NCBI GenBank assembly: GCA_042571405.1 | Contig: JBHPHU010000004.1 | Span: forward strand, 1 to 62,240 | Source: Candidatus Omnitrophota bacterium | GTDB lineage: Bacteria > Omnitrophota > Gorgyraeia > Gorgyraeales > Gorgyraeaceae | Reading direction: 5' to 3' | Length of the DNA: 62,240 nt | In this document: positions 1 to 62,240 of the stretch, one piece after another | Layout of the letters: every line of letters starts with the position of its first letter | How positions within the stretch are numbered: position 1 is the stretch's first letter | Position numbers and translations under genes: made by a program | The notes under the pieces: generated by a model | The model's database searches: none | The model's input: only the letters and a program-made list of their open reading frames with translations | Told to the model about the DNA's origin: nothing

Positions 1-167
1 GGATAAGTCATTACAACCATCTGGCCTTTATAGGAGGGATCTGTGAGAATTTCCTGATAACCGGACATGCTGGTATTAAAGACTATTTCTCCGCGCCTCT
101 CGCCAATTGCGCCAAAAGAGATTCCTTTAAAAATCCTTCCATCTTCAAGAGCTATCTTTGCATTCAT
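1..167 (-). CDS. carA: carbamoyl-phosphate synthase small subunit, N-terminal fragment (runs off window)
   Basis: Absent from the ORF track because it is partial. Reverse translation from the ATG at 167-165 gives [56 protein letters not shown], the conserved CarA N-terminus. ATGA start/stop overlap with the upstream ORF. Confidence 0.85.
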
Positions 168-2755
168 CTGGATACTTTCTTCTTGCCTGAAAAACATATA
201 ACCTTCTGAGATACGACATCTGAGGCTATTTTTAAATCTCTATCGCCTATATCATAGACACTAATAACATTTTTGTACCTACCGGATCCCGGCAGTAGTT
301 CTATAAATAGATTCTTCTCTTTTGTGAACCATTCCCTGTTAAGCATAGCCTCTTTCTTTTCAGGAAAGAGCGCTATATAGAATATGTTTGTCTCCACCAG
401 GTCCTGGAAAAAATGTGTCCCAAAAGATAACTCAGGCATAAGATTTCCGGCTGAAAAGGCAACCTCTGTAAGCACTGCTATATTATTTATCTCTGCGAAT
501 TTTACAGGCACGCCTAAGGACGGGGTCGTAGTTCCCCACCTTCCAGGACCCATAAGAAGAACGGGTAGTTTTTCTCGATCCTTTATATCTCTATTTAAGT
601 TTCCCACTATACGGGCAATTTCATACTTGTCTGATAATATCAGCTCATTATACTTTTCTGGATCAACGCGTATAATCCTTTTTATATGCTGCGAGATGTT
701 ACCGCCCAAAAAATATCCATGTGATTCAAAAAGTATATCTTCTTTGTTTATATTATCAGGGATTTCAACCTTACGACTTACGCCCCATGTCTGCAAGGGC
801 CTGCATTGCAACAGGTTAATTTTAAATACATTATCCTTTGTAAAATTTACTGTAAATTCTATCTCAACAGGATAAGAATAACTCTCCTCAAGCGATTTTA
901 ATATTTGCTTAAAAGAATCTGCCAGGTTACTACCGCTAAACACCTTATCAAGTGTCAATATCCAGTATTCTTTGTCTTTCTTCCCTCTCTGGTCCATCAT
1001 GCGCATGGCTTCATAATCCTTTACTGCTACGCGGCCTATATCTATGTACGACTTTTCGCTTACAAGATCCGCAAAAGGAATGGTCTGAGAAATATTATTT
1101 TTTGTATTTATAACATCGACCTCGTGCTGTGAAAATTTTCTTAAATCATCTTTTTCCGCATATGGCCTCCTTAAAGGATCATCTAGCGGAACCATCCTGG
1201 GGTAATCTCCTTCAACGCGGTTTACTGCCCTTGTGCCAAGTCCAAATACCAGCCTTAACATCCCTGCCTTTGGATCCATGCTTTCATTCCACACATATGT
1301 ATTATGTGATACACCGACTCCTGCAAGATCAGGGAAGAAATAATGCTTGTGGTGAGCGCCTGAAACCCGCTGGACCAGGAGCGCCATCTGTTCATCTAGC
1401 TTGTCTAACCCTCTTTGTTTCCTATATGCAAGGGCGTCTTCGCTCATGGTGCTCGCATAAATCTTCTTTACAGCTTCAGCGAACTGTATGTATCTCTGCT
1501 CAGGCGTACCCTGATTCGCTAAAAATATACTTTCATATTTCCCGGCAAACGCGTTCCCAAATCCATCCTCCAAAAGAGAACTTGAGCGTATTATAATAGG
1601 AGACGACCCAAAGTATTCTATAATCTGCTGAAACTTCTCCATGATTTCCTCTGAAAACACCCCATAAAGTATTTTTTCTTTTAGAATCTTCGCAATCTTA
1701 AAATACCCCTCTTCTGTCTTTTGCTGCATTCGTAATTTCCATAACCGATTTTCTACTATGTATGAATAAAATATATCAGAGCCTACATAAAATGAATCGT
1801 GCGGCTCAGAGAGCTTTTGCCAATCAAAGGATTTATTTTTTGACAAAATCTTTCTTGCCAAAAGCATGCCTGCTGTTTTCCCTCCTATAAAACCCGTTCC
1901 AGTCAATCTGGATTTTATATCTATAAGCTCTTCGAGTGAAAAATTTCGCATAGCCAGGGTAAGGACTTTTTTGTGTTTTGTTACCATTATACTACAGAGC
2001 TTATTGATGGTTTTTTTGATCTTCTCCCTCGACGTCTTGTTTTTCAGCAGTTCCTCTGCCTCGAGAAATAAACGATCCCAGTAATCGAGATTTCTCTTTG
2101 CGCCTTCAGCCCCTTTCTCGCGAATATGCGAGAGCATATTTACGGCATTAACACTGTCTGTAATAGGCGCGCACAACTCACCTTTTCTTTGGTGAGGAAG
2201 AAACATTGTCGGCGAATACCTGTTCCATACTTTCAGAGGGTGGATATAGGTACTACCTTCGCAGTGGTATACATCCATCAAGAGCTGTGTTGTTTCGCGT
2301 ATCTTGGCTATAGACTTAAAAGAATGGTTATTGCGCAATATTGAAAAATAGGTAAGGGTCTTGAGCTCATAGAGATAAGGACATGTAACCATGAAAAAGT
2401 TTCCTATCATAAGATCACTTGCCCATGCGGAAAGAAGCTCTGAAAGACAATCAAACACATAATACGCGCCTTCTCCTGCTTCTGTAATAATATTATTGAC
2501 CTTTGTGGTAAAAGACTCGAATCCGGCATAGGCATTGAGTTCATATCGCTTAATTTCTTTTGATGGCTTGAGAAGCTCTTTGTGTGAAGCAAATCTCACA
2601 TATATGACCTTCTTGTTATCTTTTAGCGACTGATGCACAAAAGGCTTTACAAGATCAAGATAATCCTTTATATCATCTATCTGCCAGACTACATTATCCC
2701 CTGCCCTCAAACCTGTAATTACATTATCTAAACCTTTTATTCCTGTGCTGATCAT
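164..2755 (-). CDS. PEP/pyruvate-binding domain protein (pyruvate,water dikinase-related) with degenerate KaiC/RecA-like N-terminal domain
   Basis: 873-aa ORF. I prefer the ATG at 2755 ([12 protein letters not shown] upstream) over the TTG at 2785, which lies inside a palindrome. PPDK_N-type motifs [11 protein letters not shown] and [20 protein letters not shown]. The N-terminal [17 protein letters not shown] resembles KaiC-like proteins but has no GxxGxGK[ST]. Confidence 0.7.
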
Positions 2756-2781
2756 ATAGATTAGCTCCACTCTGGACCCGA

Positions 2782-2821
2782 CCAACCTCGTAGGTTGCCG
2801 TACGGCAACCTACGAGGTTGG
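2782..2821. repeat. 40-bp perfect GC-rich palindrome between gltD and the PEP-binding gene
   Basis: ccaacctcgtaggttgccgt/acggcaacctacgaggttgg is its own reverse complement. It covers the last codons and stop of gltD. Confidence 0.9.
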
Positions 2822-4201
2822 CAAGGTAACCCCCATCAGGTATTTATCAATACTCTTTGCGCAGTTTCGACCTTCTGAAATAGCCCATACCACTAGCGAC
2901 TGACCGCGCCTCATATCTCCTGCTGAAAAAACTTTGTCAACTGATGTCATATAATCTTTGTTTGTCTCTACATTACCTTTTTTGTCCAATCGAACACCTA
3001 GATCTGTAATTAATCCTTTTTTCTCGGGATGTACAAAACCTGCGGCAAGGATTACCAGATCTGCTTCTATTTCTATTTTCTTTCCATCCTGTATACATAA
3101 AAGTTTCTTAACCTTGCCGCCTTTTCCAATGAATCTTTCAGTATTTACTGACCAGTGTCGCTCGCATCCTTCTTCATGTGAGCTCGAAGTTTTTAGAAGA
3201 CTCGGGTATCCAGGCCATCTCATTTCTTTGGTTCTTTCCAGAGGGGGTCTGGGTAAAACCTCTATCTGCGTAACACTCTTGGCCCCTTGTCTGCAAGCAG
3301 TACCCACGCAATCAGACCCTGTATCCCCGCCGCCAATTACTATAACACGCTTATTTTTTGCATCAACAAGTTTATTATTCTGAATTTTTACTCCTGAAAC
3401 TCTTTTATTTGACTGTACAAGATAATCCATGGCAAAATATATACCTTCCAGTTCCCTTCCTTTTATCTTAAGGTCTCTAGGAACACGGGAACCACCTGCT
3501 AAGCACACTGCATCAAACTCTGTTAAAAGCCCCTTAGCTGGATAACCTGGCCCCACATCTATACCTGTCTTAAAAACGATGCCTTCCTTCTTCCATATAT
3601 TAATACGTCTGTCTATAAGATGTTTTTCGAGTTTAAAATCTGGAATGCCATAACGCAGTATCCCGCCTGGTTTATCATCGCGTTCAAAGACAGTTATGTT
3701 ATGGCCGGCTCTATTAAGCTGTGCTGCGCAGGATAGGCCTGCCGGACCTGAACCTATAACAGCTATTCTTTTACCTGTCCTTTTTTTTATCGGTCTTGGT
3801 TTAATCAGACCTTTATTAAAACCGAATTCTACAACTGCAAGTTCATTGTCACGGATAGCCACAGCGTCATTATTTAAACCCAACACGCATGCATATTCGC
3901 ATAATGCAGGACATACCCTGCCTGTTATCTCTGGAATATTATTTGTAGCTTCCAGTAACACAAGAGCTCTTTTCCAGTTACCATGAAACATGTAATCATT
4001 CCATTCCGGGATATAGTTTCCTATAGGGCAAGCCCAATGACAAAAAGGTGTTGCGCAGTCCATGCAACGAGAAGCCTGTTCCTGCGACTCTTTCTCATTG
4101 TGCAATCGAGAAACTGCTTTAAAATCTTTGATACGCTCGCAGATATTTCTCTCTTTCCCGTTTTGCCGCGCAATTTTTAAAAAACCTCTTAAATCACCCA
4201 T
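2810..4201 (-). CDS. gltD: glutamate synthase (NADPH) small subunit
   Basis: 463 aa. N-terminal Cys cluster (CMDCATPFCHWACP), FAD/NAD Rossmann motifs (IAVIGSGPAGL, VIVIGGGDTGSD). 8-nt overlap with gltB. Confidence 0.9.
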   Translation of the reverse strand: MGDLRGFLKIARQNGKERNICERIKDFKAVSRLHNEKESQEQASRCMDCATPFCHWACPIGNYIPEWNDYMFHGNWKRALVLLEATNNIPEITGRVCPALCEYACVLGLNNDAVAIRDNELAVVEFGFNKGLIKPRPIKKRTGKRIAVIGSGPAGLSCAAQLNRAGHNITVFERDDKPGGILRYGIPDFKLEKHLIDRRINIWKKEGIVFKTGIDVGPGYPAKGLLTEFDAVCLAGGSRVPRDLKIKGRELEGIYFAMDYLVQSNKRVSGVKIQNNKLVDAKNKRVIVIGGGDTGSDCVGTACRQGAKSVTQIEVLPRPPLERTKEMRWPGYPSLLKTSSSHEEGCERHWSVNTERFIGKGGKVKKLLCIQDGKKIEIEADLVILAAGFVHPEKKGLITDLGVRLDKKGNVETNKDYMTSVDKVFSAGDMRRGQSLVVWAISEGRNCAKSIDKYLMGVTLPTS

Positions 4202-7200
4202 CAGATTCCTCTGTTAAATCCAGCTTTGCTTCTATCTTTATACCTTCCAGTATGCGTTTATATTCTATAGGTATGACCCTTACGAACTTTTTCAACTCCT
4301 CGTGCATGTTATCCATGATCTTTCTTGCTTTATTGCTTCTTGTATACTTGAAATGATTATGCAGCAAATGATATATCGTATCTTTGTCTTCTTCTTTGGT
4401 CTCTTCCAACTCAACCATATCCATATTGCAATTCTTTTTGAAGGTCTTGTCTTCATCATACACATATGCTATTCCGCCTGACATACCAGCTGCAAAATTC
4501 TTTCCTGTCCTGCCCAGGACAACTACCCTCCCGCCTGTCATATATTCACAGCCATGATCGCCGACACCTTCTACAACAGCATAAAGCCCGGAATTTCTTA
4601 TGCAGAATCTTTCTCCTGCCACTCCCCTGATATAGGCCTCACCTGATATGGCGCCATAAAAAGTAGTATTACCTATTATTATATTTTTATCAGGACTATA
4701 ACTCGCCCTTTTATCAGGATATATTATAATCTTTCCGCCTGAGATGCCTTTTCCTACATAGTCATTGGACATCCCTTCCAGTTCAAATGTAATGCCTTTT
4801 GTGAGCCATGCACCAAAACTTTGGCCTGCAATGCCCGTAAACTTACAATTAATAGTATCTTCTAAAAGCACTCCGTCTCCGCATCTTCTTAAAACTTCTC
4901 CGCTTAACATAACGCCTGTAGCCCTGTTTGTATTATTAATTTTTAATGCAATGCTAACCGGCTTGTTCTCCTCAAGGGCTTCCTTACACATGTCTATAAG
5001 AGTTTTATCGAGAACAGAATCAAGTTTACTGTTTTGCCTGGATTTATAGTATCGTCCGATATTCTCAGGAAGATCCGGCCTATAGAGGATCTTAGAATAA
5101 TCTATCCCTTTTGCTTTTAAAGGAACGATTTCTTTTTTGACACTAAGAAAATCTACCCTCCCTATCATCTCGTTAATAGTTTTTATGCCAAGTCCCGCCA
5201 TTATCTCGCGGAGTTCCTGGGCTACAAAATGAAAATAATTAACTATATATTCAGGTCTGCCTCTAAACTTCTTCTGTAAAATATTGTCCTGTGTGGCCAC
5301 ACCAACCGAACAGTTATTCAGATGACAATGCCTTAGCATAACGCAACCCATTACAACAAGCACAGCTGTACAAAAACCAAACTCCTCAGCCCCTAATAAA
5401 GCTGCTATCGCAATATCACGTCCTGTACGCATCTGTCCATCAGTTTGTATGCGGACCCTGGAACGCAAATTATTAAGCACAAGTGTCTGGTGTGTCTCGG
5501 AAAGACCTAACTCCCACGGAAGTCCGGCATATCTTATTGAACTCCTAGGAGAAGCGCCTGACCCTCCATCTCCGCCCGAGATAAGGATCATATCAGCATG
5601 ACCTTTTGCAACGCCTGCCGCAACAGTCCCGACACCTATCTCTGATACCAGTTTTACGCTTATACGCGCGCTAGGATTAGCATTTTTCAAATCAAATATA
5701 AGCTGCGCAAGATCCTCTATAGAATATATATCATGATGCGGCGGCGGCGATATTAAAGTAACCCCGGGTGTTGTATATCTAGTCCGCGCGATTAGTTCAC
5801 TTACCTTGTGCCCTGGCAATTGCCCTCCCTCACCAGGTTTTGCTCCCTGTGCTATTTTTATCTGTATCTCATCTGCATTGACAAGATAGTTTATGGTAAC
5901 CCCGAATCTTCCGGAAGCCACCTGTTTGATAGCGCTGCGCCTGGAGTCTCCGTTAGGCAGAGTTATAAATCGATTAGGGTCTTCTCCTCCCTCTCCGGTA
6001 TTAGACTTACCGCCAATTCTATTCATGGCAATAGCGATTGTCTCATGCGCAGGGGATGAAATAGAACCAAAGCTCATGGCGCCTGTTGCAAAACGTTTCA
6101 TAATATTCTCGGCGCTCTCAACCTCATCAATAGAGATCGGTTCTTTTTTCTTAAACTCAAAAAGGCTCCTTAAAGTCGTTGGGTTGGTTGACTGATCATT
6201 TATAAGTTTCGCAAATTCTTTATATTGACCATAGTCATTATCCCGGGTAGCATCTTGCAAACTAGCTATACTCTGAGGATTCCAGAGATGGAATTCTCCA
6301 TCCTTTTTCCATTGGTAGACTCCGCCACTTGTTAAATAAGGGTCCTCTATATCTCTTTCCGGATAACTAGCCTCGTGTCTTTCTATAGTCTCGTCTGCTA
6401 TTCCCTCCAGGCCAACTCCCCCTATTCGCGACACAGTACCTGTAAAATATCTATCTACAAGTCCGTTATCTAAACCCAATGCCTCGAAAATCTGCGCGCC
6501 GCGGTAACTTCTAAGAGTAGATATCCCCATCTTCGATAGGATTTTCAATATACCATCTCGCAATGCTTTATTATAATTCTCAAGCGCTTTTTTAAGGTCC
6601 AAATGGATCTCTTTTTCTTTTATAAGATATTCTATTGTTTCATGCGCGAGATAGGGGTTTATGCAACCTGCTCCATAACCGAAAAGTAAGGCAAAATGAT
6701 GCACTTCTCTTGGTTCTGCGCTTTCAACTATTATCGCAACCTGCGAACGTATAGTCTTTCTTACAAGGTGTTGATGAACGGCACTTGTAGCTAAAAGTGC
6801 GGGGAGCGCAATATTGTCTTTAGACGCTCCGCGATCGCTCAAAATTATAAAAGCATATCCTTTTTTAATGGCATATTCCGCCTCGAAACAGATCCTATCA
6901 AGCGAGCGCACAAAACCTTCTTTACCGCTTTGCGCGTCAAAAAAGGTGTAGATCGTCTTTGTTTTAAAACTATTTATGCTGATGTCGCGGATTTTTTCAA
7001 GCTCTGCATTTGTCAATATGGGGTTTTTTACTCTAAGCTTATGACTATGTTCAGGACTCTCTTCCAGGACATTCTTCTCAGGTCCTATAAAGCTTTCGAG
7101 GCTCATCACAAGTTTCTCCCTGATAGAATCTATGGCTGGATTAGTCACCTGCGCAAAAAGCTGCCTGAAATAACTATATAAAATCTGTGGCTTTTTTGAT

Positions 7201-8717
7201 AAAAAGGCGTAAGGGGTATCATTGCCCATAGAACCTACAGGTTCTTTTCCATCTTCTGCCATAGGCTTTATGATCATCTTAAGATCTTCCCGCGAGTAAC
7301 CAAAGGCCTTAAGATTAGAAATCAGATCTTCTGATTTCTGATTGCTGCCTCCGCTACTGATAAGACCGTCAAGATCAACTATATTTTCGGCATTCCATTT
7401 TCCATAGGAAGAGCGGTTGGATACAGTTTCTTTTACCTGAGAATCATGTACTATAGAGCCTTTTTCAATATCAACAAAAAAGATTTTGCCGGGTTCAATC
7501 CTACCTGAGACCTTGATGTCCGCGGGCTCTATATCAAGGACTCCTACTTCAGATGCCATTACCACAAAATCATTTTTAGTTACAATGTAACGAGCCGGCC
7601 TCAAACCGTTTCTGTCAAGAATCGCTCCTATATTTTTCCCGTCCGTAAATGCTATAGCGGCCGGTCCGTCCCACGGCTCCATGAAACAGGCATGATATTT
7701 GTAAAAATCTTTTAGATCTTTTTTCATTAACTTATCGTGTTCCCATGCTTCAGGAATAAGCATCATCATAGCATGCTCGAGAGATCTGCCTGAGAGCGCT
7801 AAAAGCTCGAAGAAATTATCTATTGCCGCTGAATCACTTCCTCCCTCGACAATAACTGGTTTAAGCTTTTCAATATCTGTGCCGAATAATTCACTTGCCA
7901 ACAGCCTCTCTCTTGCGCTTACCCAGTTTATATTACCGCGCAGTGTATTGATCTCTCCGTTATGGGCTAAAAATCTAAAAGGCTGCGCCAAATCCCACGT
8001 AGGAAAGGTATTAGTGCTATAACGCGAATGCACTAAACATAAAGCGCTCTTTATAGCTTCATCTTTCAGATCAAGGAAAAAATTCTCCAGCTGACTGGGC
8101 ATAAGTAACCCCTTGTAAGAAAACGTACGACTGGAGATATTAGTAATATAAAATGAGCTTTTCTCCTTTAAACTAGAATCATGAATAACGCGTTCTACTT
8201 GCTTTCTTATGACATAAAGTCTTCTTTCGAAATCCAGCCCTTCGACTCCAGACCTGCCAATGAAAATCTGCGCAAAAACAGGTTTGGCATCCTTAGCAGT
8301 CTTCCCTAAATCAGCGTCATTGACAGGAACATCCCGCCATCCTAAAAAAATCTGACCGTGTTCTTTTATAACCCGCTCGAATGTCTCCCTGCAGAATTCT
8401 CTCTCCTTATCATCTCGAGGTAAAAATATCAGCCCAGTGCCATATGAACCCAATGAAGGCAACTCAATTTTGCGCTCTCTGGCAACCTTAATAAAAAATT
8501 CATGAGGCATCTGAATCAAGATCCCTGCGCCATCTCCGGTCTTTGGATCCGCGCCTACTGCGCCGCGATGTGATAAACGACACAACACCTCTATGCCCTG
8601 CTTGAGAATAGTGTTAGATCTTTCTCCTTTAATATTACAGACAAACCCCACCCCGCAGGAATCCTTCTCAAACTTGGGGTCATAAAGTCCTTGTTTTTCA
8701 GGAAATTGCCCAAACAT
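4194..8717 (-). CDS. gltB: glutamate synthase large subunit
   Basis: 1507 aa. N-terminal amidotransferase CGVGF, FMN/3Fe-4S central domain, C-terminal GXGXG beta-helix region. Confidence 0.95.
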   Translation of the reverse strand: MFGQFPEKQGLYDPKFEKDSCGVGFVCNIKGERSNTILKQGIEVLCRLSHRGAVGADPKTGDGAGILIQMPHEFFIKVARERKIELPSLGSYGTGLIFLPRDDKEREFCRETFERVIKEHGQIFLGWRDVPVNDADLGKTAKDAKPVFAQIFIGRSGVEGLDFERRLYVIRKQVERVIHDSSLKEKSSFYITNISSRTFSYKGLLMPSQLENFFLDLKDEAIKSALCLVHSRYSTNTFPTWDLAQPFRFLAHNGEINTLRGNINWVSARERLLASELFGTDIEKLKPVIVEGGSDSAAIDNFFELLALSGRSLEHAMMMLIPEAWEHDKLMKKDLKDFYKYHACFMEPWDGPAAIAFTDGKNIGAILDRNGLRPARYIVTKNDFVVMASEVGVLDIEPADIKVSGRIEPGKIFFVDIEKGSIVHDSQVKETVSNRSSYGKWNAENIVDLDGLISSGGSNQKSEDLISNLKAFGYSREDLKMIIKPMAEDGKEPVGSMGNDTPYAFLSKKPQILYSYFRQLFAQVTNPAIDSIREKLVMSLESFIGPEKNVLEESPEHSHKLRVKNPILTNAELEKIRDISINSFKTKTIYTFFDAQSGKEGFVRSLDRICFEAEYAIKKGYAFIILSDRGASKDNIALPALLATSAVHQHLVRKTIRSQVAIIVESAEPREVHHFALLFGYGAGCINPYLAHETIEYLIKEKEIHLDLKKALENYNKALRDGILKILSKMGISTLRSYRGAQIFEALGLDNGLVDRYFTGTVSRIGGVGLEGIADETIERHEASYPERDIEDPYLTSGGVYQWKKDGEFHLWNPQSIASLQDATRDNDYGQYKEFAKLINDQSTNPTTLRSLFEFKKKEPISIDEVESAENIMKRFATGAMSFGSISSPAHETIAIAMNRIGGKSNTGEGGEDPNRFITLPNGDSRRSAIKQVASGRFGVTINYLVNADEIQIKIAQGAKPGEGGQLPGHKVSELIARTRYTTPGVTLISPPPHHDIYSIEDLAQLIFDLKNANPSARISVKLVSEIGVGTVAAGVAKGHADMILISGGDGGSGASPRSSIRYAGLPWELGLSETHQTLVLNNLRSRVRIQTDGQMRTGRDIAIAALLGAEEFGFCTAVLVVMGCVMLRHCHLNNCSVGVATQDNILQKKFRGRPEYIVNYFHFVAQELREIMAGLGIKTINEMIGRVDFLSVKKEIVPLKAKGIDYSKILYRPDLPENIGRYYKSRQNSKLDSVLDKTLIDMCKEALEENKPVSIALKINNTNRATGVMLSGEVLRRCGDGVLLEDTINCKFTGIAGQSFGAWLTKGITFELEGMSNDYVGKGISGGKIIIYPDKRASYSPDKNIIIGNTTFYGAISGEAYIRGVAGERFCIRNSGLYAVVEGVGDHGCEYMTGGRVVVLGRTGKNFAAGMSGGIAYVYDEDKTFKKNCNMDMVELEETKEEDKDTIYHLLHNHFKYTRSNKARKIMDNMHEELKKFVRVIPIEYKRILEGIKIEAKLDLTEESDG

Positions 8718-8750
8718 TAGTCACTCACCCCTAAAAAAATCTCTGGAATA

Positions 8751-8951
8751 TTAATGTTTCCACCTATTGACTTCGATGCCTAATTTCCTTATTTTGCTTC
8801 TTAAGGTATTACGATTGATACCTAATAATTCTGCGGCCTTTATTTGATTGCCAAAAGTCCGTTCCAGGGTTTCCTCAATTAGAGGTTTCTCTGCTGCTTC
8901 TATGACAGTGTGATAAAACCCTGGTTTTTTCGGACAATCAGTATATCTCAT
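8751..8951 (-). CDS. stand-alone Fis-type helix-turn-helix DNA-binding protein
   Basis: 66 aa. [33 protein letters not shown] matches the Fis/NtrC C-terminal HTH. No receiver or AAA+ domain. Confidence 0.7.
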
Positions 8952-8966
8952 TACAAGTTACCTACA

Positions 8967-10298
8967 CTATAAAACAGAAAGATATTTATCAAGTTCATAC
9001 TGCGGAACTTGAATCTTATAATCATCCCATTCTTTTTTCTTTATCTCGATAAATCTTGAGAAAATATGCTCGCCCAGTGTCTTTTTTACAAGGGCGCTCT
9101 CTTCGGTCATGGCAATTGCGTGGCCAAGACTGTCAGGCAAGGTCTCAATACCTTTTTCTTTTCTTTCAGCATCACTTAAATGATAAAGATTCTGCTCCAT
9201 TGGCTTAGGTATCTTGTATCCCTTTTCTATCCCATCTAATCCTGCCTGGAGCATGGCTGCGAACGTAAGATATGGGTTACATGCCGGATCACATGCCCTG
9301 AATTCACATCGAGTCGCCTTTTCCTGACCTGGATGATAAAGTGGTACTCTTACCAGCGCTGAGCGGTTTCTACGGCTCCACGCTATATATACAGGCGCCT
9401 CATACCCGGGCACTAACCTTTTATACGAGTTTGTGGTCTGCGCAAATATAGAGCATATCTCCTTTGCATGTTTTAAAAGACCTGCTATATATTTACGGGC
9501 AGTATCTGAAAGATAATCTTTTGCCTTTGCATCAAAGAATGCATTCTTGCTTCCTTTAAATAAAGATTGATGCGTATGCATTCCTGAACCATTCTGGCCA
9601 AAAATAGGCTTTGGCATAAATGTAGCGTACACGCCAAACTTGCTTGCAATCTCTTTTACAGCAACTCTGTAAGTTATTACATTATCTGCCATTTCCAGAG
9701 CGTCTTTATAGCGCATATCAACTTCGTGTTGTGAAGGCGCTACTTCATGATGAGAATATTCTATATCTATGCCTAATTTCTCAAGAGCAAATACGGTTTC
9801 TCGTCTAAGATCACTTGCAACATCAAGTGTCGTAAGGTCAAAATACCCTCCCTTATCGAGCGTTTCTGTGCCCTCATCTGTCTTAAAATAGAAATACTCC
9901 AACTCTGGCCCTAAATAGAAGTGATCAAAACCCATGTTTTTTGCTCTTTTGAGCGCTTTCTTTAATACATAACGCGGGTCACCTTCATAAGGCTTTTTGT
10001 CAGGTGTTAATATATCGCATATCATTCTTGCAACAGCCTTCTCGCTCGGCCTCCACGGAAGAATTACAAATGTATCTGGATCAGGCATGGCGATCATATC
10101 AGACTCTTCTATATCCTGATAACCTGTTATGGAAGAACCATCGAATCCCATACCGTTTTCAAGAGCATTTTTCAACTCCTTGTCTGTAATCGAAAAACTC
10201 TTTACCTGGCCTAACATATCAGTAAACCACAGGCGTATGAATTTTACGTCATTCTCCTTTGCTAACTTCAAAATATCCTGCTTTGTATTCTTTGCCAT
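8967..10298 (-). CDS. glnA: glutamine synthetase type I (443 aa, GSI-alpha-like), copy 1
   Basis: GS beta-grasp and catalytic motifs (FDGSSI, GPELEYFYF, HHEVAPSQHE, NGSGMHTHQS). AGGAGG RBS at 10304-10309. Confidence 0.95.
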   Translation of the reverse strand: MAKNTKQDILKLAKENDVKFIRLWFTDMLGQVKSFSITDKELKNALENGMGFDGSSITGYQDIEESDMIAMPDPDTFVILPWRPSEKAVARMICDILTPDKKPYEGDPRYVLKKALKRAKNMGFDHFYLGPELEYFYFKTDEGTETLDKGGYFDLTTLDVASDLRRETVFALEKLGIDIEYSHHEVAPSQHEVDMRYKDALEMADNVITYRVAVKEIASKFGVYATFMPKPIFGQNGSGMHTHQSLFKGSKNAFFDAKAKDYLSDTARKYIAGLLKHAKEICSIFAQTTNSYKRLVPGYEAPVYIAWSRRNRSALVRVPLYHPGQEKATRCEFRACDPACNPYLTFAAMLQAGLDGIEKGYKIPKPMEQNLYHLSDAERKEKGIETLPDSLGHAIAMTEESALVKKTLGEHIFSRFIEIKKKEWDDYKIQVPQYELDKYLSVL

Positions 10299-10328
10299 TT
10301 TGCTCCTCCTTTTCTTTTTTGCCCTTAA

Positions 10329-10375
10329 AAAACAAGGGTGTTCTAGCCTTTTTTGGCTTAAAACACCCTTGTTTT
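10329..10375 (-). terminator. terminator-like hairpin in the PII-glnA spacer
   Basis: Stem aacaagggtgtt/aacacccttgtt with a nested agcc-aaaaaa-ggct hairpin. Followed on the minus strand by TTTTTTAAG, 30 nt before the glnA RBS. Confidence 0.5.
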
Positions 10376-10386
10376 AATATGCCATC

Positions 10387-10425
10387 TGCACAAACTTTGT
10401 GCCATGCTGGTTACAATACCAGCAT
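10387..10425 (-). promoter_or_regulatory. two abutting palindromic operator-like sites upstream of glnA copy 1
   Basis: TGCACAA-N3-TTGTGCC (10387-10403), which has the 17-bp NtrC-box geometry, is followed by ATGCTGGT-N6-ACCAGCAT (10404-10425). On the minus strand this also reads TGGCAC-N5-TTGTG, an imperfect sigma54 -24/-12. Confidence 0.4.
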
Positions 10426-10480
10426 CTCTACTATATATAAGTAAAAAATCGCTGCTCATGGTAACCTAATTTTTTAACTT

Positions 10481-10822
10481 TTATCCTATTGCCTCATTGC
10501 CTCTTTCTCCTGTCCGTATCCTAACGCAATCGGGCAAATCCAGTATAAAAATTTTCCCGTCTCCTATTTTGCCTGTTTTGGCGCCTTTTATAATTGCCTT
10601 TATAGTTGGTTCAACGAAATCTTTATTTACAGCTATCTCCAGTCGTATTTTCTTCAGTAAATTCACTTCGTGTATAACCCCTCTATATGTCTCGGTATAC
10701 CCTTTTTGCTGACCGCAGCCAAGGACATTTGAAACAGTCATCTTGTATACTGCGGCATCATAAAGTGCACTTTTGACATCAGGCAACTTGTGAGGTTGTA
10801 TCATTGCTATTATAAGCTTCAT
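10481..10822 (-). CDS. glnK: P-II nitrogen regulatory protein
   Basis: 113 aa. T-loop [12 protein letters not shown] and C-terminal [10 protein letters not shown]. Immediately downstream of amtB. Confidence 0.9.
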
Positions 10823-10833
10823 GATGAGTCTCC

Positions 10834-12084
10834 TTATTTTGTAGTAAATATCTCAAAACCGGCATACGATTCCATGCCATGCTGGCTTATATCTAAGCCT
10901 TTTAATTCGTCCTCCCTTGAAACCCGCAAACCAACAATTTTATCTATCAGTTTAAACACAATAAACATAACTCCGACAACAAAGCCAACTACCGTAGCTA
11001 CTCCTAATGCCTGTACGCCTAACTGAGTAAAACCTCCTCCATGCAAAAGTCCATCCCTGGCAAGCCCCAATGCTTTGTGTCCAAAGATACCCACAGCCAA
11101 TGTGCCCCATATCCCATTCATGGCATGCACAGGTACAGCACCTACTGGATCATCTATATGAACCTTGTCAAGAAAAACTGTTCCTAGCACCACTATTATG
11201 CCGCCTATTGCTCCGATTGCAATCGCCTCTACTGGCATTACATAGGCGCAAGGTGCTGTTATGGCTACAAGCCCGGCTAACGCGCCATTCATAGTCATTG
11301 TAAGGTCTGGTTTTCCAAATTTACGCCAGGCAAAAAACATACCAGTTAAAGCCCCTGCCACTGCCGCCATATTTGTAGTCACAGCTACATGAGCGATCTG
11401 AGATCCATCTCCCACGCTCAATGTAGAGCCAGGATTAAAACCAAACCAAGCAAACCATAATATCAGAGTACCCAAAGAAGCCAATGTCATAGAATGTCCT
11501 TCTATTGCATTTGCCGAACCATCTTTATTGTACTTCCCTATTCTAGGGCCCAGAACTATAGTGCCTATAAGTGCCGCGCTGCCTCCTACTGCATGCACTA
11601 CTGTAGAGCCTGCAAAATCAGCAAAGTTTAGTTTAGAGAGCCATCCGCCTCCCCATATCCAATGCCCTACGATCGGATACACTGTCGCGGAAATAATAAA
11701 TGAATAGATTAAATACGCCTTAAACTTCATCCTTTCAGCTACTCCTCCAGCAACAATAGTAGCTGCCGCGCCACAAAAAACGGCGTGGAATAACCAGTTT
11801 GCATGAAGAGGGAGATGGTTATGCGCCTCTGCGCCAACAAGAAACCATCCGCTCAGTCCTATGAAATCATTCCCTGCCCCAAACATTATAGCGTAACCAA
11901 ACATAAAAAACCCCATGGAGGCCATACAGAAATCCAGGAAGTTGTTCATCAGAATGCTGCAGGTATTCTTTGTCCTTATAAGTCCTGCTTCAAGCATGCC
12001 AAACCCTGCCTGCATTATAAAAACCATAAATGCGGCGATCATTACCCATAGCGTGTCAAGTCCTACCGTAGATGCATATTCCAT
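10834..12084 (-). CDS. amtB: ammonium transporter (Amt family)
   Basis: 416 aa, multi-TM. Amt signatures ([30 protein letters not shown]). Confidence 0.95.
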
Positions 12085-12102
12085 ACACTCCTCCCCTCTT
12101 CA

Positions 12103-12139
12103 AATATTACACTTCTGATATTGTCAGAAGTGTAATATT
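12103..12139. promoter_or_regulatory. perfect 16-bp inverted repeat (5-nt spacer) just upstream of the amtB RBS
   Basis: aatattacacttctga-tattg-tcagaagtgtaatatt. Lies between the sigma-gene terminator and the amtB Shine-Dalgarno (12088-12098). Confidence 0.6.
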
Positions 12140-12146
12140 CTTGAAA

Positions 12147-12183
12147 ATACAAAGGCGTTCGCTTTTAACGAACGCCTTTGTAT
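12147..12183 (-). terminator. rho-independent terminator after the sigma-factor gene
   Basis: 15-bp perfect stem atacaaaggcgttcg/cgaacgcctttgtat with a 7-nt loop, followed on the minus strand by TTTCAAG. Confidence 0.65.
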
Positions 12184-12304
12184 CAACACAACATTGTGCA
12201 TTAGTTCTATGCTCTTTTAAGTAAGAATAAGCTGGTTTTGGTAACCCCGTACCAAATTCTGAGTGATAGGCTGTTTATTATTTGTAGCTATCTACGGGCA
12301 ACTC

Positions 12305-12850
12305 TTATGTATTATTTTGTGATCTGTAAGAATTTGGAACGAATCTGGTCTCTTTTTTATTCCATTTCTTTATTATATTCTTTTTATGTTTTAAAACAGC
12401 TACATGCGAGATGCCAAGTTCCTTCCCCGCTCCCCGTACAGTACATCCCTTTAATAAACAATTAAGGACTGATTTTTCTTTGTCGGTCAATCCTATATTT
12501 CTTATCTCATCAACAGTAAGCTTGTCCCCAGAATCTTTCCTGAAATCTGATTTTTTGTCCTCGAGTATGTCACCTAACGTTTGCCCTCCAGGAGATATAA
12601 GCTTATCCAGGCTTGAGAGCGGTACCTTTGGCCGGCCTTTTCTTAAAAAATTCTGTATATGGAATTCGCATCCTTTTATAACATATGACTTGTTTATGCC
12701 AATAGGCAGGCCATTTGCGTAATTCCGCCACAGATAAAGACACATCTCTTGATAAAGGTCGTCCTCGCTGTAAAAACCGCGCAGCAGGTGTTTGCGCGCA
12801 ACATATTTGAGTGAAGGAGTTATCTGTGCCAGCAATATCCTAAAATCCAT
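12305..12850 (-). CDS. sigma-70 family (ECF-like) RNA polymerase sigma factor
   Basis: 181 aa. Region 2-like DDLYQEMCLYLW and region 4 HTH LTDKEKSVLNCLLKGCTVRGAGKELGISHVAV. GGAGG RBS. Confidence 0.7.
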   Translation of the reverse strand: MDFRILLAQITPSLKYVARKHLLRGFYSEDDLYQEMCLYLWRNYANGLPIGINKSYVIKGCEFHIQNFLRKGRPKVPLSSLDKLISPGGQTLGDILEDKKSDFRKDSGDKLTVDEIRNIGLTDKEKSVLNCLLKGCTVRGAGKELGISHVAVLKHKKNIIKKWNKKETRFVPNSYRSQNNT

Positions 12851-12875
12851 TTTTTACCGCCTCCGGCCAAAACAA

Positions 12876-12957
12876 AAGGGCGATTCATGTCGTCTTCAGC
12901 GACATAAAACGCCCTTCTTTGGGATATGCAAAATAAAAAGACGTTCTTCCGAACGCC
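12876..12957 (-). terminator. two tandem terminator-like hairpins in the leader of the sigma gene
   Basis: Hairpin 1 (12940-12957): ggcgttc-GGAA-gaacgtc followed by TTTTTATTTT. Hairpin 2 (12876-12916): aagggcg...cgccctt with inner atgtcg/cgacat, followed by TTTTGTTTTGG. Only about 15 nt remain before the RBS. Confidence 0.55.
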
Positions 12958-13005
12958 TCACTGTGCTTTATCTAAGACACATACATTGTGTCCTTATCTA
13001 ACTAA

Positions 13006-13034
13006 ATTATACCACTATATCCTATATCAGTCAA
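13006..13034 (-). promoter_or_regulatory. consensus sigma70-type promoter TTGACT-17-TATAAT
   Basis: -35 at 13034-13029 and -10 at 13011-13006, 7 nt after the stop of the upstream gene. Confidence 0.55.
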
Positions 13035-13040
13035 GTTTTT

Positions 13041-13400
13041 TTACTTACTCCTGCCTCTAATATTTATGCCTCTTTGCCTCAGTTCATCTGTTCTTTTTTT
13101 GGAGCATTCTAGGCATAAAAATCTGGGATCAGAGTCTCTTTTATCATAATTTGGCGCTAATACCAACCTCCACAGAGAAGTCTCTTTCCCACACGCATCA
13201 CAAGCGCCTAATTCCTTAAAATGCCACATCTCAACTGCCTTGGAGGTAAATATAAATTTATCTACCCAGAAAAATATACTCGCGCCGATTAGATTGGCCA
13301 CCATAGTCTGCCACAGGCCAGCACCCAACTGTCTTACAACTAGCCAGAGTATAGGTGTGCTAAGCTGCCATCTTATTAAATATAACAAAAACCTTTTCAT
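13041..13400 (-). CDS. small membrane protein with C-terminal zinc-ribbon (hypothetical)
   Basis: 119 aa. Two predicted TM helices, then CDAC...CLEC. Confidence 0.6.
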   Translation of the reverse strand: MKRFLLYLIRWQLSTPILWLVVRQLGAGLWQTMVANLIGASIFFWVDKFIFTSKAVEMWHFKELGACDACGKETSLWRLVLAPNYDKRDSDPRFLCLECSKKRTDELRQRGINIRGRSK

Positions 13401-13414
13401 CCCGCTCTTTCTAT

Positions 13415-15052
13415 TTATCCAAGAGAATCAGTTTGTTTTTGTAGTTCTATAATCTTAGTGGATATGAATTTATTTAGCTTTTTGCGCTCTATAAAACCCT
13501 GGATACTATTTTGCTCATCCACCACAGGGAGATATTCGAGGTTGTATCTATTCAGTAACTCTATTATATCGGACATAGGGGTATCAGATGTTGTCTTTGC
13601 GACTACTGGCTCCATAAGATCAAGCGCTAGAATGAGACCGCTTATATCTGTTTCCAAAAATGTTTGTTTTATGCCTTCGACAGTTATTATACCCTGAAGC
13701 TTTTTCTCCTTGTCAACCATTGGATAGTACAGATTATCGTTGTCACTAAAGATCCGAAGTATATCCTGCAGGTGCATATTCTCATATATAATGGGCGGAT
13801 TTGTATCCATAAAATCTTTTGCCTTTGAGTTCTTTACTATGTCCTCTTCTGTAATGTTCAATCCTGCCTCGCCTGATTTTATCGCTGCAAATTTAGTAAA
13901 AGGCGGTCCTATGATCTGCGTGACAAACGTAGTGGTCGTTATGATAATTACGAGCGTATTTCCGATATGGCCTGGAAAATGCTGCGCAGCCAGTATGGAT
14001 AATCCAATGGCAACACCTGCCTGGCTAAAAAGAGAAAAAGGAAGATACTTTATGACTGTTTTTGGCGCTTTTGACAGGCGCGCGCCAATATTAGCGCCTA
14101 TCATCTTGCCAAACATCCCGCAGAAAAGATATACGAAAACTAAGAGAAAAATAGCGGGGGTAAGATGGCCTAGCGTCAGCTTTGCGCCTACAAGCACAAA
14201 GAACAAGACATAGATAGGCGGCGTAAAACTTTCTACCAGGCTGAAGGCTTCTTTGCTCTTGCGAGGCGCGAGATTCGCGACCATGATACCCAATGTCATA
14301 ACAGCTAAAAGCATGCTTACATTTGCCGCTACTGACAATCCTGTTACCAAAAGCACCGTGGAGATGCAAAAGGCGAGTACTCTTTCTTTCTCTGAATATC
14401 TCTTGAGCATCTTGATTAAAACCAATCCTGATAAAATACCTATAATAATAGCACCGATTATCTCATAAAAAGGATGAATGATCGAAATCCATGCGCCTGC
14501 GCTACCATGACCTATTAAGGCGCCTGCTATACTGGATGCGATCGCAAACAATAGCAGGGCAAGACCATCGTCCAAGGCAACAATGCCCAGGATAGTGGTA
14601 GTCAAAGGTCCGCGTGTTTTATATTCCTTAAGCACGGATGTAGTCGTGGCCGGATCTGTTGCGGATGAGATAGCGCCTAATAAAAGCGCAAGCCCCCATA
14701 TAAAAGGCGAAGGCCCAAATAAAAAACTTCCCACAATGCCTGTAGCAATGCTGACCAATAAAAACGGCGCAATGCCTTCACTGAGAAGGATGTACATGAA
14801 CTGCTTCCCATATTTAGAAAATATCTCTTTCTTTAACTCTCCTCCTACCATAAAACCTATAAGTCCCAGCGCGAAATAATTAAACGGCCTCAATGCCTCG
14901 ATGATATCCTTCCCAACAATCTTTAACCCTGATTGGCCTATTAAAATACCGATCATTATGTATCCCACGACCTTGGGAATTCGCATCTTTTGGAAAATGC
15001 GGCCGCCTATGGTCCCCCCCGAATAGCGCCAGGCCCAAAAGAAATAGCACAT
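13415..15052 (-). CDS. cation:proton antiporter (Kef/NhaP type) with C-terminal CBS pair; N-terminus displaced by a frameshift
   Basis: 545-aa ORF with an Na+/H+ exchanger TM core and tandem CBS. The expected first TM helix (MLESFNHILTKISFYHLNVLFLLGLALFGG, ATG 15104, GGAG RBS) is in another frame and joins at the G7 run (15014-15020). Confidence 0.8.
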   Translation of the reverse strand: MCYFFWAWRYSGGTIGGRIFQKMRIPKVVGYIMIGILIGQSGLKIVGKDIIEALRPFNYFALGLIGFMVGGELKKEIFSKYGKQFMYILLSEGIAPFLLVSIATGIVGSFLFGPSPFIWGLALLLGAISSATDPATTTSVLKEYKTRGPLTTTILGIVALDDGLALLLFAIASSIAGALIGHGSAGAWISIIHPFYEIIGAIIIGILSGLVLIKMLKRYSEKERVLAFCISTVLLVTGLSVAANVSMLLAVMTLGIMVANLAPRKSKEAFSLVESFTPPIYVLFFVLVGAKLTLGHLTPAIFLLVFVYLFCGMFGKMIGANIGARLSKAPKTVIKYLPFSLFSQAGVAIGLSILAAQHFPGHIGNTLVIIITTTTFVTQIIGPPFTKFAAIKSGEAGLNITEEDIVKNSKAKDFMDTNPPIIYENMHLQDILRIFSDNDNLYYPMVDKEKKLQGIITVEGIKQTFLETDISGLILALDLMEPVVAKTTSDTPMSDIIELLNRYNLEYLPVVDEQNSIQGFIERKKLNKFISTKIIELQKQTDSLG

Positions 15053-15124
15053 TCAGGTGATAAAAAGATATCTTGGTTAAAATATGATTAAAAGATTCTA
15101 GCATCTCTTGCTCCAAAAAGAAGA

Positions 15125-15147
15125 ACTCCTACTGCAACAGTAGGAGT
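15125..15147 (-). terminator. terminator-like hairpin between higA and the antiporter RBS
   Basis: actcctact-gcaac-agtaggagt, followed on the minus strand by TCTTCTTTTTGGAG. Confidence 0.45.
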
Positions 15148-15277
15148 CATCAGCCTAAAAGGCCATTTAAGGCGAACTCCATCGCCATTTATTATCTTAT
15201 CACTAAAGGGAAAAAAGTCAATATTATAAGCTGATAGGGGATTTATTGAATTATAGGGGCCATCCCTGTTTATAGTA

Positions 15278-15604
15278 CTATGCTACCTTAAGACCAGGGC
15301 CTTGGCTGGAAAGCTTTGGAAAAGATATCTCTATACCTCTACCTAAAGACCTGGCAATATTAAGCAACGTATCTATTGTTAGATTGCCTGCCTGAGCTGT
15401 TTCTATCTGGGAAATAAATTGTTGGGATACGTGGAGTTTTTTAGCGAGATCTGATTGTCTTAAATGCGCATCCTGCCTTAGCTCAGCAAGCTTCTGTGCC
15501 AGTGCTACTTTTAGTTTTTCGCGCTCGTATATTTTTCTAAATCTTTTATCTTTAAGTTTTTCTTTCAAATGGATTTTGAAATTTTCTAAGGCTATTTCTC
15601 CCAT
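15278..15604 (-). CDS. XRE-family HTH antitoxin (HigA-like)
   Basis: 108 aa. LRQSDLAKKLHVSQQFISQIE is an XRE HTH. Lies 10 nt after the toxin ORF. Confidence 0.8.
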   Translation of the reverse strand: MGEIALENFKIHLKEKLKDKRFRKIYEREKLKVALAQKLAELRQDAHLRQSDLAKKLHVSQQFISQIETAQAGNLTIDTLLNIARSLGRGIEISFPKLSSQGPGLKVA

Positions 15605-15614
15605 CTAAATCACC

Positions 15615-15978
15615 TCACAATTCTACTCTTTTTATGTTCTTTTTTATTTCTGTCTGCAATTTTCTCTTTATGCATATGCTTAAATCACTCTCAGGTATTT
15701 TATATGTTTTTTTCTTAATAGCGTGTACAAATACAGCGCTGTCTCTTAGAAAAAAGAAATAGAAAAGTCTATTATCTTTCGGTCGAAGTTCATAAATACC
15801 ATGGCCCAAATAATCTGCCATAGGCCGTCGCAAGTTATGACCTTCTTTTAAGAGTTCGCTAATATAAGCAAGTATTTTTTCCTTGTTCTTTAAGCGGTAG
15901 ACTATCTATAAACTTCTCTACAGGACTATTCCTCTTATCGTCCAAAAAATAATATATACCTGATAACCTGTGTCCCAT
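15615..15978 (-). pseudogene. Gp49/HigB-like type II toxin, interrupted by a +1 frameshift in an A6 run
   Basis: The N-terminal frame MGHRLSGIYYFLDDKRNSPVEKFIDSLPLKEQGK stops at 15861-15859. The C-terminal frame continues ILAYISELLKEGHNLRRPMADYLGHGIYELRPK... Removing one A from 15875-15880 fuses them. Confidence 0.75.
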
Positions 15979-15982
15979 TATA

Positions 15983-16011
15983 AGTATACAAGATATAACT
16001 TGTATTGTCAA
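15983..16011 (-). promoter_or_regulatory. sigma70-type promoter TTGACA-17-TATACT with internal operator palindrome; only 4 nt to the ATG
   Basis: -35 at 16011-16006 and -10 at 15988-15983. ATACAAG-N6-CTTGTAT (15986-16005) lies in the spacer. No Shine-Dalgarno is possible. Confidence 0.65.
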
Positions 16012-16048
16012 GGGTTAATTTTAAAGAATCTTTTAACACTCTCACTAT

Positions 16049-16129
16049 ATAAGACACCTCTCAGGCAAAAATTCTTTCAATTATTTTTTATGGAAGCCAA
16101 AAAGAAGGCCTACGAGCTCAGATGAAAAT
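16049..16129. repeat. 81-bp repeat R1, copy a (upstream of the HigBA promoter)
   Basis: About 80% identical to 16785-16867 (ataagacacNtctcagNcaaaaattctttcaattattt ... aaaaagaaggNct...ctcagatgaaaat). Confidence 0.85.
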
Positions 16130-16198
16130 AGGGACACATTGGTAGGCAAATTCTTAAACGGTACAAGAAGTATACAAGAGGTATAATTTCTCTGTATA

Positions 16199-16426
16199 TT
16201 ACGAATACTGCGCAGCATATCTATCTAAGAGCTCGCGTATCATCTTCTGGTACTTGATATGATGCTGCCTGGCTTGGCGCTTAAAGAATTCAATACTTGA
16301 TTTACTTAAAGATATGGTTACTTTTACAGTTTCTCGAGGAAACACTAATTCTTCCGGTGGCGGCAAGAAATCCTTCACCCTGGTCAGTTTACCAATCGGC
16401 ATATCAGGATCTATTTTCTTCTTCAT
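16199..16426 (-). CDS. brnA: BrnA-type (CopG-like) antitoxin
   Basis: 75 aa. KDFLPPPEELVF...KVTISLSKSSIEFFK is typical of BrnA. Overlaps the brnT end by 23 nt. Confidence 0.8.
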   Translation of the reverse strand: MKKKIDPDMPIGKLTRVKDFLPPPEELVFPRETVKVTISLSKSSIEFFKRQARQHHIKYQKMIRELLDRYAAQYS

Positions 16427-16691
16427 AATACCTCACCCCTTTTCTCCAATGACCTGCTCCTATTATCCTTATCTTTTCATCCCGGTAAGTAAATCTTACT
16501 GTCAAAATCTTATCTCCGACTTTACCTATACAGAAAAATCGTTCTTCTCTTTCGCTGTGTTTCGCATCAATATAAATCTTTCTCTTGGGATCCCTAAAGA
16601 CCTCTGAAGCAACAGCAAAATCAACGCCATGCCTATAAATATTCTTCAATTCCTTCTCTAGATCCCAAATAAAACTTAAATCTCTATCCAT
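16404..16691 (-). CDS. brnT: BrnT (DUF497) type II toxin
   Basis: 95 aa. WDLEKELKNIYRHGVDFAVASEVFRDP...IIGAGHWRKG matches the BrnT family pattern. Confidence 0.8.
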   Translation of the reverse strand: MDRDLSFIWDLEKELKNIYRHGVDFAVASEVFRDPKRKIYIDAKHSEREERFFCIGKVGDKILTVRFTYRDEKIRIIGAGHWRKGVRYYEEENRS

Positions 16692-16695
16692 AATA

Positions 16696-16723
16696 AGTAT
16701 ACCATAATATGGCTATTTGTCAA
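16696..16723 (-). promoter_or_regulatory. sigma70-type promoter TTGACA-16-TATACT, 4 nt from the brnT ATG
   Basis: -35 at 16723-16718 and -10 at 16701-16696. CCATAATATGG palindrome in the spacer. Confidence 0.65.
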
Positions 16724-16784
16724 TATAATTATATGTATAATTATACGTATGTAAGCCACCACACAATATGTGGCCACCTAATAC

Positions 16785-16967
16785 ATAAGACACGTCTCAG
16801 ACAAAAATTCTTTCAATTATTTCAGCGAGGCAGCTAAAAAGAAGGTCTGCTTCGCTCAGATGAAAATTTCCCCCTTACGGGGTCGCCTTTTATTCCGTCC
16901 GCCTCAGGGGCGGACTCCATAAAAGGCTATCCGCCACGGCAGACGCTACGCAGACCTTCTTTTTAGC
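16785..16967. repeat. repeat R1 copy b fused to a 135-bp palindromic element E2
   Basis: E2 (16833-16967) has 18-bp perfect terminal inverted repeats gctaaaaagaaggtctgc/gcagaccttctttttagc and internal hairpins cccc-ttac-gggg and gtccgcc-tcag-gggcggac. Confidence 0.85.
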
Positions 16968-17024
16968 TATTATAGACTTTTGGTGAGAAAATTGCAAAGG
17001 GGGGGCGAGAAGAAATTCGATCTT

Positions 17025-17666
17025 TCACCAAGTTAGATCCTTTACCTTATTTGACTTCATCAAAACCTGCATAACTGATACATACTTTTCTAATAGCTCC
17101 CGCTTGTCCTCTCTTACTTCTTTTTTAATCTTATCAAGGTAGAGCTCGATAGCTTTTCTTAAATCTTCATAAAGACAGTCGAGAGACACAGGAAAAATAT
17201 CTCTTTTTTTATTGCTTCTATTAAATGTAAAAGGCTCCAAGTGATTCACGATGCATTCTTTGCCTGCATAATTGCCAAAGCAGCTCTTCCTCCTTCCTCC
17301 ATAGATCAACCATTCTAATGTTGCCCCATCGTCTCGTTCTATTTTATAAGGACTAAAATGATGCACAGTTCCATGCCTTACCACTCTATAAAACAATTCT
17401 CCGTATATCCGATAGTTAAGGTCTATCTCACCAAATATTTCTTTAATAAAAGTTATCGCTTTTTTAGATGTTGCTATTTCTTTTTTATTCTTTCCATCCC
17501 ATCCTGAGTATAAAGCACCTAAAAAATCAATATAGCAACTTACCTCTCTCGGTAGTGCAAAAATGCCTCCAACCGATCTTGAAGGCTTTAACAGAGGTCT
17601 TATGCTATCTTCTGTTGAAAGAAGCACATCCGATAAAGCTCTTTCAATATCTTCCAACGTAAACAT
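17025..17666 (-). CDS. hypothetical protein (213 aa), no domain recognised
   Basis: Long ORF with its own promoter and a GGAG RBS. Flanked by E2 and E3. Confidence 0.7.
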   Translation of the reverse strand: MFTLEDIERALSDVLLSTEDSIRPLLKPSRSVGGIFALPREVSCYIDFLGALYSGWDGKNKKEIATSKKAITFIKEIFGEIDLNYRIYGELFYRVVRHGTVHHFSPYKIERDDGATLEWLIYGGRRKSCFGNYAGKECIVNHLEPFTFNRSNKKRDIFPVSLDCLYEDLRKAIELYLDKIKKEVREDKRELLEKYVSVMQVLMKSNKVKDLTW

Positions 17667-17723
17667 TTAAGCTCCAATAGCTATATATTTATATACTCTT
17701 TTAATTTCTCATCGTCACTTATT

Positions 17724-17753
17724 ATTATACTCCCCCACTCTAACAAATCTCAA
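17724..17753 (-). promoter_or_regulatory. sigma70-type promoter TTGAGA-18-TATAAT for the 213-aa gene
   Basis: -35 at 17753-17748 and -10 at 17729-17724. Confidence 0.5.
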
Positions 17754-17776
17754 CTGAAATCGCCTATGGGAAAAGA

Positions 17777-17996
17777 GCTAAAAGGAAGGTCTGGTAGCGA
17801 ATTTGAAAATTTAGTCTTTTATGTAGCATTTTGGCGGTTTATTCTGCCACATTTTATGAGGCAAAAAGGCCGAAAACTGTTCGACCCCGACACCTATGGT
17901 GTCGGGGAAGTTTTTTCGGCCCCGCCAAAGTGCGGAATAAAAGACGACCCCGTAAGGGGGAAATTTTCATCTAAGCGAACAGACATTCCTTTTAGA
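17777..17996. repeat. 220-bp palindromic element E3, related to E2 but inverted
   Basis: Ends gctaaaaggaaggtctgg ... cagacattccttttaga. 17936-17988 is the near-exact reverse complement of 16842-16895 in E2. Confidence 0.8.
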
Positions 17997-18063
17997 TTTT
18001 GGGTGAGATGCGATTGCTTCGTCGCCTTCGGCTCCTCGCAATGACAAGAAAAAAGGGAGACAG

Positions 18064-18083
18064 ATTCCCGCTTTCGCGGGAAT
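18064..18083. repeat. attcccgc-N-gcgggaat hairpin repeat, copy 1
   Basis: attcccgctttcgcgggaat. The same arms recur at 47753-47796. Confidence 0.7.
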
Positions 18084-18112
18084 GACATGAAGGCGAGAAT
18101 GACAACTGGAGA

Positions 18113-18823
18113 TTAGTCTATGGATCTTATCACTAGAGAATAGCCTAGGGCAGAGGGGTTGTGGATTTTTAGGGGAATGCGTTTTTCGTCTGCTGAAAGC
18201 CAGAATTTGAACTTGGGGGGATCACTTGTAAAGGCATATGCTTCAAACTTCCCTAACGGGGTGTTTATAGACTCTATGCCTTTAAACATGACGTCAAAAT
18301 CAAATGTGGGTAACGTAATCTTAAACTTATCGCCTTTATTAAAGGTATCCTGCGCCCTATAGTAATAGACAAGCAGTATCGCGTTATGAATGGGTGAATC
18401 TTTTTGTATTGAAAAATTCTTTTTGCGTAATTTACTCTTTGAAGAAATATCTACCCTGAAATTCTCCTGATCATACACCTCCTTTATTGTGTCACCAAAC
18501 CCCAGCTTCTTCTTGATTCTCCTGTGCACTTCAATAGGAAGAAATGTCTCCTTGTCCGCGTATAGCTCTTCAATGTCCTTAAGTGAAGGGATCTTTGTAG
18601 AAAATGTAATGTGATAGGCCTTTTTATCTCCCATCTTCTTTTCACCATGAAAAGTAAGGATAGACCTTCCTACCTTTAAAGCCTTATACTTTACATCATA
18701 CGTCAATATCTCTCCGTCTCTAACAGCAGGTTCGAATGTATGACCCTTAGAAGACATATCAATAAAAGCATAGGCCAGGACACAAAAAAATATTACTATA
18801 AGAATAGCGTTTCTTTTAGTCAT
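18113..18823 (-). CDS. secreted/membrane-anchored hypothetical protein (DUF3108-like)
   Basis: 236 aa. N-terminal hydrophobic signal, beta-rich. The family assignment is from memory only. Confidence 0.55.
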   Translation of the reverse strand: MTKRNAILIVIFFCVLAYAFIDMSSKGHTFEPAVRDGEILTYDVKYKALKVGRSILTFHGEKKMGDKKAYHITFSTKIPSLKDIEELYADKETFLPIEVHRRIKKKLGFGDTIKEVYDQENFRVDISSKSKLRKKNFSIQKDSPIHNAILLVYYYRAQDTFNKGDKFKITLPTFDFDVMFKGIESINTPLGKFEAYAFTSDPPKFKFWLSADEKRIPLKIHNPSALGYSLVIRSID

Positions 18824-18886
18824 AGTAAATTAAACCACAGAGAAAAAATTCCCAAAAAACTCTGTGTCCTCTGTGGTTTCTTTAAT

Positions 18887-20218
18887 TTAAAGTATAGGAA
18901 GATACTTGTCGATCTCGTATTTTGAGATCTGGGCCTTGTATTCGTTCCACTCCACGTATTTATTGCGGATGAAATATTCGAATAATTTTTCTCCCAGCGC
19001 TTCTTTTATGAGCTTGCTTTTTTCTGTAATTTTAATTGCCTCGTAAAGATCTTCCGGCAGAGACTGTATGCCTGTTTTCTCTCTTTCTTTTTCTGTCATG
19101 CGATAGATATTATCTTCTGCTGCCTTAGGGAGTTTATATTTCTTTTTCATGCCTTCCAAACCAGCCGCCAGCATAACAGAGAAAGCAAGATATGGATTTG
19201 CCGCCGGGTCAGGAGAACGAAACTCTACCCTGGTTGCTTTTTCTTTGCCGGGTTTATACATCGGCACCCTCACAAGCGCGGACCGATTCATCTGTGCCCA
19301 GCATATATATACAGGCGCTTCGTAACCAGGAATAAGCCTCTTGTAAGAGTTTACCCATTGATTCGTCACTGCTGTTAGCTCAGGAACATGTTTTAATATT
19401 CCTGCTATAAAATACTTTGCGATATCTGAAAGGTGAGACTTATCAGTCTTGCTGAAAAATGCGTTCTTTGAACCTTTGAAAAGTGATTGGTGCACGTGCA
19501 TGCCGCTGCCATTTATACCATAGATAGGTTTTGGCATAAATGTCGCGTATTTACCATGCTGGCGGGCCACTTCTTTTACTACCATACGATAGGTCATAAC
19601 ATTATCTGCCATGGTAAGCGCGTCACAATACCTCAGGTCTATCTCGTGCTGCGACGTGGCAACCTCGTGATGGCTGTATTCTACCTTTACGCCCATCTTC
19701 TCTAGCATGACCACTGTCTCGCGCCTCAAATCCTGCGCCACATCAAGAGGCGTTAGGTCAAAATACCCTCCTCTATCAAGAATGATAGTATTTTTGGGAT
19801 TCTCAAAATAAAAATATTCCAGCTCCGGGCCTATATAATAGGTAAAACCCATGTCTTTTACCTTTTTTAGATTTTTCTTCAGGATATATCGAGGGTCTCC
19901 TTCGAAAGGCTCGCCATTAGGCTTCACAATATCACAAAACATCCTTGCGGAAAGGCCGTCTTTTTCTGCCCGCCATGGGATTAACCGGAATGTAGAAGGA
20001 TCCGGCATTGCCACCATATCACTTTCCTCTATGCGGGCAAATCCTTCGATAGATGAGCCATCAAATCCCATGCCATCTTGCATGGCCTTTGCAAGCTCCC
20101 TTTTAGTTATAGAGATGCCTTTTTGAAAACCCAGGACATCAGTAAACCAGAGTTTTATAAATTTGATATCGTGCTTTTTAACCGCAGCTAAAACATCTTT
20201 TTTGGTTTTTATTATCAT
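18887..20218 (-). CDS. glnA: glutamine synthetase type I (443 aa), copy 2
   Basis: Same motifs as copy 1 (FDGSSI, GPELEYFYF, HHEVATSQHE, NGSGMHVHQS). Roughly 60% identical to copy 1 by eye. Confidence 0.95.
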   Translation of the reverse strand: MIIKTKKDVLAAVKKHDIKFIKLWFTDVLGFQKGISITKRELAKAMQDGMGFDGSSIEGFARIEESDMVAMPDPSTFRLIPWRAEKDGLSARMFCDIVKPNGEPFEGDPRYILKKNLKKVKDMGFTYYIGPELEYFYFENPKNTIILDRGGYFDLTPLDVAQDLRRETVVMLEKMGVKVEYSHHEVATSQHEIDLRYCDALTMADNVMTYRMVVKEVARQHGKYATFMPKPIYGINGSGMHVHQSLFKGSKNAFFSKTDKSHLSDIAKYFIAGILKHVPELTAVTNQWVNSYKRLIPGYEAPVYICWAQMNRSALVRVPMYKPGKEKATRVEFRSPDPAANPYLAFSVMLAAGLEGMKKKYKLPKAAEDNIYRMTEKEREKTGIQSLPEDLYEAIKITEKSKLIKEALGEKLFEYFIRNKYVEWNEYKAQISKYEIDKYLPIL

Positions 20219-20220
20219 GA

Positions 20221-20607
20221 TTAACTCCTTTTATATTCTGATGTAACAGTGGTTTTTATCCCGCCTCTTACGTTAAACTCACCTTTAATATGCGCCCATT
20301 TGGGCTTGCATGATGCGACAAGATCATCCAGAACTCTATTTACTACATGTTCGTGGAATATGCCGACATCCCTGTAAGAAAGCATATATAGCTTAAATGA
20401 CTTGAGTTCTGCGCACCACTTCTGGGGGCTATACTGAATAGTTATATTTGCAAAATCAGGCAAGCCTGTTTTAGGGCAAACACATGTAAATTCAGGATTC
20501 TCAAGCGTTACTATATAGTCTTTATCCGCATACTGATTGCGCCACACCTCTATTTTCGGTGTTTTTAAACTACGTATGCCCTTCTGTAATCCTTGATATT
20601 TTGTCAT
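20221..20607 (-). CDS. queF: NADPH-dependent 7-cyano-7-deazaguanine reductase (type I QueF)
   Basis: 128 aa. EFTCVCPKTGLPDFA catalytic Cys motif and the QueF motif ELKSFKLY. Confidence 0.9.
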   Translation of the reverse strand: MTKYQGLQKGIRSLKTPKIEVWRNQYADKDYIVTLENPEFTCVCPKTGLPDFANITIQYSPQKWCAELKSFKLYMLSYRDVGIFHEHVVNRVLDDLVASCKPKWAHIKGEFNVRGGIKTTVTSEYKRS

Positions 20608-21311
20608 TTCCTCATGTCGTGCATCATTATAATCGCTTCGGCAACTTCTTTCATGGGTTTGCGACGGTCCATGCTGTATTTTTGGATCTTTCTGAATGCG
20701 TCTTCCTCTGTCAGGCCTTCGCTCTTCATCAGAATGCCCTTTGCGCGTTCTACTGCTTTACGTGTCTCCAATTCTTCTTGGATAACCTTTGTTTTTACCA
20801 TCAATTCTGTATTCTCTATGGCAATGGCTGCCTGATTTGCCACGCTGGTAAGTATATTGATCTCTGTCTTTGAAAACTTGTGCGGCTTTGAAGTATAGCA
20901 GTTTAAGACCCCTATAACCCTTTTTTTAACTGCCATTGGTACGCACAATAAAGATACAAGACCTTCTTTCTCCGCTATATCCTTATATTTATAACCTGCT
21001 TCTTTTAATACATCAGATACTGTGATCGGTTTATTGTCCCGCACAACCTTCCAGACAATACCTTGTTCTTTTCTTAAAGGTTCTTTCTTTACATATTCTT
21101 CGCTGATACTCTGCGTAGCCCTTATGACAAGGTGGTCTTTTGTATCGTTAAGGAGCATCAGGGTGCAAATCCGTGAATTCATGACCTCGGCCGTAACTGT
21201 CACGATCAACTTTAATATGTCCTCTAGATACAGGTCGCTGGATATGGCCTTTGAAATTTTTGACAGAGCGTTTATTGTATCTGTGGTTTTTGCCTGTTTC
21301 TTCTTTGGCAT
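20604..21311 (-). CDS. GAF-ANTAR RNA-binding antitermination regulator
   Basis: 235 aa. N-terminal GAF domain. C-terminal ANTAR motif ETRKAVERAKGILMKSEGLTEEDAFRKIQKYSMDRRKPM. Confidence 0.85.
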   Translation of the reverse strand: MPKKKQAKTTDTINALSKISKAISSDLYLEDILKLIVTVTAEVMNSRICTLMLLNDTKDHLVIRATQSISEEYVKKEPLRKEQGIVWKVVRDNKPITVSDVLKEAGYKYKDIAEKEGLVSLLCVPMAVKKRVIGVLNCYTSKPHKFSKTEINILTSVANQAAIAIENTELMVKTKVIQEELETRKAVERAKGILMKSEGLTEEDAFRKIQKYSMDRRKPMKEVAEAIIMMHDMRK

Positions 21312-21321
21312 TGCTAACTCC

Positions 21322-22122
21322 CTAAGAAGCTACGATTCCCAGACCTGCTTCATACGCAAGCTTAATGGTCTCGTCTTTATCTATAATCAATGTCTTTCCC
21401 GTCTCTATTGATATGCACGATGCATTTACTTGCTTTAATAGCTTTATCGTCTCCGGCCCTATTATAGGTACATCAAATCTCATATCCTGATTTGGCTTGG
21501 ATACCTTTATGACCACTACTCCGTCTTTACCGTATTGCGCGCCTCTTTTTATTGTCTCGTCTGTTCCTTCAATAGACTCAACCGCCAAAATCACTTTATC
21601 TTTCACTACCACTGTCTGACCAATATCCAGGCCGGCAATGGACTTGGCAATACCTCTTCCGAATTCAATGTCATCTAAAATCCTTTTATCGAGATTATTC
21701 TTTGTTAGAACACCTTTTTTTGGCAGATAATCTGATAAAAAAATCGTAGAGTCTAAGACCTTTATCCCGGCTTGCTCTAATTTATTTGCGATAGCTCCTA
21801 TAAGCGAATCTGTCTTTTTGTCTTTTGTGCTAGCCAGAAGTTTCTGCATGCTAGCATCCAGCTTGATATTCTCAAAAAGCCTTTTATGTTTTACCTGGCC
21901 TGCCATCACAACTTCTTTTAATTTCTCTTGAAGCAAGACCTGAAATAATTTTTCTAATTCTCCTACGCTTAACCAATATATCTTGCTGACATAACTCTCT
22001 AATTCTTTTTCTGTCTCTTCTTTTATGCCTATCGCGACTACTTCTACGCTTTTTTTCTTTGCCTCTTGCGCAAAAAGTATTGGAAAAGCACCATTACCTG
22101 CTATCAGACCTATTCTCTTCAC
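21322..22122 (-). CDS. lpxI: UDP-2,3-diacylglucosamine diphosphatase LpxI (DUF1009)
   Basis: 266 aa. RIGLIAGNGAFPILFA N-terminus. Located in the lpx cluster. Confidence 0.8.
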   Translation of the reverse strand: MKRIGLIAGNGAFPILFAQEAKKKSVEVVAIGIKEETEKELESYVSKIYWLSVGELEKLFQVLLQEKLKEVVMAGQVKHKRLFENIKLDASMQKLLASTKDKKTDSLIGAIANKLEQAGIKVLDSTIFLSDYLPKKGVLTKNNLDKRILDDIEFGRGIAKSIAGLDIGQTVVVKDKVILAVESIEGTDETIKRGAQYGKDGVVVIKVSKPNQDMRFDVPIIGPETIKLLKQVNASCISIETGKTLIIDKDETIKLAYEAGLGIVAS

Positions 22123-22888
22123 CTCTGCACATACCTCTCTTTGATCTCTTTATAAAATCCAAAAGATAATCCACTTCCTGGCAGCCCGGTATTTCCCGCT
22201 TTACTCTCTCTGCAGCAGTTTTAAATGTAAGCCCGGAATGAAATAATATTTTAAAGGCCTTTTTAAGCGAAGCTTGAGCATCCTTTGACATATCTGAACG
22301 CCTAAGACCTACCAGGTTCAAAGTATACACCCTTGCCGGATGCCCGTCACAGGTAGAAAAAGGCGGGATATCCTGCACTACTTTTGAACATCCACCTATA
22401 ATAGCCATCTTGCCTATGCGCACAAACTGGTGTATGGCAGTAAGTCCACCTATCACTATCTTGTCTTCCAAGCTGACGTGTCCCGCAAGTGTCCCTGAAT
22501 TTGCAATAACACAGCCGCTGCCTATCTTGCAATCATGCGCCACATGAGAATAGGCCATGAAAAGATTTCCGTCTCCGATACATGTAACTCCGCCCTCATC
22601 CGTGCTTGGATTCATGGTTACATATTCTCTGATAATATTATTATTCCCTATTTTCAAAAAGCTCTTTGCGCCTTTATATTTAAGGTCCTGGGGAGGACTG
22701 CCTAGTACTGCGCCCGTAAAAATAGAGCAGCCCTTGCCAATAGTAGTATTGCCTTCGACTACCACGTGACCTCCCAGAGTAGTACAGCTGCCTATTTCTA
22801 CTGAAGGCCCTACAATAGCATAAGGGCCGACTTCTACATCGTCGGCCAGCTTCGCCTTTTTATCTACAATTGCTGTCGGATGAATCAT
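22094..22888 (-). CDS. lpxA: acyl-ACP--UDP-N-acetylglucosamine O-acyltransferase
   Basis: Left-handed beta-helix hexapeptide repeats. Start taken at MIHPTAIVD (22888) rather than the upstream Met at 22924, which overlaps lpxC/fabZ. Confidence 0.9.
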   Translation of the reverse strand: MIHPTAIVDKKAKLADDVEVGPYAIVGPSVEIGSCTTLGGHVVVEGNTTIGKGCSIFTGAVLGSPPQDLKYKGAKSFLKIGNNNIIREYVTMNPSTDEGGVTCIGDGNLFMAYSHVAHDCKIGSGCVIANSGTLAGHVSLEDKIVIGGLTAIHQFVRIGKMAIIGGCSKVVQDIPPFSTCDGHPARVYTLNLVGLRRSDMSKDAQASLKKAFKILFHSGLTFKTAAERVKREIPGCQEVDYLLDFIKRSKRGMCRGEENRSDSR

Positions 22889-22904
22889 TGTTTCATTGTT
22901 TTTG

Positions 22905-24218
22905 TTACGCATCCACGAGTGCAAACATCAGATTTGCCTCGCTTACAACCTGGCCATCTACAAGCGCTCGAGTATGCACATGGCCTATTTTTGACTTTAG
23001 CTTTACTACCTTTACCTCGAGTCGCAACTGGTCTCCGGGCACCACTGTCTTTCTAAACTTTGCCTTGTCCAAACTCATGAAATAGGCCATCTTCCCAACG
23101 TTTTCCTTCTTATTCAGCATCAACACGCCTGCCACCTGTGCCATTGCCTCGACAATCAATACACCAGGCATCACAGGCCTTCCTGGAAAATGTCCTGTAA
23201 AAAATTGCTCGTTCATTGTAACATTTTTTATGCCGACTGCGGTCTTTCCCGGTTCGAGCTCTATAATCTTATCAACTAACAAAAACGGGTAACGATGCGG
23301 CAGGATTTTTTGGATATCACTAGAGTCCAGTACACTGCCCTCTGTTTCAACATACACGCCCTTTATGCCGCCAGATTGTATTTTTTCTCTCTGTGTGTTT
23401 ATCTTATCAACAAGCTTTATATTTAAAGGATGGCCGCTGCGCATTGCTATTATATGGCCCTTGATTACATATCCCAAGAGATATAAATCCCCCAATAGAT
23501 CCAATATCTTATGCCTTGCGAATTCATCATCAAACCTCAAATCATTGTCTATAACACCTTTATTCCCGACTACGACTGTATTTTCGTAGTTCGCGCCCTT
23601 GCCAAGGCCCTGTTTTTTTAAATCACTGACCTCTCTTTCGAGACAAAATGTCCTTGAAGACGCCAGTTCTTTTTCAAATGTATTTTCATCCAATATAAAA
23701 GAAAGATACTGCGACTTTAGAAGAGGATGTTCATAATTCAGTGTATAAGATACTCGGAATTGATCATCGGGCAAAACCATGATCATGGCATCATCCTGCT
23801 CTATCCAGATAGGAGAGCGCACTTGATAAACCTTTTTCGGTAAGCCCTGATTTTCTATTCCGACCTTTTTCAGTGTCTCGATAAAACTCATTGCGCTGCC
23901 ATCCAGCCCGGGAAGTTCCGGGCCATCTATCTCAACAAGGAGATTATCTATACCCATGGCCCACAATGCTGCCATCAAATGTTCTATTGTATGCACCTCT
24001 ACCGAACCGCTGCCAATGGACGTGCGCCTGGGGCTTTTATCCTGGTCCAATATATGGTGGATATTCGCTCTTATCATAGGAGAATCTTTCACGTCTACTC
24101 TTATGAAGTTTATACCTGTACTCGTAGGCGCGGGTTTAAATCTAAGGTGTACCTCGGCGCCTGTATGAAGACCGACGCCGCTAAGCTCTATTGGTTTTTT
24201 TATTGTTTTCTGTTCCAT
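22905..24218 (-). CDS. lpxC: bifunctional UDP-3-O-acyl-GlcNAc deacetylase / 3-hydroxyacyl-ACP dehydratase (LpxC-FabZ fusion)
   Basis: 437 aa. N-terminal LpxC (SGVGLHTG, HTIEHL) and C-terminal FabZ hot-dog (LPHRYPFLLVD, FFTGHFP). Confidence 0.9.
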   Translation of the reverse strand: MEQKTIKKPIELSGVGLHTGAEVHLRFKPAPTSTGINFIRVDVKDSPMIRANIHHILDQDKSPRRTSIGSGSVEVHTIEHLMAALWAMGIDNLLVEIDGPELPGLDGSAMSFIETLKKVGIENQGLPKKVYQVRSPIWIEQDDAMIMVLPDDQFRVSYTLNYEHPLLKSQYLSFILDENTFEKELASSRTFCLEREVSDLKKQGLGKGANYENTVVVGNKGVIDNDLRFDDEFARHKILDLLGDLYLLGYVIKGHIIAMRSGHPLNIKLVDKINTQREKIQSGGIKGVYVETEGSVLDSSDIQKILPHRYPFLLVDKIIELEPGKTAVGIKNVTMNEQFFTGHFPGRPVMPGVLIVEAMAQVAGVLMLNKKENVGKMAYFMSLDKAKFRKTVVPGDQLRLEVKVVKLKSKIGHVHTRALVDGQVVSEANLMFALVDA

Positions 24219-24324
24219 ATATCCTCTATTAGTTTTTAGAAAATGTGACTCGTCGCAAATCTAACACATCTCGCCGAAGACTTGCCGAGGCGGACGGGTT
24301 GGATTCGTGTGTATTATCGTTCAA

Positions 24325-25359
24325 TCAATTTTTTCCATTGGATTTAAGCTGTTGGATCTCTTCTTCCAATGCTCGTACTTTTTTATATAAATCCGGAAGG
24401 TTTTGGACACACGCATTAATTCTCTTAGCAACTGTGTGTGGCTTCGCAGGATAACCTGAAACACAGGCATTGGAAGAAATGGATTTGGTTACGCCAGCCC
24501 TTGCGGCAATTACTACATTGTCCCCAACAGTAACATGTCCTATAACCCCGGCCTGACCTGCCAGTGTAACATTATTCCCGATAACTGCGCTCCCTGATAT
24601 ACCACTCTGGGAAACTATTATAGAATGCTCTCCTATGATTACATTATGAGCTATCTGGACTAAATTGTCTATTTTAGTGCCTTTTTTTATAATAGTTTTT
24701 TCAAAACGCGCCCTGTCTATCGTGACATTGGCCCCGATTTCTACATCGTCTTCTATCACTACAGTACCAATCTGTGGAATCCTCTGATGCACGCCTTTGA
24801 CCGTAGAAAAACCAAAGCCATCACTGCCTATAACAGTACCTCCGTGTATAATTACTCTATCCTTGATCTCAACACGTTCCCTGATTATAACATATGGATA
24901 TATCTTGCAGCTCTTCCCTATCTTTGCATGATGCCCCACGTATACCCCGGCAAAAAGAATAGCATTGTCCTTTATTTCAACATTATCTTCTATAACAACA
25001 TAAGCCTGTATGGCTACATCCCTGCCAATTCTCACCTTTTCTCCGATAACAGCGGTAGGATGTATGCCTTTCGGTTTTTTTACCTCATTGGGCGCCATAA
25101 GAGAAACCATCTTGGCAAATGCTATGGAAGGATTCTCAGTGCGTATAATAGGTTTGGGCGCAGACTTCACATCCCTGGATGTAATAATCGCCGATGCCTC
25201 TGTGTGATTCATGAGCGAAAGATACCTGGAATTTGCGATAAATGTAAGGTCGCCCTTTTGCGCCTCTTTTATACCGCATATGCCAGTTACAACTGTAGTC
25301 TCATCGCCTACTATCTCTCCCTCAACTATAGCAGCTATCTCAGTTAATGTCTTCTTCAT
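24325..25359 (-). CDS. lpxD: UDP-3-O-acylglucosamine N-acyltransferase
   Basis: 344 aa. LpxD N-terminal domain plus hexapeptide repeats. Confidence 0.9.
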
Positions 25360-25369
25360 GCCTTTGTCC

Positions 25370-25873
25370 TTATTGCTCTATGTAATTCTTGTTTAATAAA
25401 TTAATAATCTCGTCTGTCAGATTATAAGTCTTTTGTCCGTATAAAAGAACTCTGTCATTTAAGATAATAGAATATGCGTGGGTCTTTCCGTATTCTTCTA
25501 TCACTGTATTTATCTCTTTCAAGATCTCTCTTACCATATCATCTCTTTCTTTCGTGAGCTCCATCTTGGCATCCTGGTCAAACTCCTGAAGAGATCCTAT
25601 CTTTGCCTCAATATCTTCCTCTTTTTGCTGTCTGGCCTTTTCGTTCATTAGTTCAAGCTCATCCCTCATCTTTCTTATATCTTTAACCAGCTTCTCTCTC
25701 TGTTGTTGCTTGATGTCTCCTGTCTTTTCCAGATTTCTATCAAAATCCTTTGTCTTCTGATACTCATCAAATGACCGCGAGAGGTCAACAAATCCAATCT
25801 TGGTCTCTGACTGCGCAAATGCTATGCCTGTTATGAATACTCCTATCAAACTAATCAATAAAATCTTTTTCAT
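25370..25873 (-). CDS. skp: OmpH/Skp periplasmic chaperone
   Basis: Start at [11 protein letters not shown] (25873). Signal peptide and K/E-rich coiled coil. The upstream 16 codons of the track ORF read through a repeat. Confidence 0.8.
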
Positions 25874-25883
25874 CAAATCCCCC

Positions 25884-25993
25884 ATTTGAATTCCAAATGA
25901 CAAAATCCAAATGAATCCCAAATTTCAAATCATTTAATTTGGCATTTGGAATTGAAGATTCATTTGACATTTGAAATTTGTCATTTGTCATTT
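25884..25993. repeat. about 110-bp palindromic 'caaatgacaaa' element, copy A (bamA-skp spacer)
   Basis: ccaaatgacaaaatccaaatgaat ... attcatttgacatttgaaatttgtcatttgtcatt. Same family as 30638-30749. Confidence 0.85.
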
Positions 25994-28313
25994 AGAAACC
26001 TCTGCTCATGCTAAAATGAAACCTTGGTTTATCTTCCTGCCATGACTCAGCATTTAAAGGAAAGCCGAAATCTAACTTAACAGGCCCTATGGGCGTCTTG
26101 ATCCTGACACCAGCACCTGCGCCTGCCTTTAGCCCTCTTGTAGCTGTGCCGCTTTTTGGTTTACTGTCAGGTCTTGCCCACACATTGCCCGCGTCAATAA
26201 ACAGCGCGCCTTTTATATTGGTTACTATAGGAAGTGTTAGCTCTGCATTGGCTATAAAAATGCTCCCGCCTCCTATCGCATCTCCTGAAATATCTTTTGG
26301 CCCAACGTCACGTTCTTTATACCCGCGTATACTATAAGTACCGCCGGCAAAAAAGCGCTCATATATAGGTACCTTGCCTGAATCTCCAAATGAAGTGACA
26401 ACGCCGCTTCTTGCTTTTAACTCTAAGACAAAAGGTCCTACTTTAGAATAATGACTGCCGGAATCAAAAAACTTTGCAAAGTCCCTGTCTCCTCCTATGG
26501 GACCGCCAGCCACTTCAACATAACCTGTCAGCACATAACCTTTTGTAGGATTAAAATTATTATCTGTGGTGTTTCTTGTAAGCTGGAGCAACACGCTAGA
26601 GACCGTCTTTTCACCAAGCTCGTCTCTTAATTCCTGAGAAGCGGAAGCAGACACATCGGATATGTCAACCGTTTCGAGTCGATATACAAAATCGCCCCTC
26701 AAGTTTTCGTTGAACTCCTTGCCCAGCTTTAAAGCTCCTCCTTGTTTTTCCTCATCGTATGCATAACCTGTAGATCCGCTTCTGTTGCGCTCGGAGGCGT
26801 ACAAATCAAATCCAAAACTAAGCGGGTAATCAAAAATCCACGGCTCAGTCCAGCTCAGAAGATAATTTTTACGCACACTGCCAAACTCTGCCCTTAATTT
26901 AAGATCCTGCCCATCTCCTGTAAATGTCGGAAAATTAAAGATATCAAAATTCCTCTGTTCAATCTCTACAAAGCCTATGAGCTTGTCAACGGAAGAAAAC
27001 CCTCCTCCAAAACTGAATTCGCCTGTCTTAGACTCCTTTACCTCTACTACCATGTCTTTCTTGTTTTCTGTATCAGTGTCCTCTGTGTCAAATGTTATAT
27101 CTTCAAAAAACCCGAGATTATAAAGACGTTCTTTACTGCGCTGCAATTTTTTCCCGTCATACTGATCTCCCGGATTAAGCCTTAACTCCCGCCTTATCAC
27201 AACGTCCTTTGTTTTAGTGTTTCCTCTCACATTGACCTTATTTACATAACAGATCTCGCCCTCAACTATATTGTAGACAACATCCACCCTGTCTGTGCTC
27301 ATATTCAAAAGCGTATCCGGCTTTACCTTGGCCATTATATAGCCTTTATCAAAATAATATTCCTGAATAGCTGCTACCTCGCCGTGTAAAGCCACTTCTG
27401 TAAAAACATCTGATGGTCTTAATTTTAAAAGGGCCTTTAACTCTTCATCTGAAAAAATAGAATTACCGGCTATCTTGACATCGCCGGCAACGTATCTTCT
27501 CCCCTCTTCAAGCCTCACCACAAGCTCTATCCATTTCTTTTTTCCCTTTTCCCTGGACACCACTTCGTAATTAGTATCAACATCCAAAAATCCTTCGTTT
27601 CTATAAAAATTCTTTATTCGCTCCATGTCATCATCCACCACATCTTTTTTGTAAACACCTGAGCGAAATATGCCGGATGTCCGACTCTTCATTACCTTTA
27701 ATATGTGCTTATCGCTAAACGCTGTATTCCCAATTACGCTCATGTTTCTCACAACTGCCTTTGTGCCTTCATCTATCCTGAAAAGAACAATGCCTTCGTC
27801 CACATCCTCAACAGTCTCCACCTCGTATGTGACTTTAACCCAGGGGTAGCCTGCGCGTTTATACAGATCTTCTATGGCGTCTGAGTCTTGTTTGAGTTTC
27901 CTCTCATCTGCAAATTCATTCAATTTTGATTTAATAACAGTTTTTAACTTTTCTTCCTTGTATTTCTTGTTACCGATGAACCTAAGAGATGTGAGCGGTG
28001 ATTTCTCTTTGACTGTAAATATAACGCCTACACCATCCTGAACCTCTTCGATCGAAATACTGACATCGCTGAAATATCCCATGAGATACAGTCTCTTGAC
28101 ATCTTCATTGACTACCTTTTCTAAAAAGATGTCTCCTCTTTTTGTCTTTAGCTTAGCCAATATCTTTGCGCTCGAAACAGTCTTATTGTTCCTTACGTCC
28201 ACATATTTGATAATCTTTCTAGGGGACTCTTCCTGGGCAAACATAGGGGCAGAAAAATACCCCCCTAAGAGAAATGAAACAGCTAGTAATATTATAGAAG
28301 TTTTTCTAATCAT
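25992..28313 (-). CDS. bamA: outer membrane protein assembly factor BamA
   Basis: 773 aa. Signal peptide, POTRA repeats, C-terminal beta-barrel ending ...SMSRGF. Confidence 0.95.
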   Translation of the reverse strand: MIRKTSIILLAVSFLLGGYFSAPMFAQEESPRKIIKYVDVRNNKTVSSAKILAKLKTKRGDIFLEKVVNEDVKRLYLMGYFSDVSISIEEVQDGVGVIFTVKEKSPLTSLRFIGNKKYKEEKLKTVIKSKLNEFADERKLKQDSDAIEDLYKRAGYPWVKVTYEVETVEDVDEGIVLFRIDEGTKAVVRNMSVIGNTAFSDKHILKVMKSRTSGIFRSGVYKKDVVDDDMERIKNFYRNEGFLDVDTNYEVVSREKGKKKWIELVVRLEEGRRYVAGDVKIAGNSIFSDEELKALLKLRPSDVFTEVALHGEVAAIQEYYFDKGYIMAKVKPDTLLNMSTDRVDVVYNIVEGEICYVNKVNVRGNTKTKDVVIRRELRLNPGDQYDGKKLQRSKERLYNLGFFEDITFDTEDTDTENKKDMVVEVKESKTGEFSFGGGFSSVDKLIGFVEIEQRNFDIFNFPTFTGDGQDLKLRAEFGSVRKNYLLSWTEPWIFDYPLSFGFDLYASERNRSGSTGYAYDEEKQGGALKLGKEFNENLRGDFVYRLETVDISDVSASASQELRDELGEKTVSSVLLQLTRNTTDNNFNPTKGYVLTGYVEVAGGPIGGDRDFAKFFDSGSHYSKVGPFVLELKARSGVVTSFGDSGKVPIYERFFAGGTYSIRGYKERDVGPKDISGDAIGGGSIFIANAELTLPIVTNIKGALFIDAGNVWARPDSKPKSGTATRGLKAGAGAGVRIKTPIGPVKLDFGFPLNAESWQEDKPRFHFSMSRGF

Positions 28314-28369
28314 TATATTATTAACGAATATATCATATATATATTGTTATGTCAATCAAGGTTTAGTTC

Positions 28370-29725
28370 TTATTCAACTACTTCCTCAGCTACCATAGTA
28401 AGGTTCTCGAATCTCGCAAAATCTTTGATAAAAGTTAGTTTGATTGTGCCCACAGGGCCATTGCGCTGCTTCGCGACAATAAGCTCTGCTATGCCTCTAT
28501 TTTCAGGCGTAGGGCTATAGTACTCTTCTCTTAATAAAAGTCCTACCAGATCCGCGTCCTGCTCTATAGCGCCTGATTCTCGCAAGTCTGAAAGCTGTGG
28601 TCTATGGTCCTGCCTCGTTTCTACTGCCCTTGAAAGCTGGCTCACTGCTATTAATGGTACGTGTAATTCTCTTGCGAGCGCCTTTAAAGATCTTGATATC
28701 TCTGAGATCTCCTGCTGTCTATTTTCAGAGCCTGGGAGCCCCTGCATTAGCTGAAGATAATCCACTATTATTACCTGTATGTCATGTTGGGATTTTAATC
28801 GCCTTGCTTTTGCCCTTAATTCAAGAACAGAAAGCCCGGCAGTATCGTCTATAAAAATAGGCGCGTCTGAAAGCTTGCCTGCGGCGCTTGTAAGACGCGG
28901 CCAGTCAGATTGGGATAAAAACCCTGTTCTTACGCTATGCGCGTTTACGCGTGCGTGAGCGCAGAGCATTCTCTGCGCCAATTGTTCTTTGGACATTTCA
29001 AGGCTAAAGATAGCGAGCGGCGTTTTTTCAACCAGGCCAATGTGCTCTGCAATAGAAGTAACGAGCGCGCTCTTGCCCATTGACGGGCGACCTGCGAAAA
29101 TTATAAGGTCCGAAGGATGTAATCCTGCTGTCAGGCTGTCAAGATCGCTGAAGCCAGTCGCGACTCCAGTGACATGCGCCTTTTTCTGATATAGCCTATC
29201 AATTGTCTCTATGCTATCTTTTATTATCTCTTTGATGGGAGAAAAATGCGTATCCATCTTACTGGAAGAGATTTCGAATATGGTACGCTCTGCCCTATCC
29301 AAGATCTTTCGCACATCGCCCTGCGCATCATAGCTTTCAGAGATAATGTTAGTAGAAACAGATATAAGACTGCGCAGTATGCTCTTTTCTCTTACAATAC
29401 TACCGTAGTGTTTTACATTCGCAGCTGTTGGCACTACTGTCGTAAGTCCCGTTATATACGTAGCGCCGCCTATCCTCTCCAGGTCTTCTGTCTTTTTTAG
29501 TCCCTCTATTAATGTAACTATATCAACTGCATTACCTTTGCTGTATAGCTGCAATATGCATTCGAAGATCTTGCGATTCGCGTCATTGTAAAAACAATTC
29601 GCATCCAGAATATCTATGGCGTCAGCAATGGCATTCTCTTCTATGAGCATAGAACCCAGCACTGCCATTTCTGCCTCTAGATTCTGAGGCGGCATTTTTT
29701 CAAGATGCATGTCTACCTTGTCCAT
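28370..29725 (-). CDS. dnaB: replicative DNA helicase
   Basis: PPQNLEAEMAVLGSML and Walker A GRPSMGKSAL. Start at MDKVDM (29725). The upstream 33 codons of the track ORF translate a repeat. Confidence 0.9.
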   Translation of the reverse strand: MDKVDMHLEKMPPQNLEAEMAVLGSMLIEENAIADAIDILDANCFYNDANRKIFECILQLYSKGNAVDIVTLIEGLKKTEDLERIGGATYITGLTTVVPTAANVKHYGSIVREKSILRSLISVSTNIISESYDAQGDVRKILDRAERTIFEISSSKMDTHFSPIKEIIKDSIETIDRLYQKKAHVTGVATGFSDLDSLTAGLHPSDLIIFAGRPSMGKSALVTSIAEHIGLVEKTPLAIFSLEMSKEQLAQRMLCAHARVNAHSVRTGFLSQSDWPRLTSAAGKLSDAPIFIDDTAGLSVLELRAKARRLKSQHDIQVIIVDYLQLMQGLPGSENRQQEISEISRSLKALARELHVPLIAVSQLSRAVETRQDHRPQLSDLRESGAIEQDADLVGLLLREEYYSPTPENRGIAELIVAKQRNGPVGTIKLTFIKDFARFENLTMVAEEVVE

Positions 29726-29757
29726 ATAATCCTTTTGGCATTTATTGGCACTGTTTT

Positions 29758-29799
29758 GGCACACTGAAGTGTGCCCTACAGCTGCTATAAGCTGCTGTT
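29758..29799. repeat. 42-bp repeat ggcacactgaagtgtgccctacagctgctNtaagctgctgtt, copy X
   Basis: 41/42 identical to 37976-38017. Contains the hairpin ggcacac-tgaa-gtgtgcc. Both copies are preceded by reiterated ttggcac units. Confidence 0.85.
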
Positions 29800-29826
29800 G
29801 TGTGCCCTTAACATTTTGTCTCAAAA

Positions 29827-30270
29827 TTACTTTTTAACTACCCAAACTTTCACCGCGCCGGTGACTTCGGGATGGATCTTTACAGTAATGTGGTATACGC
29901 CGAGTTTCTTTATTGGCTCTTCAAGAATTATCTTTCTCTTGTCCAGAGAAACCCCGGCGTCCTCAAAGGCCTTTGAGATATCCTGCGTGGTCACGCTTCC
30001 AAAAAGCCTGTCGTCATCACCTGCCTCAACAGGGATAGTGCAAGAGACTTGTGAAAGTTTTTCTTTGAGTTCTTCAGCTACTTTTTTTTCCTTCGCAAGG
30101 ACCTGTATCTTTTTTTTCTTTATCTCATCTATTATCTTCTGATTTGAGCCTGTTGCCGACTTTGCCAGGTTTTTTGGAAAAAGAAAATTTCTAGCATAAC
30201 CTTCTTTGACCTGAACCACCTCGCCCATTGAGCCAAGTTTTTTTACATCCTCTATTAATATCACTTTCAT
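29827..30270 (-). CDS. rplI: 50S ribosomal protein L9
   Basis: MKVILIEDVKKLGSMGEVVQVKEGYARNFLFP. Confidence 0.95.
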   Translation of the reverse strand: MKVILIEDVKKLGSMGEVVQVKEGYARNFLFPKNLAKSATGSNQKIIDEIKKKKIQVLAKEKKVAEELKEKLSQVSCTIPVEAGDDDRLFGSVTTQDISKAFEDAGVSLDKRKIILEEPIKKLGVYHITVKIHPEVTGAVKVWVVKK

Positions 30271-30326
30271 AGTTGCTCCTTCAAATTATTATTTTAACGC
30301 AAATAGCAGCGAAAATTCGCGTTTAA

Positions 30327-30620
30327 TTATTCTCCCACGTATGGCAAAAGTGCTACGTACCTTGCCTGTTTTATGGCACGCGCTACAACCCTCTGGTGCT
30401 TGGCGCAATTCCCTGTTATGCGGTTCGGCAGAATCTTTCCCTTCTCAGTGATAAACCTTTTTAGCTTTATCACATCCTTGTAATCCACCTGATCTACTTT
30501 ATCCGCGCAAAACTTGCAAAACTTCTTCTTAAAAAAAAGTTTTCGTTTCGGGCCTTTCTTCTTGCCCTTTTGGAATCTACCTTTTTGCTTTTGAAAACTA
30601 CCTCGTCTCTCTCCTGGCAT
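30327..30620 (-). CDS. rpsR: 30S ribosomal protein S18
   Basis: [16 protein letters not shown]...[10 protein letters not shown]. Start at MPGERRG (30620), 6 nt after GGAGG. The track's upstream codons read through a repeat. Confidence 0.9.
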
Positions 30621-30637
30621 CTGCATCCTCCCTTGTT

Positions 30638-30749
30638 TAATTCCAAAATCCAAATGACAAAATCCAAATGAATTCCAAATCCCTAATGTCAAATTTGGCA
30701 TTTGGAATTAAGTGATTCATTTGTCATTTGAAATTTGTCATTTGTCATT
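30638..30749. repeat. about 110-bp palindromic 'caaatgacaaa' element, copy B (ssb-rpsR spacer)
   Basis: ccaaatgacaaaatccaaatgaattccaaat ... atttggaatt...attcatttgtcatttgaaatttgtcatttgtcatt. Confidence 0.85.
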
Positions 30750-30753
30750 AGTA

Positions 30754-31191
30754 TTAAAACGGTACCTCTTCATCCGTCTTTAGTCCTGCGCTCTCTGTAA
30801 TCTCGCTGCCTTTTGAAATCTCGCCAGAAGCCTCTGCATCTGCGCCAGTCCCCTGCGAGGAGCGCTGTGTACCCAAAAACTGGACCCTGTCCGCGACAAC
30901 ATCCAGCGAACTTTTCTTTTGACCTTCTTGCTCCCATGACCTGTACTGCAGGCGGCCTTCTATAAAAACAAGCCGGCCTTTATTCAAGTATTGGCTGCAG
31001 CTCTCTGCCTGTTTTCCAAAGACTACGATTCGGACAAAACATACTTCGTCTTTTTTCTCTCCCTGCTGCGTTACATATCTACGATTCACTGCCAGACCAA
31101 ACGTGGCGACAGGAGCCCCGCTAGGCACATAACGCAACTCAGGATCCCTTGTAAGGTTCCCCATCAAAAATACCTTATTAAAATTGGCCAT
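30754..31191 (-). CDS. ssb: single-stranded DNA-binding protein
   Basis: MANFNKVFLMGNLTRDPELRY and an acidic tail DEEVPF. Confidence 0.95.
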   Translation of the reverse strand: MANFNKVFLMGNLTRDPELRYVPSGAPVATFGLAVNRRYVTQQGEKKDEVCFVRIVVFGKQAESCSQYLNKGRLVFIEGRLQYRSWEQEGQKKSSLDVVADRVQFLGTQRSSQGTGADAEASGEISKGSEITESAGLKTDEEVPF

Positions 31192-31228
31192 CTCATCATT
31201 CCTTTCTGTTTTCTTAATGCGAATTCTA

Positions 31229-31322
31229 GCGAATCCAACGCTGATATTCGCGGATATTTGTCCCTCGATTTTGCTCGGGACTAAGAATCCTGAGCTTGTC
31301 GAAGGATTCGCGTTGGATTCGC
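31229..31322. repeat. 94-bp palindromic element in the rpsF-ssb spacer
   Basis: 13-bp perfect arms gcgaatccaacgc (31229-31241) and gcgttggattcgc (31310-31322). Confidence 0.8.
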
Positions 31323-31329
31323 GTTGAAA

Positions 31330-31611
31330 TTATTTAACAAGAATCGATGTCCTTAATATTGATTCGTTCAGATTAAAAGAGCGTTTGATCTTGGTTATCG
31401 CGTCAGGATCTATATCAAAATTCACAAGATAATACACTCCCTCTTTGAATTTCTTTATAGGAAAAGCCATTCTCTGCTTGCCCATTTCCTTGAAATCCTC
31501 TGAAGACACTTTATTTTTTTCTAAAGTATCCTTGATCTGTTTTAGTGTCTTGTCAAGTCCATCCTGGCTAAGATCTGGTTTAATAATAAATATAGCCTCG
31601 TAACTCTTCAT
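31330..31611 (-). CDS. rpsF: 30S ribosomal protein S6
   Basis: MKSYEAIFIIKPDL. Confidence 0.9.
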   Translation of the reverse strand: MKSYEAIFIIKPDLSQDGLDKTLKQIKDTLEKNKVSSEDFKEMGKQRMAFPIKKFKEGVYYLVNFDIDPDAITKIKRSFNLNESILRTSILVK

Positions 31612-31613
31612 CT

Positions 31614-32180
31614 TTAACCTCCGTTATATTTGTTCATTGCTGTATCAACGCCATGTTTTGCCCAACACTCGCACACCTCAGAAGAACGCTTTAAGATATC
31701 TGGCAAGAGCATCCGTTCTTTCTTTGTAAACATACTAAGTACATACTTTGAGCAGTCCTTAATAACTGTTCTCCCCTTGATGCCAATTCTCATCCTGGAA
31801 AACTCATTCGTACCTAAAACATCTATTGTTGAACCCAGACCTTTGTGCCCACCGCTAGAGCCCTTGGGCTTTATTCTTAACTCTCCAAACTCAAGAGCTA
31901 TATCATCCACTACCAATAATATATCGCTCAAGTTCAGCTTAAGCCAATTCACCATGGAGCGTACAGAGTGCCCTGAAAGATTCATGAAGGTTTGGGGCAT
32001 TGTAAGAACTACATTTTCCTTGCCCACAACGCCTTCTCCTGTAAACGCCTTGAAGCGCTTATTGGATTTCAACTTTATACCATGTTTTTCTGCAAATTCC
32101 TCCAAAACCAAAAACCCTATGTTGTGTCGAGTAAGAGTGTATTTATCCCCGGGATTTCCTAAGCCAACTATAAGCTTCAT
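31614..32180 (-). CDS. pth: peptidyl-tRNA hydrolase
   Basis: MKLIVGLGNPGDKYTLTRHNIGF. Confidence 0.95.
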   Translation of the reverse strand: MKLIVGLGNPGDKYTLTRHNIGFLVLEEFAEKHGIKLKSNKRFKAFTGEGVVGKENVVLTMPQTFMNLSGHSVRSMVNWLKLNLSDILLVVDDIALEFGELRIKPKGSSGGHKGLGSTIDVLGTNEFSRMRIGIKGRTVIKDCSKYVLSMFTKKERMLLPDILKRSSEVCECWAKHGVDTAMNKYNGG

Positions 32181-32185
32181 GTATT

Positions 32186-32304
32186 GTTGTGAGTTATGAG
32201 GGTGTGTTGTGAGCTGTGGGTCGGGCTGTGAGGATGGGTTGTGTGTTTTTACTCACTGCCCACAACTCACAACTCGACCCACAACCCATCCTCATCCTCA
32301 CAAC
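32186..32304. repeat. about 120-bp GT-rich/CA-rich self-complementary element in the ctc-pth spacer
   Basis: gtgaggatgggttgtg (32228-32243) pairs with cacaacccatcctcat (32280-32295). Further gttgtgag/ctcacaac and tgtgggtcg/cgacccaca pairings are possible. Confidence 0.75.
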
Positions 32305-33023
32305 TATTCCTTCTTCTTCTCTTCCTTAGCAGCTGCTGCTGGTTTTTCTGCACCTTCACCTGCTTCAGCTTCTTCAGGTGTTTCTTTCTTCTCCTTTATT
32401 ACCTCTGGCTCCTGCAAATCTCCTTCAGCAGGCGCTGCCACAAGATCTTCTACGCTCTTAGGATGCTCCACACTAAAGACAACACCCTCAGGATCATCCA
32501 ATACCTTTACGCCTTCTGGCGCAATAACGTCTTTTACGTGTATTGACTCGCCCATTTTTAGATTAGTTATGTCTATTTCGATCTTTTCAGGAATACTGGT
32601 AGGTAGGCACTCCAGCTCCAATTCCCATAAGACATGCTGCAACACGCCGCCATCCTGCTTAACTCCTATGGCTTCGCCTTTTGCTGCTATCGCCACCTTT
32701 ACCTTGAGCGTATCGGTCAAAGATATCTCTTGAAAATCCACATGCAACAATACATCCTTTATAGGATCTCTCTGTATATCCTTGACTATAACAGTGCGCT
32801 CTTTTTTCTTTTTTGCGTCATCTATGCAGAGCTTTATTATAACGTTTTCTCCTGCCTCTGTATGAAGAGTCCTAAAAAGTTCTTTTTTGTCTATCTTCAA
32901 AGACTGCGTATCCTCGCCTTTTTTATAGACAACTGCTGGCACAAGGCCATTGTTTCTTAATTTCTTGTTGATCTCCTTGCCTGTTCCCTCTCTCAAGCTC
33001 ACGTGTAGCTCTACGAAATCCAT
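32304..33023 (-). CDS. rplY: 50S ribosomal protein L25/general stress protein Ctc
   Basis: 239 aa. L25/Ctc N- and C-domains plus a K/E/A-rich tail. Confidence 0.9.
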   Translation of the reverse strand: MDFVELHVSLREGTGKEINKKLRNNGLVPAVVYKKGEDTQSLKIDKKELFRTLHTEAGENVIIKLCIDDAKKKKERTVIVKDIQRDPIKDVLLHVDFQEISLTDTLKVKVAIAAKGEAIGVKQDGGVLQHVLWELELECLPTSIPEKIEIDITNLKMGESIHVKDVIAPEGVKVLDDPEGVVFSVEHPKSVEDLVAAPAEGDLQEPEVIKEKKETPEEAEAGEGAEKPAAAAKEEKKKE

Positions 33024-33038
33024 TGTATTTTCTCCTTT

Positions 33039-33983
33039 TTAATCAAACAAACAACTTACTGATTCCTCGTTGTGTATCCTCTTTATTGCTTCTGCTAAAA
33101 GAGGCGCTATAGATAGTACTTTTATTTTTTTGTGCTTTTTACCATCCTCCACAGGAATGGTATTTGTTACCAGCAATTTCTTTAGAGCAGATTTTTCTAT
33201 GCGCTGTATTGCCGGGCCTGACAAAACAGGATGCGTGATCGCGGCATAAACATCTTTTGCGCCCGCGCGCTTCAAGGCTCCGGCTGCCTCAACAAGAGAC
33301 CCGGCAGTAGCTACTAAATCATCTACCAGCAATACATGTCTTCCTTTTATCTCTTCCTCGCCCAGAATATTCATGACCTCTGTATCTTCTCCTGAAATCC
33401 TTCTCTTATCCACTATGGCCAATGGCGCGTCTAGCCTCTTTGCATAGCCCCTGGCCATTTTTATCCCGCCCACATCTGGGGATGCAACCGTAAGATCCTT
33501 GATCTTTAGTTTCTTAAAATAGTTGACGAATGTGTTAACTGCGAAAAGATGGTCTAAGGGTATATCAAAAAAACCCTGTATCTGGCCTGCGTGCAGATCC
33601 ACTGTAAGCACCCTATCAGCGCCTGCAGTGGTCAAAAGATTTGCCACCAGCTTAGCGGTTATTGGAACTCGCGGCTGGTCCTTGCGGTCCTGTCTCGCAT
33701 ATCCAAAATAAGGCAATACCGCTGTAATCCTCTTTGCAGAGGCCCTCTTTAAGGCATCCAGCAATATCAATAGTTCCATAAGATTGTCATTCACGGGAGG
33801 ACATGTTGACTGCACTATAAATACGTCCTTGCCGCGCACATTCTCTTCTATTTTTACAAATACCTCTCCCTCGCTAAAGACAGTTACGATGGCTTTCGAA
33901 AGGGGCATCTTCAGGTGTTTGACTATCTCTTTTGCCAGAGTCGTGTTAGAATTACCTGTAATAATAGAAGCGGTCTTGTTCAT
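33039..33983 (-). CDS. prs: ribose-phosphate diphosphokinase
   Basis: DLHAGQIQGFFDIPLDHL and the PRPP-binding loop VLLVDDLVATAGS. Confidence 0.95.
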   Translation of the reverse strand: MNKTASIITGNSNTTLAKEIVKHLKMPLSKAIVTVFSEGEVFVKIEENVRGKDVFIVQSTCPPVNDNLMELLILLDALKRASAKRITAVLPYFGYARQDRKDQPRVPITAKLVANLLTTAGADRVLTVDLHAGQIQGFFDIPLDHLFAVNTFVNYFKKLKIKDLTVASPDVGGIKMARGYAKRLDAPLAIVDKRRISGEDTEVMNILGEEEIKGRHVLLVDDLVATAGSLVEAAGALKRAGAKDVYAAITHPVLSGPAIQRIEKSALKKLLVTNTIPVEDGKKHKKIKVLSIAPLLAEAIKRIHNEESVSCLFD

Positions 33984-33986
33984 AGT

Positions 33987-35243
33987 TCACCTCTTTTTTA
34001 GTATCTTGGCAGGAATACCCACGACAGTCTTTCCGGCAGGTACGCTATGATTCTTGGTAACAACACTGCCAGCTCCGGTTACGGCGCCCTTGCCTACCTT
34101 GACAGGCGCAATTAATACAGTGCCTGTACCTATAAAGGCATTGTCATCGATAACAGTTTTATGCTTGCGTTTTCCGTCGTAATTTGCAACTATTGTGCCA
34201 GCGCCAATATTGACGCGCTTGCCTATTACAGTATCACCTATATAGCACTGATGGCGGATCTTTGTGGCCCTGCCTATTTTAGAGCGTACTATTTCTACAA
34301 AGTTTCCGATGGAAACTTCCTCATCTAGCACTGTACCTTGCCGCAATCTCGCAAACGGACCAATGCTGCATTTCCGACCTATTTTAACATCATTATCTAT
34401 AAATGTATAGGGGTATATTACTGTATCCCTTTTTATCTCCACGCCCTCCTGTATATAAGTATTGTTCGGGTCAATAATGCTTACGCCCTTTTGCATAATA
34501 TCAGTCAGGACCCTGCGCCTTACTGCCTCCTCTGCCTGCATTAAGTCGCTGCGTGTATTCACGCCCAAGAATTCTTCAGCCTCATCAGTGGAAACAGAAT
34601 CCACTGCTATGTTTAATTTAGCCAGAATCTCTATAGTATCTGTAAGGTAATATTCCTTTTTTCTATTGTTTGGTCTGATCTCCTGGAGCGCATCAAAAAG
34701 CGCGTCTTTATCAAAACAATACACGCCCACATTTATCTCTTCTATCACCTTCTCGTAGATCGAGGCATCTGTCTCTTCTATTATCTTCATGATCTTATCA
34801 TTTCCGGAACGTAAAACTCTGCCATAACCAGTAGGGTTCTTCAGATGAGAGGTAAGAAGCGTGCAGCCAGAACGTGTAGATATATGCCTTGAGATAATCT
34901 TTCTCAATGTCTCGGCTTTCAATAAAGGCACGTCCCCGCATGTTATAAGAACCGTATCTATTTTATTATCTTTTAAAAGAACGTTTTTCGTCTTTAAGAC
35001 CGCGTCTCCGGTGCCAAGAAGTTTATCCTGCTTAATACATTTAACTCCTGTTAAGTTCTCTTGCACCAGGTCAGACCCATGACCAATTACAACTATGGTA
35101 TTCTGTATGCCTATAGATTTTAAAGTAAGCAGTGGATAGTTTATCATCGGTTTCCCGCAAATAGTATGAAGCACTTTGGGGATCGAGGAGCACATCCTTG
35201 TACCTTCACCAGCAGCTAAAATCACAGCAGCTATATTATGCAT
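33987..35243 (-). CDS. glmU: bifunctional GlcNAc-1-P uridyltransferase/GlcN-1-P acetyltransferase (short GlmU)
   Basis: ILAAGEGTRM...IPKVLH N-terminal domain and C-terminal hexapeptide repeats. 418 aa. Confidence 0.85.
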   Translation of the reverse strand: MHNIAAVILAAGEGTRMCSSIPKVLHTICGKPMINYPLLTLKSIGIQNTIVVIGHGSDLVQENLTGVKCIKQDKLLGTGDAVLKTKNVLLKDNKIDTVLITCGDVPLLKAETLRKIISRHISTRSGCTLLTSHLKNPTGYGRVLRSGNDKIMKIIEETDASIYEKVIEEINVGVYCFDKDALFDALQEIRPNNRKKEYYLTDTIEILAKLNIAVDSVSTDEAEEFLGVNTRSDLMQAEEAVRRRVLTDIMQKGVSIIDPNNTYIQEGVEIKRDTVIYPYTFIDNDVKIGRKCSIGPFARLRQGTVLDEEVSIGNFVEIVRSKIGRATKIRHQCYIGDTVIGKRVNIGAGTIVANYDGKRKHKTVIDDNAFIGTGTVLIAPVKVGKGAVTGAGSVVTKNHSVPAGKTVVGIPAKILKKR

Positions 35244-35304
35244 AGAATTTTCCTACCTTTAATCTCTACGAAGCCAAGAACGAAAGTTTCTTAGCGAAGT
35301 AGGA

Positions 35305-35580
35305 TGGTTGCCCGGCCAGGACTCGGCGCTTCGCCTATTCGGCGAAGTCGGCCACCCGTTTTGCTTACGCTGCTCCTATTTGTCGCAGCTCTCCCTCGCT
35401 AATCGCTCGGCGCAAAACTCCCTTCGAGTCTTAATTCAAAATTGGTTGCCCGGCCAGGACTCGGCGCTTCGCCTATTCGGCGAAGTCGGCCACCCGTTTT
35501 GCTTACGCTGCTCCTATTTGTCGCAGCTCTCCCTCGCTAATCGCTCGGCGCAAAACTCCCTTCGAGTCTTAATTCAAAAT
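35305..35580 (-). repeat. two identical 138-bp tandem units, each carrying a 21-nt copy of the tRNA-Gln 3' end
   Basis: 35305-35442 equals 35443-35580 base for base. Each unit starts (plus strand) with tggttgcccggccaggactcg, identical to 35581-35601 of the tRNA. Confidence 0.95.
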
Positions 35581-35654
35581 TGGTTGCCCGGCCAGGACTC
35601 GAACCTGGAAACTCAGCTCCAAAAGCTGATGTGTTACCATTACACTACCAGGCA
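35581..35654 (-). tRNA. tRNA-Gln (anticodon UUG), CCA encoded
   Basis: Hand-folded cloverleaf: TGCCTGG/TA/GTGT-AATGGTA-ACAC/A/TCAGC-TTTTGGA-GCTGA/GTTT/CCAGG-TTCGAGT-CCTGG/CCGGGCA/A/CCA. Confidence 0.9.
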
Positions 35655-35664
35655 TTGTTTTTCG

Positions 35665-36063
35665 TTATATGCTATAGGTCTTGCTCTTTTCTGCCTCGTA
35701 AGCAGCCAGGACCTTTTTCTGGATATGTTCCCTGCACTCAACAGTTATGGGATGCGCAATATCTTTATGCTCTGACTGCCGCGCATCGTGTTGGGCCTCT
35801 GGAGTAACAGCTACGGGTGCCTTTGCGGGAATAGCAGCGCTGCATTCATTGCAAAATTTACTTCTGGCTTCGTTCTTATGCCCGCATTTCGGGCACGATT
35901 CTTTCATTCTGCGAGACGGCATTGCCACAAAAAGCCCGTTCTTCCCCTCTATGACCTTTATATTCCTTACCACGAATGCATTCTCAATAGTTATGGTAGC
36001 GTAGGCGCGTAACTTATTGTTCAACCCCTCTTTTGGAAATATCCTAACCTCAGTTATCTCCAT
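35665..36063 (-). CDS. spoVG: SpoVG-family protein with an inserted zinc ribbon
   Basis: MEITEVRIFP...IKVIEGKNGLFVAMPSRR and KDIAHPIT flank a roughly 42-aa insert containing CPKC-N10-CNEC. Confidence 0.85.
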   Translation of the reverse strand: MEITEVRIFPKEGLNNKLRAYATITIENAFVVRNIKVIEGKNGLFVAMPSRRMKESCPKCGHKNEARSKFCNECSAAIPAKAPVAVTPEAQHDARQSEHKDIAHPITVECREHIQKKVLAAYEAEKSKTYSI

Positions 36064-36937
36064 AGATGCCTCCAGTGTTCGTTTTTACAACAAATGATCT
36101 CAGCCCATCTTTCTCCGGCAGCCTCTCTGCTATTTTCATCGCCTCCTCCCTGCTTTTAACTGTGCAGAATACCGAAGGTCCACTCCCAGATAAAAACACA
36201 GGCGTTCCAGCTGCCTGTGACAATAAAACCCTGATTTCATTTATATCCCGGTCATAACCTCCCAGGACCTCCTCAAAAACATTGTAGCAATTCGTGCCCA
36301 CTAAAGATATATCTTTATTTTTAATACTCGAGGTAATGTCTTTGATGTTAAAGCGTTTTGTTTTTCTCTTGTGGGCATCAAACCTTTTGTACATTTCGGC
36401 TGTCGAGACAGACAGTTCAGGTTTTATAACCACATGTGACAAAGAACAATCTGTATTTACTGGATCTAAAGTGTCTCCTCTGCCAGTGCCTATTGCAAAA
36501 GGGTTATCCTGCATAAAAAACCCTACGTCTGCGCCTATACTTGAAGCGATCGATAAAATTTTCTCAAAGGGCACAGCCAGTTCAAATCGTTCATTTATAG
36601 AGCGAAGAGCTGATGCTGCATCGCTTGAGCCTCCTCCTAGTCCGGCAGAGACAGGTATATTTTTTTTAACTACTATCTCCAAACCCAGATCAACATTGGC
36701 TTCTTTTAAAAGAGCCTTAACAGCCTTGTAAACAATGTTATCCTTACCTGAAGGGCATATGCCATAAGGTTCTATTTTTACCTCAAGGGTCTTGTCTTTT
36801 TTTCTTATGAGGATCTCGTCTTTTAAATCTATTTTTTCAAAGATCGTTTCTATATCATGGTAACCGTCAGGTCGTTTTCCAAGAACATCGAGATAAAGAT
36901 TTAACTTTGCCGGGGCATAAACGGTGAATTCGTGCAT
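36050..36937 (-). CDS. ispE: 4-diphosphocytidyl-2-C-methyl-D-erythritol kinase
   Basis: APAKLNLYLDVLGKRPDGYHDIETIF. GHMP kinase motif PVSAGLGGGSSDAA. Confidence 0.9.
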   Translation of the reverse strand: MHEFTVYAPAKLNLYLDVLGKRPDGYHDIETIFEKIDLKDEILIRKKDKTLEVKIEPYGICPSGKDNIVYKAVKALLKEANVDLGLEIVVKKNIPVSAGLGGGSSDAASALRSINERFELAVPFEKILSIASSIGADVGFFMQDNPFAIGTGRGDTLDPVNTDCSLSHVVIKPELSVSTAEMYKRFDAHKRKTKRFNIKDITSSIKNKDISLVGTNCYNVFEEVLGGYDRDINEIRVLLSQAAGTPVFLSGSGPSVFCTVKSREEAMKIAERLPEKDGLRSFVVKTNTGGIYGDN

Positions 36938-36988
36938 ATCAGCCTTCAGCTATCAGCCTTCAGCTATCAGCCATTTGAGGACTGAAGA
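36938..36988. repeat. short tandem repeat (atcagccttcagct x2.5) plus hairpin in the tkt-ispE spacer
   Basis: Tandem 14-mers at 36938-36972. agccttcag pairs imperfectly with ctgaagact. Confidence 0.7.
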
Positions 36989-36989
36989 C

Positions 36990-37928
36990 TTACTTCTTTC
37001 TCGCGATAACCCTTTTTGCTGCTTTCGCAATGTCTTCTGCGGTTAATTCGAATATCTTAAAAAGCTCATCAGGGTCGCCTGATTCCCCAAATCTATCTTT
37101 TACGCCAATGAATTCCACTGGCACAGGATATTCCTGTATCAAGACTTCACACACGCTAGAACCCATGCCGCCTGCTATAGTATGTTCTTCAGCCGTTACT
37201 ATAGCGCCTGTTTCTCTAGCGGCTTTTAAAATCGTGGTCCTATCAATCGGTTTTACTGTGTGTAAATTAATAAGACGCGCGTCAATACCTTGCTTTTTTA
37301 AAATCTCGCATGCGACAAGCCCTTCACCAACTTCATGGCCGCAGGCTATGATCGTAACGTCCTTGCCATCTCTTAAAACATCTGCTTTGCCTATTTCAAA
37401 AATGCCTTCCTCTTTTGTAATATTTGGTTCTTTCGCCCTGCCCAGCCTTAGATATACAGGTCCTTTGCAAGAAGCGCTGGCAATGGTTGCTTTTTTAGCC
37501 TCTATGGCATCGCACGGCACAATTACTGTCATGTTAGGCAGGATACGCATAAGCACAATCTCTTCTATTGCCTGGTGCGTTGGGCCGTCTGGCCCTACTG
37601 ACACGCCTCCGTGCGTTCCGGCTATTTTTACGTCCAGATTCATGTATGCGACTGAGACCCGCACCTGATCCCAGGCCCTGCCTGCGGCAAATACGCCGAA
37701 TGTGCAGGCAAAGGCTATTTTGCCTGAAAGCGCCATGCCTGCTGCAGTAGATATCATATCCTGTTCACTCACGCCCATTGAAAAAAATCTCTCAGGAAAT
37801 TTCTTTTTAAACCAGCCTGCGCGCGTAGAATCTGTCAGATCTGCTGAAAGCACCACTATATCCTGACGGGCATTACCCAACTCCACAAGTCCTTCACCGA
37901 ATCCGTCTCTTGTTGGTTTTTTATCCAT
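36990..37928 (-). CDS. transketolase, C-terminal (pyrimidine-binding) subunit
   Basis: Start at MDKKPTRDGFGEGL (37928). The track's upstream 18 codons translate a repeat. Confidence 0.9.
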   Translation of the reverse strand: MDKKPTRDGFGEGLVELGNARQDIVVLSADLTDSTRAGWFKKKFPERFFSMGVSEQDMISTAAGMALSGKIAFACTFGVFAAGRAWDQVRVSVAYMNLDVKIAGTHGGVSVGPDGPTHQAIEEIVLMRILPNMTVIVPCDAIEAKKATIASASCKGPVYLRLGRAKEPNITKEEGIFEIGKADVLRDGKDVTIIACGHEVGEGLVACEILKKQGIDARLINLHTVKPIDRTTILKAARETGAIVTAEEHTIAGGMGSSVCEVLIQEYPVPVEFIGVKDRFGESGDPDELFKIFELTAEDIAKAAKRVIARKK

Positions 37929-37975
37929 TAATGCTCCTCGCTTCGTCACATGTTTCTTGTTTTGGCACATGTTCT

Positions 37976-38017
37976 GGCACACTGAAGTGTGCCCTACAGC
38001 TGCTGTAAGCTGCTGTT
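37976..38017. repeat. 42-bp repeat, copy Y (between the transketolase subunit genes)
   Basis: See 29758-29799. Confidence 0.85.
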
Positions 38018-38837
38018 AACTTAATTCTTTTAACGCCTTTTCTAATTCCTCTTCTGTTGGAGCTACACCGTGATATTTATTCTGGTTTTCAAAAAATGAA
38101 ACGCCTTTTCCCTTCACAGTATGCGCTATTATCAAAGTGGGTTTTCCTTTTATGGTCTCTGCTTTATCGTAAGCTTCTACCACTTCTTTGATGCTATGCC
38201 CATCTATCTCAAGCACTTCCCAGTTAAACGCGCGCCATTTTTCTTTAAGCGGTTCAAGAGCTTTTGTGTCTTCAATCCTTCCGTCTATTTGAAATTTATT
38301 ATTATCCACTATGCCGCATAGACTATCTAATTTATAATGCGCCGATGTGAGGGCTGCTTCCCATATCTGTCCTTCATCGAGCTCGCCATCTCCCATAAGA
38401 CAATAAACGCGCTTAGGGTCTTTATTTAACCTTGCGGCAAGCGCGTACCCATTCGCGATTGAAAGGCCCTGGCCCAAAGAACCAGTTGACGCCTCGATGC
38501 CTGGCAGCCCGATCTGGGGATGCCCTTGAAGCCGCGTACCTGTTTTTCTCAATGTGCACAGCTCTTTCTTATCAAAAAAATTCATGTGCGCAAGTACTGC
38601 GTATAACGCGGGACAGGCATGGCCTTTTGAAAGCACAAAGATGTCACGCGTGTCGCAAAGCGGCCTGTCAGATTCACATCTGAACTTATAAAAATAAAGC
38701 CCCACGACAAGCTCCACCATGGAAAGCGATCCACCTGTATGGCCTGAGCCGGCACAAGTAAGCATTTTTACTATTTCAATCCGAATCTCTTTTGCTATCT
38801 TTTCTAATTCTTTGATATCAGCTCTTCTTTTTGACAT
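38016..38837 (-). CDS. transketolase, N-terminal (TPP-binding) subunit
   Basis: GSGHTGGSLSMVEL and GDGELDEGQIWEA. Confidence 0.9.
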   Translation of the reverse strand: MSKRRADIKELEKIAKEIRIEIVKMLTCAGSGHTGGSLSMVELVVGLYFYKFRCESDRPLCDTRDIFVLSKGHACPALYAVLAHMNFFDKKELCTLRKTGTRLQGHPQIGLPGIEASTGSLGQGLSIANGYALAARLNKDPKRVYCLMGDGELDEGQIWEAALTSAHYKLDSLCGIVDNNKFQIDGRIEDTKALEPLKEKWRAFNWEVLEIDGHSIKEVVEAYDKAETIKGKPTLIIAHTVKGKGVSFFENQNKYHGVAPTEEELEKALKELS

Positions 38838-40357
38838 AGCTCATCCAGTTTCCTTTGAACTTCTTTGTTATCGTTAAGCTGGAGTGATTTCTGCCAGGCC
38901 TCCTTGGCCTGATCAAACGCGCCTGTCTTAAAACACGCGTCTCCCAGATGATCATATACTACAGGATCATCACCTATCAGCTCTATTGCTCTCTCAAGTT
39001 CCAACCTCGCCTCCTCGAACAACCCTCTCTTATAATAAACCCATCCCAGACTGTCTGCATAAGCGCCGTTATTCGGACTCATGGAGAGCGCCTTTCTTAC
39101 AAAACGGTCTGCCTTGTCAAGGTTAATGCCTTCCTCAGCGTATATGTATCCAAGATAATTCAACACCTCAGGATCATCGGAACTGAGCTCCAGCGATCTC
39201 TCCAGCTGCAAAAGAGCGTCTTTTCGATAACCCGCATCTTCAAGCATTGCCCCCAGATAAAAATGAGACTTTGGGTTAAAAGGGTCTGCTTCTATGCTTT
39301 TTTTGTACGCCTCTATCGCAAAGTTCTTGTCGCCTTTTTCACTGTGACAAAATCCCAAGGCAAGATAGATATCTTCTGTTCTTTCCTCAAGAAGAAGCGC
39401 TTCTTTCAAAAGTCCTATGGCGTCATCTATCCTGGAATCCGCAACATAGATATAACTAAGCTCTATATACGCGACAACGTCCTCAGGGTCAAATTTCAGC
39501 AAGAGTTTATACTGGCGTATGGCCTCTTTTACGTTGTCCATCTGAAAATAGAGCTGACCCAGCTGGCGATATAGCTTTGTATTTACGGGATCGAGTTTTA
39601 TGGACTCCTGATAATGCTTTATCGCTCCCTCTATGTTATTATTTATTTCGAAGAGTACTGCCAGAGCTAAATGAGCCTCCAGGTAATCTGGTTTCAGCTT
39701 TATTGCTTTTTTAAATTCTTTCGCCGCGGCCTTAATCCGCGTTGCTCTTGTATACACTACTCCCAGATTAAAATGGATCAGCGGCGAATCTTTTCTTTCC
39801 CCCACGAGTTCCTCGTAGATCTTTATAGCCCTGTCCAAGTCCTGGCCAAGTATATACATATCTGCCAGAGATGTAAGAATAGCAAGGTCCTTTGGGTCGC
39901 TTTTTAAGATCTCTTCGTATTCTTTTGCTGCCTCATCATAATTTTGCTGAGAGGTATAAATAAGAGCGAGCAAGAATCTGGCGCGGCTATTTTTTTTGTC
40001 GAGCTGAGCTGCCTTTTTGAGACTTATAATGGCTTCGTTAGCCTTGCCAAGTTTTACATAAGCTGCGCCTAATCTATAATGCACCGGCGCCGCGTCAGGA
40101 TCGATCTTAACTGCCTTCAGGTATTCTTCTATCGCCTGGGAGACATTGCCTTCATTGTCATAAATCATACCCATAGAATAATGGGCGTATGAACGGGGCG
40201 CTATGGACGGGGCAGCTTCTTTCTCTGCTATCTTCAGAATTTCCTTGCTGGGGCTAAACGCTGTGCGTTTCTTTGCCTTCTGAGTAGACACACATCCTGC
40301 CCCATGCAAAGCCACTATCCCTGCAATCACTAAGATTAATAAATGTCTTGAAGTCAT
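38804..40357 (-). CDS. TPR-repeat lipoprotein
   Basis: Start at MTSRHLLILVIAGIVALHGAGC (lipobox), followed by more than 10 TPR units. Confidence 0.8.
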   Translation of the reverse strand: MTSRHLLILVIAGIVALHGAGCVSTQKAKKRTAFSPSKEILKIAEKEAAPSIAPRSYAHYSMGMIYDNEGNVSQAIEEYLKAVKIDPDAAPVHYRLGAAYVKLGKANEAIISLKKAAQLDKKNSRARFLLALIYTSQQNYDEAAKEYEEILKSDPKDLAILTSLADMYILGQDLDRAIKIYEELVGERKDSPLIHFNLGVVYTRATRIKAAAKEFKKAIKLKPDYLEAHLALAVLFEINNNIEGAIKHYQESIKLDPVNTKLYRQLGQLYFQMDNVKEAIRQYKLLLKFDPEDVVAYIELSYIYVADSRIDDAIGLLKEALLLEERTEDIYLALGFCHSEKGDKNFAIEAYKKSIEADPFNPKSHFYLGAMLEDAGYRKDALLQLERSLELSSDDPEVLNYLGYIYAEEGINLDKADRFVRKALSMSPNNGAYADSLGWVYYKRGLFEEARLELERAIELIGDDPVVYDHLGDACFKTGAFDQAKEAWQKSLQLNDNKEVQRKLDELCQKEELISKN

Positions 40358-40402
40358 GATCACTGTTGTTATAACACAGATTGCCACAGATTAAAAGATA
40401 CA

Positions 40403-40436
40403 AGATGATCACAGATAAAGTTATCTGCGATCATCT
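40403..40436 (-). terminator. hairpin built from 'agatgatcacagat' repeats after hisG and the small basic ORF
   Basis: agatgatcacagataa-ag-ttatctgcgatcatct (15/16 paired). A third arm copy is at 40444-40457. Confidence 0.45.
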
Positions 40437-40462
40437 GTTCAAAATCTGTGATCATCTGCGTA

Positions 40463-40552
40463 TCACTTCTTCTTGTGTCTATCTCTTCTGCGTCTTTTTT
40501 TTCTCTTATGAGTCGATATCTTTCTGCGTTTTCGCTTACGTCCACACGGCAT
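40463..40552 (-). CDS. 29-aa hyper-basic peptide (possible bS22/AURKAIP1-like small ribosomal-associated protein)
   Basis: Absent from the ORF track. AGGAGG lies 6 nt upstream of the ATG. Sequence MPCGRKRKRRKISTHKRKKRRRRDRHKKK; 21 of 29 residues are K/R/H. Confidence 0.55.
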   Translation of the reverse strand: MPCGRKRKRRKISTHKRKKRRRRDRHKKK

Positions 40553-40572
40553 TGTATGCCTCCTTATGATAT

Positions 40573-41445
40573 TTACGCAATAACTTTATTCAGCGGGTAT
40601 TCAATGATTCCCTGGGCGCCTTGTTTTTTCAGCTTTGGGATAATATTACGGACTATTGTTTCCTCGACTATAGTCTCTATAGCGCACCATCCTTTTTGAG
40701 AAAGCTTTGAGATGGTGGGTTTTTTCATGGCAGGGAGAACAGAGATTATTTTTTTTAGATTCTTTTCTTCCACGTTCATCTTCAGGCCTACTTTTTCCTC
40801 AGCTGCCAATGCGCCTTTTAAAAGAAGCGCTATGGATTCTATCTTCTGCCGCTTCCACTGATTCTTCCAGGAGACCTTATTCGCCACTACTAGCGTAGTT
40901 GACTCGCAAATCGTATCAATAATGCGAAGGTTGTTGGCCCTGAGACTTGCGCCTGTCTCTGTAAGTTCAACTATTGCGTCCACAAGACCTGCGCCTACCT
41001 TTGCCTCTGTCGCGCCCCAGCTAAATTCTACATCCACGCTTACCTTTTTCTTCTTGAAATAGGCCTTTGTGGCATTGACAAGTTCAGTAGCTATGCGTTT
41101 TCCCTTGAGATCCTTTGCGCTTCTTATCTTTGAATCCTTTGGCACCGCCAAAACCCATCGTACTGGCCGAAGACCCTGCTTACCGTATATAAGATCGCAC
41201 ACCTTTACGACCTGTTTGCCGCTCTCTATGGTCCAGTCATTGCCTGTAATGCCGCAATCAAGCGCGCCATCAGCAACATACCTTGCCATTTCCTGCGCCC
41301 TTAATAAAAACGGCGCGATCTCCTCATCATCTATAGATGGGAAATAACTTCTAGACCCTATAGATATATTAAAACCTGCTTTTTTAAACATCCGGACAGT
41401 AGCCTCTTGCAGGCTCCCCTTAGGAAGCCCAAGTTTTAACTTCAT
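40573..41445 (-). CDS. hisG: ATP phosphoribosyltransferase (long form)
   Basis: [16 protein letters not shown]... is the conserved start (AAGGGGA RBS). The track ORF extends 73 codons further upstream in frame. Confidence 0.85.
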
Positions 41446-41675
41446 TATCGATCCCCTTCTTCTTATTCTTTCTAGAATAGCGTTTTTACTCTTTTTTACG
41501 CGAGTTTTGGGATTAATAGTCCAAGGCCTGCGTACCTTTATACGCCTGGCCTTTTTTGCACCCCGTTCCAAATCTTTGATTTGGCCCTCATATTGATTTA
41601 ATAATTCTAAAAACATACATACCCCTAAATCATTCCACATCCAATAAGATTTGAAACGGGGCACGTAGCTGAATT

Positions 41676-41704
41676 ATTATACAAGGTGGGTAAGATTTTG
41701 TAAA
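41676..41704 (-). promoter_or_regulatory. sigma70-type promoter TTTACA-17-TATAAT, about 225 nt upstream of the hisG ATG
   Basis: -35 at 41704-41699 and -10 at 41681-41676. Confidence 0.45.
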
Positions 41705-41892
41705 GAGGAAAGTTAGAGTGCTAGTAATCGGTGAATTATCAGGGGTACCATGCGCTAATATTGTTCGAGCGAAGCCCATCAGGGCAAAGTCGAGAACTAA
41801 ATCAACTTCTAGACCTGCCCCGTACCAAATATCTTCTCGACAAGCTCGAAGAATATTGGTTACCACCTGTGTTAACCCACCGGTTACGAGTA

Positions 41893-43122
41893 CTAGCTTC
41901 TCGTATCTTTTTGCTTGTAAAAAAAGACCTTGTCATTACGCCTTGCTTTGAAGGGTAGCTTTATGCCTACTTGTTTACCTTTTTCTGTAAAGGTGACTGC
42001 CTTACCGCCTATTTGCATCTCTTTTACTTCTGCGATCGATAAAGGCGTGCTCTTTCCGTAGATCGCGATCCTGTCTCCTATTTTAACGCCCTGGTTCCTT
42101 ATATGTATGGCCGCGACGTTATTTTTATTGTAAAAATTCACCACTTCTCCTAAAAAGATCTTTTCGTATTTGCTGCTTACAGGACCAGCTCCTGTATCAT
42201 CCGGCGTCTTCCAGAAAAATCCACTCGTAAATCCTTTATTGTAGACCGAGCTCAGTTTGCGTTTGAGTATTTTTTTTAACTGCGCGCTCAGATTGCCTTC
42301 AAAGAACGCGTCTATCGCAGTCCTGTATACAGAAGTTACCTCTTTCGCATACTCAGGATTACGCATTCTGCCTTCTATCTTAAAAGAATCAACACCTATT
42401 TCTATAAGCTTGTCGATAAAATCTATGGTACATAAATCCTTGGGGCTCAATATATAGTCTTTGCCCAAAATATACTTGTTGCCTTTTTCTTCCAGATCAG
42501 TGATGAGATATTTTCTCCTGCAGGGCTGGATACACTTGCCTCTATTCGCCGATTTTGCAAATGAATACGACGATAAAAAACATCTCCCTGAAAGACTCAC
42601 ACACATAGCGCCGTGAATAAAAGTTTCTATCTCGCAGTTTATTTTTTCTTTTCTGATGGACTTTATGATATCCTTTATTGCTTCAAAGCTGCACTCTCGC
42701 GCCAGCACAATCCTCTTTACACCCAGCGAACTATAAAATTTCACTGCAGAAAAATTTGAAACACTTGCCTGAGTTGATAAATGAACCCTGAGGCCCAATT
42801 CTTTAGCTATGCTGAGAACAGCCATGTCCCATGCAATAACTGCATCCACTTCTGCTTTTTTAGCCTTTTTCAAAATCCTACTGACCTTGTTTAGCTCATC
42901 ATTGTATACAATAGTATTTATGGCCAGATATCCTTTTCTGTCATTTTTATGCAATAGCTTCATTACCTTATCTAGCTCGAGTAAATCAAAATTTTCCGCG
43001 CTGTGACGCATGTTTAAATCTTTTACGCCAAAATATACGCTATCTGCCCCGTATTTTATAGCAGTCTGCAGCCCGGCCCAAGACCCTGCCGGAGCCACAA
43101 GCTCAATTTTCTTACGTTTCAT
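41893..43122 (-). CDS. peptidase U32 family protein
   Basis: 409 aa. ELVAPAGSWAGLQTAIKYGADSVYFG. Confidence 0.85.
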   Translation of the reverse strand: MKRKKIELVAPAGSWAGLQTAIKYGADSVYFGVKDLNMRHSAENFDLLELDKVMKLLHKNDRKGYLAINTIVYNDELNKVSRILKKAKKAEVDAVIAWDMAVLSIAKELGLRVHLSTQASVSNFSAVKFYSSLGVKRIVLARECSFEAIKDIIKSIRKEKINCEIETFIHGAMCVSLSGRCFLSSYSFAKSANRGKCIQPCRRKYLITDLEEKGNKYILGKDYILSPKDLCTIDFIDKLIEIGVDSFKIEGRMRNPEYAKEVTSVYRTAIDAFFEGNLSAQLKKILKRKLSSVYNKGFTSGFFWKTPDDTGAGPVSSKYEKIFLGEVVNFYNKNNVAAIHIRNQGVKIGDRIAIYGKSTPLSIAEVKEMQIGGKAVTFTEKGKQVGIKLPFKARRNDKVFFYKQKDTRS

Positions 43123-43132
43123 ACAATTCCTT

Positions 43133-43786
43133 TTACTTTGGATAACCTACTGGCTGAGTGAGTGTTATACCTTGATCATCTCTAAGGTTCATTGCTTTTG
43201 ACAAGGCTGGTTTATCGACCCAACCCAAGACAACAGTTGACAATCCTTCTGATGCGCAGAAAAGATATACATTTTGACTGATAAACCCTGTATCAGTTGC
43301 TGAATAAAAAATCGTCCCTTCATTGCGCCCGCCCATTTTTGAAAAATCAGCCACATATATGAGATTAATAGGAGCTATTTGCGTAAAAGACTGAAGCCCG
43401 GTAAACTCCCGCACATCCTTAGCCATGATCGGCTCTAAGGTGTGCTTTTGGGCATTGTATAAGTATAATCCTTTTTCCATCGCTACATAGATCCCTATTT
43501 CTTGCGAGTTTTTTGCAGTGGGGGCTGTAAGGTTTCCAGAATCAAGTCTGTTTACACCGGAAGCAGCCCATAAAAGATTTGAAATAAGCTCAAGGGAAAG
43601 TTCCTTGGAGCTGAATTGTCGCTCTGATCTTCTTTCCTTAAGCGCCTGCATTAATAATGCGCCTCTTTCAAGCTGAGGTTTTAAAAGTTCGATAGTCCCT
43701 AATTCTTCGGCCAAAACATTAGAGTCCCCCGCCAAAAAAACCATTGAAAAAACCATTAACATTAAAATCATCCTTACATGAATCAT
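43133..43786 (-). CDS. secreted nitroreductase/SagB-type dehydrogenase-domain protein
   Basis: 217 aa. Signal peptide, then RRSERQFSSKELSLELISNLLWAASGVNR. Confidence 0.7.
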   Translation of the reverse strand: MIHVRMILMLMVFSMVFLAGDSNVLAEELGTIELLKPQLERGALLMQALKERRSERQFSSKELSLELISNLLWAASGVNRLDSGNLTAPTAKNSQEIGIYVAMEKGLYLYNAQKHTLEPIMAKDVREFTGLQSFTQIAPINLIYVADFSKMGGRNEGTIFYSATDTGFISQNVYLFCASEGLSTVVLGWVDKPALSKAMNLRDDQGITLTQPVGYPK

Positions 43787-43797
43787 GCGTTACCTCC

Positions 43798-44598
43798 TTA
43801 ACTATCGAATGACGGAACTTGAGGGAGCTCTCCGGCCAGGGCCTTTTTTATCATCACTTTGACATCATCGCTAAAATCCTGCGTAACCATCCATTCCAAA
43901 TATCTCCGATCATTTTTAAGTATGCTCTTTATATGTTTTTTCTTCCCATATTTACCGAATGTGGGGTACAGCTCGCCGTTCCACCAGCAAAACTTCCGTC
44001 CTTTATCAAAATAAGCGCTGGAACGCTCGTAATCAAAATCTTTCAGAGACTCTATGCCTTGTTCTACAGCCCCATACCTTTTAACCTGCGCGTCAAATAT
44101 CTCGACAGTTGCTTCAGCGTCCCCCAAAGCAGAATGCGCGTTATCAAGCTTTTTACCGCAGTATAACTGATAAGCGGCTGTTAAATCTCTTTTTTCATGT
44201 ATGTGGTAAACTTTTTGCGCATCATATATATTGCGCTCGCGCCAATAAAAACTGAAGTCCGCGTCAAAAAACTCACGCTCAAGCACAGGGAGGTCAAACC
44301 TCAGGATATTAAATCCGCCGAGATCGGAATCACCTATAAATTCCAGCACTTCCTTGGCTATGTCCTTAAATCGCGGCGCGTCTTTCACGTCGTCATCTAC
44401 AATATTAATAATGCGACTTACATTAGGCGGAATAGGTATGCCGGGATTAACGCGTTTTACATAAGTCTCTCTTGAACCATCCGGCAATAATTTGATCATG
44501 CCGACCTCAACTATTTTATCTTTCTCAATCCATGTGCCAGTAGTCTCAAGATCAAACACCACTAAAGAACGCGGCAATTTCATTTTTTCACCTCTCAT
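43798..44598 (-). CDS. DEDDh 3'-5' exonuclease (DnaQ/epsilon-like) with C-terminal extension
   Basis: VVFDLETTG ExoI motif and HSALGDAEAT ExoIII motif. The alternative start MKLPRS (44583) has a better SD (GAGGTGA). Confidence 0.8.
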   Translation of the reverse strand: MRGEKMKLPRSLVVFDLETTGTWIEKDKIVEVGMIKLLPDGSRETYVKRVNPGIPIPPNVSRIINIVDDDVKDAPRFKDIAKEVLEFIGDSDLGGFNILRFDLPVLEREFFDADFSFYWRERNIYDAQKVYHIHEKRDLTAAYQLYCGKKLDNAHSALGDAEATVEIFDAQVKRYGAVEQGIESLKDFDYERSSAYFDKGRKFCWWNGELYPTFGKYGKKKHIKSILKNDRRYLEWMVTQDFSDDVKVMIKKALAGELPQVPSFDS

Positions 44599-44789
44599 CT
44601 AATCATCAACGCGATGAAACTCGCTAACATCAACATTACAACAGCGATAACTATTATTTTATACCGTGAATGTTTTAAACTGCCCATAAAGCCTATAGCA
44701 CGTCCTAAGTTTTCCCCGCAATAAAGACACCTTATCGCATCATCATCATAAATAGGCTGTTTACAGTGAGGGCAAATATATTCAGACAT
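44595..44789 (-). CDS. zinc-ribbon plus single-TM small protein (hypothetical)
   Basis: CPHC...CLYC followed by a hydrophobic helix. ATGA overlap with the next gene. Confidence 0.55.
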   Translation of the reverse strand: MSEYICPHCKQPIYDDDAIRCLYCGENLGRAIGFMGSLKHSRYKIIVIAVVMLMLASFIALMIR

Positions 44790-44861
44790 TGGTGTATTTA
44801 TTATAGGTTATTGGAAGAATAAAGACAAGGTGGAAATAATGGCAACACGGGAATGAGTGGA

Positions 44862-45701
44862 TTAATACTTTATTGTAAAATTCATGCCGAATTCTTTGGA
44901 ATTATTCTTTGGCTCCCATGCAACCATAGGGATTATCCCATAGTAGCTATAGTATGCCTTTTCTGACTCTGCGATACTCCAATATCTTATAAAAGGTTCT
45001 ATAAAAAAATCTATTTTTTCTCCTTTATTATGAAACTTTATAGAACCCCTGTAACCATGGCCATTGCCTTGATTGTTTTTTATGTCAACATAACCGGGGA
45101 TGGCTCCAAGAAGGCTCATTTGTTTTCCGCGACAAAAATAATCATATTCCAGCTTCACCTCAACATAATCACCATCTTCAAAAACAGTGATGCTTTCTAT
45201 CCCTATCGGTATATAATAATAGTTTGATTGTCTTTCATAACCAGCTGCGCCTGCAGTGCTAATTTTCCCAGCCATATCATCATTTAAATATCTATAGCCA
45301 TACCCGACATAAGGCGTAATTATCGAGTTATCTGAAACAAACAAACTATATCCTCCCAGACCTCGAATTTCAAATATGCGGTCATCTATACCGTCTATTC
45401 TGCTACCGGACTCCGATGTATAATCTACCTGCCCATAGCTTCCTCTTGCTTCTATCTTTAACATAGACCTATCATTATCTAAAGACAATGGCGGCACCCA
45501 ACCGCGATAAGTAAAAGCAACATTCACTCCACACATCCCACCTTTCTGTTTCATTACGCTAGGTTCTTTATAAGTGATGTACGAGGTTTCAAATCCTATC
45601 TCGACTCCTAAATTGCCAGGGGGAGTCTCCGATGTATTTGCAAAACTCTGCCCTGCTAAAATAAATATTAAAAATATCGTTGATGTTAATATTTTTTTCA
45701 T
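44862..45701 (-). CDS. outer-membrane beta-barrel protein (hypothetical)
   Basis: Start at MKKILTSTIFLIFILAGQSFA. Alternating beta-strand pattern, C-terminal ...FTIKY. TTGACT-17-TAAACT promoter at 45768-45740. Confidence 0.65.
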   Translation of the reverse strand: MKKILTSTIFLIFILAGQSFANTSETPPGNLGVEIGFETSYITYKEPSVMKQKGGMCGVNVAFTYRGWVPPLSLDNDRSMLKIEARGSYGQVDYTSESGSRIDGIDDRIFEIRGLGGYSLFVSDNSIITPYVGYGYRYLNDDMAGKISTAGAAGYERQSNYYYIPIGIESITVFEDGDYVEVKLEYDYFCRGKQMSLLGAIPGYVDIKNNQGNGHGYRGSIKFHNKGEKIDFFIEPFIRYWSIAESEKAYYSYYGIIPMVAWEPKNNSKEFGMNFTIKY

Positions 45702-45816
45702 CTGACCTATACCCTTTTTAAATTTAACACACAAAAAGAAGTTTACCTTATAACATATACTTAGTCAAGATTCTGCCTTGTTGTATTCGTGAGTACCTTG
45801 TCGTTATGATCCCAAA

Positions 45817-47655
45817 TTAGTCTAACTTTTGGCTGGAGCAGTATTCGCTGATTATGGAAGTAAAGGCATCAGCATAGGTCTTTGCTTTTTTGGCCCCTAC
45901 TCCGAATACTGTGGCAAAGGCTTCTTTTGTGGTGGGTTTGATGATGGTCATGTCTTTTAAGGATTTGTCTCCGAATATTATAAAAGCTGGGACACGATGC
46001 TTAAAGGCAAGCTCTGCTCTTTTCCTGCGAAGCATCTGAAATAATTCCTGATCTATGCCTTGCCATTCTTTTTCTTTTATCTCTCTGCTTTTTTTTGCTA
46101 TCTCTTTTTTCTTTTTGGCCAAGAGCGGTTTTACCAGCGACGGGGTAATTTCGCCTTTTAGCACCTTTATCGCGGAAGGCGTAAGCGAAAGCGTAGAATA
46201 TTCTCCCTCTCTTATCAAAAAATCCTGGCCTATCATCTGCTCTATCATGTATCTTATGAATTCCAAAGAAGCATCAGCCATTGAGCCGAATTTGGATAGA
46301 TTCTGATGGCCTCTTTTTTCAACATTGTCAGTCAGATGTCCTTTCAATATATTGGCTATATGCCCTGCTCCAAATCCGTAAGATATCTCCTGCGTAGCCT
46401 CATACACACAAAACAATATATCCTGTCCTATCTTTAATGGGTTTTCTACCATATCAAATTCGTTCAGGCAATAATCGCATGCCTCGCAGGAATTTTTGTC
46501 ATACGCCTGGTCAAAATAAGCTGCGATAGCCTTATGTCTGCATTGGGGCTTTGAACAAAAATGATATATTGTATTCAACTTGGAAATAAGAGTGTCTTGA
46601 TTAGAAGATTTCTCTGATAGAAACTTCCAGGTACGATAATCCCTGCCTCCGAAAAACATATAACAATATGACGGAAGTCCGTCACGGCCGGAGCGGCCTG
46701 TTTCCTGGTGATAGTATTCCAGGCTCTTGGGCATGGCAGCGTGTATTATAAAACGAATATTTGAACGGTCAATGCCCATACCAAAAGCAACTGTTGCCAC
46801 TATTATATTGACTTGTTCACGCACAAACTTATCCTGGTTCGCATGACGCACCTCATCTGTAAGTCCTGCGTGATAAGGCAGATTCTCGAAACCAAGCTTG
46901 TTCAGTTTATCAGATATCATGTCAACATCGTCCCTGCGCAAGCAATATATAATGCCAGGCTCGTCAGCATGCTTCTCCAACACATCAGTTATCTGTTTTA
47001 TGATAATTGTACGAGGCACCATCCTGTAGGTCAGATTAGGCCTGTCAACAGGAGCAATGTGTACTTTTGCGTCATCAAATTTGAGCTGGGCTACGATATC
47101 ATCCTGTACTGCTTTTGTGGCGGTAGCTGTAAACGCGTGGACACTCGTGGACGGAAACATCTCTTTTATAATCCTGAGATTGCGATAGTCAGCCCTAAAA
47201 TCATGCCCCCAGTGACTTATGCAATGCGCCTCATCTATTACAAAAAAGGAAATCTGTATCGAGCGCAAGAGATCAACGGTCTCTTCGTTCTGTAAACGCT
47301 CAGGTGAGATATAGAGAAGTTTTATTTTTTGTTCCTGGATAAGCGCTATTATTTCTCTTTGTTCCCTGACAGATAAGCTGGAATTTAAATACACCGCGGA
47401 TATCCCCATATCCTTTAACGCGTCCACCTGGTCTTTCATAAGAGATATAAGCGGAGAAATGACAACTGACATGCCGTCTCTAAGAAGCGCCGGTAATTGG
47501 AAGCAGAGCGATTTCCCCCCGCCGGTAGGCAAAACTGTAAGGCTCTCTTTGTCTTCGAGAATAGAAAAAATTATCTCTTCTTGTAAGGGCCGAAAAGAAG
47601 TATAGCCCCAGTATTGTTTCAAAACAGCTAATATCTGATCTCTGGTATAGCGCAT
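45817..47655 (-). CDS. recQ: ATP-dependent DNA helicase RecQ
   Basis: 612 aa. TGGGKSLCFQLPA, DEAHCISHWGHDFR, RQC Zn cluster and HRDC. Confidence 0.95.
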   Translation of the reverse strand: MRYTRDQILAVLKQYWGYTSFRPLQEEIIFSILEDKESLTVLPTGGGKSLCFQLPALLRDGMSVVISPLISLMKDQVDALKDMGISAVYLNSSLSVREQREIIALIQEQKIKLLYISPERLQNEETVDLLRSIQISFFVIDEAHCISHWGHDFRADYRNLRIIKEMFPSTSVHAFTATATKAVQDDIVAQLKFDDAKVHIAPVDRPNLTYRMVPRTIIIKQITDVLEKHADEPGIIYCLRRDDVDMISDKLNKLGFENLPYHAGLTDEVRHANQDKFVREQVNIIVATVAFGMGIDRSNIRFIIHAAMPKSLEYYHQETGRSGRDGLPSYCYMFFGGRDYRTWKFLSEKSSNQDTLISKLNTIYHFCSKPQCRHKAIAAYFDQAYDKNSCEACDYCLNEFDMVENPLKIGQDILFCVYEATQEISYGFGAGHIANILKGHLTDNVEKRGHQNLSKFGSMADASLEFIRYMIEQMIGQDFLIREGEYSTLSLTPSAIKVLKGEITPSLVKPLLAKKKKEIAKKSREIKEKEWQGIDQELFQMLRRKRAELAFKHRVPAFIIFGDKSLKDMTIIKPTTKEAFATVFGVGAKKAKTYADAFTSIISEYCSSQKLD

Positions 47656-47663
47656 GTCGTTAT

Positions 47664-47691
47664 ATTATAGAAGAAAAATCAGGCTGGTCAA
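47664..47691 (-). promoter_or_regulatory. sigma70-type promoter TTGACC-16-TATAAT, 8 nt from the recQ ATG
   Basis: -35 at 47691-47686 and -10 at 47669-47664. No Shine-Dalgarno between the -10 and the ATG. Confidence 0.6.
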
Positions 47692-47752
47692 GGAAGAAAC
47701 AGGATTGAGGGTGACCGGTGAGTTAACAAGAAGACTATGCCATAGTTCTGTC

Positions 47753-47796
47753 ATTCCCGCGAAAGCCAGCGGCCTTGCCGCTAGGCAGGCGGGAAT
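47753..47796. repeat. attcccgc ... gcgggaat hairpin repeat, copy 2 (after the kinase gene)
   Basis: attcccgc-gaaagccagcggccttgccgctaggcag-gcgggaat with a nested cagcggc/gccgctag stem. Confidence 0.7.
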
Positions 47797-47818
47797 CTAC
47801 AACTTACAGTCGATAGTT

Positions 47819-49021
47819 TTATCCTTTTTGTACCTTTAGAATAACACTGATCGTGGTGCCTTTGCCTTTCTCACTCTGTATCTCAAGTAATCCTTTGTGC
47901 ATATCAATGATGTTTTTTGTTATATATAGACCGAGGCCTGTTCCTTTTTCCTCAGCGCTTGTTCTTTTCGTTGTAAAGAATGGTTCGAATATCTTGCTCA
48001 GGTCTTTCGCGGCAATACCAACACCTGTGTCTTGTATCTCTACGACTACAACCTTTTCTCCGGGTTTTATAAAATCCTCTGTACTGTTATCTACCCCCGG
48101 TTTTGGCGTCGTGAATTGTTTTTGATAACTTCGGATATGAAGTTCTCCGCCCTTTGACATGGCTTGGCGGGCATTTAATAATAAATTAATAAATACCTGC
48201 TCTATCTTTCCTTTATCAATTAAAACTTTTGGCAAATCATCTTTTAATTCCTTAACTATTTTTATATTTTTGGACTTAAATCCATATTCTTTTAAAGTTA
48301 AAGCGGCTTCTAGTATGGAATTTATGTTTTCCAGTTGTAGGCCCACCTCTGACAGCTTGGAGAAGTCAACCAGCGCGCGTACAATACTATCAGCCCTGTG
48401 GACATTCTGCTTAATCAACTGCAGGGTGTCGAAATTAGTCGTTTGCGTTTCAGGGATTTGTTGCTCTAAATAACCGATGCCTTGTAATATTATCCCCAGG
48501 GGATTCTTTATCTCATGCGCTACGCCGCTGGCCATCCTGCCTATTGCCTGCATTTTTTCAGCTTGGATAAGCTGTGATTGGGCTTCTTTAAGCTTAGCAT
48601 ATGCTATTTTCAATTCCCCTTCAACCCGTTCCTTTTCTTTTTTCACATTATGTCTCTCGAGAGCCTTCCTGACAATCAAGGGCAAGGTCTCTTCATACAT
48701 GTCATCTTTCACCACATAATCATACGCCCCTTCTTTCATAATATCTACGGCTATCCTCTCGCTCCCGGCAGAGGTAACCACAATAAAAGGTAAGTCTTTA
48801 CCCTTCTCCTTCATTTTTTTCAATACATCCAAAGCGCTCAAACCAGGCAGCCTGTAGTCACAGAGCACTAGATCATAATCCTTATCGATTATCATCTTTA
48901 GCCCCTCCTGAGGATCCCCTGTAGAATCGATCTGCCAGTCTTTAGAGGCTAATGTTAACACATCTTTAGTAATCAGAACATGATCCAGATTATCTTCGAT
49001 AAGAAATATCTTTATAGACAT
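47819..49021 (-). CDS. receiver-domain histidine kinase (REC-HisKA-HATPase)
   Basis: 400 aa. DLVLCDYRLPG receiver, H-box SGVAHEIKNPL, and N/G boxes. Confidence 0.85.
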   Translation of the reverse strand: MSIKIFLIEDNLDHVLITKDVLTLASKDWQIDSTGDPQEGLKMIIDKDYDLVLCDYRLPGLSALDVLKKMKEKGKDLPFIVVTSAGSERIAVDIMKEGAYDYVVKDDMYEETLPLIVRKALERHNVKKEKERVEGELKIAYAKLKEAQSQLIQAEKMQAIGRMASGVAHEIKNPLGIILQGIGYLEQQIPETQTTNFDTLQLIKQNVHRADSIVRALVDFSKLSEVGLQLENINSILEAALTLKEYGFKSKNIKIVKELKDDLPKVLIDKGKIEQVFINLLLNARQAMSKGGELHIRSYQKQFTTPKPGVDNSTEDFIKPGEKVVVVEIQDTGVGIAAKDLSKIFEPFFTTKRTSAEEKGTGLGLYITKNIIDMHKGLLEIQSEKGKGTTISVILKVQKG

Positions 49022-49030
49022 AAAATACCA

Positions 49031-49492
49031 TTATACCCCACTGCTATTAGATGAATTAATATTCAATAATCCCCAATATAGACCTATCTGCTTTACTACA
49101 GTAACAAATTTTTCAAACTCAACGGGTTTTTGTATATAACTGTTACAACCATAATTATAACCTTTTACTACATCCTCTTCTCTTTTGGAAACAGTCAGCA
49201 GTATTGTAGGTATGCTTTTCAAATCAGGGTTTGTTTTTAATCTCTTCAGGACCTCCAGGCCATTTTTCTTCGGCAGGTTTATATCCAGCAATATCAAACC
49301 CGGCCTGAACGCCACGTTTGGGTCCTGATACTTGCCCTTACGCTCTAAAAAGTCAATTGCCTCACTGCCATCTCTAACCACAAACAAATCATTAACCACC
49401 CCTGCCACTTGCAAAGCCTCTTTGGTTATTTCAATGTGATCAAGGTTGTCTTCTACAAGTAAAATTTTTACAATATTACGCTCCACTGACAT
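49031..49492 (-). CDS. single-domain response regulator
   Basis: 153 aa. ILLVEDN...LILLDINLPKKNG. Confidence 0.85.
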   Translation of the reverse strand: MSVERNIVKILLVEDNLDHIEITKEALQVAGVVNDLFVVRDGSEAIDFLERKGKYQDPNVAFRPGLILLDINLPKKNGLEVLKRLKTNPDLKSIPTILLTVSKREEDVVKGYNYGCNSYIQKPVEFEKFVTVVKQIGLYWGLLNINSSNSSGV

Positions 49493-49494
49493 AA

Positions 49495-51006
49495 TTACCC
49501 CTTTCTGTTCTCAGATTGATCTTTTACGGTAAAATAAAATGTCGTGCCTTCTCCCATCTTGGACTCAACCCATATCTTCCCGCCATTATTCTCTATTATC
49601 TTTTTTACTATGGTAAGGCCCGCGCCTGTTCCTTCGTGGTCTTCTCTTTTGCCTAACCTCTGGAAAATTTTGAACACTTTGTCAAAATACTGCTCCTCTA
49701 TGCCTGAGCCATTATCCTTTACATAAAATTCATAAAAACCGTTTTTTTCTATACACCCTATTTCTACATGAGGCTGCTTCTTATCCGTGAACTTTATAGA
49801 GTTAGAGATCAGGTTAAGAAAAACCTCTGCCAATCTTACGCGGTCACAAGAAAGTCTTGGCAACTTATCCCGGACTATTATGTCGGCCTTCTTTTCATGT
49901 ATCGCGTATTCCAGCCTCATTTTCACCTCATCTATAAGATCACCTATCTCAACTACCTCGACAGGGTTTTTTCTTCTGTCAACGCGGGATATCTCTAAAA
50001 GATCTTCGATGAGATTCTGCATTGTTGAAGCATTCACCCGTATCCGTTCAATATAATGCCTGCCCTTATCATCCAGCTTATCTCCGTAACGCATCTCCAA
50101 AAATTTAGAAAAAGCGTCTACGGTTCTTAATGGCTCCTTTAAATCGTGCGATATTGTATAAGTAAACTCATCTAATTCTTTATAGGCAGCCTCTAGTTTA
50201 CGTCCCTTTAGTTCTGCCGTTTCAACAGCCTGTTTTTCTTTCTGTATGTAGCGGTTTAAATCATCTGACATCTTATTAAACGACTCGGCAAGCTTGCCTA
50301 TCTCATCTCTCGCCCCCACTTTTATCCTATAGGAAAGATCTCCTTTGGATATCTCCTGCGTCCCTTTTAAGAGCCTGTTAATAGGCGCGGACAATGCCTT
50401 GCCCATAAAAAAGGCCGCTAAAAAACAAAAAATTATCCCTATAAATATGCTGAACCACATTATTTTTTGGCTATTTTTTGCAATAATAAGCATATTTATA
50501 TCAGATGCCCTGATCTTAGCCCTGATATCTTTGAACATCCCATCTAATCTATCGCTAGCCGCCTTAGCTGCAGCAATAGCAATATGTTCCATGTCAAAAG
50601 AACTGGCGCCTGATGGATCATATTCAAATTCACTGCTATAAGTACTGATTGCTACTTTAAAAAGCTTGGCAGTCTTTATAAATTCATTCACGGACTCTTT
50701 CTTTTGTGCATCAATGCCGCCTTTCAAATCCATAGATTCTTTAAGTACCTTATTCATGGCCAATATAGCCAAAGAAATATCAATTTCATGGTTTCTAGTA
50801 TAGCTAAAAAAGATATCTTTGGCGTATAAAAAATTATCCCTTATAGAATGCACCTTATCCGAGATAGGTCTTTTATGCACTATCATATCATATAGATTTG
50901 CGATAATCTTGTGCGTGCTTACTAAAGACACGGCGCACACAATGATCATAATTATGATCATTATTAATACAGTTAACCTGCGAATAGACCCGAATGATAA
51001 AAACAT
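49495..51006 (-). CDS. HAMP-domain sensor histidine kinase
   Basis: 503 aa. Two TM helices, HAMP, H-box SHDLKEPL, HATPase. Confidence 0.85.
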   Translation of the reverse strand: MFLSFGSIRRLTVLIMIIIMIIVCAVSLVSTHKIIANLYDMIVHKRPISDKVHSIRDNFLYAKDIFFSYTRNHEIDISLAILAMNKVLKESMDLKGGIDAQKKESVNEFIKTAKLFKVAISTYSSEFEYDPSGASSFDMEHIAIAAAKAASDRLDGMFKDIRAKIRASDINMLIIAKNSQKIMWFSIFIGIIFCFLAAFFMGKALSAPINRLLKGTQEISKGDLSYRIKVGARDEIGKLAESFNKMSDDLNRYIQKEKQAVETAELKGRKLEAAYKELDEFTYTISHDLKEPLRTVDAFSKFLEMRYGDKLDDKGRHYIERIRVNASTMQNLIEDLLEISRVDRRKNPVEVVEIGDLIDEVKMRLEYAIHEKKADIIVRDKLPRLSCDRVRLAEVFLNLISNSIKFTDKKQPHVEIGCIEKNGFYEFYVKDNGSGIEEQYFDKVFKIFQRLGKREDHEGTGAGLTIVKKIIENNGGKIWVESKMGEGTTFYFTVKDQSENRKG

Positions 51007-51023
51007 AATCCACCTGTTACTAT

Positions 51024-51620
51024 TTAACGCAATAATTGTTCGGCCAAAATATCCATATTTATCCCCACTGTCATGGCGCCAATAACATGTTTGGTCTGCG
51101 GATCAATGACAGGTATGGAAGCATGGGCTAAATAGTCTTGTGTGCTGTCATCAAAATAAACTTCGCTTATAAAAATAGCTCCTTTGCCGCCAGCAAAACA
51201 CTTAATAAATTTATCCTCATCCCCCTGCCAATAATCCGTAGTTTTCTTTGTCTCTCCTACGATACAACCCTGTTTATCCATAACAAATATCTCGGAATAA
51301 AGGCCCGCGCCCTTTTCTTCGAATTCCTTTAGGTAATCAGCGCAAGGATTATCAATAAATCCGTTTACCCATTCATCCATGTCTTTTGATCCCTGCCATC
51401 TATTATCTAACTGTATTATCTCTTCCAAAGATTTTTCAGTTTCTATATTAGCCTTTTGTACCGCGTTAACTATTATTGGATTGTTCGCCAAAACTACGAA
51501 TTCTTGCTTTGCCATACGTTTGACAAGGGCCCTTAAAGCATCTTCATTTGCCCAAGCCAGGTTTATCAGTGTTAAAAAAACAACGCCTGCCACGAAAAAA
51601 GATACTATTTTTTTTACCAT
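51024..51620 (-). CDS. secreted Cache/PDC-like sensor-domain protein
   Basis: 198 aa. Signal peptide. The fold assignment is tentative. Confidence 0.5.
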   Translation of the reverse strand: MVKKIVSFFVAGVVFLTLINLAWANEDALRALVKRMAKQEFVVLANNPIIVNAVQKANIETEKSLEEIIQLDNRWQGSKDMDEWVNGFIDNPCADYLKEFEEKGAGLYSEIFVMDKQGCIVGETKKTTDYWQGDEDKFIKCFAGGKGAIFISEVYFDDSTQDYLAHASIPVIDPQTKHVIGAMTVGINMDILAEQLLR

Positions 51621-51623
51621 TTA

Positions 51624-52499
51624 TCATTCCCCCCATTCCAGCGTCAACATCTCACCCACATCCCCTGCGCCATAAAAAGGCTGGGATAACTCAGGATCAT
51701 GCTGTCGAGCCGCCATCTCTTGACTGGATACTCCGAACTGGTAACTTTTACCCGGAACAAATTGGATATCATCCGGATTCCCTGTATTTAGAAAACGGCT
51801 GAACTCCATAGTCCACCTGCCATCAGACCATATGCCTTTTGCCTTGATGTCTGCGCGGCTTCCTGAGGGGGTCCTGTTTTCATAATTCGGGATCTCATCT
51901 CCCTCATACTCTATAAATAGAACATCTTTATAAGCTGTCGTTCCACTATCTCCTAATCTCTCTAAATACATAATGTTGCCGGTCTTAGTGGTCACTTCTA
52001 TTGATTTTGAGCGTTTAGTTTTGCCTAATTTCTGCATCTTATCATCTGCAAAACCTACGGGATCCGTCCTGTTCGCTTTCCAAAACCATATATCCGCCAT
52101 ATAAGATTCGTCAGAATACACGCTTAAATCTACTGGATACGCTTCCATATTCCATTTAAAAATAAACGTATCTTCTCTTAACATCCCAACCTTATACATC
52201 TCTTCATGTTTGTCCCACACCCAATACTTATGTTTCCTTGACTCATCCGGGTCAGGGAATGTAACCAAAAAGAAAATTTCCTTATCAGTATAAGCTGCCT
52301 TCATTGTTATATCAATGCCCGTAATATTATCATGGGTGACTATTGCCTGTGGCTTCTCCCACAGAGGCTCATCTGCATTCCCATCGATTACCGGAGGTAA
52401 GTCTATTTTTTCAGCGATTACGCTTTGGTCCGCATAGGAAATCCCATTTATAACCAAACATGCTAATAGCATCAACGTAAAAATTATTTTCTTTTTCAT
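51624..52499 (-). CDS. secreted DOMON/EB_dh-like (ethylbenzene-dehydrogenase gamma-type, CBM9-like) domain protein
   Basis: 291 aa. Signal peptide; IDGNADEPLWEKPQ...KAAYTDKEIFFLVTFPD pattern. Assigned from memory. Confidence 0.5.
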   Translation of the reverse strand: MKKKIIFTLMLLACLVINGISYADQSVIAEKIDLPPVIDGNADEPLWEKPQAIVTHDNITGIDITMKAAYTDKEIFFLVTFPDPDESRKHKYWVWDKHEEMYKVGMLREDTFIFKWNMEAYPVDLSVYSDESYMADIWFWKANRTDPVGFADDKMQKLGKTKRSKSIEVTTKTGNIMYLERLGDSGTTAYKDVLFIEYEGDEIPNYENRTPSGSRADIKAKGIWSDGRWTMEFSRFLNTGNPDDIQFVPGKSYQFGVSSQEMAARQHDPELSQPFYGAGDVGEMLTLEWGE

Positions 52500-52570
52500 A
52501 ACTTTCTCTCCTTATTGTCAGCATAAAAACCAAAGATCAAACTTAGTTCTCCCAACAGCTTTTTTAAATA

Positions 52571-52960
52571 CTAATTGTTTTCCTGTTTCGGCTGCAAAGC
52601 CTTTTCTATTTTGACGATAAGCCCTTCTTGATCCATCGGCTTCGCGAGATAACCTACTACTCCTTTTTTATAGGCCCTGTTCTTATCTTCATCTCGATCT
52701 AACGCGGAAAATATAATAATAGGGATGGTTTTGCCAAAAGGATCTTGATTTAACATATCGCAAACCTCGATGCCTCCTATCCCGGGCATAACAAGGTCCA
52801 GAAGTATCACATCCGGCCTAAAACTGCCGACTTTGGATAAAATCTCTTTTGGATCCGACAGGGTCAAAACTTCATACTTGCCTGTCCTTTCTAAATTCAA
52901 TTTTACTATTGTAAGAAAATCCAGTTCGTCGTCAACAACCAATATCTTTTTCTTAGACAT
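52571..52960 (-). CDS. single-domain response regulator
   Basis: 129 aa. ILVVDDE...VILLDLVMPG. Confidence 0.85.
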   Translation of the reverse strand: MSKKKILVVDDELDFLTIVKLNLERTGKYEVLTLSDPKEILSKVGSFRPDVILLDLVMPGIGGIEVCDMLNQDPFGKTIPIIIFSALDRDEDKNRAYKKGVVGYLAKPMDQEGLIVKIEKALQPKQENN

Positions 52961-53057
52961 TTAACCCCTCTTTAGATCTTTAAAGCAATAATAAAGCATA
53001 CCATATCAAGCTATAAATACAAGGGGAGGCGAGTCATGGAGAAAAATTTTAAAAAAT

Positions 53058-54644
53058 CTATCTCTTGGGCGAAAGAACTTTTTCTAACTTAGCGACAAGG
53101 GCATTTATTTCTATAGGCTTTATAAGATAATCTTTTACTCCTGCCCTATACGCCCTGTCCTTATCTATATCGTTATCTACTGCGGAAAGTATAATAATAG
53201 GGATGGATTTGCCGAGTGGGTCGTTGCTTAGCTTCTCGCAACAATCATGCCCGCCTACTATCGGCATAAGTATATCCAATAATATCACATCCGGCTTAAA
53301 CCTATTCACCTCTGAGATAATATCCTTTGCGCTTGGCAAAATTAACACCTGATAGTCGTGTATGGTTTCCAAATTTAACTTTGCAATCTTGAGAAAATCT
53401 ACCTCATCATCAACTATCATCACTTTTGTCTTTATGTCGCCTGCGGCTTGAGGTATTCTCAGAGCTATAATAAACCTCGTGCCCTTACCAACCTCGCTTT
53501 CTACATCAATAAATCCCTTATGCATAGCGATTATCTTCTTAGTAACCGACAATCCTAAACCACTTTGTTTGCCGGGTCCTTTCGTACTAAAGAACGGGTC
53601 AAAGATCTTCTTCAGGTTTTCTGCGGTAATACCTGAGCCTGTGTCTTCTATTTCTACGACTACGACCTTTCCCCTAGCCCCAAAATAATCCCTTGTTCTC
53701 TCATATGCCTCATCTTCTAAGCTGTCCAGTTGCTTTACATAACTGCGGATAGACAGTGTTCCCTGGCCTGGCATAGCATGAATTGCGTTCAGAAATATAT
53801 TCACAAAGACTTGTTCCATTTTCCCTTTGTCCACTAAAACCTCTGGCAAATTTTTTTGGAGATCTGTAATGATTTCTATCTTCCCTTTATGGGGCCTATG
53901 GCAGATTAAAGCTGATGAAGCTTCTATTATTGAATTGATATCTTGTTTACGGATTTCCAACTTTGTTTCTCTAGAAAAATCTACGAGAGAGCGCGTAATC
54001 TTGTCGGCTCTGTGGACATTGCTCTTCATCATATTGAAAACTTCGCGGATATCTTTCTTTGAAGATAATTTGCTCTCTAAATAGTTGACATCCTGGATCA
54101 ATATTCCTAACAGATTCTTGACTTCATGAGCTACATCACTGGCCAACTGTCCTACAACAGAAAGTTTTTCGGCCTGGACAAGCTGCTCGTAAGTCTCCAG
54201 CAGTGTAGTTTGAGCTTTTTCCAATTTTTCTTCCGCTATCCTGCGCCTGTTAATGTCTTTTATGACCCCTATGGTTCCTAAAAATCTTTTCTCTTCCCCG
54301 GTAGATTTTTCCCACTTTGCAGAAAAATGCAGCTCAGTATAGTGATAAGCCGCTGAAACGCTTCCCTGATTGTTTATTACCAGCTTCATCTCAAGACACT
54401 TAGGCGCTCCTTCAAAAACCGATTTCTCCTTTTTATCTTTTAGAAGACCATAATACCCAATGCTTTCACGGTCGTCTGGATGCACTATCTCCCCAAAATG
54501 CTTCCCGATAAGTTCCTGTGGATTATAGCCCAATTCTCTTATGGCATCACTGACGAAAGTGAATCTTCCGTTAGGATCAAATTCATATATTATATCCGGA
54601 ATTATTTTGGTAAGAATTTTATACTTTTCTTCATTTTGCTTCAC
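53058..54644 (-). CDS. hybrid sensor kinase (PAS-HisKA-HATPase-REC)
   Basis: 528 aa. H-box SDVAHEVKNLL. C-terminal receiver VMIVDDE...VILLDILMP. Confidence 0.85.
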   Translation of the reverse strand: MKQNEEKYKILTKIIPDIIYEFDPNGRFTFVSDAIRELGYNPQELIGKHFGEIVHPDDRESIGYYGLLKDKKEKSVFEGAPKCLEMKLVINNQGSVSAAYHYTELHFSAKWEKSTGEEKRFLGTIGVIKDINRRRIAEEKLEKAQTTLLETYEQLVQAEKLSVVGQLASDVAHEVKNLLGILIQDVNYLESKLSSKKDIREVFNMMKSNVHRADKITRSLVDFSRETKLEIRKQDINSIIEASSALICHRPHKGKIEIITDLQKNLPEVLVDKGKMEQVFVNIFLNAIHAMPGQGTLSIRSYVKQLDSLEDEAYERTRDYFGARGKVVVVEIEDTGSGITAENLKKIFDPFFSTKGPGKQSGLGLSVTKKIIAMHKGFIDVESEVGKGTRFIIALRIPQAAGDIKTKVMIVDDEVDFLKIAKLNLETIHDYQVLILPSAKDIISEVNRFKPDVILLDILMPIVGGHDCCEKLSNDPLGKSIPIIILSAVDNDIDKDRAYRAGVKDYLIKPIEINALVAKLEKVLSPKR

Positions 54645-54662
54645 GAATGCCCCCCCTTTTTT

Positions 54663-55409
54663 TTATACACTTATATTGGTTCTTTTACTGAAACGATATT
54701 GTGAAGGAGTAAGATTTGTGACCCTCTTAAATATCTTCATAAAAGACGCCGGGTTCCTATACCCTGCTCTATAGGCAATCTGTGTAATGTTAAAATTAGT
54801 CTTTTCTAACATGTCTTTGGCAATTTCTATTTTTAATTCTATCTTATACCTGGCAAAGCCTTTGCCTGTTTTCTTCTTAAATACCCTGCTTAAATATTTA
54901 GGGCTTAAAAACAGCTCTTTGGAAACATCTCTTAAGGTCAATGGTTTATTACAATTCCTTCTAATGAATCTTTGAGCCCATATAACCTTGCCTTCTCTAT
55001 TATCAATGCCTGATTTATCAAAATCCCTTTGCTCGCCTAGAAATCTCTCGAATATCTCCCTGATCTTTCTGACATCAAACGGTTTTTCGACATATTCGTC
55101 CGCGTCCGAACGCAGCGCTTCGACTACTATATCCTTAGAACTATACCCCGTGAGAAGAATGACTTTATGTTTTGGATTTATCTTCTTTATCTCTTTTATC
55201 AGCTCGATCCCTGTTAAACCAGGCATCATCATGTCTACTACTATAAGATCTATATCATGAGGATGACTTAAAATATTCAACGCCTCTTGGCCATCCGCAG
55301 CAAGCACTATTCTGTATTCATCATCAAAACTATGGATAAAACTATCCCTGACTCTCTTATCATCATCCACTACTAAAATTTTTTCCTTAAAAACTTTTTC
55401 GTTTGTCAT
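54663..55409 (-). CDS. response regulator with AraC-type HTH output
   Basis: Start at MTNEKVFKEKILVVDDD. The C-terminal domain has the dual AraC HTH (ITQIAYRAGYRNPASFMKIFKRVTNLTPSQYR). Confidence 0.85.
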   Translation of the reverse strand: MTNEKVFKEKILVVDDDKRVRDSFIHSFDDEYRIVLAADGQEALNILSHPHDIDLIVVDMMMPGLTGIELIKEIKKINPKHKVILLTGYSSKDIVVEALRSDADEYVEKPFDVRKIREIFERFLGEQRDFDKSGIDNREGKVIWAQRFIRRNCNKPLTLRDVSKELFLSPKYLSRVFKKKTGKGFARYKIELKIEIAKDMLEKTNFNITQIAYRAGYRNPASFMKIFKRVTNLTPSQYRFSKRTNISV

Positions 55410-55465
55410 ATGTGTTAAGTATAAGAATAAAGCAAAAAAGGTCAATCGGCAAAATACACTTTCTG

Positions 55466-57235
55466 CTATCCTTTTTCCACCTCTAAGGGCAATTTCATGA
55501 CAACAGTAGTTCCTTTGCCTACTTGGCTTTCCAGTATGATGGTTCCGCCATGCTGCTCAATAATACTGCGGCTTATAGCAAGTCCCAATCCCATGCCGCC
55601 TTTTTCAATAGCATAAAACGACTCAAATATTTTCTCTAACGCGTCAGATGGTATGCCCTTCCCGGTATCTATAATCCTCACCTCTGCGCTGGTAGAGTTT
55701 GAGGACAACAAAATTACAATCGAACCTCCGGCCGGCATTGCATTAATAGCATTGATAATTACATTCATAAAAACCTGTTTTAATTTTTGAGGATCATGTC
55801 TGATATAAAGATTATCTGTCTGCGGACTATATCTAACATTAATTCTTTTTTCAATCAATCGCTCGCTCATTGTCTCCAATATGCCGCTTATTAATTCTTT
55901 CAGATCTATCTTTTCCATCAGCAGCGCGGAATTAGAAGAAAAATTGGATATCCCCTTGAGCATATGTTCCCAACGCTCGATCTCTTCCGGCATCAACTTA
56001 CTAAATCTATCTATGAATTCTCTGTCTTTATGTTTTTGCGGAAATAGCTGAACAAATGTTTTTATCGAAACTAGCGAATTCTTTAGCTCATGAGTTATCC
56101 AGCTGGCTGCTTCTCCGATTGCTGAAAGCTGCTCACGCGATTTTGCCTTTTTTAATCTTTCGCTCATATTATTAAAGGATCTGACCAGCCCTCCGATCTC
56201 ATCGCGTCTCTTTATCTCAATCTTATGGCCAAAATCACCCTCAGCCACTCTCTTTATTCTGGACGCCAGGGTCTTTATAGGCATAATCAATAACTTGGCC
56301 ATGAATATGCTTACCGCGATAGCTATTAATTCACTTAAAATTATGATCATCCACGATTGCATTTTCATTACCTTGGAAAATAAATAGGCTTCGTCCTGTT
56401 CTTGTCTCAGGACAAAACCCCATCCTAAATGTGAAACAGGCGCATAAGAAACGATCCACCTTTTTCCTGTTTTCTCCAGTGACTCAATCGACCCTGCCTG
56501 ATTCTTTAAAACTGACTGGATATACGGCAGGTGGTTAAGATCCTCGTTCTTCAAGACCCGCTTCTTATCCTGATGGGCTATCAATATGCCGTTATTTGAG
56601 ACTAAAAATGCCCTGCCGGTCGCTTCTATCTGTATATTATCTATAATGCCCCATATTCCTCTTAAATTAATGTCACCTATTAATGCGCCCACTACCTTGC
56701 CCATCTTTCTGATTGGTACGGCCATGGTTAGATAAGGCGTATGGTTATTTAAAATCATGACATTAGAAGCATAATCCTGGCCTTTGTTTATCTTTTCCAA
56801 TGCCTCTTTGAGATGAGGCCAGCTTGATTTCCTGCCCAATTCAGAACTGGCCAGTTCTCCGCCCAATAGATCTATCGAAGACACCCGCATAAAAACCGGG
56901 CGATTCAAGACCAGCTCTACCAGTACTGTTTCCTGCTTCCATGGCGCGGGATACACCACTTCAAGCATAGCCGCGGTAGTCTTCAATATGCCCTCGGGCC
57001 CTTTGATAAAGAGTTTTATCTCTTCTGCCGCCCTTACAGCTATCTCTTTATGATTATTCAATACTGAATTCCTTACAGCCTCCTGAGAGGTGCTTATTAA
57101 TAAAAATCCAAGAAGGACTACGGGAACAGTGACAAGCAGAAGAAGCATAGCCGCGATCTTTACCCATAGTCTGCGGTAAAATAAACGCAGCAAAAAAATT
57201 TTTATTTTAGACAATTTACGCATTACTCTATTCAT
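55466..57235 (-). CDS. sensor histidine kinase (periplasmic Cache-like domain, HAMP, HisKA, HATPase)
   Basis: 589 aa. ATGA overlap with the ABC exporter stop. H-box SWITHELKNSL. Confidence 0.85.
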   Translation of the reverse strand: MNRVMRKLSKIKIFLLRLFYRRLWVKIAAMLLLLVTVPVVLLGFLLISTSQEAVRNSVLNNHKEIAVRAAEEIKLFIKGPEGILKTTAAMLEVVYPAPWKQETVLVELVLNRPVFMRVSSIDLLGGELASSELGRKSSWPHLKEALEKINKGQDYASNVMILNNHTPYLTMAVPIRKMGKVVGALIGDINLRGIWGIIDNIQIEATGRAFLVSNNGILIAHQDKKRVLKNEDLNHLPYIQSVLKNQAGSIESLEKTGKRWIVSYAPVSHLGWGFVLRQEQDEAYLFSKVMKMQSWMIIILSELIAIAVSIFMAKLLIMPIKTLASRIKRVAEGDFGHKIEIKRRDEIGGLVRSFNNMSERLKKAKSREQLSAIGEAASWITHELKNSLVSIKTFVQLFPQKHKDREFIDRFSKLMPEEIERWEHMLKGISNFSSNSALLMEKIDLKELISGILETMSERLIEKRINVRYSPQTDNLYIRHDPQKLKQVFMNVIINAINAMPAGGSIVILLSSNSTSAEVRIIDTGKGIPSDALEKIFESFYAIEKGGMGLGLAISRSIIEQHGGTIILESQVGKGTTVVMKLPLEVEKG

Positions 57236-58935
57236 ATCCTCTGATAATTTTCTTTTTTATCCAAAAGCTCAGCAGGCTTTATGGTCTTTCTTATTTTGTT
57301 ATCTTCGACAAACATTATCTTATCCGCATAATCTATAGCGGCTAACCTGTGAGAAATAATGAAAGTAGTGCGGCCGGACATTAAATTCCTGAAGGCGCGT
57401 TCAATAATCAAACGCTCTGTCTCTGAATCTACGCTGGAGGTTGCCTCATCCAGTATCAAGATATCCGGGTCCCTTAATATCGCCCTGGCAATAGAGATCC
57501 TTTGTCTTTGGCCATAAGATAACTTGATCCCGCGTTCCCCTATCTCAGAATCATAGCCGCCCGCAAGGCATATGATAAACTCATGCGCCGCGGCTAATTT
57601 AGCCACATCTATAATATCCTGCATAGAGGCATCTGGTTTACCATAAAGAATATTCTCTTTTATGGTCCCGCTAAATAAATAATCGTCCTGCAGGACTATG
57701 CCTATTTTAGAACGATACGATTCCAATTCCAGATCTTTAAGATTATGCCCGTCTATAAATATTGCTCCTTTTGTAGGTTCATAAAACCGTAAAAGTAAAT
57801 TTATCAAGGTAGTTTTACCGGCTCCGCTTTTACCTGCTATAGCGACTATTTCTGATCCTTTTACATCAAAATCAACATCAGAAAGAATTTCTTTGCCGCC
57901 ATCGTAACTAAAACTGACATTTCTAAAACTTATATTACCCTTTACTGTATCAAGGAAAACAGGCCGCGAGGATTGTTTTATCTGTGGTTCTTCGACCAAT
58001 ATGCCTCTGATGCGCTCCATAGAAGCGGCTGCCTCCTGATAATAACTATTGATGATAACCATTTTGATAATAGGAAAAAATAACATGCCCAGATAGGAAT
58101 AAAAAGCCATCAATGTACCTGTAGTGATGCGCCCTGAAAAAACCGCGTTTACCCCGAACCAGACAAGCGTAATCAGGCCTAATGAACTTATAAATTCAGA
58201 GAACATCCACAGCATTATCTCCAGGCTATGACTCCCCATAGAAAGCTTGAATATCTCTTTCTGCTTAAAGTTGAATTTATCGCTTTCATGCGCTTCCCTG
58301 CTAAACCCGGCAACAACGCGTATCCCTCTGAATACCTCATTTAATCTTGTAGTAAGTTCTGCGTATCTTTCCCGGACTGCCATATGTCTTTCTTTAAGTT
58401 TTGGCGTAAGCTTAAAAAATGTTACGCCGAAAATAGGCAGATATACAATAGATAACAGCGTGAGCCTCCAATCCAAAGCAAATAAAATACAAAGGACAAA
58501 AATGATATTTAAAAAAGAGTAGATAAAATCAATGGCGCCTCCGAATAAAAACTGTCTTATACTGTCCGTATCTCCGATAATCCCGGATATCATCTTTCCC
58601 GTAGAGGTATCTTCTATATACTTAACGGATAATCTCTGTAAATGCGCATAGATCTTTCTACGCAAATCATATACTACCTTTTCACCGACAAAAGACGCCA
58701 TATACTCACGCATGTATCCAAAATACGACTTCAGGATAAACACAAGGACAAGACCTATTGTAATTATATTAAGTAAGTATATGTCTTTTTTTACTACTAT
58801 ATCATCTATTACTATCTTTATCACCCATGGAAAGGCCAACCCAAGCAGATTGGCCATTAAGATAGCTATAAAGGCAAAGGATATTTTTCTCTTATAAGGC
58901 TTTAAAAGATACAAAAACTCTTTTAGGTTTGTCAA
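57232..58935 (-). CDS. ABC exporter, fused permease/ATPase (MsbA-like)
   Basis: 567 aa. Six-TM domain, Walker A GKSGAGKTT, signature LSYGQRQR, Walker B ILILDEA. TTG start with an AAGGAG RBS; TTGA overlap with the rSAM stop. Confidence 0.9.
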   Translation of the reverse strand: MTNLKEFLYLLKPYKRKISFAFIAILMANLLGLAFPWVIKIVIDDIVVKKDIYLLNIITIGLVLVFILKSYFGYMREYMASFVGEKVVYDLRRKIYAHLQRLSVKYIEDTSTGKMISGIIGDTDSIRQFLFGGAIDFIYSFLNIIFVLCILFALDWRLTLLSIVYLPIFGVTFFKLTPKLKERHMAVRERYAELTTRLNEVFRGIRVVAGFSREAHESDKFNFKQKEIFKLSMGSHSLEIMLWMFSEFISSLGLITLVWFGVNAVFSGRITTGTLMAFYSYLGMLFFPIIKMVIINSYYQEAAASMERIRGILVEEPQIKQSSRPVFLDTVKGNISFRNVSFSYDGGKEILSDVDFDVKGSEIVAIAGKSGAGKTTLINLLLRFYEPTKGAIFIDGHNLKDLELESYRSKIGIVLQDDYLFSGTIKENILYGKPDASMQDIIDVAKLAAAHEFIICLAGGYDSEIGERGIKLSYGQRQRISIARAILRDPDILILDEATSSVDSETERLIIERAFRNLMSGRTTFIISHRLAAIDYADKIMFVEDNKIRKTIKPAELLDKKENYQRI

Positions 58936-60272
58936 GCTACAGGCTCCTTTGCTTGTCGAGTCTTGTCGTATTCCAGTTTGATCAGCTCAGGCATAACATT
59001 TTCAAAATAATCTTTTTTACATGATAGATCTTCAAAATTTTTGTTTTCCAGGTATGAAAAAAACCTGCATCCTCCCTGGCACATCGGGACATACGGGCAA
59101 TCCTTGGGGCATTTATCCCAGGCATTGATATTCAAGAATTTTTCGAAATTTTCATTCAATTCGTCTCTCCGCACATTGCCTATGGAAAACTCGGGATACC
59201 CCAATAAAGAATTACATTTATAGATTACGCCTTCAGGATCAATGGTTATGCCTCCGTCCTCCATAATCAAAGGGCACGCATTGATGGCCAGGCCCGTATT
59301 GATATTGATCCCGCGCTTGATCAAATCCTTTTTAATAGCGACTGTTTCGTTGAATAATCCGTCTTTTTCAACAAAACTCAGGCATTCGCCAAGTTCAATC
59401 GCGCCGGGATTATCCTTTGAGCCTAATCTAGGTACTATAGGCGAAAAATCAATTCTCGATAGCCTGTAAAGAAGATCTTCTTTTTCTAAATAATCCAGAA
59501 GTCTTGGAATGCTGTCTAAATTGTCCCGGTCAAAATTTCCTGCAAGGCCTACCTCTGTCTTATTAATTATACTCTTGATATTATTGATAATAACATCAAA
59601 GCTCGGCTTTCCATCCGCAAATGGCCTTTTTTTATCATGTTCATCTTTGCACCCATCAATGGTGACACGGACACCTTTTAAGCCAACTGTTAAAAACTTG
59701 TCTATCAGGTCCGCGTTTAAAAGACTCCCGTTAGTAATAATCGAGAAGTGAAATTCTGACCCGCTTTTCTCTGCCCATTTCTTCATGTGCCACGAGATAT
59801 CATAAATGGGGACAATGTTCAATAACGGCTCGCCGCCGTAATAGACTAAATGAATCCGTTTTATGCCTCTTTTCTCAGCCCTGTTGATCAACCATTTAAC
59901 TATTAAACTACTTGTATCTTTATCCAAAAATATACTATCCCTGACTGATTCCTCAAAACAATACACGCACCTAAAATTACAACTATAGGTGGTCAGGATC
60001 GTTGTCTCAAGGCTTAAGCCCTGAGTCTCATTCTTGAGTTGTCTAAAAAAATCCTTTAATTTAGCCTCTTCCTCATTATCATCTTCTACAATAATTCCGT
60101 TTTCTTTCAAGGCATTGAGATTTTCTCTAACCTGAGGGCCTGAAATATTATCTAATTCCTGCTTGAACTCTCTGCTTACCTTTATAAGCGCCTGCGTACG
60201 CGCATTAAAAAGCAAATAGTCTCCCTTATCTGGATAGTCCTCTACCCATACATTAAATCTGGATAATTTCAT
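58932..60272 (-). CDS. radical SAM/SPASM-domain peptide-modifying enzyme
   Basis: 446 aa. CNFRCVYC (CX3CX2C) and a C-terminal auxiliary cluster region CNSLLGYPEFSIG...CPKDCPYVPMCQGGCRF...C. A roughly 90-aa N-terminal extension precedes the rSAM core. Confidence 0.85.
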   Translation of the reverse strand: MKLSRFNVWVEDYPDKGDYLLFNARTQALIKVSREFKQELDNISGPQVRENLNALKENGIIVEDDNEEEAKLKDFFRQLKNETQGLSLETTILTTYSCNFRCVYCFEESVRDSIFLDKDTSSLIVKWLINRAEKRGIKRIHLVYYGGEPLLNIVPIYDISWHMKKWAEKSGSEFHFSIITNGSLLNADLIDKFLTVGLKGVRVTIDGCKDEHDKKRPFADGKPSFDVIINNIKSIINKTEVGLAGNFDRDNLDSIPRLLDYLEKEDLLYRLSRIDFSPIVPRLGSKDNPGAIELGECLSFVEKDGLFNETVAIKKDLIKRGININTGLAINACPLIMEDGGITIDPEGVIYKCNSLLGYPEFSIGNVRRDELNENFEKFLNINAWDKCPKDCPYVPMCQGGCRFFSYLENKNFEDLSCKKDYFENVMPELIKLEYDKTRQAKEPVA

Positions 60273-60360
60273 AATTATTCCTTTTTATTTGCAGCAGCTC
60301 TGGTCGGCCGCCCAGAGCATTTACTGCAAAATCTAGTCCATCAAACTTGTTAATTGGTTT

Positions 60361-60456
60361 CTACTGTACTCTAAGACCATTGCTCCCTGGAGGCCAACAG
60401 CAGTTACGCGGACTTATCTTAGATAGGTTATCTGAGCCCTTTTTTATAATCTCCAT
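60361..60456 (-). CDS. 31-aa candidate RiPP precursor peptide MEIIKKGSDNLSKISPRNCCWPPGSNGLRVQ
   Basis: Absent from the ORF track (<60 aa). The ATG lies 7 nt after a perfect AGGAGG (60469-60464) and 4 nt after the SBP stop, directly upstream of the rSAM/SPASM gene. Confidence 0.6.
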   Translation of the reverse strand: MEIIKKGSDNLSKISPRNCCWPPGSNGLRVQ

Positions 60457-60460
60457 TTTA

Positions 60461-62044
60461 TCACCTCCTTTCTATGTGCCAATCTTTCATTGTATAATAA
60501 GGCATATTAACATTAAAAAATTCATCCACATTCTCAAACCTATTAGAAGCTGCTTGAAAATAAAAAGGAAAATATAAAAAACATGCTGGTTGATCTCCAT
60601 AAATCAATTCATGAATCTCTTCGTAAAACTCTTGCCTCTTCTCTTTATCTTGGCTAACTTCTCCTAAATCAACCAACCTGTCTATTTCTTCGTTCTTATA
60701 CGTCCATAATTTATTAGCAATTCCTTTAGACCTCTTAGAGCACCAAGGTTCGACTGTTTGATCAGGGTCCATTCCAGCTAGAAATAACATTAACTGTGCC
60801 TGGAGTTTGTTCTGTTCTAAAAATTCACTAGTTAGTACGTCCTCGTGATCGTAAGAAACTACTCTAATTTTTATGCCAATGTTCTGAAGCTCCTGTCTAA
60901 TAGCTAAGATTATCCTGTTATAAATATCGCTTCTTGAATCGACTAATACTCTTATCTCTAATTCCTTTCCTTGTTTTTCTAAGATCCCGTCATTGTCTAT
61001 ATCATACCAGCCTGCCTGATCCAATAATTCTAAAGACTTTTCAGGATTATATTCAAATGTTTTAACGTCAGGATTAAACCCTATTGAATTTGAAGAAAAA
61101 GGACCGTTGCATTCTAACCCATAACCAAAAGCCGCTTTTTTAATAAGCTCTTTTCTATCTATGCCATATGCGATTGCCTGTCTTATGTTTTTATCAGCTA
61201 AAATAGGGTCACTCATGTTATATGAGATAGCATAATAACAATCAATGGGAAAGGCATGCGACTTAAACGAAGGGTCATCCTTTATTATCTCATAATCCTC
61301 TCTTTCAATAAGCTCAACATAATCTACCTCACCGCGCATAAAAGCAATCCATGCGTCACGAGAATTAGAATATGCCCTGATAATAACCTTATCCAGATAC
61401 GGCCTTCCCTCATAATAATCAGGATTATACTCCAGGGTGATCATGTTATCTTCATCCCATTGCTTAAACCTGAAAGGGCCTGTGCCAATAGGATAATGAT
61501 TAAAATCAGCTTTATCTAAATCTGTTTGTTCTAATATATGCCTGGGCATTACATATCTAAGCATTCTATAGAGAAAGGGTACTGATGATTTGTTAAGCAC
61601 GACTTTAAAAGTATATCTATCCACTACTTCAAATCTCTCTACTATCTGATACTGTAACTTAAAAGGAGAATTAACTTTGGGATCGATGATCTTATCGTAC
61701 GTAAATTTCACATCCTCTGCCGTACACTCTACTCCATCGTGAAACTTTATACCTTGTCTAAGATAAAATGTATAGACTAAGCCGCTCTTGGATATGTCCC
61801 AACGCTCCGCAAGATCCGGCTCTATCTCACCTGTTGAGTTTAGTCTCACAAGTCCGTTAAAAATTATCTGCACAAGTGACGCTGAAACACTGTAAGAAGT
61901 AAGAATAGGATTTATTATGGTAGGCTTATTACGCGTACCCCAGTTCAGAGTTCCGCCATAAGACTTTGTGGCAGGAGAAACAGCTTCAGCCTCCGGAACA
62001 ACAAAAGGTAACATAATTGAGAATACAAATAGTAATATTCGCAC
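60461..62044 (-). CDS. family-5 (Opp/Dpp-type) solute-binding protein, no cognate permease in the operon
   Basis: 527 aa. Signal peptide (GTG start) and SBP_bac_5-like sequence throughout. Confidence 0.85.
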   Translation of the reverse strand: MRILLFVFSIMLPFVVPEAEAVSPATKSYGGTLNWGTRNKPTIINPILTSYSVSASLVQIIFNGLVRLNSTGEIEPDLAERWDISKSGLVYTFYLRQGIKFHDGVECTAEDVKFTYDKIIDPKVNSPFKLQYQIVERFEVVDRYTFKVVLNKSSVPFLYRMLRYVMPRHILEQTDLDKADFNHYPIGTGPFRFKQWDEDNMITLEYNPDYYEGRPYLDKVIIRAYSNSRDAWIAFMRGEVDYVELIEREDYEIIKDDPSFKSHAFPIDCYYAISYNMSDPILADKNIRQAIAYGIDRKELIKKAAFGYGLECNGPFSSNSIGFNPDVKTFEYNPEKSLELLDQAGWYDIDNDGILEKQGKELEIRVLVDSRSDIYNRIILAIRQELQNIGIKIRVVSYDHEDVLTSEFLEQNKLQAQLMLFLAGMDPDQTVEPWCSKRSKGIANKLWTYKNEEIDRLVDLGEVSQDKEKRQEFYEEIHELIYGDQPACFLYFPFYFQAASNRFENVDEFFNVNMPYYTMKDWHIERR

Positions 62045-62062
62045 CTGTCACCTATTAAAATA

Positions 62063-62078
62063 AGCAACTTTTATGCCA
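62063..62078 (-). promoter_or_regulatory. sigma54-type promoter TGGCAT-N5-TTGCT
   Basis: The minus strand reads TGGCATAAAAGTTGCT with exact GG-N10-GC spacing. The -12 GC lies 20 nt upstream of the SBP start codon. Confidence 0.6.
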
Positions 62079-62170
62079 AAGCCAGAAATTCGTGTAAGAT
62101 TCGCGCCAATTACCGTCGAGAGAAATATTTTATAAATCGCAAGTAAGGTTTAGAGCTTGCCTAAGATTTA

Positions 62171-62206
62171 TGCACAAAAATATGGGCATATTGGTTTTAT
62201 TGTGCA
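62171..62206. promoter_or_regulatory. candidate enhancer (UAS): TGCACAA-N22-TTGTGCA, about 95-130 bp upstream of the sigma54 promoter
   Basis: 7-bp perfect inverted arms with a nested atatg-ggc-catat. The same half-site occurs upstream of glnA copy 1. Confidence 0.35.
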
Positions 62207-62240
62207 ATATTATATTACCAGTCACAGGTAAGCCCGGCCT

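Follow-up and report, generated by a model that had tools for sequence, protein, structure and literature searches.

A genuine, widely conserved and previously unannotated cassette from uncultivated Omnitrophota was identified at the end of a contig. By gene content and order, it reads as a RiPP-type operon with a precursor, an RRE–radical SAM–SPASM maturase and an exporter. Our main reading, to which we assign a probability of roughly 0.55, is that of a self-contained geopeptide-like RiPP cassette, in which the peptide is exported, recaptured and sensed, and induces its own operon. The importer, the binding protein and the sensor of the cassette probably detect its peptide and switch the cassette on. 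Of the elements behind this reading, the analysis shows gene content, peptide conservation, enzyme architecture, the promoter with its upstream site, and the fact that promoter and activator occur together. The window, that is, the whole stretch of 62,240 nucleotides analysed, contains the following features.

52571..54644, minus strand: PAS-kinase-REC hybrid and single REC protein, accessory rather than core
54663..55445, minus strand: REC-AraC response regulator (Pfam), with a TTG start 20 nt past the kinase stop
55466..57235, minus strand: dCache-HAMP-HisKA-HATPase sensor histidine kinase (Pfam domains), with an ATGA overlap with the exporter gene
57232..58935, minus strand: ABC half-transporter exporter, TMD-NBD, without a peptidase domain (PF00664, residues 20-288; PF00005, 351-500)
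58932..60272, minus strand: RRE-radical SAM-SPASM peptide maturase, 446 aa (best family TIGR04280, 310.8 bits, cut-off 400)
60288..60330, minus strand: stable stem-loop with loop GCGGCCGA, between the precursor and maturase genes (-24 kcal/mol, z=-4.5)
60361..60456, minus strand: precursor peptide gene MEIIKKGSDNLSKISPRNCCWPPGSNGLRVQ, 31 aa, with an orthologous ORF in 26/26 loci holding the region
60461..62044, minus strand: secreted family-5 solute-binding protein (SBP_bac_5), 527 aa (PF00496, E=1e-88)
62063..62078, minus strand: sigma54 (-24/-12) promoter TGGCATAAAAGTTGCT, TGGCAT-N5-TTGCT, 31-112 nt upstream of the binding-protein start in 13 related loci
62171..62206, minus strand: upstream activator site TGCACA-N18-(TGCCCA)-N7-TGTGCA, with conserved TGCAC/GTGCA motifs
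62215..62240, minus strand: 3' end of a TonB-dependent receptor gene (…AGLTCDW*), truncated where the contig stops

The first-pass annotation had listed six ORFs, from the binding protein to the REC-AraC regulator, and all six lie on the minus strand where it had placed them. Its RiPP-type order of precursor, radical SAM/SPASM enzyme and exporter also held: the short ORF is kept by the orthologues, and the enzyme groups with peptide maturases. The cassette is nevertheless larger than had been described, although compact at eight to nine genes. At the upstream side, the receptor tail shows that the sigma54 promoter is not an isolated start, and at the downstream side genes run on past 54663. 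Because the contig stops at this edge, the window lacks the activator gene and all but the tail of the receptor gene, which counts against our main reading.

The precursor ORF begins 4 nt past the stop codon of the binding-protein gene (TGA-TAAA-ATG). When the neighbourhoods of the radical SAM orthologues were inspected, the adjacent short ORF was present upstream of the enzyme gene in every locus holding the region, with the pattern ME[IV]I[RK]KGSD…CC[FWY]PxG[ST]xGxR, which places it far beyond chance. A strong ribosome-binding site of the AGGAGGTGA type was found in 23 of the 23 examined, and the invariant residues G, C, C, P, G and R are each encoded by two to four synonymous codons. Judged by these sequence features, the ORF is a real gene, conserved under purifying selection. 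The leader Gly and the Cys-Cys pair keep a constant distance of 11-13 residues even between clades whose enzymes are only 35% identical, and no core feature other than this pair is invariant throughout the superfamily. Precursor conservation (42-65% identity) about equals that of the cassette proteins. By comparison, the pheromones of known peptide quorum-sensing systems are hypervariable, which counts against signalling. No NCBIfam model matched the precursor at E<=10, and TIGR04229 (cut-off 30 bits) matched none of 23 clade peptides at the same threshold; related peptides from loci L027, L028 and L032 reach about 16 bits. The precursor is not called in public protein sets, and none of the seven ~30-aa precursor genes checked is represented among the 15 billion predicted proteins of a large collection.

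The hairpin between the precursor and maturase genes was seen at the same place in all 24 intergenic regions inspected by eye, eight of which were also folded computationally. Its loop is of the CGGCCG type in 17 of 18 aligned hairpins and is GCGGCCGA in 11, and the stem covaries. Distant loci likewise carry a hairpin at this position, which in the geopeptide loci resembles a terminator, and an Rfam search of 60200-62240 gave no match. The pseudo-ORFs 'GGRPG / WAADQ / GRPT' between the peptide and enzyme genes were rejected as coding because one DNA motif, the hairpin, is read in three different frames across loci.

The maturase, the sole modifying enzyme of the cassette, contains the radical SAM motif CxxxCxxC (PF04055, E=2e-15), with C98, C102 and C105 invariant in 30 orthologues. 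The SPASM model TIGR04085, a check proposed in the first-pass annotation, matches residues 300-446 with 52.6 bits (cut-off 27), and seven C-terminal cysteines (C333, C353, C388, C392, C398, C402 and C418) are invariant in the orthologues; a Pfam scan (E<=0.01) returned Radical_SAM and Fer4_12 only, and no SPASM family. In the AF2 model (pLDDT 86 overall), the N-terminal domain is predicted with pLDDT of about 94 and comprises three strands (7-11, 19-23 and 29-32) and three helices (34-42, 46-50 and 52-57). This predicted PqqD-like winged helix is RRE-like, so that the extension previously noted for its RRE size now has a matching modelled fold, and the full-length Foldseek alignment to the top match, CteB, spans it. 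The nearest maturase families (geopeptide, CefB, TIGR04463, PapB and SCIFF/CteB) all act on Cys-rich peptides. Identity as an anaerobic sulfatase-maturating enzyme (anSME), a grouping that had been raised against the initial proposal, was rejected: the enzyme scores 311 bits to TIGR04280 and 84 bits to CteB, as compared with 84.8 bits to the anSME family TIGR03942 (cut-off 349) and 37 bits to an anSME structure over the radical SAM core only. The RRE in the maturase and the lack of a sulfatase among the cassette neighbours also oppose it.

The core had been said to fit no named RiPP class; it is instead a divergent relative of the geopeptide family defined in silico at NCBI (TIGR04229 precursor, TIGR04280 maturase; hypothetical equivalog), the nearest named family. 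The maturases share length and architecture and align end to end. In both systems the precursor carries G-x-D/Q behind a short hydrophobic strand, and Cys-Cys with a short tail comes 11-13 residues later; a hairpin lies 3' of the precursor gene, a TonB-dependent receptor is encoded directly beside the peptide gene, and a periplasmic binding protein and a histidine kinase accompany them. The differences are also clear. The window maturase and six other clade members (281-306 bits) fall below the TIGR04280 cut-off, whereas true geopeptide maturases score 574 and 587 bits; no true geopeptide maturase was found at 400 bits among 20 cluster representatives scanned. The peptide model TIGR04229 misses this clade, whose tail is CC[FWY]PxG[ST]xGxR rather than the geopeptide CC(R/G)GA..P.R. 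The binding protein here is SBP_bac_5, while that of geopeptide loci is PF04392 and its gene is divergent from the peptide gene. Furthermore, the ABC exporter, the dCache kinase and sigma54/NtrC control are added in this clade. A literature search on the geopeptide system, TIGR04280 and TIGR04229 found no relevant paper.

Among solved structures, CteB, the thermocellin maturase, comes closest to the enzyme in sequence (5WGG, 84 bits) as well as in fold (E=1.7e-20 across 460 columns, N-terminal RRE included), and it acts on a Cys-containing substrate. In the cassette peptide, the second Cys and the conserved Thr/Ser are five positions apart, as in the Cys32-Thr37 link of thermocellin. A Cys sulfur joined to the C-alpha (sactipeptide) or the C-beta/gamma (ranthipeptide) of another residue would define the product class, and homology of the maturase to thioether-forming enzymes makes the peptide a candidate for it. 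However, identity to CteB is only about 21%, and the cassette precursor has two vicinal cysteines while the CteB precursor has six. We know of no receptor, binding-protein or kinase module in CteB loci.

The exporter is MsbA/HlyB-like, overlaps the maturase gene (TTGA) and lies directly 3' of it in 26 of 26 loci; the cassette encodes neither a dedicated leader protease nor an outer-membrane export route, two points against our main reading. The kinase gene follows the exporter gene in every locus reaching that far, and also in the distant clades L030-L032. Orthologues of the REC-AraC regulator, for which an alternative ATG start at 55409 is equally plausible, are found in about 10 loci, and a REC-LuxR regulator stands in its place in six others. 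The PAS-kinase-REC gene starts 18 nt past the REC-AraC stop with a G-rich ribosome-binding site, and judged by this spacing the hybrid and the single REC protein are probably co-transcribed with the cassette. An orthologue of the hybrid kinase occupies the same position only in L024 (55% identity); in L003 it is located elsewhere.

At the uptake side, the last 26 nt of the window are the last seven codons of the receptor gene, and their frame-2 translation, AGLTCDW*, fits the receptor C-terminal consensus RYFEGG[LFIV][ST]x.W* derived from 20 related loci. The receptor gene adjoins the cassette in all 21 loci with enough flank among the first 26, and also in L030-L034; ExbB-ExbD-TonB genes are adjacent in L032. 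We know of no TonB-dependent receptor that serves a signal rather than a nutrient, which counts against signalling. The binding protein has an N-terminal signal peptide by eye, and its orthologues are present in every locus holding the region upstream of the peptide gene. It had been described as an orphan, and no ABC-importer permease or ATPase was indeed found among the window genes scanned by Pfam, but it is paired with the TonB-dependent receptor that the contig end conceals. A second binding-protein/permease operon in the window was rejected: the other 527-aa ORF (38804-40387) encodes a TPR protein with transketolase subunits as neighbours.

The sigma54 promoter reported by the first-pass annotation is borne out by its conserved position upstream of the binding-protein gene. 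We examined GG-N10-GC, the TGGCAC/TTGCW flanks, conserved position, an upstream activator site and a cognate activator gene, and found each of them; the activator gene was seen in 10 related loci and, for the window, would lie beyond the contig end. The pattern TGGCAT-N5-TTGCT is expected 0.17 times per window, and a second sigma54 consensus at 34185-34200, inside an ORF, was taken as chance. The window and 12 of 13 loci have TGCAC/GTGCA motifs at a distance of 90-220 nt upstream of the promoter, for the most part between -90 and -150 (0.03-0.34 expected per region), whereas four of five promoter-less loci have none. In addition, the promoter occurs in 10/10 loci with an adjacent NtrC-type activator gene as compared with 0/7 loci without one. 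By this co-occurrence, the promoter appears to be served by the NtrC-type activator encoded upstream in related loci rather than by the AraC-type regulator. The short spacing of about 20 nt from the -12 element to the GTG start of the binding-protein gene counts against our main reading.

In Omnitrophota, a Margulisiibacteriota genome and MAGs labelled Deltaproteobacteria alike, the peptide and its enzyme keep company with the receptor, binding protein, exporter and kinase, and this linkage survives changes in the order of the genes or the type of exporter. None of the loci examined has a linked inner-membrane importer, while all have a linked kinase.

On this basis, we infer the chemistry, the route of the peptide and the peptide as the sensed ligand as follows. 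The sigma54 promoter would drive the binding-protein, precursor, maturase, exporter, kinase and regulator genes. The short N-terminal leader MEIIKKGSD would be held by the RRE domain, so that the invariant Cys-Cys, some 12 residues further on, would reach the radical SAM/SPASM active site, where one or both Cys sulfurs may be joined to a nearby residue as a thioether macrocycle. The ABC half-transporter would release the product from the cytoplasm with no dedicated leader protease involved, and the TonB-dependent receptor would return it across the outer membrane. In the periplasm, the binding protein would catch the product and hand it to the dCache domain of the kinase. The kinase would then phosphorylate the NtrC-type activator, which would bind the TGCACA sites and fire the sigma54 promoter in positive feedback. 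The AraC- or LuxR-type regulator would be a second phosphorylation target of the kinase and would control other genes. That these parts form an undescribed circuit of double-membraned, mostly uncultivated bacteria, with a radical SAM-modified Cys-Cys peptide that is exported, actively re-imported through a TonB-dependent receptor and sensed in the periplasm by a binding-protein/kinase pair driving a sigma54 promoter, is a tentative proposal to which we give somewhat less than even odds. A literature search linking radical SAM RiPPs, TonB, binding proteins and sigma54 found nothing on this cassette.

Parts of the proposed circuit resemble known systems. LuxP-LuxQ and AioX-AioS-AioR are binding-protein-assisted sensor kinases, in which a periplasmic binding protein without a transporter partner stands beside a kinase with a double-PAS/Cache periplasmic domain, and the Aio system also has an NtrC-type activator acting on a sigma54 promoter as its output. 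Their ligands, however, are small molecules rather than a self-made peptide, and these systems are not known to include a TonB-dependent receptor, a precursor or a maturase. Streptide-type operons share the order of precursor, radical SAM/SPASM enzyme and exporter and the tie to cell-cell signalling, but differ in their Rgg/SHP control, Lys-Trp C-C chemistry and Gram-positive hosts, which need no outer-membrane step; SuiB is also a weaker structural match to the cassette maturase than CteB, TigE, anSME or ChlB.

The autoinduction suggested in the first-pass annotation is kept as the favoured interpretation, slightly ahead of metal capture, but is one of two live readings, since the methanobactin layout fits equally well. 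In the second, which we consider unlikely though still to be reckoned with, the Cys-Cys peptide would be secreted as a metallophore for a thiophilic metal in short supply (Cu, Ni, Co or Zn), return through the TonB receptor and be held by the binding protein; the kinase would merely report the loaded carrier, and the oxygen-independent radical SAM enzyme would replace the oxygen-dependent MbnBC. The invariance of the Cys-Cys pair alone in the core and a peptide that is conserved rather than hypervariable favour it, and the hosts are presumably anaerobes from settings with poor metal availability. Two of the three closest solved binding proteins (CcNikZ-II 8EFZ, AppA 1XOC and CjNikZ 4OET) are nickel binders. 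The parts also map one to one onto methanobactin operons (MbnA, MbnBC, MbnT, MbnE, MbnM and MbnIR), which combine a short Cys precursor, one modifying enzyme system, the TonB-dependent MbnT, the OppA/AppA-like MbnE and the inner-membrane exporter MbnM, and in which, likewise, neither an importer of the inner membrane nor an export route across the outer membrane has been identified (PMC7558416). The likeness, which extends to a dedicated regulator and to a binding protein with no linked permease, is one of layout only. Every gene of the cassette belongs to a family other than MbnB/MbnC, and a radical SAM/SPASM enzyme stands in place of that iron enzyme, an ABC exporter in place of a MATE exporter, and a two-component system with sigma54 in place of ECF sigma factor control. 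Direct NikZ-type nickel binding was rejected: the NikZ site is a C-terminal GHHG double-His prong (bioRxiv 10.1101/2022.10.03.510666), whereas the window binding protein contains no HH and 17 orthologues have none at the C-terminal position. Furthermore, no metal-responsive repressor or metal enzyme recurs beside the cassette in the loci examined, thioether formation, if it occurs, would use up the thiols, and the second output regulator of AraC/LuxR type suits signalling better.

It is improbable that what the receptor, binding protein and kinase respond to is foreign (a nutrient, host or prey molecule) and that the peptide is output only, for example an antimicrobial, with the ABC exporter also self-protective. 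Many radical SAM-modified Cys peptides (sactipeptides) are antimicrobial, which supports such a role. A Bacteroides radical SAM RiPP cluster also carries a TonB-dependent transporter, with no role assigned (PMC11002830). Against this, the cassette has no immunity gene, and the binding-protein gene lies within the induced operon, immediately 5' of the precursor gene. The link of the uptake and sensing genes to the peptide and enzyme also persists from phylum to phylum, including where the binding protein is of another family (SBP_bac_5 versus PF04392), and the simplest reading of this linkage is that the peptide is the ligand of the uptake and sensing proteins. Least probable is a peptide that resembles QhpC, a subunit of quinohemoprotein amine dehydrogenase exported by the ABC exporter of the qhp operon, and that would be cross-linked, exported to the periplasm only and retained as a stable partner or cofactor of a binding protein that binds what the receptor imports: the exporter without an outer-membrane partner, the 4-nt gap between the binding-protein and precursor genes and the detectable relation to QhpD-type maturases (102 bits) speak for it, but that relation is weaker than those to peptide-maturase families, no enzyme partner is encoded, and in geopeptide loci the binding-protein gene is divergent and of another family.

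Peptide signalling is considered rare in double-membraned bacteria, as peptides do not freely cross the outer membrane. A modified peptide with its own TonB importer, binding protein and kinase would show a way round this barrier, and, if true, the autoinducing circuit would be the first TonB-gated peptide pheromone pathway. If the peptide is instead a metal carrier, the cassette would be an anaerobic analogue, and an oxygen-independent counterpart, of methanobactin. The cassette also exposes a family of ~30-aa genes, and the unstudied geopeptide family gains a concrete context. With its readable promoter logic and defined parts, the idea is testable in a heterologous host even though the source organisms are uncultivated.

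All six ORFs named in the first-pass annotation were found on the minus strand, with unchanged coordinates. The window is a complete contig of 62,240 nt, whose end lies 196 nt upstream of the binding-protein gene. On its downstream side, the cassette is followed at once by a run of tightly packed signal-transduction genes (47819-54644, minus strand), which contains PAS-kinase-REC, REC, HAMP kinase, REC and REC-kinase genes; of this run, only the PAS-kinase-REC gene has a same-position orthologue, in one related locus (L024).

Features of the cassette and the adjoining regions
62171-62206, candidate upstream activator site, immediately past the receptor stop codon
60461-62044, minus strand, family-5 binding protein gene (PF00496, E=1e-88)
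60361-60456, minus strand, 31-aa ORF, starting 4 nt past the binding-protein stop and preceded by AAGGAGGTGA
60288-60330, hairpin between the precursor and enzyme genes
58932-60272, minus strand, radical SAM protein gene, 446 aa
57232-58935, minus strand, ABC exporter gene, TTGA overlap with the enzyme gene
55466-57235, minus strand, dCache-HAMP kinase gene, ATGA overlap with the exporter gene
54663-55445, minus strand, REC-AraC regulator gene; ATG at 55409 is a possible alternative start
51624-52499, minus strand, secreted EB_dh (ethylbenzene-dehydrogenase-like) domain protein gene, within the signal-transduction run
51024-51620, minus strand, small periplasmic Cache-like protein gene, within the signal-transduction run

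Relatives of the radical SAM/SPASM enzyme at 52-78% identity number in the hundreds, the named ones nearly all from Candidatus Omnitrophota MAGs. Its best family is TIGR04280, the geopeptide radical SAM maturase, matched end-to-end at 310.8 bits against a curated cut-off of 400, followed by CefB, TIGR04463, Clo7bot, PapB and SCIFF, all maturases of Cys-rich peptides. The SPASM model is passed on the C-terminal third (52.6 bits; cut-off 27), and each of 30 orthologues keeps C98, C102 and C105 together with seven C-terminal cysteines. In the AlphaFold2 model (pLDDT 86), the N-terminal domain comprises three strands and three helices (pLDDT about 94), a predicted RRE topology; Foldseek ranks CteB top over the full length of the model, then TigE, anSME, ChlB and SuiB. 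A sulfatase maturase is ruled out, as that family scores 85 bits where 349 are needed, and the closest solved relative is CteB (5WGG) at 84 bits, compared with 37 bits for anSME.

Our sample comprised 26 loci from a scan of species-representative genomes and two from contig look-ups. An ORF of 27-36 aa lies upstream of the enzyme gene in 26/26 loci holding that DNA, with the peptide consensus ME[IV]I[RK]KGSD-x(5-10)-CC[FWY]PxG[ST]xGxR, and a ribosome-binding site of AGGAGGTGA type precedes all 23 peptide genes examined. Each of the invariant residues (Gly, Cys, Cys, Pro, Gly and Arg) uses 2-4 different codons, indicating that selection acts on the protein rather than on the DNA. The 31-aa ORF is a gene. 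No NCBIfam model recognises the peptides of the window clade, and none of seven exact peptide sequences was present among 15 billion predicted proteins; the gene thus generally goes unannotated, an exception being L033, a relative in which a 36-aa precursor gene is called. The peptides of four loci whose MAGs bear the labels Planctomycetia or Deltaproteobacteria (L010, L013, L021 and L022) share a distinct tail, …VRNCCFP[VL]GT[LM]T[FL]R…, and these loci appear to form a sub-clade. Loss of the short ORF in orthologues, or grouping of the enzyme with anaerobic sulfatase maturases, had been proposed as computational grounds for refuting a RiPP operon; since the ORF is kept and the enzyme is nearest to peptide maturases, both tests fail to refute it, and the RiPP interpretation is supported.

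Proteins named 'geopeptide radical SAM maturase' by NCBI reach 574-587 bits on TIGR04280, and by the curated scores the window system falls outside this family. Geopeptide loci carry a kinase and a PF04392 binding protein and, divergent from these, a TonB-dependent receptor, a 39-42-aa peptide (MEREKREEMEREIVILDAGIDMEELTGPNLFCCRGAVSPIRG and MNEEKKENTKGIVVLDEGIDMDAVVCLICCGAGLIPLRS) and the maturase. Clades further removed, whose enzymes show about 35-40% identity, also keep the module: the exporter is a two-gene ABC in a distant Omnitrophota locus and an ABC-2 in a Margulisiibacteriota locus, and ExbB-ExbD-TonB genes lie beside the module in a third. The peptides of these three loci are MQLEIIVEGAQ…GCCGF…, MKIIKKGVQKGYSIRSACCWPVYQWTFPY and MNLEIITQGAQNGSQLEELGCCWSAAGNF. 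Peptides of all clades share one design, in which a short hydrophobic strand and G-x-[DQ] are followed, after 11-13 residues, by Cys-Cys and a clade-specific tail. This common design and the common gene module identify the window system as a sister variant of the geopeptide family, correcting the earlier view that the core could be placed in no named RiPP class. A literature search found no experimental paper on geopeptide or related systems, and the window system is a variant of a kind predicted in silico but experimentally untouched.

A stable stem-loop, judged by eye, occupies all 24 printed intergenic regions between precursor and enzyme genes; eight of these, when folded, gave -20 to -28 kcal/mol with z-scores of -3 to -7. 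A CGGCCG-type loop is found in 17 of 18 aligned hairpins, the stems covary, and the outer stem is near-identical between loci (CTTGCAG…CTGCAAG). The palindromic loop GCGGCCGA, present in 11 of the aligned hairpins, is common to most loci. Loci without the CGGCCG-type loop have unrelated hairpins at the same position. Rfam gave no match for the hairpin. The hairpins of geopeptide loci precede a T-run, in the manner of a terminator. The hairpin may act by partial termination or mRNA stabilisation, by which precursor transcripts would exceed enzyme transcripts; a simple terminator role does not explain why the loop is so strongly conserved in sequence. In two related loci, L002 (~1300-1420) and L017 (~6780-6810), the spacer between the precursor and enzyme genes is enlarged by short tandem repeats, such as TCTGACATCTGACATCTGACATC and CAGTTGACAGTTGACAG, that follow the hairpin.

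The sigma54-type promoter previously noted before the binding-protein gene proved to be conserved. The sequence TGGCATAAAAGTTGCT at 62063-62078 conforms to the sigma54 -24/-12 consensus, a pattern expected 0.17 times per whole window, and 13 related loci and the window have TGGCA[CT]-N5-TTGCT at 31-112 nt before the start of the binding-protein gene. An NtrC-type activator gene (REC, sigma54-interaction AAA+ and Fis-type HTH) precedes the receptor gene in ten loci, and the promoter is present in 10/10 loci with this adjacent gene and in 0/7 with a known upstream region but no activator (p=3e-4 by Fisher's test for the initial split of 10 versus 5). A cluster of TGCAC/GTGCA motifs is found 90-220 nt upstream of the promoter; most of them fall between -90 and -150, and their typical arrangement is TGCACA-N13-15-TGCACA-N6-7-TGTGCA, where 0.03-0.34 motifs are expected per region. 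By these comparative criteria the promoter is predicted to be functional, and its tracking of the adjacent activator, together with the upstream motifs, suggests that an NtrC-type protein serves it rather than the AraC-type regulator. The latter, at the operon end, is replaced by a LuxR-type regulator in six loci. In the Margulisiibacteriota locus L031 (5075-5225), a TGCACA-N6-TGTGCA palindrome is kept upstream of the binding-protein gene, and the -12 element has TTAC in place of TTGC. A second perfect consensus match in the window, TGGCACAATAGTTGCA at 34185-34200 on the minus strand, is probably due to chance, lying inside ORF 33987-35243 (nucleotidyl-transferase/hexapeptide protein).

The cassette extends beyond the genes first listed. 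In related loci, the binding-protein gene is immediately preceded by a gene for a TonB-dependent receptor; this receptor gene was seen in 21 of 26 loci, the remaining five ending before the receptor region, and lies downstream of the kinase gene instead in L010, L013, L021 and L022. These receptors, of about 620 aa, consist of Plug plus barrel, are BtuB-like without a signalling extension, and end in RYFEGG[LFIV][ST]x.W. At the very start of the window's minus strand, 26 nt (62240-62215) encode AGLTCDW and a stop, the last seven receptor codons, and this match to the receptor C-terminus indicates that a receptor gene exists in this genome, truncated by the contig end. The assembly thus cuts the cassette, with the receptor gene, and probably one for an NtrC-type activator, on another contig. 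The binding protein, described as an orphan in the first-pass annotation, is thus paired with a receptor; it does stand without a permease or importer ATPase, none being linked in any locus or present among the window genes scanned. Two unrelated loci have genes of thiamine biosynthesis beside the cassette, possibly by coincidence: in L001 (46-759) Thi4, and in L032 (12765-15413) TMP-TENI, ThiS, a ThiH-like radical SAM protein and ThiG.

Among solved proteins, the binding protein is closest to CcNikZ-II and CjNikZ, which bind nickel, and to AppA, which binds peptides. Every locus has a linked kinase, and this, together with the lack of a linked importer and of the GHHG nickel prong, fits a binding protein that acts in sensing; LuxP-LuxQ and AioX-AioS-AioR are comparable binding-protein sensing systems. 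We put at roughly 55% the probability of a loop in which the peptide would be exported, recaptured and sensed, inducing its own operon. The strong rival is that the peptide is a metallophore, which we regard as possible rather than probable. Methanobactin operons have exactly this layout of receptor, family-5 binding protein, Cys precursor and exporter, and their inner-membrane importer and outer-membrane export route are likewise unknown (PMC7558416); moreover, the peptide evolves no faster than the cassette proteins, unlike typical pheromones. In Bacteroides, an rSAM RiPP cluster has been reported that also includes a TonB-dependent transporter, of undefined role (PMC11002830). Direct nickel binding of the NikZ type is rejected, as the NikZ-defining GHHG is absent from the binding protein and 17 orthologues. 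We lean slightly towards signalling over metal capture. Of the modified-peptide signalling operon first proposed, the RiPP operon stands and the signalling role is only slightly favoured. Several uncultivated phyla share the cassette, whose regulatory wiring is unusually complete and lends itself to testing.

Follow-up and report, generated by a model that had tools for sequence, protein, structure and literature searches.

The window analysed here is a 62,240-nt stretch of DNA from a Candidatus Omnitrophota bacterium (GCA_042571405.1, JBHPHU010000004.1:1-62240). Close to one of its ends lies a minus-strand gene cassette, in which a very short ORF is placed between the genes for a solute-binding protein (SBP) and a radical SAM (rSAM) enzyme. 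The features of this cassette, in the direction of transcription, are the following.

60461..62044, minus strand: secreted family-5 SBP, Opp/App/NikA-like, 527 aa (PF00496, 298 bits)
60464..60469, minus strand: Shine-Dalgarno (SD) sequence AGGAGG, 7 nt before the peptide ATG and within the last SBP codons (E-R-R-stop)
60361..60456, minus strand, stop codon included: predicted precursor peptide gene, 31 aa, MEIIKKGSDNLSKISPRNCCWPPGSNGLRVQ (conserved ORF in orthologous loci, dN/dS, 107-peptide consensus)
60284..60330, minus strand: conserved RNA stem-loop, UUGCAG..CUCUGG-GCGGCCGA-CCAGAG..CUGCAA, without a U tract (covariation, folding, covariance model)
58932..60272, minus strand: rSAM/SPASM peptide maturase with an RRE-like N-terminal domain, 446 aa (NCBIfam, PDB, AlphaFold, cysteine conservation)
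57232..58935, minus strand: fused TMD-NBD ABC exporter, MsbA/HlyB-like, without a C39 peptidase domain (ABC_membrane and ABC_tran)
55466..57235, minus strand: sensor histidine kinase with periplasmic dCache_1, HAMP, HisKA and HATPase domains (Pfam)
54663..55445, minus strand: response regulator with an AraC-type HTH output (Response_reg and HTH_18/HTH_AraC)

The short ORF had been proposed in an earlier note, made from this sequence alone, as an unannotated precursor gene for the rSAM/SPASM maturase downstream of it. All coordinates given there are confirmed on the minus strand. The spacing that was described, AGGAGG-N7-ATG with the start 4 nt after the SBP stop and the end 88 nt before the maturase, is likewise verified from the sequence. 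The AGGAGG (60469..60464) and the ATG (60456) are separated by the 7 nt TGATAAA, the SBP stop codon TGA occupies 60463..60461 and leaves 4 nt to the peptide ATG, and the 88-nt spacer lies between the ORF end at 60361 and the rSAM ATG at 60272.

On the window sequence by itself, the ORF could have arisen by chance, since neither short ORFs nor SD-ATG pairs exceed the background frequency there. As many as 57 ORFs with 25 aa or more are found in 7.2 kb, and the arrangement AGGAGG-N5-9-ATG is found six times in the window versus 3.4 ± 1.9 expected, a count that is reached in 15 of 100 shuffles. Promoter-like matches (27 versus 25.5) and terminator-like matches (4 versus 4.2) are likewise at the background level, and the sole good promoter-like match overlaps the peptide ATG and is therefore uninformative. 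Searches of the window peptide against Pfam and NCBIfam gave no match, with none to the geopeptide profile TIGR04229 even at E ≤ 10. A chance ORF would have the ordinary statistics of the ORF and its SD in its favour. It is the comparative data, and not the window statistics, that make the peptide gene solid.

The maturase has more than 350 homologues at 52-78% identity, mostly in Candidatus Omnitrophota MAGs. A scan of GTDB representatives with an alignment of the maturase (a scan with a single sequence reached only relatives of ≤29% identity) identified a short ORF on the same strand directly upstream of the maturase in ~31 loci, which include members of Omnitrophota, Planctomycetota, Spirochaetota, Zixibacteria and Auribacterota. 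The ORF in these loci begins with M-E-[IV]-[IL]-x-x-G and contains an invariant Cys-Cys pair. Its frame, SD sequence and position are kept in every orthologous locus with sufficient flank. In all 18 close loci an SD, either GGAGG or GGGGG, precedes the ATG by 6-10 nt, and the ..ERR* ending of the SBP with the SD embedded in it recurs in several phyla. Further peptide loci were recovered from metagenome and Logan contigs, one of which (L243, MEIIKKGSDDLSKISPRGCCFPPGSNGLRNA) encodes a peptide almost identical to that of the window. A protein profile search, with a profile headed by a 44-aa family member, found 63 called members among 5.8 billion proteins, all of them unnamed or 'hypothetical'. 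The earlier note had named as a refutation that syntenic loci keep neither the reading frame nor the CCW motif; the opposite was found, as ~100 syntenic loci from several phyla conserve the frame and the Cys-Cys motif.

The pattern of substitutions is that of a coding sequence. Pooled over 11 ungapped orthologues of 31 codons, dN/dS amounts to 0.20 for the ORF frame, compared with 0.88 and 1.57 when the frame is shifted. All but one of the 31 codons vary at the third position while the ORF frame stays open, and both other frames contain stops in every one of the 11 orthologues. Judged from these sequence comparisons, the peptide ORF is a real gene, and purifying selection acts on no frame but its own.

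The association with the neighbouring genes was examined by a reciprocal scan, in which all GTDB representatives were searched for the peptide coding pattern alone, without use of the enzyme. Among the 76 matches, 33 are in-frame short ORFs of the family, and each of these is directly preceded by an SBP homologue. The maturase directly follows 29 of them, and the end of the locus cuts off two more; in the remaining two (L297 and L304) the SBP and the peptide are present with no maturase nearby, L304 being a truncated cassette, after which come unrelated genes on the opposite strand. Neither an SBP nor a maturase was found near the other 43 matches, which are out of frame, located inside long ORFs or interrupted. 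Synteny thus shows the gene to be tied to this maturase, to the SBP and to the sensor, the last of these from the locus comparisons described below.

The consensus derived from 107 unique peptides is MEIIKKGSD…P[LR]x-CC-[FWY]-P-x-G-[TS]…R. The N-terminal part consists of M1, E2, [IV]3, I4, [RK]5, K6, G7 (106 of 107 peptides), [ST]8 and D9, and the Cys pair is preceded by Pro at -3 and Leu or Arg at -2. Both cysteines are present in 106 of 107 peptides, the only exception at the second Cys being C-S-F in L166. They are followed by an aromatic residue (Phe in 64, Trp in 33, Tyr in 10), Pro (107/107), a variable residue, Gly (103/107) and Thr or Ser (99/107), with Arg at +10 in 77. About one third of the peptides were collected with a pattern that requires CC-aromatic-P-x-G, so these columns are somewhat inflated; the enzyme-anchored set of peptides agrees with the same picture. 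The proposal of a C-terminal core with Cys-Cys-Trp and Pro-Pro-Gly therefore holds for the Cys pair and the first Pro, which are invariant or nearly so, and for the almost invariant Gly, but W21 is one of three alternative aromatics and the second Pro is variable. The proposed division into leader and core also needs revision. A constrained core, C-C-[FWY]-P-x-G-[ST]...R, is present, but a simple split into a variable leader and a conserved core does not apply because MEIIKKGSD is conserved equally with it. No leader-cleavage motif (GG/GA or double-glycine) was found in the peptide, no C39 peptidase in the exporter, and no protease gene in the cassette.

The spacer between the peptide and the maturase contains a conserved RNA hairpin. 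Of its 13 pairs, 10 show compensatory double changes, and 94% of the alignment cells are paired, compared with 28-43% when the pairing is slid; none of 500 shuffles reaches the observed values. The window hairpin has a minimum free energy of -25.8 kcal/mol (z -2.9) and its loop GCGGCCGA is nearly invariant across the loci. A covariance model built for it finds only this spacer in the 62-kb window (59 bits) and 11 further loci of the close clade, always on the coding strand, and nothing credible among ~30 unrelated loci. An Rfam search of the spacer returned only noise (15 bits vs a gathering score of 41). The acidic-tail, spirochaete and Geobacter clades lack the hairpin, which is therefore a clade-specific addition. 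Its most plausible role is to govern transcript processing or stability between the precursor and the enzyme.

A short ORF with two adjacent Cys codons, placed directly before an enzyme gene and separated from it by a conserved stem-loop, could also be read as a regulatory leader, in which the tandem Cys codons and the hairpin form a cysteine-sensing attenuator of the maturase. We rejected this reading on several grounds. The constraint extends along the whole peptide (dN/dS 0.20), whereas an attenuator needs the regulatory codons only. The stop codon precedes the hairpin by ~31 nt, and a terminating ribosome would therefore not reach the hairpin. Finally, the peptide persists in clades that have no hairpin and in those where it follows the enzyme. 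Moreover, no U tract follows the hairpin, nor was an alternative antiterminator seen. Either a regulatory leader or a chance ORF is accordingly very improbable.

The adjacent enzyme has the features expected for modification of a short Cys-containing peptide. It matches PF04055, and its relatives match the SPASM profile TIGR04085. The top NCBIfam match of the window maturase is TIGR04280, which aligns over the full length (protein residues 1-434 to positions 1-424 of the 428 in the profile) with 310.8 bits, below the cutoff of 400; next are the maturases of the CefB, TIGR04463, Clo7bot, PapB and SCIFF types. All of these nearest families act on Cys-containing peptides. The CX3CX2C motif (C98/C102/C105) is invariant in 38 orthologues, and so are seven SPASM cysteines (C333, C353, C388, C392, C398, C402 and C418), which correspond to the motif for two auxiliary [4Fe-4S] clusters. 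In the AlphaFold model (pLDDT 91.4), residues 7-57 form a beta3-alpha3 unit of three strands and three helices (pLDDT ~95) with the topology of a PqqD-like RiPP recognition element (RRE). The closest sequence match in PDB is CteB, a SCIFF maturase that forms thioethers (5WGG, E 6e-23), which is also the best full-length fold match (E 9e-22, ~22% identity), followed by TigE, ChlB, anSME and SuiB. TigE, which we take to be a cyclopropyl synthase, is nearly as close in fold as CteB. On the predicted structure, the maturase thus has the CteB-like architecture of RRE, rSAM and SPASM domains, of the kind that acts on Cys-containing substrates. The assignment of the ORF as precursor for the downstream rSAM/SPASM maturase is supported by synteny, by the dN/dS value and by this enzyme architecture, and the peptide is very probably the genuine precursor of the adjacent enzyme.

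An RRE-like N-terminus, a CX3CX2C core and a two-cluster SPASM domain are common to the window maturase and to CteB (acting on CteA, the SCIFF peptide or 'thermocellin'), PapB, Clo7bot and CefB. The window system also resembles SCIFF-type systems in having a short substrate peptide in which Cys is essential. CteA differs by having six Cys spread over 45 residues, versus two adjacent Cys in the window precursor, and SCIFF loci are without the SBP, TonB-dependent receptor (TBDR) and dCache kinase context of the window system. By analogy with the nearest characterised relatives, the likeliest chemistry would be thioether formation, with one or two cross-links from Cys to a residue further along the peptide, and the Ser/Thr that is conserved at the fifth position after the second Cys is a candidate acceptor. 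We consider the odds of a thioether product to be about even. The acceptor residue, and even the type of reaction, are uncertain because neither the aromatic residue nor Ser/Thr is universal across the wider superfamily: cores of the Geobacter type are without aromatics, and the distant single-Cys cores described below are without Ser/Thr. A universal Cys-x-aromatic cross-link motif, which the single-Cys C-x-W peptides had brought to mind, was dropped as a general rule because of these aromatic-free Geobacter cores.

The TIGR04280 match connects the window system with the curated geopeptide family of Geobacter and other Desulfuromonadales. Not only the window maturase but also the tested ones of another Omnitrophota locus (L094), of the spirochaete clade and of a distant clade (L104, L108 and L143) have TIGR04280 as the top match, with 247-327 bits versus the cutoff of 400. 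When the scan was seeded with the spirochaete and distant clades, it extended to loci in Geobacter, Geoanaerobacter, Trichlorobacter and Desulfuromonadaceae, where bona fide geopeptide maturases score 533-677 bits. The peptides encoded upstream of these enzymes include MAIEVLDEGVESTEMVSTCCTATSARS and MEIEVLNQGVEECQMVAACCSGGTSSTRR, the latter of which scores 35.1 bits and exceeds the TIGR04229 cutoff of 30. Four peptides of the Omnitrophota or spirochaete type match TIGR04229 below that cutoff, the best Omnitrophota score being 20.6 bits versus 35.1 for a Trichlorobacter peptide.

Geopeptides and the window peptide are similar in many respects. Both are ~27-31 aa long and begin with a hydrophobic strand, after which comes a conserved Gly. 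The Cys-Cys pair, invariant in both, is reached after ~17-19 residues, and the short tail behind it has an Arg close to the C-terminus. Both genes are located immediately upstream of the maturase. A TonB-dependent receptor and a periplasmic binding protein are encoded near the geopeptides as well, and a HAMP sensor kinase in some loci; it directly follows the maturase in two loci of the Geobacter type (L340 and L352). In contrast, the window maturase is only ~28% identical to bona fide members. The window core is C-C-aromatic-P-x-G-T/S, whereas in the Geobacter type C-C is followed by small Ser, Thr, Ala or Gly residues. The binder of the window system belongs to family 5 (PF00496) and is co-transcribed upstream of the peptide, whereas the geopeptide binder belongs to PF04392 and is encoded divergently, together with the TBDR. 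The dCache sensor and the ABC exporter belong to the window system. From the sub-threshold scores and the ~28% identity, the window system is a sister lineage of the curated geopeptide family and not a member of it by NCBI thresholds; this kind of system is therefore not wholly new.

The search of the accessible literature for geopeptide, TIGR04229 and TIGR04280 found no paper and no functional study, and the search for the present cassette found nothing; papers on Omnitrophota RiPPs held nothing specific, and those retrieved for the TBDR-binder-kinase combination nothing relevant. A more distant variant is encoded in loci of Nitrospirota, Nitrospinota and Syntrophobacterales, where a peptide of 21-25 aa is placed after the maturase and is followed by the SBP and the dCache kinase. 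This peptide has an MKLxVVKKG leader and, as in MKLQIVKKGDKSKQGKTLYCVWLV, a C-x-W core that contains its only Cys, and no match to TIGR04229 was obtained for the single-Cys peptides.

Comparison of the window proteins with the other loci by tblastn identified the SBP, the peptide, the rSAM enzyme and the dCache sensor as the invariant set across phyla. In the reciprocal scan, the SBP is always directly upstream of the peptide (33 of 33). The sensors retain dCache_1 and HAMP while their transmitter modules are swapped, with HisKA and an AraC-type response regulator, PAS-HisKA_3 and a LuxR/GerE response regulator, or hybrid kinases with a fused receiver as the variants. In the Omnitrophota clade, the response regulator conservedly follows the kinase; the true start of the one in the window is probably an internal ATG, ~36 nt after the listed TTG. 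An ABC exporter is encoded in the loci of the close clade, but several other clades have none. The window exporter matches peptidase-containing bacteriocin exporters only from their positions ~135-180.

Precursor, exporter, sensor kinase and response regulator occur together in the window locus and in relatives, which is the gene set of a peptide autoinducer circuit with a two-component system. A second rival reading is an antimicrobial peptide of the sactipeptide or ranthipeptide type, for which the ABC protein would provide export or immunity and the two-component system a nisin-like autoinduction. The closest characterised enzyme families do make sacti- and ranthipeptides, and the fused exporter shares one operon with the kinase/regulator pair. 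However, an immunity gene, a C39 peptidase and a double-glycine leader are all lacking. The whole peptide is conserved across phyla under purifying selection, whereas bacteriocin cores diversify fast, and the exporter is dispensable in many clades while the SBP and the sensor are not. In addition, a TBDR and an SBP encoded by the producer for its own product are foreign to bacteriocin loci. We regard a bacteriocin as quite improbable.

The long Omnitrophota contigs encode a TonB-dependent receptor immediately before the SBP and a second receiver protein downstream, and most loci of the Omnitrophota and Planctomycetota clade have such a receptor next to the cassette. It is missing from the spirochaete clade and from L098, the closest GTDB relative. 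No TBDR homologue was found elsewhere in the window, whose contig ends 196 nt upstream of the SBP, before the place where the gene would be expected. Neither a permease nor an ATPase of an importer was found within the 9-kb flanks of the long Omnitrophota contigs (three relatives). The closest solved relatives of the SBP are the oligopeptide binders 8efz and AppA (1xoc), and its sub-threshold matches include Opp4A, NikA (nickel, 206 bits) and CntA (staphylopine binder, 175 bits).

The list of parts in these loci resembles that of methanobactin operons, which encode the TBDR MbnT, the OppA-like binder MbnE and the exporter MbnM, with no inner-membrane importer known (PMC7558416). The main rival reading is therefore that the mature peptide is a RiPP metallophore, similar to a chalkophore or nickelophore, in which groups derived from the Cys pair would chelate the metal, the TBDR would take up the complex, the NikA/Opp-like protein would hold it, and the kinase and regulator would track metal status. 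Like the precursor MbnA, the small Cys-containing ribosomal peptide of the window has an Opp/App-like binder and an exporter encoded alongside it; a TBDR directly precedes the SBP in most relatives and also occurs in Geobacter-type loci. The sub-threshold NikA and CntA matches point in the same direction, as do the invariant vicinal cysteines, which are good soft-metal ligands.

On the other side, the nearest relatives of the enzyme use up the Cys thiol in a thioether. The maturase is a radical SAM enzyme and not of the MbnBC type, no MbnB/MbnC pair being found either in the cassette of the window or within 9 kb around the cassettes of three relatives, and the peptides have no sequence relationship. 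The control genes also differ, with a sigma/anti-sigma pair in methanobactin operons and the dCache kinase with its response regulator here; no metal-responsive regulator was seen in the 9-kb flanks. The invariant partners of the peptide are the SBP and the dCache sensor and not the TBDR, and the best solved SBP relatives bind oligopeptides. A metallophore is thus unlikely, and would be a radical-SAM-derived one if the reading were true.

Since the peptide travels with a periplasmic binding protein and a sensor kinase, the likeliest role of its product is that of a secreted signal. Sensing that depends on binding proteins is represented by LuxP-LuxQ and by chemoreception through DppA-Tap and NikA-Tar, and family-5 SBPs can double as sensor partners. 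Comparably, a permease-less periplasmic SBP here adjoins a membrane sensor with a periplasmic domain, but the putative ligand is a self-made peptide modified by a radical SAM enzyme. Across the clades, the set of uptake protein, binder and kinase is rebuilt around a pair of CC-peptide and rSAM enzyme from partly non-homologous parts and never includes an importer, which we read as periplasmic perception of the mature peptide.

By combining these observations, we propose that the ORF is the ribosomal precursor of a RiPP-type peptide, which would be translated from the strong SD within the last SBP codons. The conserved N-terminal strand MEIIKKGSD may be recognised by the maturase through its RRE-like domain, and the enzyme would then modify the C-C-[FWY]-P-x-G-[ST] core. 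The co-encoded ABC exporter, where present, would export the product, which in most relatives could re-enter the periplasm through the TonB-dependent receptor encoded just upstream of the SBP. There the orphan family-5 SBP would bind it for perception by the dCache histidine kinase, which would pass the signal to the AraC-type response regulator in an autoinducer-like or environment-probing peptide circuit. The hairpin probably sets a differential stability or processing of an abundant precursor message relative to the enzyme message. Translation in vivo, the chemistry, export and sensing are steps that we infer. For the reading as a whole, namely a RiPP precursor that is modified by the rSAM enzyme, exported and read in the periplasm by the SBP and the dCache kinase, we estimate a probability of roughly 0.6. 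The signalling role of the mature peptide, taken by itself, has in our view slightly less than an even chance.

A broader proposal, which we put forward tentatively, is a mode of peptide signalling in diderm bacteria in which a cross-linked peptide would be secreted, re-imported by a dedicated TBDR, and read by an orphan Opp-like SBP together with a dCache kinase. It would be widespread in Omnitrophota and Planctomycetota, with functional analogues in Geobacter and spirochaetes. If true, this would be an unusual route of peptide signalling for bacteria with an outer membrane.

The present analysis adds a well-populated and almost wholly unannotated precursor family, whose 107 unique peptides are unnamed or 'hypothetical' in public data, and ties it to a clade of rSAM maturases in Omnitrophota, a phylum of which little is understood and most members are uncultured. 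The family is also linked to the curated geopeptide system of Geobacter under a shared hypothesis, in which uptake across the outer membrane, a binder in the periplasm and a sensor kinase would together serve to read a self-made peptide. Gene callers miss the peptide gene or mis-extend across it, and the consensus and the hairpin model can be used to find more members.

The Shine-Dalgarno sequence of the gene for the 31-aa Cys-Cys peptide, a proposed RiPP-type precursor, is embedded in the gene for the family-5 solute-binding protein (SBP) directly upstream, and a conserved RNA stem-loop occupies the spacer that follows:

60461..60469, - strand, peptide Shine-Dalgarno within the final SBP codons (GAA AGG AGG TGA, read as ..Glu-Arg-Arg-stop)
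60284..60330, - strand, conserved RNA stem-loop between the peptide gene and the radical SAM/SPASM maturase gene

Since SBPs ending in ..ERR* are found repeatedly across phyla (related loci L081-L126), translational coupling to the peptide gene is suggested as a constraint on the SBP C-terminus. The stem-loop is limited to the close Omnitrophota clade, shows strong covariation and has a palindromic, almost invariant loop, GCGGCCGA; it has no U tract and no match in Rfam. The peptide gene is often absent from public gene calls (L241, L242, L243, L244), and the 485-aa maturase call in L242 runs upstream over the spacer and the hairpin. The gene calls of L245 and L246 do include the peptide gene, yet leave it unnamed.

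Most relatives in Omnitrophota and Planctomycetota encode a TonB-dependent receptor directly 5' of the SBP gene (L244 5303-7207, L245 5165-7039, L246 5267-7123). This position is not visible in the window because the contig stops (at 62240) only 196 nt upstream of the SBP gene, and no homologue of the receptor occurs elsewhere in the window. In bona fide loci of the Geobacter-type geopeptide family, a TonB-dependent receptor and a PF04392 (ABC_sub_bind) periplasmic protein are encoded together in a divergent operon (L348 357-3127, L340 453-3136, L342 474-3481, L352 507-3199), with a HAMP histidine kinase directly 3' of the maturase in L340 and L352. Their functional logic is the same as that of the window-type cassette, but the binder is non-homologous.

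A distant clade carries peptides of 21-25 aa encoded 3' of the maturase and followed by an SBP and a dCache kinase. These peptides have the same leader, MKLxVVKKG, but only one Cys, which sits in a C-x-W core, and none of them matches the geopeptide model TIGR04229. Their genes are located at:

L104 5416-5493, L106 3812-3889, L108 5378-5452
L110 5796-5867, L111 1853-1924
L121 5421-5486, L143 5405-5482

Two Planctomycetales loci contain the SBP and a typical CCWPPGT peptide with no maturase downstream (peptide genes at L297 2314-2418 and L304 4699-4797); in L304 the genes after the peptide are unrelated and on the opposite strand. The peptide ORF of L114 (~3860-3952) seems broken, reading MIIEIVEEGY-stop and then ..GPMMCCGLVVGSTGR in a different frame; its homologue in L178, MIIEIVEEGFQGQDKFGPMMCCAFIFGGTGGY, is intact. 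The break in L114 marks a pseudogene or else results from faulty assembly.

Immediately 3' of the cassette come additional genes for signalling proteins (window 49495..54644, - strand):

53058..54644, - strand, hybrid histidine kinase containing PAS and a fused receiver
52571..52960, - strand, stand-alone receiver
49495..51006, - strand, additional HAMP kinase

The relatives differ from the window in having a stand-alone receiver directly 3' of the AraC-type regulator.
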